64,000 nt of DNA, taken from contig NIVC01002078.1 of assembly GCA_002269645.1 (NCBI GenBank), positions 1 to 64,000 on the forward strand. The letters are read 5' to 3'. The notes beneath the pieces were generated by a model that worked only from the letters and a program-made list of their open reading frames with translations, did no database searches and was not told the origin of the DNA. Position numbers and translations under genes: made by a program. Within the stretch, counting starts at the first letter, position 1. The number at the start of each line of letters is the position of its first letter. The stretch comes from Macrostomum lignano. Its lineage: Eukaryota. Positions 1-64,000 of this stretch are shown here, piece after piece.

Positions 1-290
1 TAGCCTCTCTGGGTGAAAAAACACCCACCCAACTCCTAGCTTCGCTGTTCCTGCCCTAATATATACCGTATAGCCTCCTCTGGGTGAATAAAACACCCAC
101 CCCAACTCCTACCCTTAGTTTGCCTGCCCTAATGTACACTATAGCCTCCTCTGGGTGAATAAAACACCACCCCAACTCCTACCCTTAGTTTTCCTGCCCT
201 AATGTACACTATAGCCTCCTCTGGGTGTATAAAACACCCACCCCAACTCCTACCCATAGTTTCCCTGTCCTATATCCCTGCCCTATAAAC
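1..290. repeat. Degenerate tandem repeat, ~65-70 bp unit (TAGCCTCCTCTGGGTGAATAAAACACCACCCCAACTCCTACCC...CCTGCCCTAAT), about 4 copies, cut by the window edge
   Basis: Unit starts recur at ~1, ~71, ~141, ~211. Boundaries approximate. Confidence 0.85.
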
Positions 291-420
291 TTTTTATCCT
301 CCTTTGCACATAAAAATAGAAGCATCGTTATTCCGTGCCTGTCAATCAAAGCACAGCTTGCACTATTAAACCAGCACCCTTCCACCACCACCACTACCGC
401 ATGCGCGCCCCTTGTGTCAG

Positions 421-2603
421 GCCCAAACCAACGAATTCGGCATCCTGGTTGATCCCTCAACCGGTCAGCCGCTGCGAACTCGAGCGGCGAATTCCGATCT
501 CCGCCAGACGGCGCTCCATACTTTGTCGAATCGCGACTCGAACCCCGGACGGCCGTCTTGTACCGGAGTCTAACGGATTAATAATTCTACGACCTTCGGC
601 GACGCTACAAGCGTCAACGCTAACGGCGTGCTAATCGACGAAAACGGCGTCCCGATCCGAGGCCAGTCTGGCGAGTTTTTCTCCTCCAACGGCCAGCCGG
701 TCTACGGGCCGCGTGGCCCCGACGGCGAGCTGCTGGGCGACCCGCCGCCCGCCGTCAACTGGTTCGGCGTCCTGGCTAATCGGACACCGGCCTGGCTCTC
801 GCCCGACCGGACGGCACTCTAATCGACTCGGACGGTCGGCCGATCGCCTGCCGGCCAGTCCCGGACGGTGCTGCTCCGTTGGACGCGTTTCCCGAGGCCG
901 CGGCGAACTCACACGGCATCCTGACTTCGGCTCCGTGCCGCTGCGAGGCAGCCGCGGCGAGTTCTTTGTGCCGCGGCCGGCCCGCTCTCGGCGGCCTCCG
1001 ACATCCGACGATGGCCGTCTGCTGGCGTGCAAGCCAGACGACCCGCCTCCAAAGCTCAACTACTTCGGCGTGTTAGTGTCCGGGACAGACAACCGGCCAC
1101 TGTCCGGGCCGACCGGACGCGAACTATTGGACGCAACGGCAGCCGAAATCGCCTGTCGTCGTGTTGACTCGCCGGACGAAGTGGCCGACGCCGTGGCCAA
1201 CGAGTTCAACGTGCTGGCCGACTCGCGCGGGCTGCCGCTTCGCGGACTAAACGGAGAATTTTATGGCGCTCCCGACGGCGCCGTCGTTTACGGCCGGCGG
1301 CTGCCGAACGGCCAGCTGGTCGACGACGAGGCCCAGCAGCCAAACTACTACGCGTGCTGAGCGAGCCGGGGCCGGACGGCCAGCTGCTCGACCCGTCCGG
1401 CCGGCCAATCGATTGTCGCCGGGCCCGGCTTGATGCGTCCACTGGCCGACTGTTGAACGCGTCGACTGGCACGCCGCTGCCAACTGGCGGCGTCAACGAC
1501 AATGGCGTCCTGCTGGACGAGTCCGGCCGGCCAGTCCGAGGTCCGTCCGGCGAGTTTTTCGACTCCGATGTCGTCCGGTGCACGGAGTCCGCCGCCCGAC
1601 GGCAGTTTGGTGTCGCCGGCCGAGCCGAACGAGCTCGGGTGCTGACCAGCTCGGACACCGGGCAGCCCGTGCTTGGGCCAAACGGTGAGCTGCTCGACGC
1701 CGGAGGTCGGCCGCTGGCTTGCCGGAAAGTCTGTCTGGCCGACGAACAGCAGCTTGTTGACGCCGACAGTCAAGCCGTTATCGACTCGGCGAAAGACGCG
1801 AGAACGAATTCGGCCTGCTGGTCGACGCCTCAACCGGGGCGCCGTTGAGAGACGCCCAGGGTCACTACTTCGACGCTCGGTGTCGCCCAGTGTGCGGCGC
1901 GCCTCGCGACCCGGCGAACGGTCAGCTGCTGGCCTCCGAGTGCGGCTGGCGGGTCAACGAGTTCGGCGTGCTCGAAGACAAATCCACCGGACAGGTTGTC
2001 CGAGGACCCGGTGGGGAACTGTTGGACGAGTTTGGTCGGACAGTCGACGAAGCGGCCGAGGGTAGGCAGCGGGGCCCTAGGGGTGAACCCCTGCCAACGC
2101 CTGAAGAGGAGGCTGCCGTGGCTGCTGAAGCTGCGGCTGCTGAAGCTGCGGCCGCTGAAGCTGCGGCTGCTGAAGCTGCGGCTGCTGAAGCTGCGGCTGC
2201 TGAAGGCGCTGAAGGTGCCGAAGGTGCTGAAGGTGCCGAAGGTGCCGAAGGTGCCGAAGGTGTTGAAGGTGCCGAAGGCGATCCCAACGATCCCGAGGAC
2301 TCGAGCTTCTTAGGCCGGCTAAAGAAAGGCTTCCACGAATTCCAAGAAAAAGTGGAGGAAATCGCTGATGAGACGGGCGAAAAGATCCGCGAAGCGAACG
2401 AGGAGAATCGAAAAAAATTCGAAGCCTTCAACGAGGAAAATAAAAAGAAATTCGCAGCGTTCAACGAGGATACTAAGAAAAAGTTCGACGCCTTCGGTGG
2501 GGACACCAAGAAGAGATTTGAAGCGTTCGGCGAGGGCACGGCGAGCATGTTCAAGAAGCTGGACCCGAAGAACCTCGCCGGAGGAGGCGAAGGCTCCAGC
2601 TGA
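421..2603 (+). CDS. Large 3'-terminal coding exon of a repeat protein: ~12 Gly/Pro-rich modules (NxFGVLxDxxxGxPxRGPxGE[FL][FL]D), an Ala/Glu-rich linker and an 11-mer amphipathic tail. Several apparent frameshifts in the first 1.4 kb; true 5' boundary uncertain
   Basis: The same peptide module is readable in successive frames: NEFGILVDPSTGQPLR (~431), NANGVLIDENGVPIRGQSGEFF (~620), NYFGVLVSGTDNRPLSGPTG (~1057), NEFNVLADSRGLPLRGLNGEFY (~1200), NDNGVLLDESGRPVRGPSGEFF (~1497), NEFGLLVDASTGAPLR (~1805), NEFGVLEDKSTGQVVRGPGGELLD (~1955). Frame is open from 1845 to TGA at 2601-2603. AATAAA at ~2656, then AT-rich DNA. Confidence 0.7.
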
Positions 2604-2842
2604 GGTGGAGCTTTCGTGTTGAGGTGGCAAGGAACCTGTTTTATGGCACTTGATAAATAAATTTTCTATCATGGTGACGGCTTCAGTGTGGCGTTGGTTG
2701 GCTTGTAGTCATTTTTATTCTTATAATTCGTTTTTCTACTTGGTGTTGTTCAGTGATTTACTTTTCTTGTCCTGTTTAATTTAGTTATTTCATTTCATTT
2801 CATTTATTTGATATTATATGAAATTGTTTTTTTTTATTCCAG

Positions 2843-5525
2843 GTTGGCAAATCGCCTACAGAAGATTACAGAGCCTACAGACAAGGTCACAAACGGCTGT
2901 CAAAGAATGTTTCTGTACCTGAAATTCGTGAGTTCTTGCTTTCTTTCTCTTGTCTTTCGGGCGGGTACAGGGACAGAGTGACAGGGCGGGTACAGGGACA
3001 GAGGTACAGAGTGACAGGGATTAGGGAGTCAGACTGACAGGGATTAGGGAGTCAGAGTGACAGGGATTAGGGAGATCAGAGTGACAGGGATTAGTGAGAT
3101 CAGAGTGACAGGGATTAGTGAGATCAGAGTGACAGGGATTAGGGAGATCAGAGTGACAGGGATTAGGGAGATCAGAGTGACAGGGATTAGTGAGATCAGA
3201 GTGACAGGGATTAAGGAGATCAGAGTGACAGGGATTAGGGAGTCAGAGTGACAGGGATTAGGGAGTCAGAGTGACAGGGATTAGGGAGATCAGAGTGACA
3301 GGGATTAGGGAGTCAGAGTGACAGGGATTAGGGAGATCAGAGTGACAGGGATTAGGGAGATCAGAGTGACAGGGATTAGGGAGATCAGTGTGACAGGGAT
3401 TAGGGAGATCAGAGTGACAGGGATTAGTGAGATCAGAGTGGCAGGGATTAGGGAGATCAGAGTGATAGGGATTAGGGAGATCAGAGTGACAGGGATTAGG
3501 GAGTCAGAGTGACAGGGATTAGGGAGATCAGTGTGACAGGGATTAGTGAGATCAGAGTGACAGGGATTAGGGAGATCAGTGTGACAGGGATTAGGGAGAT
3601 CAGTGTGACAGCGATTAGTGAGATCAGAGTGACAGGGATTAGGGAGATCAGAGTGACAGGGATTAGTGAGATCAGAGTGACAGGGATTAGTGAGAACAGA
3701 GTGACAGGGATTAAGGAGATCAGAGTGACAGGAATTAGTGAGATCAGAGTGACAGGGATTAGTGAGATCAGTGTGACAGGGATTAGTGAGATCAGTGTGA
3801 CAGGGATTAGTGAGATGAGTGTGACAGGGATTAGTGAGATGAGAGTGACAGGGATTAGTGAGATGAAAGTGACAAGGATTAAGGAGATCAGAGTGTAAGG
3901 GATTAGTGAGATGAGAGTGACAGGGATTAAGGAGATCATATGAAGTCATATGACAGGGACATGGAGTCAAATGACAGGGACATGGAGTCAATGACAGGGA
4001 CATGGAGTCATATGACAGGGACATGGAGTCATATGACAGGGACATGGAGTCAAATGACAGGGACATGGAGTCAAATGACAGGGACATGGAGTCAAATGAC
4101 AGGGACATGGAGTCATATGACAGGGACATGGAGTCAAATGACAGGGACATGGAGTCAAATGACAGGGACATGGAGTCAAATGACAGGGACATGGAGTCAT
4201 ATGACAGGGACATGGAGTCATATGACAGGGACATGGAGTCATATGACAGGGACATGGAGTCATATGACAGAAGCCAGGATCAGAGTGCCAGTTGTCTTAT
4301 TTCACTAAGCTTATTGCAACGATATGCATCGGAAATCGCTCAAGCATAGAACTGACTGCCAACCCTCCAGACGTCACCAACGAGGACCTGCCCTATTCCG
4401 ACGCCGAAGAGGAGTACATGCCCGAGGAGGACGAGATCATCAGCGATGACGTCACGCATCCCTACGACAGCGGCAGACGCGGCGGTCGCGGCTCCGGCTG
4501 GGATCGGGATCGGGACCGGGATCGGGACCGGGATCGGGACCGGGATCGGGACCGGGATCGGGATCGGGACCGGGACCGCTACCAGCAGCAGCGGGACCGG
4601 CACTACGGTGGCAGGCGAGGCGAGCCGTACCATCACGGCCGGCATCAGGCCAGGCAGTCATCGGCGGCGGCAGGCGGCGGCGGCGGCGGTGGCGGCGGAG
4701 GCGGAGGATCGCGAAGTCGCCGACAAAGTGGCCACCGGTCTGACTCGCCGCCGCCTCCGCCTCCGCCGGCGCCGCCTCAGCAGCAGCAGCAGCAGCAGCA
4801 CCATCATCATCAAGCTGGGAGCAGGGATCGAGCAGGCCGGCAAAGGCGGCATCCCAGTCAGCAGCAGGAGTCGTCATTTGAAATGCCGGAGCCTGAGCAG
4901 CCGCAGCAGCAGCCGCATATGCAACAGCAGCAGCAACCGCAGCAGCAACAGCGAGCTGCTCCATCCGGGATATCCAGGATTTTTGTTGCCCTATTCGACT
5001 ATGATCCCGCCACAATGAGCCCGAACCCGGATGCCATTCAAGAGGAGTTGCCGTTTAAGGTTGGTTGAATTCGCTGTGCTGGGGTGTGCTCAAGGGCTGT
5101 GGGTGTCGGGATCAAGGAGGGAATGGCGGTGACTCAGCGGAGGATCAAGGAGGGAATGGCGGTGACTCAGTGGAGGATCAAGGAGGGAATGGCGGTGACT
5201 CAGTGGAGGATCAAGGAGGGAATGGCGGTGACTCAGTGGAGGATCAAGGAGGGAATGGCGGTGACTCAGTGGAGGATCAAGGAGGGAATGGCAGTGACTC
5301 AGGGGGGTGATCAATGTGAGATTTTCCTCAATTTTTTTCTTCCATTTCCTTTCCCCACCGCAGGAAGGTCAGCTGATGAAGGTGTGGGGCGACCGAGATG
5401 AAGACGGATTTTACCACGGCGAATGCAACGGTCGCACGGGTCTGATCCCCTATAATATGGTGAACGAAGTTCCTGTTGGACAAATTGACGATCCGAGCCA
5501 ACTGGATCTGCTTCTGTCGCAACAA

Positions 5526-5560
<35 letters not shown>

Positions 5561-5837
5561 GCAGCAGCAGCAGCAACTCCATCAGCAGCAACAGCAGCAA
5601 CCGTCCTCGTCAGCAGCAAATGGTGCAACGCCGCTTCGCCGACTTGTAGCTTTATACGACTACGATCCCAAGGAGCTTAGCCCCAATGTTGACTCCGATA
5701 TGGAGCTCAGCTTTGTCGCTGGCGACGTGATCATCGCACTGGGACCAATGGACGACGACGGCTTTCTAATGGGCCGGTTAGAACGAAATGGTGCCGAGGG
5801 TCTCGTGCCGAGCAATTTCCTGCAAGAGGAGTCCTGA
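2843..5837 (+). CDS. RIMBP2: RIMS-binding protein (RIM-BP), 3' exons encoding the last two SH3 domains; 5' part outside the window
   Basis: Exons 2843-2927 (TTCCAG/GTGAG), 4371-5059 (CTCCAG/GTTGG) and 5364-5837 (CGCAG to TGA) splice in frame, 1248 nt in total. SH3 sequences FVALFDYDPATMSPNPDAIQEELPFKEGQLMKVWGDRDEDGFYHGECNGRTGLIPYNMV and LVALYDYDPKELSPNVDSDMELSFVAGDVI..GPMDDDGFLMG...EGLVPSNFLQE carry the YDP..xSPNxD RT-loop insertion typical of RIM-BP. Confidence 0.92.
2950..3935. repeat. Intronic minisatellite, 23-24 bp unit (CAGAGTGACAGGGATTAGGGAGAT)
   Basis: About 40 tandem copies inside RIM-BP intron 2928-4370. Confidence 0.95.
3940..4270. repeat. Intronic minisatellite, 21 bp unit (ATGACAGGGACATGGAGTCA[A/T])
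   Basis: About 15 near-perfect copies abutting the 24-bp array; shares the TGACAGGGA core with it. Confidence 0.95.
5108..5302. repeat. Intronic minisatellite, 33 bp unit (GGATCAAGGAGGGAATGGCGGTGACTCAGTGGA), 6 copies
   Basis: Fills most of RIM-BP intron 5060-5363. Confidence 0.95.
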
Positions 5838-6104
5838 TTTTGCTGCTTTTTTAGTTTCGTATATCTTGTGCCAGGATATCGGTTTGCTAGATGACCATGA
5901 TGTATATTTATTTCGCTTCTGTGTTGATGCAATTTTTATACGAGGTGTACATTTCTGGAAGAGGTAATGTATCTAACTGTCTGTGCGCTGGAGCAAGTAG
6001 ACTGTTTTTAAAAAATCAGGTGTACATCCAGGCAAAGTATTCAATAGAATTTTTCGCTGAGCTGGAGCATGTGGGTTGTTTTTACATTGGATATACGAGC
6101 TACA

Positions 6105-6445
6105 TCAAGGCTGGGTAGAGTCATGGCTGGGAGAGCATGTGGGCTATTTTTAGAACCGGGGTACATCTAGACGGGATAGAGCTTTTGACTGGGCTGGAGG
6201 GAGCATGTAGCTATTTTTAGAAATCGGGTGTACATCTAGACGGGGTAGAGATTTTGACTGGGCTGGAGGGAGCATGTGGCTATTTTTAGAAATCGGGTGT
6301 ACATCTAGACGGGGTAGAGCTTTTGACTGGGCTGGAGGGAGCATGTAGCTATTTTTAGAAATCGGGTGTACATCTAGACGGGGTAGAGATTTTGACTGGG
6401 CTGGAGGGAGCATGTGGCTATTTTTAGAAATCGAGTGTACATTTT
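6105..6445. repeat. Tandem repeat, 69 bp unit, ~4.5 copies, just downstream of the RIM-BP stop
   Basis: GGCTGGAGGGAGCATGT(A/G)GCTATTTTTAGAAATCGGGTGTACATCTAGACGGGGTAGAG(C/A)TTTTGACTG repeated; the 23-aa periodic ORF on the minus strand confirms the period. Confidence 0.9.
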
Positions 6446-7689
6446 ACTAAAGCCAGTTTCTCGCTGCAAAATTTTAAGAGGGTTTGTGCGAGCTCCTAGT
6501 ACTTACGCATTGCTCCATATCCTTCATTATATTAAACGTCTATTTCGTTTATGTTTATCATCTTTCCACACTTTGCTTTTCTATGCATAAAACTTGTAGA
6601 AATCAGTGCGTGACATTCTCCTTAACCGTTTATATCTATCTGTACTGTAGCGAATGTCATTGGCTATTTTTTTCGTATGCCGTCTAGAAAGTTATTTATT
6701 TCATTGAATCTCTTGTACTTACTTACTAATGATTTAATAATAATGATAGTAATAACAGCTTTGTTGCACGTTTTCTCAAGTTATTCGTTTTATTTACTGT
6801 GTCGAGTCTTTGCTCTGAACCTGTACAATATTAAATTTAGTTGTATTATACTTGTTAGTTAGTGCTCCTACGATATTTACATGGCGTCGTTAGTGCAAAT
6901 AATTTTGTGTTGTGTTTCTAAATTGTACTCTATTGACTTTTGTTTGTTGTATTTGTATTTTAGGGTTTAAATTTAAGTTTACTTTTTATTATTAAAAAAG
7001 TTCAGATTTTCAATAATCCTAAACTGTGATTCCTAATTTCTGGTTGCATTCATTCTTCGGAAATAAAGTCCAATTATGCATCGATAAAAAAACCAACGAT
7101 GCTACTGCTAGTATAAAAAACGATACATTCTCTATTTTCGACCTATTTTCCGGTGTTGAAGCGCTCATAAATTTGTTATATTAGTGTGTTTTGTTGCCGC
7201 ATAACCAATTTTTAGTTGAAATTTTACCCTGGCTTTAATTTCGCCGATTTGCTATTTTAAGAAAGGCTTAAATAGCGAATAGATTAAAGTCTAACTTTGC
7301 TTATTTTGCTTTACTGCTCTCTGTTTGAGTTTGATCTTATATAATATCGATTGTTTTTACTATTATTTTTACTAGATTGTAAATTTAATAAAGCACCTCC
7401 ATTAAAGCGAATGCAATATTCATAATTATTAGCACCGTCTCCTTGCAACCCCAAATTTATTTGGGCTGAAATCATCAGCATCTCTACACATTTTTGGCTG
7501 CTAAATTATTCATACATCTGCCATTCGAATGAATATTGACAATAATAACCGACACTCGTACTATCAGTAGCACAGTTTGCGTTTTCCTACTAATTTAGTA
7601 GGGTAAAAACAAAAAATGGACTAGTCGACTAAAATAAGGCGATGCCGAGGAGAGTGGGGACTCGGATGGTCATTCGGTGACTGAGTTAC

Positions 7690-7691
<2 letters not shown>

Positions 7692-7726
<35 letters not shown>
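7692..7726. repeat. (CT)n microsatellite
   Basis: Direct inspection. Confidence 0.95.
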
Positions 7727-7728
<2 letters not shown>

Positions 7729-8824
7729 TCACCTTTGTTTAATTTCACCCCGTTTGTGCTTGTCTGCATTGAATAGCATAAGGCTATACCAATTTCAATT
7801 ATGCTATTACATTGTACTTTAATATATTAATTGATTATTTAAAATAAAAATTGCATAGCCAAACAAGTCGGCGTGATTTTACGATAAAAGGATTAAATGC
7901 CCTTTCTTTTTATTTTATGCCAATAAAGCACTATTGTAGTAGCGATTAGCCGATATGTATCGAAAGAGATAAAAAGTTCACATTTAAATTCACAAAAAAT
8001 TGTTAGATTTTAATATTCTAAAAATTATCCGATATGTATCGAAAGTTACTTAAACTGTACTTGTTCTTGCAGATGGTTTTGCACTTTACGAATCCATGCC
8101 TCTAAAAAGTCAATAGATTGTTTGCTGCAATTAAAGTGAAGTTGTCAAAAACTGTCTGTGACGTTTGACTCCCAATCCCTTTTGACTGCAAACAATTGAC
8201 TACCAGCCCTAATTTTTTACTAAAACAACATAAACCCTAGCCCTAACCTAAATCGTGAGCAGTCAAGTGTGGAGTCAGCAACAATACATATGTAATATCA
8301 TATAGGGAACCATATGGTGCTGAATTCTGATACAGTAAGTTTTCTTATTCTTTTACTAAACACGCGCATAAGCTGGGGAAAATGCGAAAACTCTGCCCCA
8401 CATGATCCTGCGGATAATTAGGAATTACCAACTCAACTTTGTCGGCGGATTTACTAGGCATTCGGGAAGCGAAACTGAGAAGTGACGAGTCGTCCAATGC
8501 AATTTCTGGAGGAGATTATTGGCGGACAGCAGATTCCTCAGACAGATCAGATTGTGACACTGTTGGAACTTTGGAGGGAGGAACTATTTGTATTTCCAAT
8601 CACGCAAGACAAATACGAAGTATGAGCTATCACAAGCTATCAGAAACTTCATGAAAAGCGCCTGAAAGTGGGTTCTTTGTCCTAATATGTACATGTAGCA
8701 TCAAAACTTCCTTTAAACTTGGAGAGAATCGCTTAAAACCTACCACTTAGCATCAACTCCAAATCTACCCCTTACCTTTTAAGAATTGCCCCAAATCTAC
8801 CCCTGCTAGCAACAATTCAAAATC

Positions 8825-9120
8825 TACCCCTCAGGAATCGCCCCAAATCTACCCATCCCGAATCGCCCCAAATCCACCCATCAGGAATCGCCCCAAATCC
8901 ACCCATCAGGAATCGCCCCAAATCCACCCATCAGGAATCGCCCCAAATCCACCCATCAGGAATCGCCCCAAATCCACCCATCAGGAATCGCCCCAAATCC
9001 ACCCATCAGGAATCGCCCCAAATCAACCCTTCAAGAATCACCGCTAAATCCATCCCTCAAGAATTACCTCCAAATCAACCCCTCAAGAATCATCCCAAAT
9101 CAACCCCCAAGAATCGCCTC
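8825..9120. repeat. Minisatellite, ~25 bp unit (AGGAATCGCCCCAAATCCACCCATC)
   Basis: About 6 near-perfect copies plus degenerate flanking copies, ~230 bp upstream of the first BK-beta-like ATG. Confidence 0.9.
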
Positions 9121-9344
9121 GCCCTAAATATACAGCCAAAAATGGCCACCAATATCAGACTGGTTTCAGAATCACCCCGCCAGAAATGTAAATCTCAATG
9201 CCGCAATGCAGCAGACTGGGCCCAGCTGAAGGCTTCCATTTGCCAGCCAGCCAACCATGTTCGCACAATGCATATTCAAATAGTATAAAGCAAGTCCACA
9301 CGAGAACAGCGCTCTAACCAAAGATTCCCTTTAAGTGTTTCGTC

Positions 9345-10344
9345 ATGGCTTTACGCAGATGCCACAAACTTTGCAACGTCATCGGCTTGGCAAAGATTGT
9401 ATTCCTCACCTGCGTATCGTTGATCGCCTGCGGTTTAATAGTGTCCAGCATCCTTGCCTATCTCATCATATTGCCGTACTATCGCGAGTCGCAATTTCAA
9501 CCGACCAGCTGCGAATATCTTGGCGAAGATTTGCACTATTGCATGCGCAACCAACGGGAAAGCTATGGCTACTTGTGCAAGAAGGAGAAGTGCAGATTCC
9601 CATGCTACGTTGTTCGGGTCAACGTGTCTGGTCTGTCAACAGCTGGAACTCTGTTTGAGAACTACTTGACGTTTTCCGACGTGTACGAGGTGTGTGTACA
9701 AACGAATAATTTCAGCCAAACTGTTGTACATACTCAGGTCACTATCTTTCTAAAAACCTTCCTCCGAATGAACAGAAACACCCTCTTCAATGAGCACATT
9801 ACGGTGCGTCTCTCTGCCCTTTATCTATGTACATTCCCTTCTGCCCTTCACTGTACATCATCATTCTTTCCAAATGTACATACATTCCCTTTCCAAACTT
9901 CACTGCGCATCATCGGTCTCTCGATCTCTGCCTTTCGCTGTACATATGAGCTATTTCAAACCCTTACTGTACACTTCTGGCCTCCCTCTACCCCTAAATG
10001 TACATTCAGGTCGTTTGAATTTTCCTACCCCTCAACTCCGCCCCAATCAGGAGGGCTGCAGTTCCTCGCCCTGTCTGCCAGAGCCAACGGAGAACGTAGA
10101 GATGACCCAGCGCTACATTCGCACCCTGAGGCATAGAAGAAACTTCACCTGCTATTATCGAGGTGACGACAACACTGACCCCAAGAGATCGGTGCTGCTC
10201 ACTAAGATCTACACAAAAGAGCAGGCTAAGCACTGCGCCATCTGGCCAGCATTTGCTGTCTCAATTGGCGCCATCGTGCTCATCGGAACTCACTACTGCG
10301 CTGGGTGCACCGTTTGGACTAAGGATAAAACTGTTATTGCCTGA
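9345..10344 (+). CDS. BK channel beta-subunit (KCNMB/CaKB)-like / TipE-like two-TM protein, paralogue 1 (212 aa)
   Basis: Exons 9345-9689 (GAG/GTGTG) and 10051-10344 (AATCAG/GAG), phase 0. TM1 VFLTCVSLIACGLIVSSILAYLIILPY; Cys-rich loop with F.PTSC, FPCYVVRVNVS, LFENY, CSSSPC, NFTCYY; SVLLTKIYT then TM2 AIWPAFAVSIGAIVLIG. The motif order parallels KCNMB (PCL.VNV..LY..CS..P..F.C..V...Y....L.WP). Confidence 0.8.
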
Positions 10345-11404
10345 ATAGCCAGTAGAACTACGAGTTGAGTAGATTGCTCATTTATATTAGACCTTTGGAT
10401 TTGGTCATATAGAGATAATTCTGATCTTTGGTATTACGACAAAAGCTTAATTCCATACATGTTGCATGCATTCAATGCGTGTTAAGTTGCTATGCCTGAA
10501 TATGTCGAAGCTGGAACGCACAGCAGACAGACCGCCCGCTGAGAATGTCAATGGGCGAAACCGTGTATTGGGTAAGCATTCAATTTAAGACACGTGCATA
10601 TTCAACCCACGATTGTCTATGGCCAAAACCGTGTATGGAAAGAGTATTTAGGACATTAACCAGTTGAGTTCAGACCATAGATCATATGTATATAAGATGT
10701 ATGGTTCAGACATTAAAACTCGGAGCCTTTAGACAAAAATGCGTAATTTGTGACGCAGAAGTCGAACAAGTGATAAAGTAAATTGGCATTTTGTGATGCA
10801 CATATTTTATAGCGACTGTGACTAAACTGTCAGGCCACATGTGTGCTCAATCAGATATTTTCATGGGCCAAGCAGCTGGTCAGGAAGTGCAGTGCGTTAG
10901 CTAACCAGGGTGCACTCTTGACAACCGGGATGACATCCAAGCCTGACTCCGCGATTCTCTGCAGCACCAAGGGAACTCCAATTCTGTAGATGCTATCCGT
11001 CTGGAGGACTCTCCAGCTCCATTGGCGGCACTTGTCTGAATTTGACTGCTCTGTGTCTTAAATTCAATGCTGTGTCGTGCCTGTGCCAGAGACTGTTTTG
11101 ACCATAGACAAGAGTAGAAATATTGTTGAACATTATTGTCATTGTCTTGAAATGAATGCTCGGATTCTTAAATAAAGTTAAAAAGTGGTAATTTATATTA
11201 ATTGGCTGCTCAGGCAGCTACGCGTCTCAACATTTTCAGATCATTTTCAGCCCTTTGCACTCTATTCATATTGGTTTATTATGGAATTTAATGCTGTCAA
11301 GACACTTCTTAAATATATTTTTGTGTGAAATACACTCTCAGTTATTTGCCTACATGTTTCTCTCGTTTTGTTATAAAAAGGTTGATTATTGCAATAAATG
11401 CTCA

Positions 11405-13894
11405 AAAACAACAACAACAAAATACGCAACCCCGCATGCAAAGTCATAGTTAGGGCAGGGCGCGTCAGATGGCGCGCCGCAGAGCCTGGGAGCGAACGAA
11501 GTCCGCTCCGTTGGCAGTGTCGGGGCGCCCCAGCGTCGCACAGCAGGCAGTCCACGTATCGACGGGTTCGGGCCAGACCCCGCCTGAACGGACCCTGCAA
11601 GGTGAGCAGCAGGACGTCCTGAACAGGTTGGGGGCAGTAGCCCTCGGCCCGGATCACGTGGCCCGCCAGTTGAAGTCGCCACCGGCGCAGGATGGTGGAC
11701 GGGCGCTGCAGCTTGGCCCGATCGTACAGGGCCTCGGTCCCGACGCTCTCGTCAGCTCGAAAGGCCGCACGGAGCAGCCCTGAGTGCGCCGAGTCCAGCT
11801 GCCGCTCTAGCGTAACGTCTAGCGTCTAGCGCTCTAGCGTAGCCGTCAGCGTCCACGTCTCGGCGTTGTAGAGCAGGACGGTTTCGACCACCGCCTGCCA
11901 CAGCCGAGCCCTCTGGCGGTCGGGCAGCGCTTCAGACTGGAGGACGGCTCGGATCGAACGAAAGGCCGCCCAGGCGAATCCCCTGCGCCGCCGGAGGTCT
12001 TCCTCCACGTGGGGCACCAGACCGCCGAGGTAGGTGAACCGCTGGCAGCGTGCGAGCTTGGTCGTCTGCCAGTCTGCGCCGCGGCACGTCAGGTCCGCTG
12101 GGATGTCGGCCGGCACAGTCAGCACCTGTGCATGTTGCGCTGGAGGACACCAATACCGATGCGCTGGAGGACCTGCTTGACCGGCTGGATCTGGTGTCCG
12201 CGAACACCCAGTTCCGCAAGCCCCCTGCCCGCCTGGTCACCTTTGCGGGCTGCAAGAGAAGGCGGCGGAACGCACGCGGACGGAATGCCACGAGGAGACT
12301 GGCGCAACTCGATCATGCGCTGGTTCGCACTCGCGAGCGCCGCCGCGTCACCAACTGCGACACCATGGCTCCGCTGGCTCTCCGGTCAGACCACCAACTC
12401 CTGATCTGCGACTTGCGGCTCCGCGACCAGCTCTACCGACCGCCAAAGCAGCGGCCACGGCGCTACTATCGCGCACTGTTGGACACCCGCGTGAAGCGTC
12501 AATTCGCGGGTGCCTTCGTCGGCGCGCTTGGATACCAGCGCGAGGTGGAGTATTCCGACATCAGCACCGCCGTTAGAGCCGCTGCAGAGCAGACGGTCCC
12601 GCTGATGCGGCCAGCGCAGAAATCGCTGCCTGTCTGGCAGAGCGACCCCATCATCAGGCAGAGCGACCCCATCATCAGGCAGGCGCGGCTCAACATCGAG
12701 CGACTCCGCAGAAACCGGAGGCCCACAGGCGACGCTGAAGACGCATTTGAGCGCCTTCTTGACGAGCGGCAGCAGGCCGCTGTCGACGACGCCATTAGGT
12801 CCATCACTGCAGCCGGCCCCGACGTGAAGAGCCGCGCAGTATGGACGGCCGTCCGGACTCTGACGGGGCGCAACAAGCGCGTGGCGCTGAACCTGGCCGG
12901 CGACACCCCGGAGGAGCGCAGGAATGAATTGCGCGACTTCTTCGCCGGCATCGTGAACGCGCCCGCGTCGCCGCTGCCCGCCAGCTTTGCGCTCCCACTG
13001 GACACGCCGCTCCCAGCTGAGGAGGACTTCTGCACCAGACCAGTCACCAAGGAGAACGTTGTGCTGTTCGCTCGGAAAACATCAGGCGGCAAGGCGCTCG
13101 GCCCCGACGAAGTCCCGGTCGAAGCGCTGCGGCTCCGCTGTGTGCCCTCCCAGGTCACAGGCGTCATGAACCACGTGCTCGCTGGCGCTCCTGCGCCTAA
13201 CCGAGTGGACCGTCGCGCACATCGTGCCGATCCCGAAGAAGGCAGGGACAACGCGGAAAGAAGACCACCGCGGGATCTCGCTGATGTCCTGCACCGCGAA
13301 GCTCTTCAACCGGCTGCTGCTCGATCGTCTGCAGTCGGTGCTGGACCCGTACCTGCGGTACGAGCAGAACGGATTCCGGCCGCAACACGCGGTACAGTGA
13401 CACAGATCCTCGCACTCTGCCGGGTCATCGAGGAGGCGCGCATCCGCCAGTCTACGCTGATCATTGTCTTCGTTGACTTTCGAAAGGCGTTTGACTCGGT
13501 GTTGAGAGCCGCACTTCCCTTTGTCCTTCGAGCCTACCGGGTACCCCAGCAGCTAATCGACGCAGTCATGGCGCTGTATTGCAATACTCGAGCTGCTGTG
13601 GTGACGGCGGACGGCCTGTCTGACCTGTTCGATACTTCATCAGGAGTTCTGCAGGGCGACACGCTAGCGCCGTTCCTCTTCGTGCTGCTGCTGGACTGGG
13701 TGCTTCGGACCGCACTCCCCTCGGCTGTCGACTGCTTCCTACTGCGCAGACGCATCGGTCGCCGACACGGCGAAAAGCGCCTGAGCGTGCTTGGCTACGC
13801 CGACGACCTCGCCCTCCTGTCCTCGTCCGTTGAAGGCGCCCAGCGCCAGATCGACAGGCTGGTCGAGGTGGCATCGAGCGTCGGTCTGATCGTC
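11405..13894 (-). mobile_element. 5'-truncated, 5'-inverted non-LTR retrotransposon (APE endonuclease remnant plus reverse transcriptase; RTE-like) with a 9-bp target-site duplication
   Basis: TSD AAATGCTCA at 11396-11404 and 13895-13903. The minus-strand segment ~12128 to 11405 encodes the RT C-terminus (FTYLGG, LYNAETWTLT, RLQLAGHVIR), a stop at 11465-11467 and a short (TTG)n tail. The plus-strand segment ~12126-13894 encodes QLDHAL..SDH (APE end) and RT motifs FVDFRKAFDS, GVLQGDTLAPFLF and LGYADD, with a frameshift pair near 13200 and 13385. Confidence 0.92.
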
Positions 13895-14196
13895 AAATGC
13901 TCATAATACTACTGTCAGGAACAGAGATCATGTTTTAGCTATTCTATCAGAATTTAAGCAAATTGGTTTAATATCTTAGAAGAAGTCTTTAAATCAATGT
14001 TTCGTTATTGAAAACCAAATTTTTGTGCGCTTTTAAGCCGATAATTTTCTTGCTGTAAAATGTAAAATGTATGAAATAATTTTTCGAGAAAATAGAGAAA
14101 ATGACAACAGCATCATGCATAGCTAGTGCTTCTGTTTTTTCTGTTCTTGTTCATTGATTGAGTGTCGATCAGTCTGATCAAGATGCTATGCATCGA

Positions 14197-15570
14197 TCAG
14201 GCAATAACAGTTTTATCTTGAGTCCACACGGTGCACCCAGCGCAGTAGTGAGTTCCGATGAGCACAATGGCGCCAATTGAGACAGCAAATGCTGGCCAGA
14301 TGGCGCAGTGCTTAGCCTGCTCTTTTGTGTAGATCTTAGTGAGCAGCACCGAGTTCTTCTGGCGAGAGTCTGGGCCGCGAAAGTAGCAGGTGAAATTGCG
14401 GCGACGTCGCAGGGTTTTAATGTAGCGCCGGGTCATTTCCACGTTTTCTACCGCCTCGGGTAGGCAGGGCGCCGAGCTGCAGTTTGTCTGGAAGGGCGGT
14501 GGAGGCGCAGCCGGGGGTTATAATTGTTTTAGACTAGAACGAGTGTACGTAGGGGGTTAGAGTTTGCTGGGGTAATTGGTTTGGTTTCGCCTTTGCCCCT
14601 TTTCAAATGTACATTCGTTAGTGTACACATACCGTCAGAGAGTTGGGATCTCTCCGCCTTTAAATAAATTTAAATGTACATTAAACATTTGTTCAATTGG
14701 AGGGCGGGGCGCAGCAGGGGGTAAGAATTGTTTTCAGGCCTGGCCCAGATTGGAGCGCCAGTGACTTCTATGGCGTTGACTAGATGTACATTCGTGAGTG
14801 TACACATGCGGTCCGAGAGTTAGTGGGTTTCTCTCCACCTATATTTAGATGTACATTAAACATTTCTTCAATTGAGGGGGGCGGAGGCGCAGCAGGGGGT
14901 AAGAATTGTTTTCAGGTCTGGCCCAGAATGGAGCGTCACTGCGTCAGTGATTTCCGGAAGGGGGGGGGGGTAAATGGGCTTTGCTTTGGCGTTAAATAGA
15001 TGTACATTCGTGAGTGTACGCACTACACAGGGGGTCAGAGATTTTCAGGTTTTTCTCTGACCTAGCCTGTATTTTATTTTTCGTCGGAGACTTGTTTAAT
15101 TTTAAATAAGGTTCATACACAAACAAAAGAGGATCCTACACGTTAGGCAACTCTGATGAATATATCATTTTTTCAAAGATTAGATGTTTCACAATTTCAG
15201 GAACAGAAACAGAACAGTGCAGTTTCTTCAACAAAGTTACCTTATCTTGCTCCAGATAAGTGAGAAAATTTTCAAACAGTACACCTTGCTCAGGCACGCC
15301 CGAGATGTTGACCCTGACCATGTAGCAGGGATAGCTGCTTCTATCCTTGGCGCACTTGCTTTCGCAGTCAATAATACGCTTCATCTCTTCGCCAAGGTAC
15401 ACGCAGCTGGTCTGCTCGAATCGCGCCTCTCGGTAGTACGGCAGAATGATTAAATAAGCTAGGATACCGCCAACTATGACTCCGCAGGTGATTAGTGATA
15501 CACAGGTAAGAAAAACGTATTTGGCTATGCCGATCACATTGCAGAGGCGGTGACAGCGGCGAAGAGCCAT
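14197..15570 (-). CDS. BK channel beta-subunit (KCNMB/CaKB)-like / TipE-like two-TM protein, paralogue 2 (206 aa)
   Basis: Exons 15570-15241 (AAG/GTAAC) and 14487-14197 (TTCCAG/ACA), phase 0. MALRRCHRLCNVIGIAKYVFLTCVSL... and SVLLTKIYTKEQAKHCAIWPAFAVSIGAIVLIGTHYCAGCTVWTQDKTVIA are nearly identical to paralogue 1. Confidence 0.82.
14590..15025. repeat. Degenerate ~185-200 bp tandem duplication (about 2.3 copies) in the intron of paralogue 2, rich in ATGTACAT
   Basis: ATGTACATTCGT(T/G)AGTGTACAC starts at ~14606, ~14784 and ~14999; GGCGCAGCAGGGGGTAAGAATTGTTTTCAGG occurs twice. Confidence 0.8.
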
Positions 15571-15914
15571 GTCCGTTAGCGCTGTTTTAGTCAATGGGGT
15601 GCAGAGCAAAACCTGAAATGGTTACAGGGTAGCTTTTCAATGATATTTGCATGTCATCGTCATAATACATTTCAACAGGTGGCAGCTTTAATCCAACCCT
15701 ACTCATAACTTTCAGCTGCTCTCTCCTCACCAGACTAAACTAGGACTTTGTGACGCGAATTGTCCCCACCCACAGTTAAGATGAGCAACGCGGGCGTGGC
15801 GTAGATTGCGTCGTCTGTTTTTTTCCTGTCAAGTAGCACAATATCCAACTCAACAGTTCAACATAGTACCGTAGCCAACTCAAAAGTGCATAAAATTCAG
15901 TTGATCTGCAGATT

Positions 15915-15924
15915 AGCCAATCAG
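15915..15924. promoter_or_regulatory. Candidate CCAAT box (AGCCAATCAG) upstream of paralogue 2
   Basis: Matches the NF-Y-type consensus RRCCAATCAG ~350 bp upstream of the minus-strand ATG at 15570; position only. Confidence 0.25.
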
Positions 15925-16047
15925 AGCGCTTCTGTTGCGCAACTGTTGCGCAATAGCGACCATGGATACAAAAGGCCGAACCAACTTGCACTTGGCGGAG
16001 CAGCTGGGCACAAGAGAAACTGCACAGAAAAGAGTGAGTCTTCTATA

Positions 16048-17142
16048 CGAGGGGTGTCGGGGAAATTCGGACACTTTTAATCCCAGAGCAAAGCGGCACA
16101 TATTTTCCCCATGAATTCAGTCGCGTGTATTTTGGTCATTTCTTTCAAAAGTTAAGTGAAAAAACCATCGCAATGTATGTCTGTAAATGTTTGTAAAAGT
16201 TTAAAATATATAAAAAGCGATGTCCTCAAAAATGAATTTTAGTCGTTCATCACGCTCACGATGGTGTCAATAATCAGAGATAGTCGGTGATCAATAATCG
16301 ATCGATAATCCATAATCGGTGATCAATAATCGATCGATAATCCATAATCGGTGATCAATAATCGATCGATAATCCATAATCGGTGATCAATAATCGATCG
16401 ATAATCCATAATCGGTGATCAATAATCGATCGATAATCCATAATCGGTGATCAATAATCGATCAATAATCCATAATCGGTGATCAATAATCGATCGATAA
16501 TCCATAATCGGTGATCAATAATCGATCGATAATCCATAATCGGTGATCAATAATCGATCGATAATCCATAATCGGTGATCAATAATCGATCGATAATCCA
16601 TAATCGGTGATCAATAATCGATCGATAATCCATAATCGGTGATCAATAATCGATCGATAATACATAATCGGTGATCAATAATCGATCGATAATCCATAAT
16701 CGGTGATAAATAATCGATCGATAATCCATAATCGGTGATCAATAATCGATCGATAATCCATAATCGGTGATCAATAATCGATCGATAATCCATAATCGGT
16801 GATCAATAATCGATCGATACTCCATAATCGGTGATCAATAATCGATCGATACTCCATAATCGGTGATCAATAATCGATCGATACTCCATAATCGGTGATC
16901 AATAATCGATCGATAATCCATACTCGATCATATGGATTAGTGGATTAGTGGCAGTGATATAATCGATTAATGGCACTGCTATGGTTTTTCTCACGTAACT
17001 TTTGACAGAAATGACCAAACTACACGCGACTGAATTCATTGGAAAGTATGTGCCGCTTTTAAATGACACCAAAGTTGTGCTTGCAGCTGCTACTGTTTTT
17101 GGTCTGGGATTAAAAGTGTCCGAATTTCCCGGACACCCCTCG
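16048..17142. mobile_element. Non-autonomous Tc1/mariner-type element (MITE-like) with long terminal inverted repeats, TA target duplication and an internal satellite
   Basis: Left end TA|CGAGGGGTGTCGGGGAAATTCGGACACTTTTAATCCCAGA; right end TCTGGGATTAAAAGTGTCCGAATTTCCCGGACACCCCTCG|TA (1 mismatch in 40). Inverted similarity continues to ~16172 and ~16977, with a ~40-bp gap in the left arm. No transposase ORF. Confidence 0.88.
16285..16922. repeat. Satellite, 32 bp unit (ATAATCGGTGATCAATAATCGATCGATAATCC), ~20 copies, inside the MITE
   Basis: Near-perfect tandem copies; each contains the palindromes TGATCA and ATCGATCGAT. Confidence 0.97.
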
Positions 17143-17461
17143 TACTTGAAATGACTATGAATGATGCACACGACTTGGCCTTTTGGTAGCTCTGAATTAA
17201 CAATTTACAACTTGATTTGGCATTTTGCCACTTGAGTTGAAAATGACTTGCAATAGCTGCTTTAACTGTGCCAATTTGATAGTAAAAAAATGTCCAAGTT
17301 CCAACACTTGGCTCAGGGCATGCAGCTCTGCATGGACAAAGCTGAGTTACATGTAGAGAACTACGCATTTTCAACTCGTATTATGGTGTCAGGTTTCTGA
17401 CCGGCCATTGCATGCCGCTGATTCCAGCTCTATTACAGCTCTCGAACAAACCGCACTCACG

Positions 17462-17463
17462 GA

Positions 17464-17519
<56 letters not shown>
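17462..17519. repeat. (AG)n microsatellite
   Basis: Direct inspection. Confidence 0.95.
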
Positions 17520-17523
<4 letters not shown>

Positions 17524-18024
17524 AGAATAAGAAAAATGCCCCTCAGACCTATGCATTATTTGTGCGGTGTTTTCCCTTCTCCCTAAGATCCCAATTGGGA
17601 TTTAGAGAGGGACAGAGAGAGGGAGGGTTTCTGTGAGCAAATGGGTGCAGCCATGGCTCCGTGGTCTAGCTATCGGATTTATAAGGCTTGAGTAGGTTTA
17701 ACAAGGGCTGTACCAACCAACGCGTGTTCAACTCTGGCTCTCTCTCTGCCTCCTTTGCCTTGAACGTTATTTTATTCTCTAAGAGTAGCTACGTTTTTTT
17801 AAAACGGATTTTGCATACTCAGATGGATTAACAATTAAAGCACGGGATTCTATTTAGAGAGCAGGACAAAACGGTAAGTGAAGCTAAATGATCGATTCTA
17901 ATATCTTGCCTTCATGTTAGCTATATTCCAACTCGTCATGATCATACGACTGGGAACCCTCTATACGATTCGATGACAGGTAGGAATTCAGGATCACGGC
18001 TCAACTGGAGCTGTAGGAACTAGC

Positions 18025-18945
18025 CCAATGGGAGGGCTGGAACCCCCAAGTTCACGACTCAATAGGAAGGGTAGAACCCTAAGTCTACGACTCAATAGAA
18101 GGGGTAGAACCCTAAGTCTACGACTCAATAGAAGGGGTAGAACCCCCAAGTTCACGACTCGACAGAGGGGTAGAACCCCCAAGTTCACGACTCAATAGGA
18201 GGGCTAGAACCCCCAAGTTCACGACTCAATAGGAGGGCTAGAACCCCCAAGTTCACGACTCAATAGGAGGGCTAGAACTCCCAAGTTCACGACTCAATAG
18301 GAGGGCTAGAACTCCCAAGTTCACGACTCAATAGGAGGGCTAGAACCCCCAAGTTCACGACTCAATAGGAGGGCTAGAACCCCCAAGTTCACGACTCAAT
18401 AGGAGGGCTAGAACCCCAAGTTCACGACTCAATAGGAGGGCTAGAACCCCCAAGTTCACGACTCAATAGGAGGGCTAGAACTCCCAAGTTCACGACTCAA
18501 TAGGAGGGCTAGAACCCCCAAGTTCACGACTCAATAGGAGGGCTAGAACCCCCAAGTTCACGACTCAATAGGAGGGCTAGAACCCCCAAGTTCACGACTC
18601 AATAGGAGGGCTAGAACCCCCAAGTTCACGACTCAATAGGAGGGCTAGAACCCCCAAGTTCACGACTCAATAGGAGGGCTAGAACCCCCAAGTTCACGAC
18701 TCAATAGGAGGGCTAGAACCCCCAAGTTCACGACTCAATAGGAGGGCTAGAACCCCCAAGTTCACGACTCAATAGGAGGGCTAGAACCCCCAAGTTCACG
18801 ACTCAATAGGAGGGCTAGAACCCCCAAGTTCACGACTCGACAGGAGGGGTGGAACCCCCAAGTTCACAACTCGACAGGAGGGGTAGAACCCCCAAGTTCA
18901 CGACTCGACAGAGGGGTAGAACCATAGGTTCACGATTCAACAGGA
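18025..18945. repeat. Minisatellite, 34 bp unit (AAGTTCACGACTCAATAGGAGGGCTAGAACCCCC), ~26 copies
   Basis: Homogeneous core with degenerate ends; ends ~120 bp upstream of the paralogue 3 ATG. Confidence 0.95.
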
Positions 18946-19061
18946 GGGTCTGAACCTGTTACGGTGACTTTTTTACCGAAGTGACAAATTTATATAGTAG
19001 CAAGCCTGTACTTATACTTTCAGTAGCCAAGAGTAATCGAGCCATAAACTAGGCTAAAACC

Positions 19062-20260
19062 ATGGCAAAGAATCGAAGCTCGACAGGAAATCGGCGTTCA
19101 ACTGGAGGAGCAGCAGAGGGCGGTCGGTGCGATCGGTTCTGCATCGTTCTGGGCGCCGGCAGGTGGCTGTACCTACTCGGTGGCACCCTGTTCACTCTCG
19201 GCTTCGTAGTTGAAATGATCTGCCTGGGCATCATCATTGGGCCCTATTTAAATGAGCACAAATTCAAGGCTGCAGTGTGCAAATTCCAATCGAGTTATTA
19301 CACCGGAGATCAGTTCTGTCAGGACGTGTTCTCCAGAGACCCGTCGAGTTTTCCGTGTTTGACAGTTCGAGTCACCTTCAATGGAACTTCGAGCGGATTC
19401 GCTGATGCTGGTGTTGCCACAATCTATCTCATTTATACCTACTATGCAGAGGCTACCCTGCCAGCTAAGGTTTGAACACGTTTTTTGTTTTGATTAAATA
19501 TTTTGTTTTAATGCTACTTTTTTTGTTCAAAAGTTTTCCTGGAAAAGTGTATCTAGAATTGAACCCAGCAATTGTGCTAATAATAATAGTAATAATAATA
19601 CATAGCCTAATGATAAGACAACAAAAACTGTACGACGCTTTATACTTTTTAACTCATTTTAATAAAATTATCGTTGCCTTTCATTTAGGTAATTTTAAGA
19701 GTATAAATTTCAAGATAGAAAATATTGCCTTTCCGATCATTTTTTCAAAGAATTTAAGTTTCATTATGAAAATACTTTTTTATCTTTACTATCATGCTTG
19801 TTTTTTTAAATATTATATTATATTATATATTATAAATTATAAATTATATTATATATTATATAATCAATTTATTGGATATTTTAACAAGAACAGCGAGTGC
19901 TGTCGCGAATACCGTCTAAATTAGCGCGCTTTAATAGCTTTTTTTCACTTCCTTTTTTCTTTTTTCCAGTGCGTATCCAGAATCTGCTACAAGGACAAGC
20001 TGCTCAATGCCCGCCAGATCGCGAATCTCAACGCCACAATGTACAGCGATGGCAATGGCTTCCAATGCTATGTTCGCAAGGAGTCAATTAACGGCTGGGA
20101 AGAATATTCGGCACTGAGAGGCAGAGAGTTCAGTCAAGGTCAGGTGTTTCACTGCATCCTCTGGCCACTGCTAGCCTGCGGATTGGGACTCGTGCTCATC
20201 TGGTTTGTGTACTGCGTAGCTGGCTGCAGCGCCGTCTGGGGCAGCGCCATGAGCATTTGA
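19062..20260 (+). CDS. BK channel beta-subunit (KCNMB/CaKB)-like / TipE-like two-TM protein, paralogue 3, divergent (232 aa)
   Basis: Exons 19062-19469 (AAG/GTTTG) and 19970-20260 (TTCCAG/TGC), same phase-0 intron position as paralogues 1 and 2. TM1 WLYLLGGTLFTLGFVVEMICLGIIIGPY, FKAAVC, FPCLTVRVTF, CVSRIC, FQCYV, TM2 HCILWPLLACGLGLVLIWFVYC. Confidence 0.78.
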
Positions 20261-20384
20261 GAGACTGTGACGTCATCTGCAATTGCCCTCCGCAAATTTA
20301 TAGAGATTTTGACGTCATCTCCAACCTCTTTCTCTAACTAGGCAAGAGTGAAATCATTCGCAACGCTGTTTTCAGTTTATACAA

Positions 20385-20912
20385 GTAACGTCATCCATAG
20401 ACCACCCCCAATTTTAGAGAGCGACGTCATCCATAAACCATCGATCCTCCAATTTTAGAGTGACGTCATCCATAAACCACCCCCATTTTAGAGAGTGACG
20501 TCATCCATAAACCACAGATCCTCTAATTTTAGAGAGTGACGTCATCCATAATTTGGTTTATGGGTAGATCGGTGGTTTATGGGTAGTTTATGGGTAGATT
20601 CCATATCGGTGGTTTATGAGTAGACTCCATAAACCACCGATCCTCCAATTTTAGAGAGTGACGTCATCCATTAACCACCCCCATTTTAGAGAGTGACGTC
20701 ATCCATAAACCACATATCCTCTAATTTTAGAGAGTGACGTCATCCATAAACCACATATCCTCTAATTTTAGAGAGTGACGTCATCCATAAACCACATATC
20801 CTCTAATTTTAGAGAGTGACGTCATCCATAAACCACATATCCTCTAATTTTAGAGAGTGACGTCATCCATAAACCACCGATCCTCCAATTTTAGAGAGTG
20901 ACGTCATCCATA
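20385..20912. repeat. Minisatellite, 36-41 bp unit (AGAGTGACGTCATCCATAAACCACATATCCTCTAATTTTAG)
   Basis: About 12 copies, with a short reversed-orientation stretch around 20550-20630; most units carry TGACGTCA. Confidence 0.92.
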
Positions 20913-21769
20913 ACCCCCTTTTCCCACTATTTGAAGATGGTGACTTTTCCACAGCCTTATTTTCTGATCTATTAAGAGTGTTGTCGTTCAAAAACCTTCG
21001 TAGACCAATTTGTTTTAATGACTCAACTGTGTTTATTTTTTTGTTGCTAAAAAAACTTTTAATAACCGCAGTAATTTCTGCATGATGCGAGCTAATTATT
21101 CGCAATTTTTGTTCTTTTAAGTGTCTTCAAATTCGTGCAGTAATTTGAACTGATAAAGAAAACTTGCAGAAAACGCAGCTATCCGTGTTTTCAAAGACGA
21201 TCAGATCTCACTAAACTCTCCAATTTTTAAGAAACTTTCTCTGCATGCTACTTTCAGTAGGCTAATTCAGTAGACTCAACAAAAACTGTGAAAAAAGAGA
21301 GGAATCGTTATGATGAATATCTACAATAGCTTCGCGTACGAAAACCTTTCCAAGTTTGAGAGTGGGTGCAAGCTTTGCCAAATCGAAGGCATCGGACACA
21401 CGCGAGAGAAGGATGAGTTCAGATCGATCTTACTTTTAGCGCGACACGAGGAAGGAGGCCAGAGCGAGTCTATGAATATTGAGTGACACGGGCTGTACGA
21501 GCTGTGGCTGCAAACTCACATATTCTCTAGCTGACCGCGTCCGAGTAATGAGCTAGAGCTCTGCAGAGTTGTGCTATCGATTCCGTAAATCCAGCCCAAC
21601 CTGCCAGCTCCCAAGACTTAAGTTTGTACACCTCATTCACTGCCCAGCTGATGAGACAGAGCAGTTGACGTTAAGCTCGTAATTTTGCCACCGAAGTTCT
21701 TAGTTAAAGTGGATGCCTGCCCCAGTCAATGATTGCTACTGTCTCTCAATTTGTTCTGCTGAAATTCCC

Positions 21770-22050
21770 CAATCCCTGAATTCCCCAATCCTTACATGTA
21801 AATTTTCCCTACCTTAAATTCCACTATCCCAAATCGCCTATTCCCTAAATTCCCATCCCCTAAATCCCCATCCCCTAAATCCCCATCCTTTAAATTCCCC
21901 ATCCCCATAAATCCCCATCCCCTAATTCCCATCCCCTAAATTCCATCCCCTAAATCCCCTATTCCCTAAATTCCCCATCCCCTAAATCTCCATCCTCTAA
22001 ATTTCCTACTCCATAAATTCTATAAATACCTCATTCCCTAAATTTTCCTA
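21770..22050. repeat. Degenerate 15-17 bp repeat (AAATTCCCCATCCCCT)
   Basis: Direct inspection; boundaries approximate. Confidence 0.8.
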
Positions 22051-22295
22051 AATTCTTCATTCTCTTAACTTTCCATTGTCTTTTGATTGTTTATAAATCA
22101 ATTGTTCTTTAAGAAAATCATTTATCATTTTAAGTAACGGCATTTAACACATTCTAGTGAATTTTACAATCAATTAAAAGTAATATACAATTTTCTATAG
22201 TTTTACGCTATTCGCGCATGCCAGAGTCAAGCCATATACTTCTGTAGGAGCTCAGTACTCTCAACGGTGTAAGAATAGGAGACAGAAATAACCGT

Positions 22296-22332
<37 letters not shown>

Positions 22333-22729
22333 AGAGTTGGCCAGCAATTAATAATTTATTAACGTATCAAAAACTACGCATAACAGAGCCAAGGCCGAAG
22401 AAGCTGATAGTCTCGTAGTCTCAGATTTTAACCCCCCCCCCTGTCTGAGCTAGAATAGTGGGGAGCGCTGAGTGCGCAGCCTTAAGCATCCATGTCCTGA
22501 GGCAGCGACTGGCTTAGACCGGCTTTGCGTATGGGTAAGGATAACAAAGGGCTTGACTGACAATACTATGGTTGGGAATCTGGGAGAGTGGGTGAGGGGA
22601 TGAGGAGTGAAGGCAGGAGTGCATGAGGATAATAGAACTGCATAGGGAATTGGAAATGGGAGATATGGGAGGCTGATGAAAGAGAAGATAGCAAAATAAG
22701 GGGAAAGTGATTGAATAGAGAGTGGCAGA

Positions 22730-23280
22730 ATGGAGTGACAGACAATAGGGTGACAGTGAAGAGAGTGAAAGTAAAGAGAGTGACAGTGTAGAGAGTGACA
22801 GTGAAGAGAGTGACAGTGAAGAGAGTGACAGTGAAGAGAGTGACAGTGAAGAGAGTGACAGTGAAGAGAGTGACAATGAAGAGAGTGACAGTGAAGAGAG
22901 TGACAATGAAGAGAGGGGCAGTAAATAGAGCGACACAAAGAATAAGACAGAAACTTGAGAGTGACAGAAGAGAGTGACAGTGAAGAGAGTGACAGTGAAG
23001 CGAGTGACAGTGAAGCGAGTGACAGTGAAGAGAGTGACAGTGAAGAGAGTGACAGTGAAGAGAGCGACACAAAGAATTAGACAGAAACTTGAGAGAGGGA
23101 AACAAGAGAGACAGAAGAGAGTGACAGAAGAGAGTGACAGAAGAGAGTGACAGAAGAGAGTGACAGAAGAGAGTGACAGAAGAGAGTGACAGAAGAGAGT
23201 GACAGAAGAGAGTGACAGAAGAGAGTGACAGAAGAGAGTGACAGAAGAGAGTGACAGAAGAGAGTGACAGAAGAGTGTAA
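22730..23280. repeat. Purine-rich minisatellites: 15 bp (GAGAGTGACAGTGAA) followed by 13 bp (GAGAGTGACAGAA)
   Basis: Direct inspection; periodic ORFs (VTVKR, SLSSL) confirm. Confidence 0.92.
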
Positions 23281-23844
23281 AAGAGAAAACTAAGTGAAAA
23301 TTGAGAGGCAAGAATGTCACTTTCCTGACGAGAAGGAATATGAGCAGGGCTAGGGACGGCAAGGAGCCCATCTGAAAAGGCGTCTGAAAACTAGAAAAAA
23401 GTTGCATCAGGTCGAGATGCAGTTAACTAGGAAAGCCATTAATTCAGAGTCGCTAGTCGTAAGGCAGAGCATTTTCACGCTTCAAGAAAAACATGTAAAC
23501 ACTCGGGTTTAAAGACAACTGCACTGTGCTTTCCTGGCCTTATAATTGTCTAGAAGCATTGCTAATCTCATGCGGGCTGGAAGGGGGGAGGATAAATACG
23601 GGAGCGGAGAAGGAAATTTCACGGGACATTAATCCATACGGGGGAAGTGAGGGTTTGTAAGTAATCGCTATATGACTAACATTAATAATTTATGCGGGCA
23701 CACACGGGGGATAGGAGGCTGAGTTTAGGCACCCTTAACTCATTCCCATCACCCACTCTGTGCGCGCTTTCGGTTTTCTTTTGGAGTGTGAGCAAACTTG
23801 TAGTGGGGCCCCGTCAGGCCTGGCAGGGTGTGACTCTCCTTCTC

Positions 23845-25390
23845 TCACAGTCTGACTCTCTTTATTTCACAATCTGACTCTCTTTCTCTCACAGTCTGAC
23901 TCTCTTTATTTCACAATCTGACTCTTCTTCTCTCACAGTCTGACTCTCTTTATTTCACAATCTGACTCTCTTTCTCTCACAGTCTGACTCTCTTTATTTC
24001 ACAATCTGACTCTTCTTCTCTCACAGTCTGACTCTCTTTATTTCACAATCTGACTCTCTTTCTCTCACAGTCTGACTCTCTTTATTTCACAATCTGACTC
24101 TCTTTCTCTCACAGTCTGACTCTCTTTATTTCACAATCTGACTCTCCTTCTCTCACAGTCTGACTCTCTTTCTCTCACAGTCTGACTCTCTTTATTTCAC
24201 AATCTGACTCTCTTTCTCTCACAGTCTGACTCTCTTTATTTCACAATCTGACTCTTCTTCTCTCACAGTCTGACTCTCTTTATTTCACAATCTGACTCTC
24301 TTTCTCTCACAGTCTGACTCTCTTTATTTCACAATCTGACTTTTCTTCTCTCACAGTCTGACTCTCTTTATTTCACAATCTGACTCTCCTTCTCTCACAG
24401 TCTGACTCTCTTTCTCTCACAATCTGACTCTTCTTCTCTCACAGTCTGACTCTCTTTATTTCACAATCTGACTCTCTTTCTCTCACAGTCTCTCCTTCTC
24501 TCACAGTCTGACTCTCCTTCTCTCACAGTCTGACTCTCCTTCTCTCACAGTCTGACTCTCCTTCTCTCACAGTCTGACTCTCCTTCTCTGTCCGATTCTC
24601 CTTCTTTCCCAGTCTGACTCTCCTTATCTCACAGTGTAACTCTCCTTATCTCACAGTGTAACTCTCCTTATCTCACAGTGTAACTCTCCTATCTCACAGT
24701 GTAACTCTCCTATCTCACAGTGTAACTATCCTTATCTCACAGTGTAACTATCCTTATCTCACAGTGTAACTCTCCTTATCTCACAGTGTAACTATCCTTA
24801 TCTCACAGTGTAACTATTCTTATCTCACAGTGTAACTCTCCTATCTCACAGTGTAACTCTCCTATCTCACAGTGTAACTCTCCTATCTCACAGTGTAACT
24901 ATCCTTATCTCACAGTGTAACTATTCTTATCTCACAGTGTAACTCTCCTATCTCACAGTGTAACTCTCCTATCTCACAGTGTAACTCTCCTATCTCACAG
25001 TGTAACTCTCCTTATCTCACAGTGTAACTATCCTTATCTCACAGTGTAACTATCCTTATCTCACAGTGTAACTATTCTTATCTCACAGTGTAACTCTCCT
25101 ATCTCACAGTGTAACTCTCCTATCTCACAGTGTAACTCTCCTTATCTCACAGTGTAACTCTCCTTATCTCACAGTGTAACTCTCCTTATCTCACAGTGTA
25201 ACTCTCCTTATCTCACAGTGTAACTATCCTTATCTCACAGTGTAACTCTCCTATCTCACAGTGTAACTCTCCTATCTCACAGTGTAACTCTCCTATCTCA
25301 CAGTGTAACTCTCCTATCTCACAGTGTAACTCTCCTATCTCACAGTGTAACTCTCCTTATCTCACAGTCCCTCCTTCTCTCACAGTGGGA
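23845..25390. repeat. Compound minisatellite, 22-23 bp units (TCTCTCACAGTCTGACTCTCTT grading into TATCTCACAGTGTAACTCTCCT)
   Basis: Two related unit types in succession, switching near 24620. Confidence 0.95.
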
Positions 25391-26274
25391 CTCTCCTTAT
25401 CACACCCTGACCTACTCCGCGTCTGTCAGTCTAACCCAGATCATTTAATTTTATCTGAAATAGTAATTCATATCAGCAGTATCAATATTGTCGAAAAAAC
25501 GACACTACTTACCCCTGGCTTGAAATATCTCAAATTCACTTCAGAAGCCGAATGGTTGAAAATTAAACGTTGGTTTATTTCTGCAATACGCCTATAGAAG
25601 CCTCAGTAAATTGCAGGTAAAAATCCCAAGTTATATAGCTATAGAATTCATCCAATCGCAGCGCATGGAGCAGATCCCATCACCCATAACCCTTGTGCAT
25701 TCGTCGGCATCTACGGTATACAGTACTCTCTTCATTCTGCTCAGGGCTCAACTGATCTGCCTTGCTCCCTGCCTATCTCTCTCATTCAATCTCGAATTGC
25801 CAGCCAACCTTTGTTGCTGATCAGGCCTTCAGAGGAGGAAACGTTTTTGACAGTCGAAAAAAATGCAGTCAAAAAATTGCTTTTTTATCCTTGGCTGCGG
25901 GTCTACCAGCAAGGCACTGTGATTTCATGCATGTAACAGTCGCTGCGCTAAATAATTACCTGAATCCATATTCCATCTATATCTAGACTTAATCTATTTT
26001 TAAGCTGCAATCAATTTACCCGTGCGGACTCAAAAGCATCCCCTTTTGATGTAAGAAACAATGGAAGGTTCGCTATTGCTGTGATTTACCTGTTCCGTAT
26101 TGTAATTTTTCTCTTTCCTGAGCTGCTTTTAGTGACTTGTAGCGCGAATCAAGCTAGACAACTGAGATATAGAAAAATATGTAGTGCCAAATTCTGTGTC
26201 CTTTGATTCTGTATATTCTGCCTCCATTCATTTCAGGACACCCACCTCACATCCAGCTTGTCCATTCTATAAAT

Positions 26275-26625
26275 TATCTACCCTGCCAGGCAGCCACCTC
26301 GCTCCACGACCTTCCTTGTCTATTTTAGTTAAATTCGCTACCCCGCCAAGACAGCCACCTCACGTCACAATCCTCCTTGTCTATTTTAATTAAATTCGCT
26401 ACCCCGCCAGGCAGCCACCTCACGCCGCAAGCCTCCTTATCCAGCCTTTCTATTCTAATTACACTCTCTACCCCGCCAGGCAGCCACCTCACGCCGCAAG
26501 CCTCCTTATCCAGCCTTTCTATTCTAATTACACTCTCTACCCCGCCAGGCAGCCACCTCACGCCGCAAGCCTCCTTATCCAGCCTTTTTATTCTAATTAA
26601 TTTCGCTACCCGCTATGCCGCCACC
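26275..26625. repeat. Tandem repeat, ~60-66 bp unit (CTACCCCGCCAGGCAGCCACCTCACGCCGCAAGCCTCC...)
   Basis: About 5-6 copies; 22-aa periodic ORF. Confidence 0.88.
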
Positions 26626-28983
26626 TCACGCCACAACCCTGCCCGTTCAGCCCGCCCGTTTCACAGTGTATTTATCTCATACTACAACCAAGTCACAACA
26701 TGCTTATCTAAACTATTAGTTTCATGGGAAAACCCTTTCCAAGACAACGACCTCAGGGTTAGACATTTTTCCTCAACTTTAATTATATAATCCATGAGTA
26801 AACCCTCGGATTTAACCTAGCCAATGTGATGCTTTTGAGTACTGAATCCTATCATAAATCTTAGTTCTCCTAAAATGAGAACGAAATGGGAACGCATTGT
26901 AAAGGGGACGTGTGCGGCTAAGCTGTACAGGTAAGGCTATGAAGCGGTTTTATTGGAAGCAGCTGAGAATCACCCGCTACTTCCTGGATACCAAAAGAAG
27001 ATTGCATGGTGTTGCGGGATCGTATAGGCTTATGAGCACAACCTCATACAGTCTTCTATTCTCAAACTGCGCGTTATTATGGAGTATTATAGTCCTGAAT
27101 TGCGCATTACATTGCGTTCCATTGATACTAATGTATTCTTTTTTCATCCTAATATCTAATTACTTACTTAACAGTTTAATACCGACCTCAAAATAGTGCT
27201 CAGCTTTACTTCTTCTGAAAGTATCTATAGGACTCAAAAAGTGCACAGGAATTATTTAACACGCAATCATTGTTTACTAAATAATGATCTTTCATTTGGC
27301 TTCAAAGTGCTCGTCCATTAGCGAGTTAGAGAAGCTAGCTGCCATTATACGAGTGTACACTAAATTAAACAAGTTTTGCCATAGACTATTTGCTCGTACA
27401 TGTTTATCGACCAACGAGCAGACAAGTCGCGAATAGTAATGAATAGCGTCAAATTTGCTTATGGTTTTGGTTAGATTTTTTTTTTTAACTTGTATTTGTT
27501 TATTTGGTAACTTTTATAATTATTTGATTAGATAGTGAGCACCATCACACTTTTGTACCATTAAATTCGCATTATTCACCCATGCAACTACATGTAGATT
27601 CACAGTTGATCATAATAAAAAATATAGCAGTTATGTACTTAGAATGAGTACAGAGTTAAGCTAAAATGAGACACAAATCATGCAATAATTAGCCCCTACT
27701 AGCAGATGGATCGTGGCAATTTGCCCAGCTATACACTCACTATCGTGCCACTCCCATTGGGATTTTGGCAATTTGCCGAATAATTCGATATCCAATCGAA
27801 TGCCTGAGAATTCTACCTACATGTAAAAGTATGATCAGAAATTGAATAAAAAAGGCCAACTCCTTCAATTTTTATCCCTGTTGCTAATGTATTATCAGTA
27901 TGCCAGTAGTTATTATTATTGCCCTCGATCTTTCCAAATAAACCAGGGACTAATCCTGTTATAGAGGCTGACTTTGGAGTGCGCAGTGCGCAGTGCCTAC
28001 ATACGCGATCGGCCGACGATAATTGAATGCATGGTCATGCAATTTTTTAATTTAGCTCCGTGTCCATTCGAACTGACTACAATTAAAACGCATATAAAAT
28101 CGAATTGTCTATTCACTTTTTGCAACTCAGAACTCTAGGCTTTAGATCAAATGCACATAATGCCAACTATATGAAAAAAATGTTGTGGCATTGATAAGAA
28201 GATATACATGTACATGTAATTGCATACTGACATTTAATAAATTCCAGATCGAATCGCTATCACTAGAACGAACCTAAAAAGCTGAAATAAAGCTGATAGA
28301 TGATAGATCGATCATAGATCATCTATCAAAGCTGATATATCACGCGAATATTTGCAAATGAAATATATATTTTATGGTTTGATTTTCTGGTTTGGTTATA
28401 AGCTTATAAATTAATGCATGTTTTTGACACTTTTTGCGTTTATGCATGGTATCAATATATTGTTTCAAATAATAAACTTTTGAAAAATCAATAAAGGCGT
28501 ACTATATAGTATTAAATGCGAAAAAACAATCCTCATAGCACTATTTAAAGTCTGTAAAAACGAACCTAAAATCGATAAAATCGCTTTTGAGCGAAGTCAA
28601 GTCACTTGCGAGTACATTGAGACGGATGAGATCACGCGAAAACTCGTAGTATTCTTGTATTTTCATTTTCATATACCGCAAATAAAAAAATCTTTAGTTT
28701 TACTATTATACTAGGTATATTACGAATGTAGCGTCGGAAAATAAATTTCATCACGTTGTAATAATAGTTTAACGTATAACTTTTTTTTATTTTTGATATA
28801 CTAGGCACACTATTGACGCGCGCACAATTTCAAAATAAAAAAATTTCCTGGATTTGTACCTTGACCGAGACCAGGTACAGAGACAAAGTCAGGCCAGCGG
28901 CCAGGAGCTGAAAGTAGAAATTACAGTCTCTTTCAGCTCTTGATTTTTAAAATAGTCGTCTGGTCTTTTGTTTTGTTGCCATA

Positions 28984-30953
28984 ATGAACCAGTATCAGCC
29001 ATACCAACAGCAAAATGGGAAGTCCGCGAGGATGTCAAGGAGATTTTTTCAAAAGAAGGTTGTTGCGACAGTTTTCAGTATTGTATCATTCATTTCAGTT
29101 CTAATTTCTTTTGTTTCTCCTTACTGGCTCGTCTCTTGGTCGCGTATTCACACCCCATTTGATAAACTCGGACTATGGGAATTCTGCATGGACGGCTATG
29201 TACACAGACGGGATGAAAATGTGCAGTCATTTTATGGATGCTGGTGGATATTCGCTCCATATTATGATCCTATTCGGAATGTACTAACTCCTCGTAAGTA
29301 ATGTTTCTGCTGCAATAAAATCCTTTTTTATGCACAAGAGACCGTTAATACAATTTTTAGAAGTTCTGTACAATGCCGTACCATAAATTTATGTGATATA
29401 TGTATATGCATATTGTTATGCCTGACTATAGATCTGCCTACCAATAAAATCCTTTCAATCACAGATTGATTGCCTATTTGAAATAGTATAATAATTGAAT
29501 TAATTACAATTGAACTATATAAACTGGGATTTTCCATCAATTATTAACTTATTATTATTAGTGTTTAAAACTTGAAACCTAAAATATAAGACAAGTGCTT
29601 AGATAAAAGTCATAAAAAAATTCCAAAATATTTTCAATTCGGAAAATAATTTGCAAGTTATTACAAGTTAATAACATAGCTTATTAATAGTTTTCTTGTT
29701 TTGCTTGTATATTATTTTTTTCATAAAATGTAGGTAAACTAAATTTGAAAAGCCATACTTTATGGTATATAACTTAAACATTTTTTATAAATATACCAAA
29801 ATGATTTGTTAATATTTTATAATATCTCCTTATCTTGCCTTCCAAATGCTCTGAATCATAAAAACAAGAACCCACTCCCTGTGCAACACTTTTTAGCTTG
29901 GTTTCGATTCATTCAGTTGTTTGTAACCTTGGCATTCCTGATTGGCCTAGCCAATGTAATCCTAATGCTTGTCTACACCTGTGATGTCATCACCCATGTG
30001 CAGCAGAGGGTCCTGCTGTCTCGGGTGCTGTACTACATCAACATTTTTATCTGTAAGTCTTACACCTTTTATTACTGACTTTCTTTGCTAAACTCTCCCA
30101 GATACTCAGTTGCTGGGCCAGCCTCCCAGATACTCAGCTGCTGGGCCAGCCTCCCAGATCCTTAGTTTCTGGGCCAGCCTCCCAGATCCCCAGTAGCTGG
30201 GCCAGCCTCCCAGATTCTCAGTTGCTGGGCCAGCCTCCCAGATCCTTAGTTTCTGGGCCGGCCTCCCAGATCCCCAGTAGCTGGGCCAGCCTCCCAGATT
30301 CTCAGCTGCTGGGCGAGCCTCCCAGATCCTCAGTTGCTAGGCCAGCCTCCCAGATGCTCAGTTACTGGGCCAGCCTCCCAGATACTCAATCGCTGGGCCA
30401 GCCTCCCAGATCCTTAGTTCCTGGGCCAGCCTCCCAGAGTGTCAGTTGCTTAGCTAGCCTCCCAGATATTCTGGGCCAGCCTCCCAGATAATCAGTTGCT
30501 GGGCCAGCCTCCCAGATAATCAGTTTCTGGGGCCACCCACCAGCCTTCTAAGTACTCCATGTACCTAATAAAAGTCTACCAGCAGCTCATCCATGTCAAT
30601 CCTGTCCCGCAGTCTGCTGTCTAATCATCGCCAACATCATATTCGCATTCAAACACAACGATCCCTACTGGATGCCGATCCCATCCTTGAACTGGCCATC
30701 CTGGTCGTTCGGTCTCTCCTGCCTGGCCACTTTCTTCACCGGCTTCGCTATAATAGTGCTGTTCAGCCAGCAGCTGGCCGACGCGGTGAGGCTGGACGAT
30801 GAGCAGTACAATTTCCCGATGTCAATCACCGCGTCCAGTCATCTGAGCCACGGTGCCGCGCCGCCAATGCCAGCGTCGGCGCCGGCGTTGACAGCGGCTT
30901 CCGTCGCTACGCCGGCGAGCGTCGCGGCTACGGCGCGAGCTCGCGACCTTTGA
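28984..30953 (+). CDS. Invertebrate claudin-like tetraspan protein (PMP22/claudin superfamily), 268 aa
   Basis: Exons 28984-29293 (C/GTAAG), 29897-30052 (TTTTAG...T/GTAAG) and 30613-30953 (CCGCAG to TGA), 807 nt in frame. Signature SPYW...LGLWEFC...GCWW in ECL1, PWFRFIQ before TM2, WMP...N..SWSFGL before TM4. Confidence 0.88.
30100..30530 (+). repeat. Intronic minisatellite, ~28-29 bp unit (GCTGGGCCAGCCTCCCAGATCCTCAGTT); family also present at 33.6 kb and 50-51 kb
   Basis: About 15 copies filling claudin intron 2. Confidence 0.92.
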
Positions 30954-31004
30954 AAGCGCACGAAGAATTTGGCGGCGATACCACTGTGTAGAAGATTCTG
31001 TTCA

Positions 31005-32560
31005 GGGTGTAGATTAATGATTGTAATAAACTATTCAGGGTGTAGATTAATGATTGTAATAAACTATTCAGGGTGTAGATTAATGATTGTAATAAACTAT
31101 TCAGGGTGTAGATTAATGATTTTAATAAACTATTCAGGGTGTAGATTAATGATTGTAATAAACTATTCAGGGTGTAGATTAATGATTTTAATAAACTATT
31201 CAGGGTGTAGATTGATGGTTGTAATAAACAATTCAGGGTGTAGCTTTATGATTGTAATAAACTATTCAGGGTGTAGATTAATGATTGTAATAAACTATTC
31301 AGGGTGTAGATTAATGATTGTAATAAACTATTCAGGGTGTAGATTAATGATTGTAATAAACTATTCAGGGTGTAGATTAATGATTGTAATAAACTATTCA
31401 GGGTGTAGATTAATGATTGTAATAAACTATTCAGGGTGTAGATTAATGATTTTAATAAACTATTCAGGGTGTAGATTGATGGTTGTAATAAACAATTCAG
31501 GTGTAGCTTTATGATTGTAATAAACTATTCAGGGTGTAGATTTATGATTGTAATAAACTATTCAGGTTGTAGATTTATGAGTGTAATAAACTATTCAGGG
31601 TGTAGATTGATGGTTGTAATAAACTATTCAGTGTGTAGCTTTATGAGTGTAATAAACTATTCAGGGTGTAGATTTATGAGTGTAATAAACTATTCAGGGT
31701 GTAGATGTATGAGTGTAATAAACTATTAAGGTTGTAGATTTATGAGTGTAATAAACTATTCAGGGTGTAGATTGATGGTTGTAATAAACTATTCAGTGTG
31801 TAGCTTTATGAGTGTAATAAACTATTCAGGGTGTAGATTGATGGTTGTAATAAACTATTCAGTGTGTAGCTTTATGAGTGTAATAAACTATTAAGGGTGT
31901 AGATTGATGATTGTAATAAACTATTCAGGGTGTAGATTAATGATTGTAATAAACTATTCAGGGTGTAGATTAATGATTGTAATAAACTATTCAGGGTGTA
32001 GATTAATGATTGTAATAAACTATTCAGGGTGTAGATTAATGATTGTAATAAACTATTCAGGGTGTAGATTAATGATTGTAATAAACTATTCAGGGTGTAG
32101 ATTAATGATTGTAATAAACTATTCAGGGTGTAGATTAATGATTGTAATAAACTATTCAGGGTGTAGATTTATGAGTGTAATAAACTATTCAGGTTGTAGA
32201 TTTATGAGTGTAATAAACTATTCAGGGTGTAGATTGATGGTTGTAATAAACTATTCAGTGTGTAGCTTTATGAGTGTAATAAACTATTCAGGGTGTAGAT
32301 TTATGAGTGTAATAAACTATTCAGGGTGTAGATTTATGAGTGTAATAAACTATTCAGGTTGTAGATTTATGAGTGTAATAAACTATTCAGGGTGTAGATT
32401 GATGGTTGTAATAAACTATTCAGTGTGTAGCTTTATGAGTGTAATAAACTATTCAGGGTGTAGATTTATGAGTGTAATAAACTATTCAGGGTGTAGATTT
32501 ATGAGTGTAATAAACTATTAAGGGTGTAGATTGATGGTTGTAATAAACTATTGAGGGTGT
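31005..32560. repeat. Minisatellite, 33 bp unit (TATTCAGGGTGTAGATTAATGATTGTAATAAAC), ~46 copies
   Basis: Starts ~50 bp after the claudin stop; 11-aa periodic ORFs. Confidence 0.97.
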
Positions 32561-33571
32561 AGATCGATGGTTGTAATTAGCTATTCAGTTTGTAACAACT
32601 ATTCAGCAGTTAGATTAGTTTATTACAATTCAGGGTTCAGGGGTGATACACAAGCCGTCACGTTGTGCTGTCATTACAATGAATTTCAAGTGCTACAAAA
32701 GCTGTATCAGTTTTGCTAAAATTTTAGCAACAAAACTTTTTAACTGTGCAATAATCTGTGTAGAAGTTTGTATTGATTCCATTTTTTGCATGGATTATAG
32801 TACATTTAAGTGTATTGTGCAATATTTTTATGCCTATGAATAATTCATATTTATAACTTTTTTTATATTCTGTTGTTGTATTTAAGTTATTTATAACATT
32901 TCATAGAACCTAAAACCTGTTTATTACAACACAATTTTGAATGTGCAAAATGCTTTTTGTTAATCTTTCTGCAAGCTAAACTGATTTTTAAAATCAAGTC
33001 AATTTTCTAATTTTCCATCCGAAGTCAGCTTTGTTTTTTGTTCTTTTTTCATTTTTTGTCAGCTTGATAATTTTAACCGAATTTCATTCGCTCATTATTT
33101 TTCCTGCGAGTGCAATTTGTTTTACTTTTTACTAACAATAGTAGTATGCTGCGCACATTCCTGGCCTAGAATTTCTAAGCGACCCCAACAAATCGAACAC
33201 ATTCCAGTCGTTTTATTGCACTTATTTATACCCTCTTTGTAGGAACTTTTATTCCTGATCAAACTGATTATCGCTTCAGCTGCTTACTCAAATGCACTTT
33301 TGTGGGTGCAATCTCGCCTAGCGCTAGCTTATTTATTGAATATGTTTACCGCAAACTCAATGAACTCAATGAACATTTTTAATGCCTCCATTTGTTTAAA
33401 CCCGTGTTGTTGAGCAATAAGTAAAACTCTGTGCAGCAGGTATTTTGGCGTCATTTTCATGTACAACAAAACTCACCTGTAACAGATATCGCTGACTTGA
33501 TTTCATTGCTTTCTGCACTGAAACTATTAGCGATAAATGGCATACATTGTTATTCCAGGTTACTAACTATC

Positions 33572-33628
33572 TGTTGCTGGGCCACCCTCACAGTTCCTCA
33601 GTTGCTGGGCCAGCCTCCCAGGTCCTCA
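33572..33628 (+). repeat. Two-copy remnant of the 28-bp GCTGGGCCAGCCTCCCAG family
   Basis: GTTGCTGGGCCACCCTCACAGTTCCTCAGTTGCTGGGCCAGCCTCCCAGGTCCTCAG. Confidence 0.8.
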
Positions 33629-33651
33629 GTGTTAATCAAACTGTGCCCAAA

Positions 33652-36600
33652 GACCTGACCCCAAGCCCATAGATCCTGACCCCAAGCCCATAGATCCTGA
33701 CCCCAATCCCATATAGATCCTGACCCCAAGCCCATAGATCCTGACCCCAAGCCCATAGATCCTGACCCCAATCCCATATAGATCCTGACCCCAAGCCCAT
33801 AGATCCTGACCCCAATCCCATATTGATCCTGACCCCAAGGCCATATAGATCCTGACCCCAAGGCCATATAGATCCTGACCCCAATCCCATATAGATCCTG
33901 ACCCCAAGCCCATATAGATCCTGACCCCAAGCCCATATAGATCCTGACCCCAAGCCCATATAGATCCTGACCCCAAGCCCATAGATCCTGACCCCAATCC
34001 CATATAGATCCTGACCCCAAGCCCATATAGATCCTGACCCCAAGCCCATAGATCCTGACCCCAAGCCCATAGATCCTGACCCCAAGCCCATAGATCCTGA
34101 CCCCAATCCCATATAGATCCTGACCCCAAGCCCATATAGATCCTGACCCCAAGCCCATATAGATCCTGACCCCAAGCCCATATAGATCCTGACCCCAAGC
34201 CCATATAGATCCTGACCCCAAGCCCATAGATCCTGACCCCAAGCCCATAGATCCTGACCCAAGCCCATAGATCCTGACCCCAATCCCATATAGATCCTGA
34301 CCCCAAGCCCATAGATCCTGACCCCAATCCCATATTGATCCTGACCCCAAGGCCATATAGATCCTGACCCCAAGGCCATATAGATCCTGACCCCAATCCC
34401 ATATAGATCCTGACCCCAAGCCCATATAGATCCTGACCCCAAGCCCATAGATCCTGACCCCAAGCCCATATAGATCCTGACCCCAAGCCCATAGATCCTG
34501 ACCCCAATCCCATATAGATCCTGACCCCAATCCCATATAGATCCTGACCCCAAGCCCATAGATCCTGACCCCAAGCCCATAGATCCTGACCCCAAGCCCA
34601 TAGATCCTGACCCCAAGCCCATAGATCCTGACCCCAATCCCAATATAGATCCTGACCCCAAGCCCATATAGATCCTGACCCCAAGCCCATAGATCCTGAC
34701 CCCAATCCCATATAGATCCTGACCCCAAGCCCATATAGATCCTGACCCCAAGCCCATAGATCCTGACCCCAAGCCCATAGATCCTGACCCCAAGCCCATA
34801 GATCCTGACCCCAATCCCATATAGATCCTGACCCCAAGCCCATATAGATCCTGACCCCAAGCCCATAGATCCTGACCCCAATCCCATATAGATCCTGACC
34901 CCAAGCCCATATAGATCCTGACCCCAAGCCCATAGATCCTGACCCCAATCCCATATAGATCCTGACCCCAAGCCCATAGATCCTGACCCCAAGCCCATAG
35001 ATCCTGACCCCAAGCCCATAGATCCTGACCCCAAGCCCATAGATACTGACCCCAATCCCATATAGATCCTGACCCCAAGCCCATATAGATCCTGACCCCA
35101 AGCCCATAGATCCTGACCCCAATCCCATATAGATCCTGACCCCAAGCCCATATAGATCCTGACCCCAAGCCCATAGATCCTGACCCCAATCCCATATAGA
35201 TCCTGACCCCAAGCCCATATAGATCCTGACCCCAAGCCCATAGATCCTGACCCCAAGCCCATAGATCCTGACCCCAAGCCCATAGATCCTGACCCCAATC
35301 CCATATAGATCCTGACCCCAAGCCCATATAGATCCTGACCCCAAGCCCATAGATCCTGACCCCAATCCCATATAGATCCTGACCCCAAGCCCATATAGAT
35401 CCTGACCCCAAGCCCATAGATCCTGACCCCAAGCCCATAGATCCTGACCCCAAGCCCATAGATCCTGACCCCAATCCCATATAGATCCTGACCCCAAGCC
35501 CATATAGATCCTGACCCCAAGCCCATAGATCCTGACCCCAATCCCATATAGATCCTGACCCCAAGCCCATATAGATCCTGACCCAAGCCCATAGATCCTG
35601 ACCCCAATCCCATATAGATCCTGACCCCAAGCCCATATAGATCCTGACCCCAAGCCCATAGATCCTGACCCCAAGCCCATAGATCCTGACCCCAAGCCCA
35701 TAGATCCTGACCCCAATCCCATATAGATCCTGACCCCAAGCCCATATAGATCCTGACCCCAAGCCCATAGATCCTGACCCCAATCCCATATAGATCCTGA
35801 CCCCAAGCCCATATAGATCCTGACCCCAAGCCCATAGATCCTGACCCCAAGCCCATAGATCCTGACCCCAAGCCCATAGATCCTGACCCCAAGCCCATAG
35901 ATCCTGACCCCAATCCCATATAGATCCTGACCCCAAGCCCATATAGATCCTGACCCCAAGCCCATAGATCCTGACCCCAAGCCCATAGATCCTGACCCCA
36001 AGCCCATAGATCCTGACCCCAATCCCATATAGATCCTGACCCCAAGCCCATATAGATCCTGACCCCAAGCCCATAGATCCTGACCCCAATCCCATATAGA
36101 TCCTGACCCCAAGCCCATATAGATCCTGACCCCAAGCCCATAGATCCTGACCCCAATCCCATATAGATCCTGACCCCAAGCCCATATAGATCCTGACCCC
36201 AAGCCCATAGATCCTGACCCCAAGCCCATAGATCCTGACCCCAAGCCCATAGATCCTGACCCCAAGCCCATATAGATCCTGACCCCAAGCCCATATAGAT
36301 CCTGACCCCAAGCCCATAGATCCTGACCCCAATCCCATATAGATCCTGACCCCAAGGCCATATAGATCCTGACCCCAAGCCCATAGATCCTGACCCCAAG
36401 CCCATAGATCCTGACCCCAAGCCCATAGATCCTGACCCCAATCCCATATAGATCCTGACCCCAAGCCCATATAGATCCTGACCCCAAGCCCATAGATCCT
36501 GACCCCAATCCCATATAGATCCTGACCCCAAGCCCATATAGATCCTGACCCCAAGCCCATAGATCCTGACCCCAAGCCCATATAGATCCTGACCCCAAGC

Positions 36601-38012
36601 CCATAGATCCTGACCCCAAGCCCATAGATCCTGACCCCAAGCCCATAGATCCTGACCCCAAGCCCATAGATCCTGACCCCAATCCCATATAGATCCTGAC
36701 CCCAAGCCCATATAGATCCTGACCCCAAGCCCATAGATCCTGACCCCAATCCCATATAGATCCTGACCCCAAGCCCATATAGATCCTGACCCCAAGCCCA
36801 TAGATCCTGACCCCAATCCCATATAGATCCTGACCCCAAGCCCATATAGATCCTGACCCCAAGCCCATAGATCCTGACCCCAAGCCCATAGATCCTGACC
36901 CCAAGCCCATAGATCCTGACCCCAATCCCATATAGATCCTGACCCCAAGCCCATATAGATCCTGACCCCAAGCCCATAGATCCTGACCCCAATCCCATAT
37001 AGATCCTGACCCCAAGCCCATATAGATCCTGACCCCAAGCCCATAGATCCTGACCCCAAGCCCATAGATCCTGACCCCAAGCCCATAGATCCTGACCCCA
37101 ATCCCATATAGATCCTGACCCCAAGCCCATATAGATCCTGACCCCAAGCCCATAGATCCTGACCCCAATCCCATATAGATCCTGACCCCAAGCCCATATA
37201 GATCCTGACCCCAAGCCCATAGATCCTGACCCCAATCCCATATAGATCCTGACCCCAAGCCCATATAGATCCTGACCCAAGCCCATAGATCCTGACCCCA
37301 AGCCCATAGATCCTGACCCCAAGCCCATAGATCCTGACCCCAATCCCATATAGATCCTGACCCAAGCCCATATAGATCCTGACCCCAAGCCCATAGATCC
37401 TGACCCCAATCCCATATAGATCCTGACCCCAAGCCCATATAGATCCTGACCCCAAGCCCATAGATCCTGACCCCAATCCCATATAGATCCTGACCCCAAG
37501 CCCATATAGATCCTGACCCCAAGCCCATATAGATCCTGACCCCAAGCCCATAGATCCTGACCCCAAGCCCATAGATCCTGACCCCAAGCCCATAGATCCT
37601 GACCCCAATCCCATATAGATCCTGACCCCAAGCCCATATAGATCCTGACCCCAAGCCCATAGATCCTGACCCCAATCCCATATAGATCCTGACCCCAAGC
37701 CCATATAGATCCTGACCCCAAGCCCATAGATCCTGACCCCAAGCCCATAGATCCTGACCCCAAGCCCATAGATCCTGACCCCAAGCCCATAGATCCTGAC
37801 CCCAATCCCATATAGATCCTGACCCCAAGCCCATATAGATCCTGACCCCAAGCCCATAGATCCTGACCCCAATCCCATATAGATCCTGACCCCAAGCCCA
37901 TATAGATCCTGACCCCAAGCCCATAGATCCTGACCCCAAGCCCATAGATCCTGACCCCAAGCCCATAGATCCTGACCCCAAGCCCATAGATCCTGACCCC
38001 AATCTCATAGAT
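33652..38012. repeat. Large satellite of 21/23 bp units (GATCCTGACCCCAA[G/T]CCCATA[TA]), ~200 copies, with higher-order structure
   Basis: Direct inspection. All three minus-strand frames lack stops, producing the three ~1450-aa ORFs. Confidence 0.98.
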
Positions 38013-38714
38013 CCAGACTCCAGACCCGATGATGCTCCCACAGACCCATCTACCGCGATACTGCAAGACAAATGGGGGACAATGAATTTTGCCACACTTT
38101 TGTTCTTAGCATCTTAGCAACTGTCTAATTCATTTATTAGTCTAACATATGAATCCCTCAAACCTACTCTCGTGGGAAATCTGTCTAAGCAACCTTGGCG
38201 ACGGGGTTAAAAAGAGGAAGTCAAGTTAAGGACGCATTGCTAATTCCTCAGCACTCTGGGTGACTGAATATTATATGGCGTCGGTTCAATTTGTTCTGCA
38301 AAAGACGTAGTTATTTGCCGCGCCTTTTTCGTCTTCCCAACATTTTGTTCAACGGTAAGGGGAGGGGCAAAAACGTTTGCTCAACATGCCGAGTTCACCT
38401 GGGGTGCAGTAGGCTTCTATATACATCGTATGTATGATAAATATATGTAAAGTAAATATTGTGAATAATTTCTTACAAAACTCGTGCGTAGGCGGTTCTT
38501 CTTAAGCTTGCTTTTTCTGCTTTGAAACAGCCAAATGATTGACGATCAAGCTATTAAATTGAATTTGCATTTTACGGTGTTCCTTTTTCGGGAACCGTCT
38601 GAATAAGTTAGTGCTTCATCGAGTTCATTTAGAGAGCTGCATCTCCGTATTGTATTGAAATTTAGTTCCCTATATATGCGTACGTACATTTTATTTTAGC
38701 ATATTGGATTTGAA

Positions 38715-39110
38715 ACGCTCACTTCACTCTACCCCTAAAAACACCCACCTCACTCCCTGCCCCCAAAAACACCAAATTCACTCCCTGACCCTAAAACACC
38801 CACCTCACTCCCTGGATCTTAACAACATCCAACTCACTCTGTGCCCCCAAAAACATCTAACTCACTCCCTGGCCCCAAAAACACCCATCTCACTCCCTGC
38901 CCCCAAAAACACCCAATTCACTCCCTGACCCTAAAACACCCACCTCACTCCCTGGCCCCAAAAGCACCCACCTCACTCCCTGCCCTTAAAAACACATCTC
39001 ACTCCCTGCCCCCAAAACACCCACCTTACTCCCTTGCCCCAAAAGCATCCACCTCACTCCCTGCCCCCAAAAGCATCTACCTCACTCCCTGCCACCAAAA
39101 ACACCTCGCT
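38715..39110. repeat. Degenerate ~28 bp repeat (AAAACACCCACCTCACTCCCTGCCCCC)
   Basis: About 14 diverged copies. Confidence 0.85.
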
Positions 39111-39854
39111 TCCTCACCCCAAGAACGCAGAATTAATTACTGATTTCTCCTATTTCACAGAACAATCAAAACTGTAAAGAACCTTATTGACTGTTAAAGT
39201 AAAGTCCAAATTGTTATGAAATGTGCTAAAGTCGAATTGAGCCAATCCTTTTCATCCTAAGAGTTCAAGTCTAGCGAGGCCAGTCATCCATCAAATGTCG
39301 TTTCTCTCACTTATTTACTGGCACTCAACGAATAGTATACTCTAACTATCAGTACATGTAGTCCACTGTCTGCCGTAATCTTATATACGACTAAAAATTG
39401 TTCAACCAGACATCGTGCATGCCTTAGACGTTTCTTTAACTCTGCTTGACCAAACCAGAAAAGTTAGTTTGGCAATCAAATCCAAAGGCGCAAGGACCTA
39501 AAGAGGAGAAAAGGAGACGGGATAAGGAAACAACAAATTGCATTTATTAGCTCGTTTGACCGAGAAACGAAAATTCGATTCTGAAAAGAGAATTCTATCG
39601 AATCAAAAGTATGCCGAGAAGGAGAGGAAGCTAGAACTCTTCGAATTTGCATGTCGAGTCCTTCGCATTATTTAATCAGCCGAAAAGTTTTTTCTTTACT
39701 TTTTACTTTCCGAGTCTCAAATTTGACGGCCTCTTCGGGATTTCTGCTAATGTCTGTCTGGCTGAGGAAGTCCACGTTAATAGCGTCATATAGAGCCTGG
39801 GATACTGCTGCATGATGATTGAATATTGTTGACTTTTTAACTTGAGCTGGCATT

Positions 39855-40925
39855 ACACACTGATCTGTGTCTCATGCTGGTATTTACACGCTGATCTGGT
39901 GTGTCTCATGCAGGTATTTACACGCTGATCTGGTGTGTCTCATGCTGGTATTTACACGCTGATCTGGTGTGTCTCATGCAGGTATTTACACGCTGATCTG
40001 GTGTGTCTCATGCTGGTATTTACACGCAGATCTAGTGTGTCTCATGCTGGTATTACACGCTGATCTGGTGTGTCTCATGCTGGTATTTACACACTGATCT
40101 GGTGTGTCTCATGCTGGTATTTACACACAGATCTGTGTCTCATGCTGGTATTTACACACTGATCTAGTGTGTCTCATGCTGGTATTTACACACTGATCTA
40201 GTGTGTCTCATGCTGGTATTTACACACAGATCTGTGTCTCATGCTGGTATTTACACACTGATCTGGTGTGTCTCCTGCTGGTATTTACACACTGATCTGG
40301 TGTGTCTCATGCTGGTATTTACACGCTGATCTGTGTCTCATGCTGGTATTTACACACAGATTTGGTGTGTCTCCAGCTGGTATTTACACGCTGATCTGGT
40401 GTGTCTCATGCTGGTATTCACACACTGATCTGGTGTGTTTCATGCTGGTATTTACACACTGATCTGGTGTGTTTCATGCTGGTATTTACACACTGATCTA
40501 GTGTGTCTCATGCTGGTATTCACACACTGATATAGTGTGTCTCATGCTGGTATTCACACACTGATATAGTGTGTCTCATGCTGGTATTTACACGCTGATC
40601 TGGTGTGCTTCATGCTGGTATTTACACACTGATCTGTGTCTCATGCTGGTATTTACACACAGATTTGGTGTGTCTCCAGCTGGTATTTACACGCTGATCT
40701 GGTGTGTCTCATGCTGGTATTTACACACTGATCTGGTGTGTCTCATGCTGGTATTCACACAATGATCTGGTGTGTTTCATGCTGGTATTTACACGCTGAT
40801 CTGGTGTGTCTCATGCTGGTATTCACACACTGATCTGGTGTGTTTCATGCTGGTATTCACACACTGATCTGGTGTGTTTCATGCTGGTATTCACACACTG
40901 ATCTAGTGTGTTTCATGCTGGTACC
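39855..40925. repeat. Minisatellite, 31-34 bp unit (TGATCTGGTGTGTCTCATGCTGGTATTTACAC[A/G]C)
   Basis: About 32 copies. Confidence 0.95.
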
Positions 40926-41377
40926 TACAGGCACCCTTGACCTCACTGTCTTCTACTGGGAATTTAGAGAAAAGGCTCTCACCCATCTCACCCAATAAAG
41001 TCCCTGGGGTTTTGAGCATTTGTCCAAATTAAAATTTATGCACATTCATGGCAATTCATTGAATGAAACAAACTTTTTTCAGAGAAATTTACGAGTTGAG
41101 CAGAGGATGCAGCACTTGAATCCACCGCACTTGTGTTCCCCAGGGAAATTTATCCCTGAAATGGAATCGGGCTTGAAATTGTACTCTCACACTCCAATCC
41201 TAGGGGGAACCGGCCTCACTACCCAACCTAAATTTGCAGAGCAACGACCTCTTAGCGCCTGTTAAATTGCATTTCGGGTGTCTAAAAGTTGAGTTTTTGA
41301 AGAGGAAAAAACAACTTTGGGAGTCTGTGGTTGATAATGATACTATCGTTGAGTTCTATCCATTCGACTTAGATAAG

Positions 41378-42085
41378 ACCCCATCTCACCCCATCTCACC
41401 CCATCTCACCCCATCTCACCCCATCTCACCCCATCTCACCCCATCTCACCCCATCTCACCCCATCTCACCCCATCTCACCCCATCTCACCCCATCTCACC
41501 CGATCTCACCCCATCTCACCCCATCTCACCCCATCTCACCCCATCTCATCCCATCTCACCCCATCTCACCCCATCTCACCCCATCTCACCCCATCTCATC
41601 CCATCTCACCCCATCTCATCCCATCTCACCCCATCTCACCCCATCCCACCCCATCTGACACGATCCCACCACATCTAGCCGCATCTCACGACATTTCACC
41701 TCTTCTCACCCATCTCACCCCATCTCACCCCATCTCACCCCAACTCATCCCATCTCAACCCATCTCACACGATCTCACACCATCTAGCCGCATCTCACGA
41801 TATTTCACCTCTTCTCACCCATCTCACTCCATCTCACCCCACCTCATCCCATCTCACCCCATCTCACCCCATCTCACAGGATCTCACCCCATCTAGCCGC
41901 ATCTCACGACATTTCACCTCTTCTCATCCATCTCACCCCACCTCATCCCATCTCACCCCATTTCATCTCATCTCACCCCATCTCATCCCAACTCACCCCA
42001 TCTCACCCCATCTCACCCCATCTCACCTATCTCATCCCATCTCACCCTATCTCACCTCATCCCACCCCATCTCACCTCATTTCAC
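41378..42085. repeat. 10 bp repeat (CCATCTCACC), perfect at the 5' end and degenerate at the 3' end
   Basis: Direct inspection. Confidence 0.95.
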
Positions 42086-42707
42086 CAAAACTCCCTAAAA
42101 CTGTCAAAACTTCAAATGTCAAAAAATTCCATGTCAAAAATATCTGATACAATTTCATCTCCAACCCAAATTTCATCTAATCTCTCTCGGTCTCATAAAT
42201 TCTCAGCTTTCATCTTGAAAAGTCTCACCAAACCTCATCTAATCCAATCTAGTATTATTCTATTTCATCCATCCATTCTCTTCACAAGAAATCTATTCTT
42301 AACTAGTCCTATAGCACCTATAGCTGGACAAGCCTCGAACATTGAGAACAGAAGCATGTATTTCTTAAACATGAGCTCACATCAAGACTTCGGGGTCTCC
42401 ATAGCCAATCAAAATCGCAGGCATTGGTCGCACAGATCTGATCGAATAAGCAGCCCGAATAACTCAGATATCAACAACCTGGGAGGAATCCCAATTCTGT
42501 CCTGTAATAAGTTTCTGGTCAGCATGCCTGAAAAAGTGATTTATTTACCATAGCACTAAGATTTCGGAATAAACTGAAGAGTCAAAGCGCATTTTCGTGA
42601 GTAAAATACTGCCTTTTCTTGGTGGGAACTGTGAAAAATGAGTTCAAACTCGTATTTTGATCAGTTAATCATGTTGGTCATCAGTTAGGTACCAGACTGA
42701 CAGTCTA

Positions 42708-43180
42708 CTACTAGAGTGACAGGTCGCTAGAGTGACAAGTCGCTAGAGTGACAGGTCGCTAGAGTGACAGGTCGTTAGAGTGACAGGTCGCTAGAGTGAC
42801 AGGTCGCTAGAGTGACAGGTCGCTAGAGTGACAGGGTACTACTAGAGTGACAGGCTACTAGAGTGACAGGCTACTAGAGTGACAGGCTACTACTAGAGTG
42901 GCAGACTGCTAGAGTGACAGGCTACTAGAGTGACAGGCTAATAGAGTGACAAGCTAATAGAGTGAATGGCTAATAGAGTGACAGGTTAATAGAGTGAATG
43001 GCTAATAGAGTGACAGGCTACTAGAGTGACAGGCTACTAGAGTGACAGGCTACTAGAGTGACAGGCTAATAGAGTGACAGGCTAATAGAGTGAATGGCTA
43101 ATAAAGTGATAAACAATTACTAGAGTGACAGGCTACCAGAGTGACAGGCTACCAGAGTGACAGGCTGCTAGACTGACAGG
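42708..43180. repeat. Minisatellite, 16 bp unit (AGAGTGACAGG[CT]...T), just upstream of the K2P gene
   Basis: About 28 copies of AGAGTGACAGGTCGCT / AGAGTGACAGGCTACT. Confidence 0.92.
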
Positions 43181-43313
43181 CTACTTGAATGACGGACTGA
43201 TACTGAGGCAGGCTGCTCGAAATAAGCAGCTACTCGATCAGAGTCACTGAGATATTCTCGCCAAATCTGCAGGCAACTCGAAGTCAGCGAATCAGCAATC
43301 CAAAATCAGCGCC

Positions 43314-47923
<4,610 letters not shown>

Positions 47924-47934
47924 CTGATGGAGCA

Positions 47935-47997
47935 GACAGACAGACAGGTGGACAGACACAGACAGACACACCACACAGGCTGACAGACAGACAGACA

Positions 47998-48041
<44 letters not shown>

Positions 48042-48240
48042 GACAGACGGACAGACAGACACACACAGACAGACAGACGGACAGACAGACACACACAGAC
48101 AGACAGACAGACAGACAGACACACACAGACAGACAGACGGACAGACAGACACACACAGACAGACAGACAGACAGGTAGACAGACAGACCCAGACAGACAC
48201 ACACACACACACACACAGACAGACAGAAAGACAGAGACAA

Positions 48241-48279
<39 letters not shown>

Positions 48280-48298
48280 CACAGCCAGACAGACAGAC

Positions 48299-48383
<85 letters not shown>

Positions 48384-48443
48384 CACAGACAGACAGACAG
48401 ACAGACACACACAGACAGACAGAAGGACAGACAGACACACACA

Positions 48444-48506
<63 letters not shown>

Positions 48507-48604
48507 GCAGACCCAGACAGACACACACACACACACACAGACAGACAGAAAGACAGAGACAAACAAACAGACAGACAGACAGACAGAAAGACAGACACAC
48601 AGCC

Positions 48605-48637
<33 letters not shown>

Positions 48638-48658
48638 CAGACAGACAGACAGACAGAC

Positions 48659-48735
<77 letters not shown>

Positions 48736-48736
48736 C

Positions 48737-48775
<39 letters not shown>

Positions 48776-48804
48776 CACACAGACAGGAAGACGGACAGAC
48801 AGAC

Positions 48805-48835
<31 letters not shown>

Positions 48836-48894
48836 GGAAGACAGACAGACACACACACACACACACACACAGACAGACAGAAAGACAGAGACAA

Positions 48895-48953
<59 letters not shown>

Positions 48954-48982
48954 CACACAGACAGGAAGATGGACAGACAGAC

Positions 48983-49013
<31 letters not shown>

Positions 49014-49072
49014 GGAAGACAGACAGACACACACACACACACACACACAGACAGACAGAAAGACAGAGACAA

Positions 49073-49115
<43 letters not shown>

Positions 49116-49122
49116 GCCAGAC

Positions 49123-49169
<47 letters not shown>

Positions 49170-49370
49170 CACAGACAGATAGACAGACAGACAGACAAAC
49201 ACACAGACAGACAGACAGCCAGACAGACACACAGACAGACAGCCAGACAGACAGACAGACAGACAGACACAGACAGACAGACAGACAGACACAGACAGAC
49301 AGACAGACAGACAGACACACACAGACAGACAGAAGGACAGACAGACACACACAGACACACACACACACAC

Positions 49371-49401
<31 letters not shown>

Positions 49402-49415
49402 GGCAGACCCAGACA

Positions 49416-49451
<36 letters not shown>

Positions 49452-49532
49452 GACAGAAAGACAGAGACAAACAAACAGACAGACAGACAGACAGAAAGAC
49501 AGACACACAGCCAGACAGACAGCCAGACAGAC

Positions 49533-49604
<72 letters not shown>

Positions 49605-49614
49605 CCAGACAGAC

Positions 49615-49649
<35 letters not shown>

Positions 49650-49740
49650 CACACAGACAGACAGAAAGACAGAGACAAACAAACAGACAGACAGACAGAC
49701 AGAAAGACAGACACACAGCCAGACAGACAGCCAGACAGAC

Positions 49741-49816
<76 letters not shown>

Positions 49817-49908
49817 CCAGACAGACACAGACAGACAGACAGACAGACAGACACACACAGACAGACAGAAGGACAGACAGACAGAGACAAACAGACAGAC
49901 AGACAGAC
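47935..49908. repeat. Compound (GACA)n/(CA)n microsatellite, ~2 kb, immediately 3' of the K2P stop
   Basis: Direct inspection; internal blocks such as AAAGACAGAGACAAACAAACAGAC recur. Confidence 0.98.
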
Positions 49909-50282
49909 GGTGCAGATAAGCATGCATGTACATGTAAATGCATCGTACTCCTCTCGCTTTCTTAAGACTGTTCCAAAACTGCATGCACTTTTAAGCTGTA
50001 GTCAACTGTACCAAAAAACTGATGATACAACAGCTTTGCGCATGAAATTTCATAGAAATAAATTTGTCCCCCTATGTAAGTCCATTGATTGTTTCAATTA
50101 GTAGTTCCATGCAACTGAAACAAAGATTCCTGACTACAACGTACTGCCTACGATTCTCAATGGACAGGCATTGACAGACAGGCAACCGTCTGTTTATACA
50201 CTACTTCACCTGCGTTTTAATCGGCGTCCGAGTCAGTTCGAATTATTAATGAAATACTGTTTTGGGAAAAATTAGAAATGTC

Positions 50283-51080
50283 AGCTACTGAGGATCTGGG
50301 AGGCTGGCCCAGCAACTGACACTCTAGAAAGCTGGCCCAGACACTGAAGATCTGGGAGACTGGCCCAGCAACTGCAGATCTGGGAGGCTGGCCCAGCAAC
50401 TGAGGATCTGGGAGGCTGGCCCAGCAACTGAGGACCTGGGAGGCTGGCCCAGCAAATGCAGATCTGGGAGGCTGGCCCAGCAACTGAGGATCTGGGAGGC
50501 TGGCCCAGCAACTGAAGACCTGGGAGGCTGGCCCAGCAACTGACGACCTGGGAGGCTGGCCCAGCAAATGCAGATCTGGGAGGCTGGCCCAGCAACTGAG
50601 GATCTGGGAGGCTGGTCCAGCAACTGAGGATCTGGGAGGCTGGCCCAGCAACTGCAGATCTGGGAGGCTGGCCCAGCAACTGAGGATCTGGGAGGCTGGC
50701 GCAGCAAATGCAGATCTGGGAGGCTGGCCCAGCAACTGAGGACCTGGGAGGCTGGCCCAGCAAATGCAGATCTGGGAGGCTGGCCCAGCAACTGAGGATC
50801 TGGGAGGCTGGCCCAGCAACTGAAGACCTGGGAGGCTGGCCCAGCAACTGAGGACCTGGGAGGCTGGCCCAGCAAATGCAGATCTGGGAGGCTGGCCCAG
50901 CAACTGAGGATCTGGGAGGCTGGCCCAGCAGCTGAGTATCTGGTAATCTGGGAGGCTGGCCCAGCAACTGCAGATCTGGGAGGCTGGCCCAGCAGCTGAG
51001 TATCTGGTAATCTGGGAGGCTGGCCCAGCAACTGAGGATCTGGGAGGCTGGCCCAGCAACTGCAGATCTGGGAGGCTGGC
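50283..51080 (-). repeat. Minisatellite, ~28-29 bp unit, reverse complement of the claudin-intron family (ATCTGGGAGGCTGGCCCAGCAACTGAGG)
   Basis: About 27 copies; the translated peptide (LLGQPPRSSVAGPASQI) matches that of the 30.1-30.5 kb array. Confidence 0.95.
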
Positions 51081-51589
51081 AACTGCGCATATGATGTTTA
51101 TTGAGTTGAGCAAACGATGGAAAATTAACTATACCGGATTAACAGTAATCTAAAACAAGCATGTTTAACAACATTAAAACAGACGGTCAATCTAGACATT
51201 GTGTGCGCCACGTTAACTGTCAGCTAGACACTTTTATATTTTCATTTATCATGTTTGTTTATATAGTCAAAACAGACGACAAAAAGCCAGATGAGAGATG
51301 GCGGACATGAGACACACAGACACGGAACAGAGTAAGCTGATGCAAGCATCGATTGAAGGAAAAAGTAAAAATATTAATAACAGGTAACTAAAGCTAATGC
51401 GTACTGCCGGCAAAAATATTATAATTAATATATTCGCATTGAAAAAATGCTTTATAATAAGACAAACTCTTCACGGAACACAAAGGACGAGCTATAAAAG
51501 GATTCATAATTATGGAATGGATAAAAGAATAAATAAATCTTTTTAGATGAGGCCTAATATAGCAAAATTCAATAGTTAAAGATGTCTTC

Positions 51590-52235
51590 TGTGCTGGGGT
51601 CTGTAGGTGGGTTGGGGTCTGTGGGGGCTGGCCGGCTGGGGTCTGTGGGGGCTGGGGTCTGTGGGAGTTGGGGTCTCTGGGGGTTAGGGTTTGCGGGTGT
51701 TGGGTCTGTGGGGGTTGGGGTCTGTGGGGGTTGGGTCTGCAGGGGTTGGGGTCTGAGGGGGTTGGGTCTGAGGGGGTTGGGTTTGTGGGGGTTGGGTCTG
51801 TGGGGGTTGGGTCTGTGGGGGTTGGGTCTGAGGGGGTTGGGTTTGTGGGGGTTGGGTCTGAGGGGTTGGGTCTGAGGGGGTTAGGTTTGTGGGGTTGGGT
51901 CTGTGGGGGTTGGGTCTGTGGGGGTTGGGTTTGTGGGTGTTGGGTCTGTGGGGGTTGGGTTTGTGGGGGTTGGGGTCTGTGGGGCTGGGGTCTGTGGGAG
52001 TTGGGGTCTCTGGGGGTTAGGGTTTGCGGGTGTTGGGTCTGTGGGGGTTGGGTCTGCAGGGGTTGGGGTCTGTGGGGGTTGGGTCTGCAGGGGTTGGGGT
52101 CTGTGGGGGTTGGGTCTGCAGGGGTTGGGGTCTGAGGGGGTTGGGTTTGTGGGTGTTGGGTCTGTGGGGGGTGGGGCCTGTGGGAGGGGGGTTTGTGTCC
52201 ATGGGGGTTCGGCTTGTAGGGGTTGGGGTCTGTGG
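51590..52235 (+). repeat. G-rich repeat, 15-16 bp unit (GGGGTTGGGTCTGTG)
   Basis: About 40 copies with dense GGG runs. Confidence 0.93.
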
Positions 52236-53538
52236 TGGTTGGTTTATATAAGTGTGTAAATCTAAATAACATTTCACTGCCACCAAAAGAGTAATTCTCT
52301 ACAATTTGTAAATATAAATTCAAAATTCTTATTCAGGAACAAAAAAAGTTTTCAGCAAAATATCAAGAAAACGAGGTTTATTTACTAATAGAGAAGTTTC
52401 AAACAAAAAATGTTATAATTACACTTTAGAATAAAATTATGCCAGAGACAACACAATGTTTTATCACTATCTAAATCGTATATAAAGTATTTTTAACGCC
52501 ATTAAAAGGGCTCTAAAATAGACTGATGCTCATAAATTAGTATGCTAAGTACCCAAAGTGCACTAGTAGTACATGTGTCATATATGCATATGTCCAAGTG
52601 TAAATAATAGTTTGATTAAAACAAAATATATTTAAATAAAGCAGTGTCACGGAGAATACGAAAATTTTAAATAAGATTTATAATTTTGTGACTCACAAGT
52701 TAAACAAAAATTCAATTACATATTTTACAGTGCTTTAATTACTAGTGACAGAATTTATGAAGACTGTAAGTACAGTTAATAACTAAAACAAATATTAGTA
52801 CAACACGTGGAAGTAGGCAAATATAATTATTTTAGCTAACAACGCTTAAAATATGACGAAAACACTGATTAACAATCTGTTTTAATTAGTTGAATTTTGT
52901 TAATAACACGCAAATCAGTGACACTATGTACTTTGTAAATTAGTAGCATAAACAAGGATAATTAATATTGAAGGTAAAACACAAGACAGACAATCAGAAT
53001 TTATTGAATTTTAAAGCCTTTAAAACCAACGTTAGAGAAGCCAAAAAACAAAAATCAATAACTCATTTTAATTATCAATAATAGCGGATATTAAAAAAGA
53101 TTGAAGACAACCAACGCATGCACTAATTAATAATCTTATGCGTCCTGACCCATTAATTAGAAAAATACCCCTTTCAAAGCTACTTAAAGTAGACTCACTC
53201 AATAAAATGAAAAATCAGTCCAATGTTTTTGGGCAGACTAACTGACAGATTTAACGGATTACAAAATAAATTTCTATGGCCAAGGAGTTAGGACCATAGA
53301 CTATTTTAGTATTGAATGAAACAAACTGCTATTTTTAATCCTTAGTTGGAAGATTCAAACTATTAAACACTTGCTTTTTATTGTCTATGGCCGAAAAAAG
53401 AGGTTGTGTGGAGCAGTCAATTTGACAGATGGAAATCCACACCAGATCAATGCTCATATTGTCTATGGCCCTAAAGGAGATAAAAATAATAAAAATTCAT
53501 CACAAAATTGACATCTCTTGAGTCCCGGCCGTACTCAA

Positions 53539-55723
53539 TCAAACTCGCTGAATCTCAAACAGCCTGACGTCAGTGTCGTACCAGATTGGCGGATCCACAT
53601 TGCGCAGGTAGATAACGCCCCACATGTAGGTCCTGAACCAGATGGTGGTGCCAGCGTTGGCCTGATATTTCCTAATTAGGATCGGGTGCGGCACGGGCAG
53701 GAGGCCCACCAGGGTGCCGTGCTGGAGAAATTTCAGAATCTCCGAGTCGTCAGTGAGGCCTCTGCATTGGTGAGGGGGGCAGTTGAACAATTTTAACTCG
53801 ACTTATTTTTGAGTTAAAATCTCCACGCATTGATCCACAGAGCGCACACTTCCATAGAGACAAATATAGACATCTCTGGCACAAACTAAAAATATCTGAC
53901 TTACAAACGCATCCCTAACAATCAATAAGCACATCCCTGACTCAGAATAAACACATCTCTGACCCACAATAAACACATCCCTAGCCCTCAATAAACATCC
54001 CTAGCCAACAAGAAACATCCCTAGCCAACAAGAAACATCCCTAGCCAACAAGAAACACATCCCTAACCCACGAAGACATATCCCTGACCCACAAAAACAT
54101 CCCTGACCCACAAAGACATCCCTGACCCACAAAGACATCCCTGACCCACAAAGACATCCCTGACACACAAAGACATCCCTGACCCACAAAGACATCCCTG
54201 ACCCACAAAGACATCCCTGACCCACAAAGACATCCCTGACCCACAAAGACACATCCCTGATCCACAGACACATCCCTGACCCACTAAAGACACATCCCTG
54301 AGCCACTAAAGACATATCCCTGACCAACAAAGACACATCCCTGACCTACTAAAGACACATCCCTGACCAACAAAGACACATCCTTGACCCACTAAAGACA
54401 TATCCCTGACCAACAAAGACACATCCCTGACCTACTAAAGACACATCCCTGACCAACAAAGACACATCCTTGACTCACTAAAGACATATCCCTGACCCAC
54501 AAAGACACATCCCTGACCCACAAAGACACATCCCTGACCCAGATACATCCCTGACACACTAAAGACACATCCCTGACCCACAAAGACACATCCATGGCCC
54601 ACTAAAGACACATCCCTGACCCACAAAGACACACCCCTGGCCCACAAAGACACATCCCTGACCCACTAAGGACACATCCCTGACCAACAAAGACACATCC
54701 CTGACCCACAAAGACACATCCCTAACCCACGAAGACACATCCCTGATCCACAAAAACATCCCTGACCCACAAAGACATATCCCTGACCCACAGACACATC
54801 CCTGACCCACTAAAGACACATCCCTGACCCACAAAGACACATCCCTAACCCAAAAAGACACACCCCTGACCCACAAAGACACATCCCTGACTCACAAAGA
54901 CACACCCCTGGCCCACTAAAGACACATCCCTGACCTACTAAAGACACATCCCTGAACCACAAAGACACATCCCTGACCCACAAAGACACCTCCTTGACCC
55001 ACAGAGACACATCGCTGGTCCACAAAAACATCCCTGACTCACTAAAGACACATCCCTGACCAACAAAGACACATCCCTGACCCACAAAGACACATCCCTG
55101 ATCCACAGACACATCCCTGACCCACTAAAGACACATCCCTGAGCCACTAAAGACATATCCCTGACCCACAAAGACACATCCCTGACCCACAAAGACACAT
55201 CCCTGACCCACAAAGACACATCCCTGACCCAAGCTACTCCATAATCAGCAAGACTCAGAACTCACTTATCAATGCAAATCTTCTCAACCTGCGGCACCAG
55301 CACCTGCAGCAGACGCATAATAGTCTGTAGCGGCAATTTGCTTTTCCAACTGGACACCCAGTCAGGCGTGGCCACCCAACCGATAGTGGACGATGAAGCT
55401 GTCGACGTAACTGACGGCGTCGGGGTGGCCGGCGGCGGCGGCGCCTGCTGCACGGGTTTGGTCTTGGGCACGGTGGTGGATGTCGCCGCGATTGCGCCGT
55501 CGCTGGATGCCGTAGGCGTCGACCCGTCAACAGCGGCCGCACCGGAATTCGCGTCGGCGTCGGCGCCGGCGTCGGCCGGGGAGCGCTCGGTCATGTTAGT
55601 GAGAGCCGGAGTCGCTTCTAGCGACGTCTTCAGGGTGCCCGGCTCGGCTGGAGCCGCAGGCGTTGAGCCTTCCTGGGAATCGTTTGCGTTGGACTGCACT
55701 GAGGCAGGGTGCTGCTGCGAGTT

Positions 55724-55795
<72 letters not shown>

Positions 55796-58700
55796 TTGCT
55801 GCTTTCGAACAGAGGCTCCGGCGGTGGCCTTCTTAGCTAGGGCACCTGCAGAACAGCATTTTGGTTTGGGATATTTTAAAAAGCCTAAATGGGGATTTAA
55901 AAAAGTAACGAAATAGGGATCCACAGACAACCTAAAATTGGGATCATTACAGATCCTCATTGGGATCATCATTACAGATCCTCATTGGGATCACTACAGA
56001 TCCTCATTGGGATCATTAAAAATCCTCATTGGGATCATTACAGATCCTCATTGGGATCACTACAGACCCTCATTGGGATCATTATAGATCCTCATTGGGA
56101 TCACTACAGATCCTCATTGGGATCATTACAGATCCTCATTGGGATCACTACAGATCCTCATTGGGATCACTACAGATCCTCATTGGGATCATTACAGATC
56201 CTCATTGGGATCATTACAGATCCTCATTGGGATCACTACAGATCCTCATTGGGATCATTAAAGATCCTCATTGGGATCATTACAGATCCTCATTGGGATC
56301 ATTACAGATCCTCATTGGGATCACTACAGATCCTCATTGGGATCATTAAAGATCCTCATTGAGATCACTACAGACCCTTTTGGGATCATTATAGATGATC
56401 CTCATTAGGATTAGGAACCCTGACTCAAGCTGCACCAACAGCCGCATACCCGCAATGCTGGCGTGATCGCTAGCCAAGCTAGCCAGCTGATGAAAGACGG
56501 CCCGCTTCCTGATGATGCAGTAGACCAAACTGCTGTTGCCGTCAAACTGGTACTGGATAATATTGTTGAACACCTCCAGCAGGAAGAATACTAAATGATG
56601 ATTGCCGGGAGTTGAAAACAGGAACCAAGGCGTGCTGAACGCTTCCAATAGATGGAGCAGCTTGTTAGCTGACACCATCGATAGGCTCTTCAGGTAGGGC
56701 GACACTGCGGGCGAGATCAATTTGATTGGCAGCTTAGTAATAAGACTGGACCTGGTCAAGGCAAGTCAGGATAGGTTATGAATGATCAGAAATGATGCGC
56801 TGGGAAGGTCTTGAAGAATCAAATTGGGACAAAAAGGCTTGTGAAGGGTTAGTAGGATCATAAAGGGTCACGAAAGGGATCAGAAAGTTATAGAGTCATT
56901 AATGGTTAAAAATGGTCATGAAGAGCCATGAAGGTTCTACAGGTGAAAAAGTCAATAAAGATCAAGAGTCGTAAAAGGTCAGAAGGGATAAAAAACGTTT
57001 AGAAGGGTAATAAAAGTTCAAAAAGGGTCATAAAAGCTCAGAAGGGGTCATGAAAGGTCAGAAGGGTCATAAAAGTTCAGAAGACTGGGTCATAAAAGCT
57101 CAGAAGGGGTCATGAAAGGTCAGAAGGGTAATAAAAGTTCAAAAAGGGTCATAAAAGCTCAGAAGGGGTCATGAAAGGTCAGAAGGGTCATAAAAGTTCA
57201 GAAGACTGGGTCATAAAAGCTCAGAAGGGGTCATGAAAGGTCAGAAGGGTCATAAAAGTTCAGAAGACTGGGTCATAAAAGCTCAGAAGGGGTCATGAAA
57301 GGTCAGAAGGGTAATAAAAGTTCAAAAAAGGTCATAAAAGCTCAGAAGGGGTCAAAATAACTCAGAAGGGTCATAAAAGTTCAGAAGGGGTCATAAAAGC
57401 TCAGAAGGGGTTATAAAAGGTCAGAAAGGGTCATGAAAGCTCAGAAGGGGTCATAAAATCTCATAAAGGTAATGAAAGGTTAGAAAGGGTCATAAAAGCT
57501 CAGAAGGGGTCATAAAAGCTCAGAAGGGTCATAATTCATAAAAGTTCAGAAGGGGTCATAAAAGCTCAGAAGGGTCATAATTAATAAAAGTTCAGAATAC
57601 TGGGTAATACAAGTTCAGAGAGTATCATAAAAGCTCAGAAGGGTCATAAAAGTTTAGGAAGGGCCATAAAAGCTCAGAAGGGTCATAATTCATAAAAGTT
57701 CAGAAGGGGTCATTAAAGCTCAGAAGGGTCATAATTGATAAAAGTTCAGAAGACTGGGTAATACAAGTTCAGAGAGGATCATAAAAGCTCAGAAGGGTCA
57801 TAAAGTTCAGCAATAATCTTATAAGTCATGAAAGGTTTGAATTGGTACTGAGGAATCGCTAAGCTTTATTACTGTTTCCATGGCATCTAGGAAAGGTTAT
57901 ACAGGTACAGAATGAGTCAAGATGGGTTCAGGCAGTCAGAATCGCTCACCATTAACAACAATAGTCAGCAGACAGTCAAACAGCGGCTGCAAGCGCTGAT
58001 GGCCGGTGGTGATAATCTTGTGAAACACAATGATAAGCAGGTCAGCGTGCGTGCCTGTGAACACGGGAATATCCATTGGCACTCGAATCTGGTACGGCTT
58101 GTTAAGACGGACACCGAAATTTCTTTCCCCGCTTAGCAACAACAGTATGAAGACTCCGATGTGCATTAGGCCTACTCGGCTCTGATCGGCCCTGGCATCG
58201 TTCAAATAGTACAGCACAGGCACCAACAGGTCCAATATGTCCGACGATTTCAACACGTAGAACATGAATTTCTTATTGATGTCGCACATTTTCCAGAACA
58301 ATATTAGCAGCTCCTGATAGAAGTGAATTCGCTTGCAACTGCCCGGCAGGTAGGTCTGCACTAGCGGGTTGTTCAACAGTCTGGCAATGCCACGCAGGAT
58401 GAACGCAAAGTCTTCTTCGCGGTGCACTCGCGACATGTAGTTGACGAACAAGTTGTCCGGGCCGGCCTCCAGGTCGCCCAAGTCTGCGCCTGTGGAGCCC
58501 AGGAGGCTGGCGGCTGCGGCTGCGGCTGCCGGAGTGGGCGAAGTTGGCGACGGAACTGTGGCGGCGGCTGCGGCCGCGGCGGCGGCGGAGGCGGCAGCGG
58601 CAGCTGTCTCTGGCGAGGGCGTCACACTGCTGCCGTCCGAGTCCAGGGTGACGCAGAGGACCTTGGGAAATGGCGAGTGGCGGGTTCTCGAGTAAGGATC

Positions 58701-60884
58701 TGAGGTGCGGTTGGCTGCTCAAGATGGGGATCTGGGATCCGGTTGGCTGCTCAAGATGGGGTTCTGGGATCTGGTTGGCTGCTCAAGATGGAGATCTGGG
58801 ATCCGTTTGGCTGCTCAAGATGGGATCTGGGATCTGGTTGGCTGCTCAAGATGGGGATCTGGGATCCGGTTGGCTGCTCAAGATGGGGATCTGGGATCTG
58901 GTTGGCTGCTTAAGATGGGGATCTTGAGATGCAGTTGGCTGCTCAAGATGGGATCCGGTTCGTTGCTTAAGATGGGGATCTGAGATCCGGTTAGCTGCTC
59001 AAGATGGGGATCTGGGATCCGGTTGGCTGCTCAAGATGGGGATCTGGGATCTGGTTGGCTGCTCAAGATGGGGATCTGGGATCCTTTTAGCTGCTCAAGA
59101 TGGGGATCTGGGATCTGGTTGGCTGCTTAAGATGGGGATCTTGAGATGCAGTTGGCTGCTCAAGATGGGATCCGGTTCGTTGCTTAAGATGGGGATCTGA
59201 GATCCGGTTAGCTGCTCAAGATGGGGATCTGGGATCCGGTTGGCTGCTCAAGATGGGGATCTGGGATCTGGTTGGCTGCTCAAGATGGGGATCTGGGATC
59301 CTTTTAGCTGCTCAAGATGGGGATCTGGGATCTGGTTGGCTGCTTAAGATGGGGATCTTGAGATGCAGTTGGCTGCTCAAGATGGGATCCGGTTCGTTGC
59401 TTAAGATGGGGATCTGAGATCCGGTTAGCTGCTCAAGATGGGGATCTGGGATCCGGTTGGCTGCTCAAGATGGGGATCTGGGATCTGGTTGGCTGCTCAA
59501 GATGGGGATCTGGGATCCTTTTAGCTGCTCAAGATGGGGATCTGGGATCCGGTTAGCTGCTCAAGATGGGGTTCTGGGATCCGGTTGGCTGCTCAAGATG
59601 GGGATCTGGGATCTGGTTGGCTGCTCAAGATGGGGATCTGGGATCCTTTTAGCTGCTCAAGATGGGGATCTGGGATCCTTTTAGCTGCTCAAGATGGGGA
59701 TCTGTGATGCGGTTCGCTGCTCAAGATGGGGATCTGGCATCTGGTTGGCTGCTCAAGATGGGGATCTTGAGATGCGGTTGGCTGCTCAAGATGGAGATCT
59801 GGGATCCTTTTAGCTGCTCAAGATTGGGATCTGAGTTGCGGTTAGCTGCTCAAGATGGGGATCTGAGATGCGGTTAGCTGCTCAAGATGGGGATCTGTGA
59901 GGGTTGCGGTGGCCAAGCAACTGAAGATTTATCTAGAGTCTGCAAAATGATTATCTCACCTGTAAAGCCACCTCTACTAATGGCTCCAAGCTGTCATTAA
60001 ACATGAGATGATTGTAGGGCACACCATAGCCGATAGGGTCATAGGCGCAGACAGTGTTTAGCAGAGAAGTGAACAGAGGCAGCGCGTGTCGGTTCTCAGT
60101 GCTAGTAAAATAAGCAATCCATCTATTCGGCTGGGTGTGAGCCTCGCTGCTAGGCAGGTACATAGTCTCCGAGAAGCAAGTTAGCAATAGTTTAAGAATC
60201 TCAGTGCGATGACTATCGTAGATAGCATTGCGAACTGGGGTGCTGGCAAACCCGACGCCGGCCTGCCAGATGTACTCGCAGCTGTCGATGGTGTTGAGAT
60301 CTTCCGGATTCTCCTGTATTATTTAAGTGTTACATTTTTCTATACTTTCTACTCAGTTAGTAGCAAAAAAAGGAATTTTTCGATTAGAACTATTAAAAAA
60401 ATTTCATTACTTTCTACTTAACCTGCTTTGATTAGTAGTGCACTGCGAACTTTTTCTGAACGATGGAAAAGAAATAATGAAAATAAACAATTTTAATGAA
60501 CAAAATACCAATGATTGATTAAGAACAAGCTTCACCTATTATTTTAAAACTAGTGCTAACCATTCTCTTGCAGTTCTTTAAAGCAGCCACATATTTAGAG
60601 AATAAAAAATGGGAAAACCCTAAACAGTGACAGTGGCAGATAAACAAACCAAAACAATAATTTCAACTGTTTATAAGCTTACAAGATTCGGATGGGCGCA
60701 TGCCTAAATAAAATTAGAAGTAATCCAGATAGCGTACAGATTAAGCAATAATAAACCGTTAAAGCTTTACACAAAAAAGGTTAGATTAGATTAATAAAAC
60801 AGTTTAAGAATTTTTCCTTTTTAAACTTACTGGCCCCTGTTTCTTGGCTGATTGCACAGTGAAGTCAGGGCAGAACAGTAGGTC
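53539..60884 (-). CDS. HID1: Protein HID1 (Dymeclin/HID1 family, dense-core vesicle biogenesis), last six exons; 5' exons beyond the window
   Basis: Exons 60884-60831, 60313-59960, 58661-57950, 56704-56450, 55845-55266 and 53761-53539 splice in frame (2178 nt). Motifs DLLFCPDFTVQS, DSCEYIW.AGVGF, RHALPLFTSLLN.VCAYDP.GYG.PYNHL, NLFVNYMSRVHREEDF, LMHIGVFILLLLSGERNFGVRLNKPY, VSPYLKSLSMV, LPLQTIMRLLQVLVPQVEKICIDKGLTD, GTLVGLLPVPHPILIRKYQAN, PPIWYDTDVRLFEIQRV. Confidence 0.96.
53880..55232. repeat. Intronic minisatellite, 19-23 bp unit (AAAGACACATCCCTGACCCAC)
   Basis: Fills HID1 intron 53762-55265. Confidence 0.95.
55935..56410. repeat. Intronic minisatellite, 22 bp unit (CAGATCCTCATTGGGATCA[C/T]TA)
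   Basis: About 20 copies in HID1 intron 55846-56449. Confidence 0.95.
56960..57810. repeat. Intronic degenerate ~19-21 bp repeat (AAAAGCTCAGAAGGGGTCAT)
   Basis: In HID1 intron 56705-57949. Confidence 0.9.
58700..59897. repeat. Intronic minisatellite, ~32 bp unit (GGCTGCTCAAGATGGGGATCTGGGATCCGGTT), with a ~218 bp higher-order block
   Basis: Fills HID1 intron 58662-59959. The variant block GATCTTGAGATGCAGTTGG...GGATCCGGTTCGTTGC recurs at ~58920, ~59138 and ~59355. Confidence 0.95.
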
Positions 60885-61084
60885 CTGAAATACAATCGGT
60901 TAGTCAAGAAGAAATGACATCACTTCTACGAATAAATTTTTCACACTAATTTAAAGAACTTTTATAACTTACACAGAGAGCTGCGACTAACGTTTGAGCC
61001 AATGGTGGACTGTTGGCCTGAAAGCAAAGCAATTCAATCGAAATTAAAGTACAAAGTGCAAAATATTGTCTGCTTTGCAAGGCT

Positions 61085-64000
61085 TTTAGAGTAAAGGGCG
61101 ATTCTTGAGGTTGAGAGGAAAGGGCGATTCTTGAGGTTGAGAGGAAAGGGCGATTCTTGAGGTTGAGAGTAAAGGGCGATTCTTGAGGTTGATAGTAAAG
61201 GGCGATTCTTGAGGTTGAGAGGAAAGGGCGATTCTTGAGGCTGAGAGTAACAGGCGATTCTTGAGATTGATAGTAAAGGGCGATTCTTGAGGTTGAGAGT
61301 AACAGGCGATTCTTGAGATTGAGAGTAGAGGGCGATTCTTGAATTTGATACTGAAGGGCGATTCTTGAGGTTGAGAGTAAAGGGCGATTCTTGAAGTTGA
61401 TAGTAAAGGGCGATTCTTGAAGTTGATAGTAAAGGGCGATTCTTGAGGTTGAGAGTAACGGGCGATTCTTGACAATGAGAGTAAAGGGCGATTCTTGAGG
61501 TTGAGAGTAACAGGCGATTCTTGAGATTGAGAGTAGAGGGCGATTCTTGAATTTGATACTGAAGGGCGATTCTTGAGGTTGAGAGTAAAGGGCGATTCTT
61601 GAAGTTGATAGTAAAGGGCGATTCTTGAAGTTGATAGTAAAGGGCGATTCTTGAAGTTGATAGTAAAGGGCGATTCTTGAGAATAAGAGTAAAGGGCGAT
61701 TCTTGAGAATAAGAGTAAAGGGCGATTCTTGGGAATGAGAGTAAAGGGCGATTCTTGAAGTTGATAGTGAAGGGCGATTCTTGAGGTTGAGAGTAAAGGG
61801 CGATTCTTGAGAATAAGAGTAAAGGGCGATTCTTGGGAATGAGAGTAAAGGGCGATTCTTGAAGTTGATAGTGAAGGGCGATTCTTGAGGTTGATAGTAA
61901 AGGGCGATTCTTGAAGTTGATAGTAAAGGGCGATTCTTGAGGTTGAGAGTAACGGGCGATTCTTGACAATGAGAGTAAAGGGCGATTCTTGAGGTTGAGA
62001 GTAACAGGCGATTCTTGAGATTGAGAGTAGAGGGCGATTCTTGAATTTGATACTGAAGGGCGATTCTTGAAGTTGATAGTAAAGGGCGATTCTTGAAGTT
62101 GATAGTAAAGGGCGATTCTTGAGGTTGAGAGTAACGGGCGATTCTTGACAATGAGAGTAAAGGGCGATTCTTGAGGTTGAGAGTAACAGGCGATTCTTGA
62201 GATTGAGAGTAGAGGGCGATTCTTGAATTTGATACTGAAGGGCGATTCTTGAGGTTGAGAGTAAAGGGCGATTCTTGAAGTTGATAGTAAAGGGCGATTC
62301 TTGAAGTTGATAGTAAAGGGCGATTCTTGAGAATAAGAGTAAAGGGCGATTCTTGAGAATAAGAGTAAAGGGCGATTCTTGGGAATGAGAGTAAAGGGCG
62401 ATTCTTGAAGTTGATAGTGAAGGGCGATTCTTGAGGTTGAGAGTAAAGGGCGATTCTTGAGAATAAGAGTAAAGGGCGATTCTTGGGAATGAGAGTAAAG
62501 GGCGATTCTTGAAGTTGATAGTGAAGGGCGATTCTTGAGGTTGATAGTAAAGGGCGATTCTTGACAATGAGAGTAAAGGGCGATTCTTGAGAATAAGAGT
62601 AAAGGGCGATTCTTGGGAATGAGAGTAAAGGGCGATTCTTGAAGTTGATAGTGAAGGGCGATTCTTGAGGTTGAGAGTAAAGGGCGATTCTTGAAGTTGA
62701 TAGTAAAGGGCGATTCTTGAAGTTGATAGTAAAGGGCGATTCTTGAGGTTGAGAGTAACGGGCGATTCTTGACAATGAGAGTAAAGGGCGATTCTTGAGG
62801 TTGAGAGTAACAGGCGATTCTTGAGATTGAGAGTAGAGGGCGATTCTTGAATTTGATACTGAAGGGCGATTCTTGAGGTTGAGAGTAAAGGGCGATTCTT
62901 GAAGTTGATAGTAAATGGCGATTCTTGAAGTTGATAGTAAAGGGCGATTCTTGAGGTTGAGAGTAACGGGCGATTCTTGACAATGAGAGTAAAGGGCGAT
63001 TCTTGAGGTTGAGAGTAACAGGCGATTCTTGAGATTGAGAGTAGAGGGCGATTCTTGAATTTGATACTGAAGGGCGATTCTTGAGGTTGAGAGTAAAGGG
63101 CGATTCTTGAAGTTGATAGTAAAGGGCGATTCTTGAAGTTGATAGTAAAGGGCGATTCTTGAGGTTGAGAGTAACGGGCGATTCTTGACAATGAGAGTAA
63201 AGGGCGATTCTTGAGGTTGAGAGTAACAGGCGATTCTTGAGATTGAGAGTAGAGGGCGATTCTTGAATTTGATACTGAAGGGCGATTCTTGAGGTTGAGA
63301 GTAAAGGGCGATTCTTGAAGTTGATAGTAAAGGGCGATTCTTGAAGTTGATAGTAAAGGGCGATTCTTGAGAATAAGAGTAAAGGGCGATTCTTGAGAAT
63401 AAGAGTAAAGGGCGATTCTTGGGAATGAGAGTAAAGGGCGATTCTTGAAGTTGATAGTGAAGGGCGATTCTTGAGGTTGATAGTAAAGGGCGATTCTTGG
63501 GAATGAGAGTAAAGGGCGATTCTTGAAGTTGATAGTGAAGGGCGATTCTTGAGGTTGATAGTAAAGGGCGATTCTTGACAATGAGAGTAACGGGCGATTC
63601 TTGACAATGAGAGTAAAGGGCGATTCTTGAGGTTGAGAGTAACAGGCGATTCTTGAGATTGAGAGTAGAGGGCGATTCTTGAATTTGATACTGAAGGGCG
63701 ATTCTTGAGGTTGAGAGTAAAGGGCGATTCTTGAAGTTGATAGTAAAGGGCGATTCTTGAAGTTGATAGTAAAGGGCGATTCTTGAGAATAAGAGTAAAT
63801 GGCGATTCTTGAGAATAAGAGTAAAGGGCGATTCTTGGGAATGAGAGTAAAGGGCGATTCTTGAAGTTGATAGTGAAGGGCGATTCTTGAGGTTGATAGT
63901 AAAGGGCGATTCTTGACAATGAGAGTAAAGGGCGATTCTTGAAGTTGATAGTAAAGGGCGATTCTTGAAGTTGATAGTAAAGGGCGATTCTTGAAGTTGA
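61085..64000. repeat. Satellite, 26 bp unit (AAAGGGCGATTCTTGAGGTTGAGAGT), with an 8-monomer (208 bp) higher-order repeat; runs off the window, probably in a HID1 intron
   Basis: The marker GAGAGTAACG recurs at 62751, 62959 and 63167 (spacing 208). Confidence 0.97.

What the first reader, a model, noticed from the sequence alone, without database searches (positions are those of the whole stretch)
9345..20260. Cluster of three BK-beta/TipE-like ion-channel auxiliary subunit genes in an invertebrate genome
Seen: three genes (+,-,+) encode 206-232 aa proteins with two TM helices and a Cys-rich loop, all with one phase-0 intron at the same position just before the C-x-S-x-x-C motif, and a conserved HC.[IL]WP...YC.(A)GC..VW C-terminus. 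Established: this topology and the PC..V.V..S / CS..P / F.CY / V...[LI]Y / WP motif order characterise KCNMB BK beta subunits, best known from vertebrates, and the related arthropod TipE/TEH sodium-channel auxiliary subunits, which are also clustered in Drosophila. Inference: this is a local lineage-specific expansion of channel auxiliary subunits whose partner channel (Slo1, Nav or other) is unknown.
Basis: partly seen in the sequence, partly recalled or inferred. Interest (0 to 1): 0.75.

Follow-up and report, generated by a model that had tools for sequence, protein, structure and literature searches.

The report
Flatworm BK-channel beta-subunit gene cluster
Three neighbouring genes of the flatworm Macrostomum lignano encode real relatives of the vertebrate BK potassium-channel beta subunits; the family is old and already auto-annotated in databases, but no invertebrate member has been tested functionally.

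Summary
The window, from Macrostomum lignano, carries three intact two-exon genes of 212, 206 and 232 aa. Each encodes two transmembrane helices, a Cys-rich extracellular loop of about 125 aa, and one phase-0 GT..AG intron before the C-x-S-x-x-C motif.

All three score well above Pfam's cut-off for CaKB, the BK beta-subunit family (46-69 bits against 25.1). None matches TipE. A profile of them finds human beta4 at E=1e-16. A confident AlphaFold model (pLDDT 91.5) matches only beta4 chains from hSlo1 complexes (E=7e-14, TM 0.65). A bird KCNMB1 gene has a phase-0 intron at the same place.

The genes are under purifying selection. They are intact on a second contig that is 94-99% identical. They also have a paralogous two-gene cluster elsewhere in the genome.

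Relatives occur in flukes, tapeworms, annelids, nemerteans, amphioxus, a tunicate, a hemichordate, a coral and a sponge. Many of these are already named "beta-like" by pipelines. A 2012 paper lists KCNMA1 and KCNMB2 homologues in the M. lignano transcriptome.

These are therefore new, uncharacterised members of a known family. The most likely role is Slo1 auxiliary subunit. That role is inferred, not shown.

The parts
9345..9689 (+). g1 exon 1: start codon, N-terminus, TM1 and the first half of the extracellular loop.
   Evidence: ORF and splice reconstruction; CaKB 57.1 bits for the spliced protein.
10051..10344 (+). g1 exon 2: C-S-S-S-P-C motif, the rest of the loop, TM2, the ...YCAGCTVWTKDKTVIA tail and the stop codon. 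The intron is 9690-10050, GT..AG, phase 0.
15241..15570 (-). g2 coding exon 1 (ATG at 15570-15568).
   Evidence: the GenBank model P0001 shares the junction; CaKB 68.8 bits.
14197..14487 (-). g2 coding exon 2, including the stop codon. The intron is 14488-15240, GT..AG, phase 0.
25511..25602 (-). Probable 5' non-coding exon of g2. It has a GTAAGT donor and is spliced to an acceptor at about 15613. The resulting intron of about 9.9 kb contains g3 on the opposite strand.
   Evidence: The N-terminal extension of GenBank model P0001 maps here at 97% identity. Canonical donor and acceptor are present in the window. The link is inferred from an annotation on the near-identical contig, not from RNA reads.
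19062..19469 (+). g3 exon 1.
   Evidence: CaKB 46.1 bits.
19970..20260 (+). g3 exon 2, including the stop codon. The intron is 19470-19969, GT..AG, phase 0, immediately before the Cys codon of CVSRIC.
10188..10344 (+). Probable gene-conversion tract shared with g2 (about 14352-14197 on the - strand). The last 51 codons are about 97% identical in DNA. The rest of the two genes is saturated at synonymous sites, and identity ends at the stop codon.
   Evidence: DNA alignment. dS is 0.087 in the tract against about 3.8 upstream.
12050..13906 (+). Degenerate non-LTR retrotransposon fragment with a reverse-transcriptase domain, lying between the convergent g1 and g2. It is not part of the gene family but is part of the cluster's anatomy.
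   Evidence: RVT_1 hit, E=2.6e-14; broken frames in the ORF list.

Best explanation
The three genes encode flatworm members of the CaKB (KCNMB, BK-beta) family. These are type-III two-pass membrane glycoproteins with cytoplasmic N- and C-termini and a disulphide-stabilised extracellular domain.

Proposed mechanism, by analogy with human Slo1-beta4: up to four copies dock through TM1 and TM2 in the clefts between the voltage-sensor domains of the M. lignano Slo1 (KCNMA1-type) tetramer, and their extracellular domains form a cap over the pore. The effect would be to tune gating kinetics, apparent Ca2+/voltage sensitivity, surface expression and access of pore blockers. The different paralogues (g1/g2-type and g3-type) would give tissue-specific BK variants.

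What is shown: family membership, fold, topology features, conserved gene structure, purifying selection, and presence of a KCNMA1 homologue in the species.

What is inferred: physical association with Slo1 and any effect on currents.
For: - Pfam: CaKB scores of 57.1, 68.8 and 46.1 bits against a cut-off of 25.1, and no other family.
- Profile search: a profile of the flatworm proteins hits human beta4 and the beta2N-beta4 chimera full-length at E=1e-16, with the loop cysteines, the PC..V.V, CS...C, F.CY and H..LWP motifs, and the N-x-S sequon aligned.
- Structure: AlphaFold models have pLDDT 67.9 with the shallow alignment and 91.5 (pTM 0.79) with the deeper one. Both retrieve only beta4 chains of hSlo1 complexes (E=2e-12 and 7e-14, TM 0.55-0.65). 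The next hit has E of 0.15.
- Wider family: a whole-library HMM search gives 192 representatives. Of the top 149, together with g2 (150 sequences scanned), 135 are CaKB by Pfam, and vertebrate KCNMB1-4 are among them.
- Gene structure: the bird KCNMB1 gene has a phase-0 intron at NPK|CSYVP, the position of the flatworm intron.
- Selection: omega is about 0.08-0.2 between g1 and g2, and all three genes are intact on a colinear contig that is 94-99% identical.
- Partner: homologues of KCNMA1 and KCNMB2 are listed for the M. lignano transcriptome (PMC3447372).
- Reference mechanism: the beta4 mechanism is taken from PMC6934384.
Against: - No functional or interaction data exist for any invertebrate CaKB protein that I could find.
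- Identity to vertebrate beta subunits is only 20-25%.
- The distant arthropod cousins TipE/TEH regulate Nav channels and had no effect on Slowpoke currents (PMC3240667). Partner choice in this superfamily is therefore evolutionarily labile.
- Flatworm members carry a conserved cytoplasmic tail, C-x-[VA]-W-x-x-[DE]-x-x-[VIL]-[IV]-[AV]-COOH, that vertebrate beta subunits lack. This hints at lineage-specific interactions.
- g2 and g3 have 7 and 6 loop cysteines, against 8 in beta4.
- I did not confirm the M. lignano Slo1 sequence myself.
Confidence: 0.6

Rival explanations
1. The proteins are channel auxiliary subunits, but for a partner other than Slo1. Candidates are a voltage-gated sodium channel (as for TipE/TEH in insects), another Slo-family channel, or a Cav channel.
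For: - TipE/TEH, the only invertebrate relatives with functional data, modulate Para Nav and not Slowpoke (PMC3240667).
- M. lignano expresses a voltage-gated sodium channel and several KCNT/KCNU-type homologues (PMC3447372).
- The flatworm-specific C-terminal motif shows divergence from vertebrate beta subunits.
Against: - The proteins match CaKB strongly, and neither they (E<=10) nor their closest relatives (E<=0.01) match the TipE model.
- Fold, cysteine framework, glycosylation sequon and intron position all match KCNMB.
- The loop is short, like BK beta, and lacks the long loop or EGF-like modules of TipE/Teh3/4.
Confidence: 0.22
2. The proteins keep the BK-beta fold but have a role unrelated to channels, for example as adhesion or receptor-like surface glycoproteins or as trafficking factors.
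For: - There is no functional evidence for any non-vertebrate CaKB protein.
- The family occurs in a sponge, an animal without neurons or muscle.
- The conserved C-terminal hydrophobic tail could be a PDZ-binding or ER-export signal with its own function.
Against: - The transmembrane helices, which mediate almost all of the beta4-Slo1 contact (PMC6934384), are conserved as profile positions and are under strong constraint.
- Slo1 is found across metazoan species according to PMC3240667, so co-occurrence with the family is the rule.
Confidence: 0.13
3. The reading frames are decaying duplicates (pseudogenes) or annotation artefacts in a repeat-rich polyploid genome.
For: The surroundings are full of satellites and transposon remnants. 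M. lignano is a hidden polyploid with many redundant copies (PMC10468722 abstract).
Against: - The frames are intact and the splice sites canonical in both the window and the second contig.
- Omega is well below 1.
- All family-defining residues are conserved.
- GenBank gene models exist, and a KCNMB2 homologue is listed in the transcriptome.
Confidence: 0.03

Closest known systems
Vertebrate BK (Slo1) beta subunits KCNMB1-4, Pfam CaKB PF03185; structural reference human beta4 in 6V22/6V35
   Same: - Two transmembrane helices and an extracellular domain of about 120 aa.
- Conserved framework: C...C..C...PC..V.V(N-x-S)...CS...C...F.CY...H..LWP.
- The same fold (TM 0.65).
- A phase-0 intron immediately before the CS...C motif.
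- Small multigene family.
   Different: - Only 20-25% identity.
- The flatworm genes lack the vertebrate phase-2 intron after TM1.
- They have no beta2/beta3-type N-terminal inactivation ball.
- g2 and g3 have 7 and 6 loop cysteines instead of 8.
- They carry conserved juxtamembrane cysteines (MALRRCxxLC... and ...YCAGC.VW) and a flatworm-wide C-terminal ...[DE]K[TP][VIL][IV][AV] tail that vertebrate beta subunits lack.
- Function is untested.
Flatworm CaKB proteins already in databases, e.g. [quoted passage not shown]
   Same: They belong to the same subfamily and share the CENKCSKD.S.FPC core and the GC.VW..DKTVIA tail, at 27-33% identity. They group with the M. lignano genes in the NJ tree, with 57% support.
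   Different: They are from parasitic lineages, and several have long N-terminal or loop insertions (286-374 aa). The M. lignano genes form their own weakly supported clade and are arranged in two clusters.
Arthropod TipE/TEH1-4 sodium-channel auxiliary subunits (Pfam TipE)
   Same: - Two-transmembrane topology with a disulphide-bonded loop.
- Genomic clustering.
- Proposed common origin with BK beta (PMC3240667).
- Nesting of family members inside an intron occurs in both: in insects the TipE cluster sits inside a host gene, and here g3 sits inside the 5' intron of g2.
   Different: - There is no detectable TipE profile match.
- TipE, Teh3 and Teh4 have longer loops, with EGF-like modules in Teh3/4.
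- TipE/TEH act on Para Nav and not on Slowpoke.

Membership tests
CaKB / KCNMB (BK channel beta subunit, PF03185) | Match to the curated family HMM above the gathering score. | tested here: met
   57.1, 68.8 and 46.1 bits against 25.1, covering profile positions about 12-185 of 195.
CaKB / KCNMB (BK channel beta subunit, PF03185) | Two transmembrane helices flanking an extracellular loop of about 120 aa, with both termini cytoplasmic. | tested here: met
   Two hydrophobic segments, loops of 128-138 aa, and N-terminal net charge of +3 to +5. AlphaFold helices span residues 2-48 and 165-193. Orientation is inferred from the positive-inside rule and the loop sequons, not measured.
CaKB / KCNMB (BK channel beta subunit, PF03185) | Conserved loop cysteine framework (four disulphides in beta4) and the PC..V.V / CS...C / F.CY / H..LWP motifs. 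| tested here: met
   Across 37 metazoan members, C82, V87, C113 and C144 (g2 numbering) are invariant. C56, C69, P81, C118 and P175 are at least 90% conserved. g1 has 8 loop cysteines, g2 has 7 and g3 has 6, so the fourth disulphide is not universal here.
CaKB / KCNMB (BK channel beta subunit, PF03185) | N-glycosylation site conserved in all beta subunits, just after PC..V.V. | tested here: met
   NVS (g1), NIS (g2) and NGT (g3). They align with beta4 NNS. Conservation of one site among beta subunits is stated in PMC6934384.
CaKB / KCNMB (BK channel beta subunit, PF03185) | Three-dimensional fold of the beta4 subunit. | tested here: met
Foldseek against the PDB: the top 10 hits are all beta4 or beta2N-beta4 chains, E=6.8e-14, TM 0.64-0.65 over 194 columns. 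The alignment used for the model contained vertebrate KCNMB sequences; no templates were used.
CaKB / KCNMB (BK channel beta subunit, PF03185) | Shared gene structure with vertebrate KCNMB genes. | tested here: met
   Tyrannus savana KCNMB1 has a phase-0 intron at DRNPK|CSYVP. g3 has a phase-0 intron at LPAK|CVSRIC, and g1 and g2 have theirs two codons upstream. Only one vertebrate gene was examined.
CaKB / KCNMB (BK channel beta subunit, PF03185) | A Slo1 (KCNMA1) alpha subunit present in the same organism. | tested here: inconclusive
   Table 2 of PMC3447372 lists KCNMA1 among the human ion-channel genes with homologues in the M. lignano transcriptome. I did not retrieve or verify the sequence.
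CaKB / KCNMB (BK channel beta subunit, PF03185) | Physical assembly with Slo1 and modulation of BK gating or pharmacology. | not testable with these tools
   This needs co-expression electrophysiology or biochemistry. No published data were found for any invertebrate member.
TipE / TEH (insect Nav auxiliary subunits, Pfam TipE) | Match to the TipE family HMM. | tested here: not met
   There is no TipE hit at E<=10 for g1-g3, and none at E<=0.01 among the 150 sequences scanned. I could not independently confirm that the TipE model is in this copy of Pfam-A.
TipE / TEH (insect Nav auxiliary subunits, Pfam TipE) | Long extracellular loop, with EGF-like modules in Teh3/4. | tested here: not met
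   The loops are 128-138 aa, the length seen in BK beta, and no EGF domain is found. The TipE features are taken from PMC3240667.
TipE / TEH (insect Nav auxiliary subunits, Pfam TipE) | Modulation of Para-type Nav channels. | not testable with these tools
   This requires electrophysiology.

The most novel reading that the evidence does not exclude
The flatworm (and perhaps wider spiralian) CaKB proteins form a functionally distinct subfamily. It would be defined by the conserved cytoplasmic C-x-[VA]-W...[DE]K[TP][VIL][IV][AV]-COOH tail and juxtamembrane cysteines. The tail could tether the channel complex to PDZ scaffolds or control ER export. The partner might not be limited to Slo1 and could include Nav. 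If so, these proteins would sit functionally between vertebrate BK beta and insect TipE, and would reveal what the ancestral metazoan subunit regulated.
Probability: 0.15. Interest if true: 0.7.

Novelty: new member of a known kind. Interest (0 to 1): 0.38.

Why it matters
BK beta subunits are usually presented as a vertebrate or mammalian addition to an otherwise conserved Slo1 channel. For example, PMC6934384 calls auxiliary subunits 'a novel feature' of mammalian channels. Li et al. 2011 (PMC3240667) left open whether the common ancestor of BK beta and TipE regulated a potassium or a sodium channel.

The genes here are clear CaKB members with a vertebrate-type intron, in an animal where RNAi by soaking, in situ hybridisation and transgenesis are available (PMC3447372). 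Relatives reach corals and a sponge. That makes the ancestral-partner question directly testable.

It may also matter for parasitic flatworms, whose orthologues are uncharacterised possible modifiers of a candidate drug-target channel.

The sequence-level discovery itself is not new. The proteins are in GenBank and UniProt with the Pfam domain assigned.

Tried and rejected
- **TipE membership.** Rejected: no profile hit.
- **Pseudogene or chance ORFs.** Rejected: intact frames in two copies and omega well below 1.
- **Further copies in the window.** None found by tblastn.
- **Literature on invertebrate or flatworm BK beta.** Seven full-text searches found no functional or evolutionary study of these proteins. 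The only mention is a table entry (KCNMB2, KCNMA1) for the M. lignano transcriptome.
- **First bootstrap tree.** It timed out. It was redone with a faster Kimura-distance NJ. Deep nodes are weak, so the 'lineage-specific expansion' conclusion is tentative.
- **Locus look-up for P0003.** Nothing on record. The gene was instead found unannotated next to P0005 by tblastn.
- **Second word-indexed homologue search.** Dominated by sauropsid KCNMB1, so it added no taxonomic breadth, but it supplied a vertebrate locus for the intron test.
- **Long ORFs elsewhere in the window** (3305-4255, 30969-32521, 45872-46942, 61034-63919). They gave only low-complexity or repeat-driven Pfam hits and were not pursued.
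- **Third homologue search.** I did not use it to fetch M. lignano Slo1, because a Slo1 query would be swamped by vertebrate hits.
Full report
**What is in the sequence**

Reading 9000-20600 and listing ORFs shows three pairs of open reading frames. Canonical GT..AG introns join each pair into one gene.
- g1 (+): 9345-9689 and 10051-10344, 212 aa.
- g2 (-): 15570-15241 and 14487-14197, 206 aa.
- g3 (+): 19062-19469 and 19970-20260, 232 aa.

All three introns are phase 0. They lie immediately before the conserved Cys of the C-x-S-x-x-C motif in g3 (LPAK|CVSRIC) and two codons before it in g1 and g2 (VYE|EGCSS, QDK|TNCSS). tblastn of the three proteins against the whole window finds only these three loci.

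Hydropathy gives two transmembrane segments per protein and a loop of 128-138 residues with 8, 7 and 6 cysteines. It also shows N-x-S/T sequons in the loop and a positively charged N-terminus.

**Organism and independent gene models**

g2 is about 99.5% identical (one residue differs) to GenBank 'hypothetical protein BOX15_Mlig013936g3, partial [Macrostomum lignano]'. That model uses the same exon junction. The contig encoding it, NIVC01002305.1 of GCA_002269645.1, is colinear with window 5-39 kb in reverse orientation at 94-99% identity. It carries all three genes intact. It is either the same locus in another haplotype or subgenome of this hidden polyploid, or the same locus in another assembly.

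**Family assignment**

- hmmscan against Pfam gives only CaKB (PF03185, BK channel beta subunit), at 57.1, 68.8 and 46.1 bits against a gathering score of 25.1. Nothing else appears up to E=10, so there is no TipE match.
- A four-sequence flatworm profile hits human beta4 and the beta2N-beta4 chimera at E about 1e-16 over the full length. The loop cysteines and the PC..V.V, CS...C, F.CY and H..LWP motifs are aligned.
- The sequon after PC..V.V (NVS, NIS, NGT) aligns with beta4 NNS. Tao and MacKinnon note that one glycosylation site is conserved in all beta subunits (PMC6934384).
- An AlphaFold model from the shallow alignment (pLDDT 67.9) already retrieved only beta4 chains. With a 37-sequence alignment the model reaches pLDDT 91.5 and pTM 0.79. 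It matches 6V22 chain E at E=6.8e-14 and TM 0.65 over 194 columns, and the next non-beta4 hit has E=0.15.

**Gene structure shared with vertebrates**

I fetched a bird KCNMB1 locus (Tyrannus savana, L002) and reconstructed its exons exactly. Intron 2 is phase 0 and lies at ...DRNPK|CSYVP.... That is the position and phase of the g3 intron and is two codons from those of g1 and g2.

The bird gene has an additional phase-2 intron after TM1 that the flatworm genes lack.

Several mis-predicted vertebrate proteins in the hit list break at the same point. Examples are P0147, P0152 and P0112, the last with a transposase read through the intron. Many exon-2-only fragments from other animals start at QCSYS.... 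Together with the profile and fold evidence, this is strong evidence of common descent rather than convergence.

**Breadth of the family**

An exhaustive HMM search of 1.84 billion representatives gives 192 proteins at E<=1e-3. I scanned the top 149 of these together with g2. Of these 150 sequences, 135 are CaKB by Pfam and none is TipE.

Source names place relatives in the following groups.
- Flukes: Schistosoma spp., e.g. [quoted passage not shown]
- Cestodes: Hymenolepis, Sparganum, Schistocephalus, Anoplocephala.
- A nemertean: Tubulanus.
- Annelids: Owenia, Paralvinella, Lamellibrachia, Capitella.
- Deuterostomes: amphioxus, the tunicate Styela, the hemichordate Ptychodera.
- Non-bilaterians: the coral Stylophora and the sponge Corticium.

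Several of these are already named 'beta-N-like' by RefSeq. The family is therefore ancient in Metazoa and known to annotation pipelines.

A 2012 overview of M. lignano ion channels lists both KCNMA1 and KCNMB2 among the human genes with transcriptome homologues (PMC3447372). I found no paper that studies any invertebrate CaKB protein. The structural literature still describes auxiliary subunits as a novelty of mammalian channels.

**Evolution of the cluster**

- g1 and g2 are convergent (tail to tail), with a decayed non-LTR reverse-transcriptase fragment between them.
- Over most of their length they are old duplicates. Synonymous sites are saturated, dN is 0.31 and omega is about 0.08.
- The last 51 codons are about 97% identical in DNA (dS 0.087), and identity stops at the stop codon. 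A gene-conversion tract over the TM2/tail segment is the simplest reading.
- g3 is only about 28% identical to g1 and g2.
- Window-versus-contig differences are few and mostly synonymous in g2 and g3.
- A second locus, present on three contigs, carries a g3-type gene (P0005) followed 4-5 kb downstream by an unannotated g1/g2-type gene (P0003). Both have the same single intron.
- In a Kimura-distance NJ tree, g1+g2+P0003 and g3+P0005 each have 100% support. All M. lignano sequences together have 51%, flatworms 57% and the parasitic clade 79%.

The g3-type/g1-type pair therefore predates duplication of the cluster. g1/g2 is a further local inverted duplication. An expansion private to the Macrostomum lineage is plausible but weakly supported.

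**Lineage-specific features**

Flatworm members share a cytoplasmic end of TM2 and tail of the form C-x-[VA]-W-x-x-[DE]-x-x-[VIL]-[IV]-[AV]-COOH. In g1 and g2 this reads ...YCAGCTVWT[KQ]DKTVIA. The tail is found in 18 of the representative clusters, from Macrostomum to Schistosoma and cestodes. It is absent from vertebrate beta subunits. g3 and P0005 keep the GC..W part but end differently.

The N-termini carry two conserved cysteines (MALRRCxxLC). From general knowledge, and untested here, juxtamembrane cysteines are candidate palmitoylation sites. A C-terminal hydrophobic-x-hydrophobic end could be a class II PDZ ligand or an ER-export signal.

**Mechanism**

The best-supported reading is that these are Slo1 auxiliary subunits working like beta4. 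TM1 and TM2 would wedge between neighbouring voltage-sensor domains, and four extracellular domains would form a crown above the pore. The N-terminal and inner-leaflet part of TM1 would influence gating kinetics (PMC6934384).

Everything up to family membership is shown here. The partner and the effect are inferred.

The main rival is a different partner channel, because TipE/TEH act on Nav and had no effect on Slowpoke (PMC3240667). I give the Slo1 reading about 0.6, another channel about 0.2, a non-channel role about 0.13 and a pseudogene or artefact about 0.03.

**Verdict**

It is a new, uncharacterised set of members of a known family that databases already label.

Interest is moderate. 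The value lies in making the ancestral role of the BK-beta/TipE superfamily testable in a tractable flatworm, not in the existence of the genes.

Noticed in passing
window 15613-25510 (- strand intron) containing g3 at 19062-20260 (+): The GenBank model for the g2 homologue starts with an exon that maps to window 25602-25511. That exon has a GTAAGT donor and is spliced to an acceptor at about 15613. If real, g3 lies antisense inside the 5' intron (about 9.9 kb) of g2. Insect TipE clusters are also nested in an intron.
   Followed up: partly
L003 10001-16500; L004 9145-14775; L005 1995-8503 (M. lignano contigs NIVC01002654, NIVC01002729, NIVC01003352): There is a second, paralogous CaKB cluster: a g3-type gene (P0005) followed 4-5 kb downstream on the same strand by a g1/g2-type gene (P0003). 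P0003 is not in the gene table for these contigs. The cluster is present in three near-identical copies, consistent with hidden polyploidy.
   Followed up: partly
window 10188-10344 and 14197-14352: DNA identity between g1 and g2 switches sharply from about 70% to about 97% over the last 51 codons and ends exactly at the stop codon. This is a probable gene-conversion tract covering TM2 and the conserved tail.
   Followed up: yes
window 16046-17144: A foldback- or MITE-like element: inverted arms at 16046-16092/17098-17144 (96% complementary) and 16105-16164/16986-17045 (90%) flank a 32-bp x 20 tandem array at 16280-16926.
   Followed up: partly
window 18026-18956 and 20410-20913: g3 is bracketed by satellites. 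A 34-bp x 27.6 array lies about 100 bp upstream of its ATG. A 41-bp x 12.7 array starts about 150 bp after its stop, and every unit of that array contains the palindrome TGACGTCA (a CRE/ATF-type site).
   Followed up: no
window 11400-13906: A degenerate non-LTR retrotransposon remnant with broken frames, G+C-rich relative to its flanks. It includes an RVT_1 reverse-transcriptase domain (E=2.6e-14) and sits between the convergent g1 and g2.
   Followed up: partly
window about 28984-31000 (+); L001 4880-6684 (-): The neighbouring gene is annotated with Pfam Claudin_2 (PF13903). The first exon begins MNQYQPYQQQNGKSARMSRRFF... and contains a GLWEFC...GCWW motif. It is another small multi-pass membrane protein.
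   Followed up: no
window 23828-25405 and 33645-38900: Very large tandem arrays with a period of about 22 bp produce the 1400-aa 'ORFs' seen in three frames (33598-38095). Other long ORFs in the window gave only low-complexity Pfam hits such as Cornifin and PT repeat.
   Followed up: partly
proteins P0002-P0138 (flatworm CaKB relatives): The conserved C-terminal tail C-x-[VA]-W-x-x-[DE]-x-x-[VIL]-[IV]-[AV]-COOH appears in 18 representative clusters across free-living and parasitic flatworms and is absent from vertebrate beta subunits. It may be a PDZ-ligand or export signal.
   Followed up: partly

What the first reader, a model, noticed from the sequence alone, without database searches (positions are those of the whole stretch)
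11396..13903. Twin-priming-type 5' inversion in a non-L1-looking (RTE-like) retrotransposon, with an intact 9-bp TSD
Seen: read on the minus strand the insertion is TSD, then an inverted segment (13894 to ~12126), then the sense 3' segment (~12128 to 11405), a (TTG)n tail and the TSD AAATGCTCA. The inverted segment's outer end stops at G-L-I-V-(AA), whose AA overlaps the TSD. The sense segment resumes only a few codons later (VLTVPADIP...FTYLGG), so just the N-x-x-K-T part of the RT G-L-x-V-N-x-x-K-T motif is missing. The inner junction joins the 5'-truncation point (endonuclease remnant) to the 3' segment. Established: this is the geometry predicted by twin priming, characterised mainly for mammalian L1. 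Inference: twin priming also operates for this RTE-like element with a trinucleotide tail, which I believe is rarely documented.
Basis: partly seen in the sequence, partly recalled or inferred. Interest (0 to 1): 0.75.

Follow-up and report, generated by a model that had tools for sequence, protein, structure and literature searches.

The report
Half-flipped jumping-gene copy in a flatworm
A dead 2.5-kb copy of an RTE-like retrotransposon in the flatworm Macrostomum lignano has its front part flipped in the way the "twin priming" model predicts, which is a modest extension of a mechanism so far documented almost only for mammalian L1.

Summary
A GC-rich insert at 11405-13894 sits in AT-rich DNA between two exact copies of AAATGCTCA (11396-11404 and 13895-13903).

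- **Layout on the minus strand:** TSD, an inverted block (endonuclease tail plus reverse transcriptase up to ...SVGLIV), a 15-21 nt junction filler, the sense 3' block (VLTVPADIP... to the stop codon and a 42-nt UTR), a T4(GTT)4T2 tail, then the TSD.
- **Breakpoints:** Nine relatives compared directly each show exactly six residues missing between the blocks, and all 14 aligned relatives carry N-x-x-K-T at that spot. At DNA level 14-18 nt are missing.
- **Outer junction:** The inverted block meets the TSD with a 2-nt AA overlap.
- **Same source:** Both blocks rank relatives in the same order.
- **Element type:** Relatives are about 3.3 kb with one ORF (APE endonuclease plus RT) and a microsatellite tail, so RTE-like in build. 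Clade phylogeny could not be run.
- **Host and independent support:** One M. lignano UniRef gene model matches the window almost exactly, and three such models read across the same inner junction.

Twin priming at insertion is the best explanation (about 0.8). It is one old event, with no empty site and no genome-wide count. Verdict: new member of a known kind, moderate interest.

The parts
11396..11404 (+). Target-site duplication, copy next to the element's 3' tail (AAATGCTCA; TGAGCATTT in element orientation)
   Evidence: Exact 9-mer, identical to 13895-13903. The chance estimate is about 3e-4.
11405..11422 (-). 3' tail TTTTGTTGTTGTTGTTTT, a (GTT/TTG)n microsatellite tail
   Evidence: Relatives L001 and L002 end in the same (TTG)n tail directly before unrelated flank. 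(GTT)n tails with a TSD starting in T are described for RTE-clade LINEs (PMC6007223).
11423..12127 (-). Sense 3' block: RT C-terminal part from (E)VLTVPADIP through FTYLGG to ...ALRRAI*, with the stop codon at 11467-11465 and a 42-nt 3' UTR. Defects are an in-frame stop with a roughly 24-nt partial duplication near 11805-11830, and a frameshift in the C-terminal coding part, placed by eye near 11528.
   Evidence: It aligns to L001 2537-3224 (83%) and L002 1706-2402 (84%). It matches HMM positions 722-923 on the - strand. Antisense reads of intact copies (P0078, P0079) fix the breakpoint at ...CAGCACCT|.
12128..12148 (.). Inversion-junction filler: GTGCATGT, with no template found, plus TGCGCTGGAGGAC, an exact copy of 12160-12172. 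If GAGGAC (12143-12148) is native element sequence, the filler is 15 nt rather than 21.
   Evidence: There is no convincing homology to L001 left of about 12143. The exact 13-nt direct repeat has 24-nt spacing. A relative of apparently the same subfamily, P0053, reads FVAGRENANTDA where the window reads VHVALEDTNTDA.
12149..13894 (+). Inverted 5' block, which reads as sense on the + strand: the last ~80 residues of the APE endonuclease, the linker, and RT motifs up to ...SSVGLIV. Defects are frameshifts near 13200 and 13391, and a 21-nt tandem duplication at 12638-12658 / 12659-12679.
   Evidence: Pfam RVT_1 hit at E 2e-24. It aligns to L001 794-2513 and L002 11-1691. It matches HMM positions 132-720 on the + strand.
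13895..13903 (+). Target-site duplication, upstream copy in element orientation. Its first two bases AA (13895-13896) also match the element's next codon AAC, giving a 2-nt overlap at the internal priming site.
   Evidence: Window: GGTCTGATCGTC|AAATGCTCA. L002: GGCCTAGTCGTC|AACACGCTG. BLAST extends the match to 13896.

Best explanation
This is one retrotransposition event of an RTE-like LINE of Macrostomum lignano that was resolved by twin priming.

1. The element's endonuclease nicked the window's + strand after ...AAATGCTCA. That 3' end primed cDNA 1 on the (GUU)n/U-rich end of the RNA. The one-base T/A overlap is shown; the priming itself is inferred.
2. The other strand was cut 9 nt away. 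Its 3' overhang ...GAGCATTT-3' paired through its last TT with the AA of codon AAC (...GLIV-N...) inside the same RNA.
3. From there it primed cDNA 2, which ran upstream to the endonuclease-coding region.
4. cDNA 1 stopped 14-18 nt short of that internal priming site.
5. The two cDNA ends were then joined, with 15-21 nt of filler. Thirteen of these bases copy a sequence 24 nt away, which points to a slip or template switch.

The result is TSD, inverted upstream block, sense 3' block, tail, TSD. The copy was non-functional from the start and has since picked up frameshifts, a stop codon and small duplications. The whole locus was later duplicated, or exists as diverged alleles.
For: - **TSD:** Exact 9-bp copies bound the composite.
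- **Adjacent breakpoints:** In each of the nine relatives compared directly, the inverted block ends exactly 6 residues before the sense block begins (the motif is present in all 14 aligned relatives). At DNA level, L002 positions 1692-1705 are the only bases missing.
- **Outer junction:** The outer end of the inverted block is the element-3'-most position, and it shares AA with the TSD. About 70% of human 5'-inverted L1 copies show 2-5 bp of microhomology there (PMC2912911).
- **Normal tail:** The sense block ends in the family's usual (TTG)n tail.
- **Same source:** The two blocks give matching identity rankings: P0002 89/90%, P0001 83/88%, P0004 69/71%.
- **Not a snap-back copy:** There is no inverted repeat between the blocks.
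- **Independent support for the inner junction:** Three M. lignano UniRef gene models (P0050, P0076, P0077) read across it. P0050's first exon also maps 1.3 kb upstream in the window.
- **TSD length:** Nine bp lies inside the 7-15 bp range reported for RTE-clade LINEs (PMC6007223).
Against: - This is a single locus. No empty site and no un-inverted allele could be retrieved.
- A 2-nt overlap arises by chance about once in 16.
- The inversion junction carries 15-21 nt of filler rather than clean microhomology.
- The 9-bp TSD is shorter than the 10-20 bp typical of L1 inversions. Yamaguchi et al. argued that short overhangs disfavour second priming (PMC4245944).
- The copy is old and mutated and contains two small tandem duplications. 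Later rearrangement at this locus is therefore not excluded.
- No same-genome full-length consensus was available. The 5' truncation point is known only to within about 6 nt.
Confidence: 0.8

Rival explanations
1. Post-insertion inversion. An ordinary 5'-truncated copy inserted with a 9-bp TSD. Two later DNA breaks then flipped its 5' 1.75 kb, losing 14-18 nt at one join and gaining filler at the other.
For: It yields the same final order. The filler with a templated 13-nt copy and the small deletion are typical of end-joining repair. The copy is old, with frameshifts, a stop codon and two tandem duplications.
Against: One break would have to fall exactly, within 0-2 nt, at the TSD/element boundary of a 2.5-kb insert. 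That is roughly a 1-in-1000 coincidence. All three independent gene models already carry the inversion, and no un-inverted form was seen.
Confidence: 0.08
2. A copy of an already rearranged source. The inversion arose elsewhere, and this locus received the composite by retrotransposition of its transcript or by DNA-level duplication.
For: At least two sequence variants of the same junction exist in M. lignano: EDT in the window and P0077, EDA in P0050 and P0076. The DV1 assemblies hold 180-312 Mb of blocks that are at least 95% duplicated (PMC5730564).
Against: P0050's copy shares upstream flank with the window: exon MTQRYIRTLRRRRNFT at 10102-10149. The copies are therefore locus duplicates or alleles, not separate insertions. 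A retrotransposed composite RNA would need its 5' end to fall exactly at the base adjacent to the sense block's start. Even if this locus is a DNA duplicate, the original event is still explained by twin priming.
Confidence: 0.05
3. Two independent insertions lying head to head, or an assembly chimera.
For: The region is highly repetitive, and M. lignano assemblies are known to be difficult.
Against: The inverted block lacks any 3' UTR or tail, so it is not an insertion in its own right. The chance that two independent breakpoints lie within 20 nt of each other in a 3.3-kb element is about 1%. One TSD brackets the whole composite. The inner junction recurs in three UniRef gene models that differ from one another by substitutions.
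Confidence: 0.04

Closest known systems
5'-inverted (twin-primed) mammalian L1 insertions (Ostertag & Kazazian 2001 model, as described in PMC2912911 and PMC4245944)
   Same: One TSD brackets the composite. The sense 3' block carries the tail. The inverted block comes from the adjacent upstream sequence with a small gap. There is microhomology between the target overhang and the internal priming site.
   Different: - The element is not L1. It has one ORF, is about 3.3 kb, and has a (GTT)n tail instead of poly(A).
- It presumably recognises its 3' end stringently.
- The TSD is 9 bp rather than about 15 bp.
- The inversion junction has 15-21 nt of filler.
- The host is a flatworm.
The single 5'-inverted Nimb-2_DR (I-clade, zebrafish) insert recovered in chicken DT40 cells (Yamaguchi et al. 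2014, PMC4245944)
   Same: It is a non-L1, APE-type LINE giving a 5' inversion, and it is a rare single case.
   Different: That case was a de novo event in a cell-culture assay, in another clade. This one is an old genomic copy of an RTE-like element.
RTE-clade LINEs with (GTT)n tails (e.g. plant RTE-1 families; Nishiyama & Ohshima 2018, PMC6007223)
   Same: A (GTT)n tail, a TSD that starts with T in element orientation, and a TSD length within 7-15 bp. Relatives show one ORF with APE plus RT at about 3.3 kb.
   Different: No T-stretch lies about 10 nt upstream of the TSD here. Clade membership by RT phylogeny was not tested.

Membership tests
Twin-priming 5'-inverted LINE insertion | A single intact TSD flanks the whole inverted-plus-sense composite | tested here: met
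   AAATGCTCA at 11396-11404 and 13895-13903; chance about 3e-4.
Twin-priming 5'-inverted LINE insertion | The 3' block is in sense orientation and ends in the element's normal tail next to the TSD | tested here: met
   The tail TTTTGTTGTTGTTGTTTT abuts the TSD. L001 and L002 end in the same tail.
Twin-priming 5'-inverted LINE insertion | The inverted block is the sequence immediately upstream of the sense block in the element (small deletion or duplication only), with its element-3' end facing the upstream TSD | tested here: met
   Exactly 6 residues (14-18 nt) are missing against each of nine relatives compared directly, and all 14 aligned relatives carry the motif there. HMM positions are 132-720 (+) and 722-923 (-).
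Twin-priming 5'-inverted LINE insertion | Microhomology between the target overhang and the RNA at the internal priming site | tested here: met
   A 2-nt AA overlap. This is weak on its own, since it arises by chance about 1 time in 16.
Twin-priming 5'-inverted LINE insertion | Both blocks derive from one RNA or subfamily | tested here: met
   Identity rankings match for both blocks. Whether they came from a single RNA molecule cannot be proven.
Twin-priming 5'-inverted LINE insertion | Microhomology at the inversion junction between the two cDNA ends | tested here: inconclusive
   A 2-nt CT overlap is possible, but 15-21 nt of filler is present, including a 13-nt templated copy.
Twin-priming 5'-inverted LINE insertion | An empty site with a single copy of the TSD sequence | not testable with these tools
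   No M. lignano genomic DNA is in the searchable collections. There is no paralogous empty site in the window. Window ORFs are not on record.
RTE clade of non-LTR retrotransposons | A single ORF with an N-terminal APE endonuclease plus RT, no gag-like ORF1, and an element of about 3.2-3.5 kb (my knowledge of Malik & Eickbush 1998) | tested here: met
   Full-length relatives are about 930-1090 aa, and the three scanned here (1042-1087 aa) have only PF03372 and PF00078. They sit on 3.3-3.7 kb contigs. L001 is 3266 nt and holds one frameshifted ORF.
RTE clade of non-LTR retrotransposons | A short 3' UTR ending in a microsatellite-like tail rather than poly(A) | tested here: met
   A 42-nt UTR plus (GTT)4 here, and (TTG)7 in L001. 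A di- to tetranucleotide repeat starts within about 155 nt of the matched end of the ORF in 26 of 47 distant relatives, and none of those repeats is poly(A). (GTT)n is listed for RTE families in PMC6007223.
RTE clade of non-LTR retrotransposons | The RT groups with RTE references in a phylogeny | not testable with these tools
   No labelled reference sequences were available, and database hits carry no clade names. The PDB shows only that R2 and L1 RTs are equally distant, at E about 1e-24.
L1 clade | ORF1 plus ORF2, about 6 kb, poly(A) tail | tested here: not met
   One ORF, about 3.3 kb, (GTT)n tail.

The most novel reading that the evidence does not exclude
5' inversion by twin priming is a regular outcome for this flatworm RTE-like family, not a one-off. 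That would contradict the view from cell-culture assays that 5' inversion depends on L1-specific and human-host-specific features. It would also show that a 9-nt overhang with 2 nt of pairing is enough for internal priming by a LINE that recognises its 3' end stringently. The 14-nt gap would then mark the footprint of the second priming complex.
Probability: 0.15. Interest if true: 0.55.

Novelty: new member of a known kind. Interest (0 to 1): 0.35.

Why it matters
Twin priming is the accepted origin of about 10-30% of human L1 copies and of most small human inversions. In assays with other LINEs it was almost never seen, which led to the proposal that it needs L1- and host-specific features (PMC4245944). 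A clean natural example in an RTE-like element of a flatworm suggests that the second-strand overhang can prime internally in a very different LINE and host. It also gives a concrete pattern to search for across M. lignano and other RTE-rich genomes.

There is a practical point for annotation too. Copies like this are split by repeat annotators into two opposite-strand fragments. Here they have also seeded spurious gene models in the M. lignano proteome.

Tried and rejected
- **Other copies or an empty site in the window:** none found.
- **Exact look-up of the window ORFs that span the outer junction:** not on record.
- **Metagenome scan for family DNA:** it returned only distant relatives at about 30% identity, with one at 64%. 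The 5' truncation point therefore could not be fixed against a same-subfamily endonuclease sequence. P0053 gave only protein-level help.
- **Viral-contig scan:** nothing.
- **Screen of 82 fetched loci for further head-to-head, contiguous arrangements:** only L035 came up, and its contig ends at the decisive position. The minus-strand piece is only 26% identical to P0004, so this is inconclusive.
- **Clade naming from database hit names:** no informative names.
- **Snap-back synthesis:** rejected, because the two blocks share no inverted repeat.
- **A template for GTGCATGT within 11001-14400:** none found.
- **Primary papers:** Ostertag & Kazazian 2001 and Ichiyanagi & Okada 2008 are not held. 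Their content is cited only through papers that describe them, or from my own knowledge.
Full report
**What is in the sequence**

The + strand carries AAATGCTCA at 11396-11404 and again at 13895-13903. Only two unrelated minus-strand copies of this 9-mer occur elsewhere in the 64 kb. Between the two copies lies a block in a stretch of about 63% GC, set in flanks of roughly 35-46% GC. The block has no second copy in the window. With the flank composition, and allowing +/-3 nt at each boundary, a 9-nt match is expected about 3e-4 of the time.

On the + strand, about 12149-13894 translates, with two frameshifts near 13200 and 13391, into the C-terminal part of an APE-type endonuclease, a linker and a reverse transcriptase. 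The RT matches Pfam RVT_1 positions 1-184 of 205 at E 2e-24 and ends ...SSVGLIV.

On the - strand, 12127-11465 translates into VLTVPADIP...FTYLGG... down to ...ALRRAI*. A 42-nt UTR follows, then TTTTGTTGTTGTTGTTTT at 11422-11405 directly against the TSD.

**Host and family**

The closest proteins are Macrostomum lignano gene models and metagenome-derived ORFs at 83-89% identity. One M. lignano model, P0077, matches window 11469-12320 with a single mismatch, so the window is M. lignano.

Full-length relatives are about 930-1090 aa. The three scanned with Pfam contain only PF03372 (residues about 100-340) and PF00078 (about 610-870). They sit on 3.3-3.7 kb contigs. L001 is a 3266-nt contig holding one frameshifted ORF. 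L001 and L002 end in (TTG)n exactly as the window copy does.

Among 47 distant relatives whose 3' ends are present, 26 carry a di-, tri- or tetranucleotide repeat starting within about 155 nt of the matched end of the ORF. None of those repeats is poly(A). Human L1 ORF2p and R2 RTs are equally distant, at E about 1e-24.

This build is that of the RTE clade as I know it from Malik & Eickbush 1998: one ORF with APE plus RT, about 3.3 kb, a short UTR and a microsatellite tail. (GTT)n tails, a TSD starting with T and TSDs of 7-15 bp are reported for RTE-clade LINEs (PMC6007223). A labelled RT phylogeny could not be run, so I call the element RTE-like.

**Breakpoints**

In nine relatives compared directly, the inverted block's alignment ends exactly six residues before the sense block's alignment begins. 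Examples are P0001 502/509, P0002 405/412, P0003 414/421 and P0004 718/725. All 14 aligned relatives carry N-x-x-K-T at that spot, followed by one more residue, usually E. The closest M. lignano copy reads ...SSVGLIV-NTLKTE-VLTVPADIP....

At DNA level the three sequences line up as follows:

| Sequence | Reading |
|---|---|
| L002 (intact relative) | GTCGTC\|AACACGCTGAAGACCGAG\|GTGCTC |
| Window, inverted block | ...ATCGTC, then AAATGCTCA |
| Window, sense block | (AG)GTGCTGAC |

Fourteen bases are certainly missing. The count is 16-18 if the AA and AG overlaps are assigned to the other partner.

Antisense reads of intact copies (P0078, P0079) fix the sense block's upstream end at ...CAGCACCT|, position 12127. 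An HMM built from the 14 relatives maps the + strand to positions 132-720 and the - strand to 722-923. Both blocks rank relatives in the same order with similar identities, so they come from one subfamily.

**Inner junction**

Homology to the endonuclease region of L001 is clear from GAGGAC (12143-12148) rightwards and absent to the left. TGCGCTGGAGGAC occurs exactly twice, at 12136-12148 and 12160-12172. A relative of apparently the same subfamily, P0053, reads ...FVAGRENANTDA... where the window reads ...VHVALEDTNTDA....

I therefore read 12128-12148 as filler. It consists of eight bases with no template found, plus a 13-nt copy of the sequence 24 nt further in. This fits a slip or template switch when the two cDNA ends were joined. 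That reading is inference. If GAGGAC is native, the filler is 15 nt.

**Mechanism**

In element orientation the order is as follows:

1. TSD
2. the reverse complement of the upstream block
3. filler
4. the downstream block
5. tail
6. TSD

The element-3'-most base of the inverted block lies against the upstream TSD. This is the twin-priming product described for L1 (PMC2912911). One target end primes at the RNA's 3' end. The other target end anneals internally and primes a second cDNA. The two cDNAs are then joined.

Here the second-strand overhang ...GAGCATTT-3' can pair its final TT with the AA of the AAC codon. cDNA 1 stops 14-18 nt before that site. Snap-back synthesis is excluded because the two blocks share no inverted repeat.

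**Rivals**

- **Later inversion.** It gives the same order but needs a break exactly at the TSD boundary.
- **Two independent insertions.** This is contradicted by the missing tail on the inverted block, the adjacent breakpoints and the single TSD.
- **Assembly chimera.** This is unlikely, because three UniRef gene models (P0050, P0076, P0077) read across the same inner junction, in two sequence variants.
- **Copy of an already rearranged source.** P0050's first exon maps to 10102-10149, 1.3 kb upstream of the insert. The copies are therefore duplicates or alleles of the locus, as expected for the DV1 genome with its 180-312 Mb of blocks at least 95% duplicated (PMC5730564). They are not separate retrotranspositions of a rearranged source.

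**Literature**

In the held library, 106 papers contain "twin priming" and 22 contain "twin-priming". All those listed concern mammalian L1 and its passengers. The only paper mentioning both BovB and the term merely cites the 2001 paper.

Yamaguchi et al. found 5' inversions only for human L1 in human cells, apart from one Nimb-2_DR insert in DT40 cells. They found none for ZfL2-1, and they argued that short overhangs disfavour second priming (PMC4245944). I could not read Ichiyanagi & Okada 2008, which analysed RTE 5' junctions. An earlier mention of RTE inversions there cannot be excluded.

**Verdict**

It is a new instance of a known mechanism in an unusual LINE type and host. It rests on one old, mutated locus, without an empty site or a genome-wide count. 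Interest is moderate.

Noticed in passing
window 10056-10344 vs 14197-14482; 9344-9529 vs 15386-15571: The insertion sits in the roughly 1.35-kb spacer (once the insert is removed) between inverted-repeat arms that are 84-94% and 73% complementary. Each inner arm encodes MTQRYIRTLR(R/H)RRNFT, at 10102-10149 on + and 14436-14380 on -. The host sequence may itself be a palindromic repeat or a transposon with long terminal inverted repeats.
   Followed up: partly
window-wide, e.g. 33654-38009, 61088-64000, 23831-25405, 31001-32588, 47933-49908, 43546-44537: More than 30 separate tandem-repeat arrays fill much of the 64 kb. Most are minisatellites with 10-70 nt units, the largest being 23 nt x 198 copies. 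There are also long (CAGA)n and (CTAT)n tracts. This fits the reported 15% simple and tandem repeats in M. lignano.
   Followed up: partly
window 11469-13141 (UniRef models P0050 A0A1I8FPK8, P0076 A0A1I8HLU8, P0077 A0A1I8HKC7): Public M. lignano gene models, two of them named 'DUF4806/DUF4780 domain-containing protein' and one uncharacterised, are translations through the antisense of the sense block and into the inverted block. They are annotation artefacts derived from the transposon.
   Followed up: yes
window 12638-12679 and about 11805-11830: There are two small tandem duplications inside the element. One is 21 nt and gives SDPIIRQ twice. The other is about 24 nt and introduces an in-frame stop (TLER*TLDVTLER). 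Relatives lack both.
   Followed up: partly
window 55262-55972 and 57936-58625 (-); 47171-47923 (+): Host gene exons are present. Two match HID1/dymeclin-family proteins (Pfam Hid1, E 2e-75 and 2e-15) and are separated by minisatellite-filled introns. A third is a potassium-channel exon (Ion_trans_2, E 9e-24).
   Followed up: partly
window 16046-17144: This is a foldback-like unit. Inverted repeats at 16046-16164 and 16986-17144 (90-96% complementary) enclose a 32-nt x 20 tandem array at 16280-16926.
   Followed up: no
L035 (MDSQ01029320.1) 480-788 (-) and 1718-3873 (+): A distant RTE-like element in a metagenome contig shows a head-to-head arrangement whose profile coordinates (46-769 on one strand, 802-907 on the other) could fit a second twin-primed copy. 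The contig ends at the decisive position, and the minus-strand piece is only 26% identical to P0004.
   Followed up: partly
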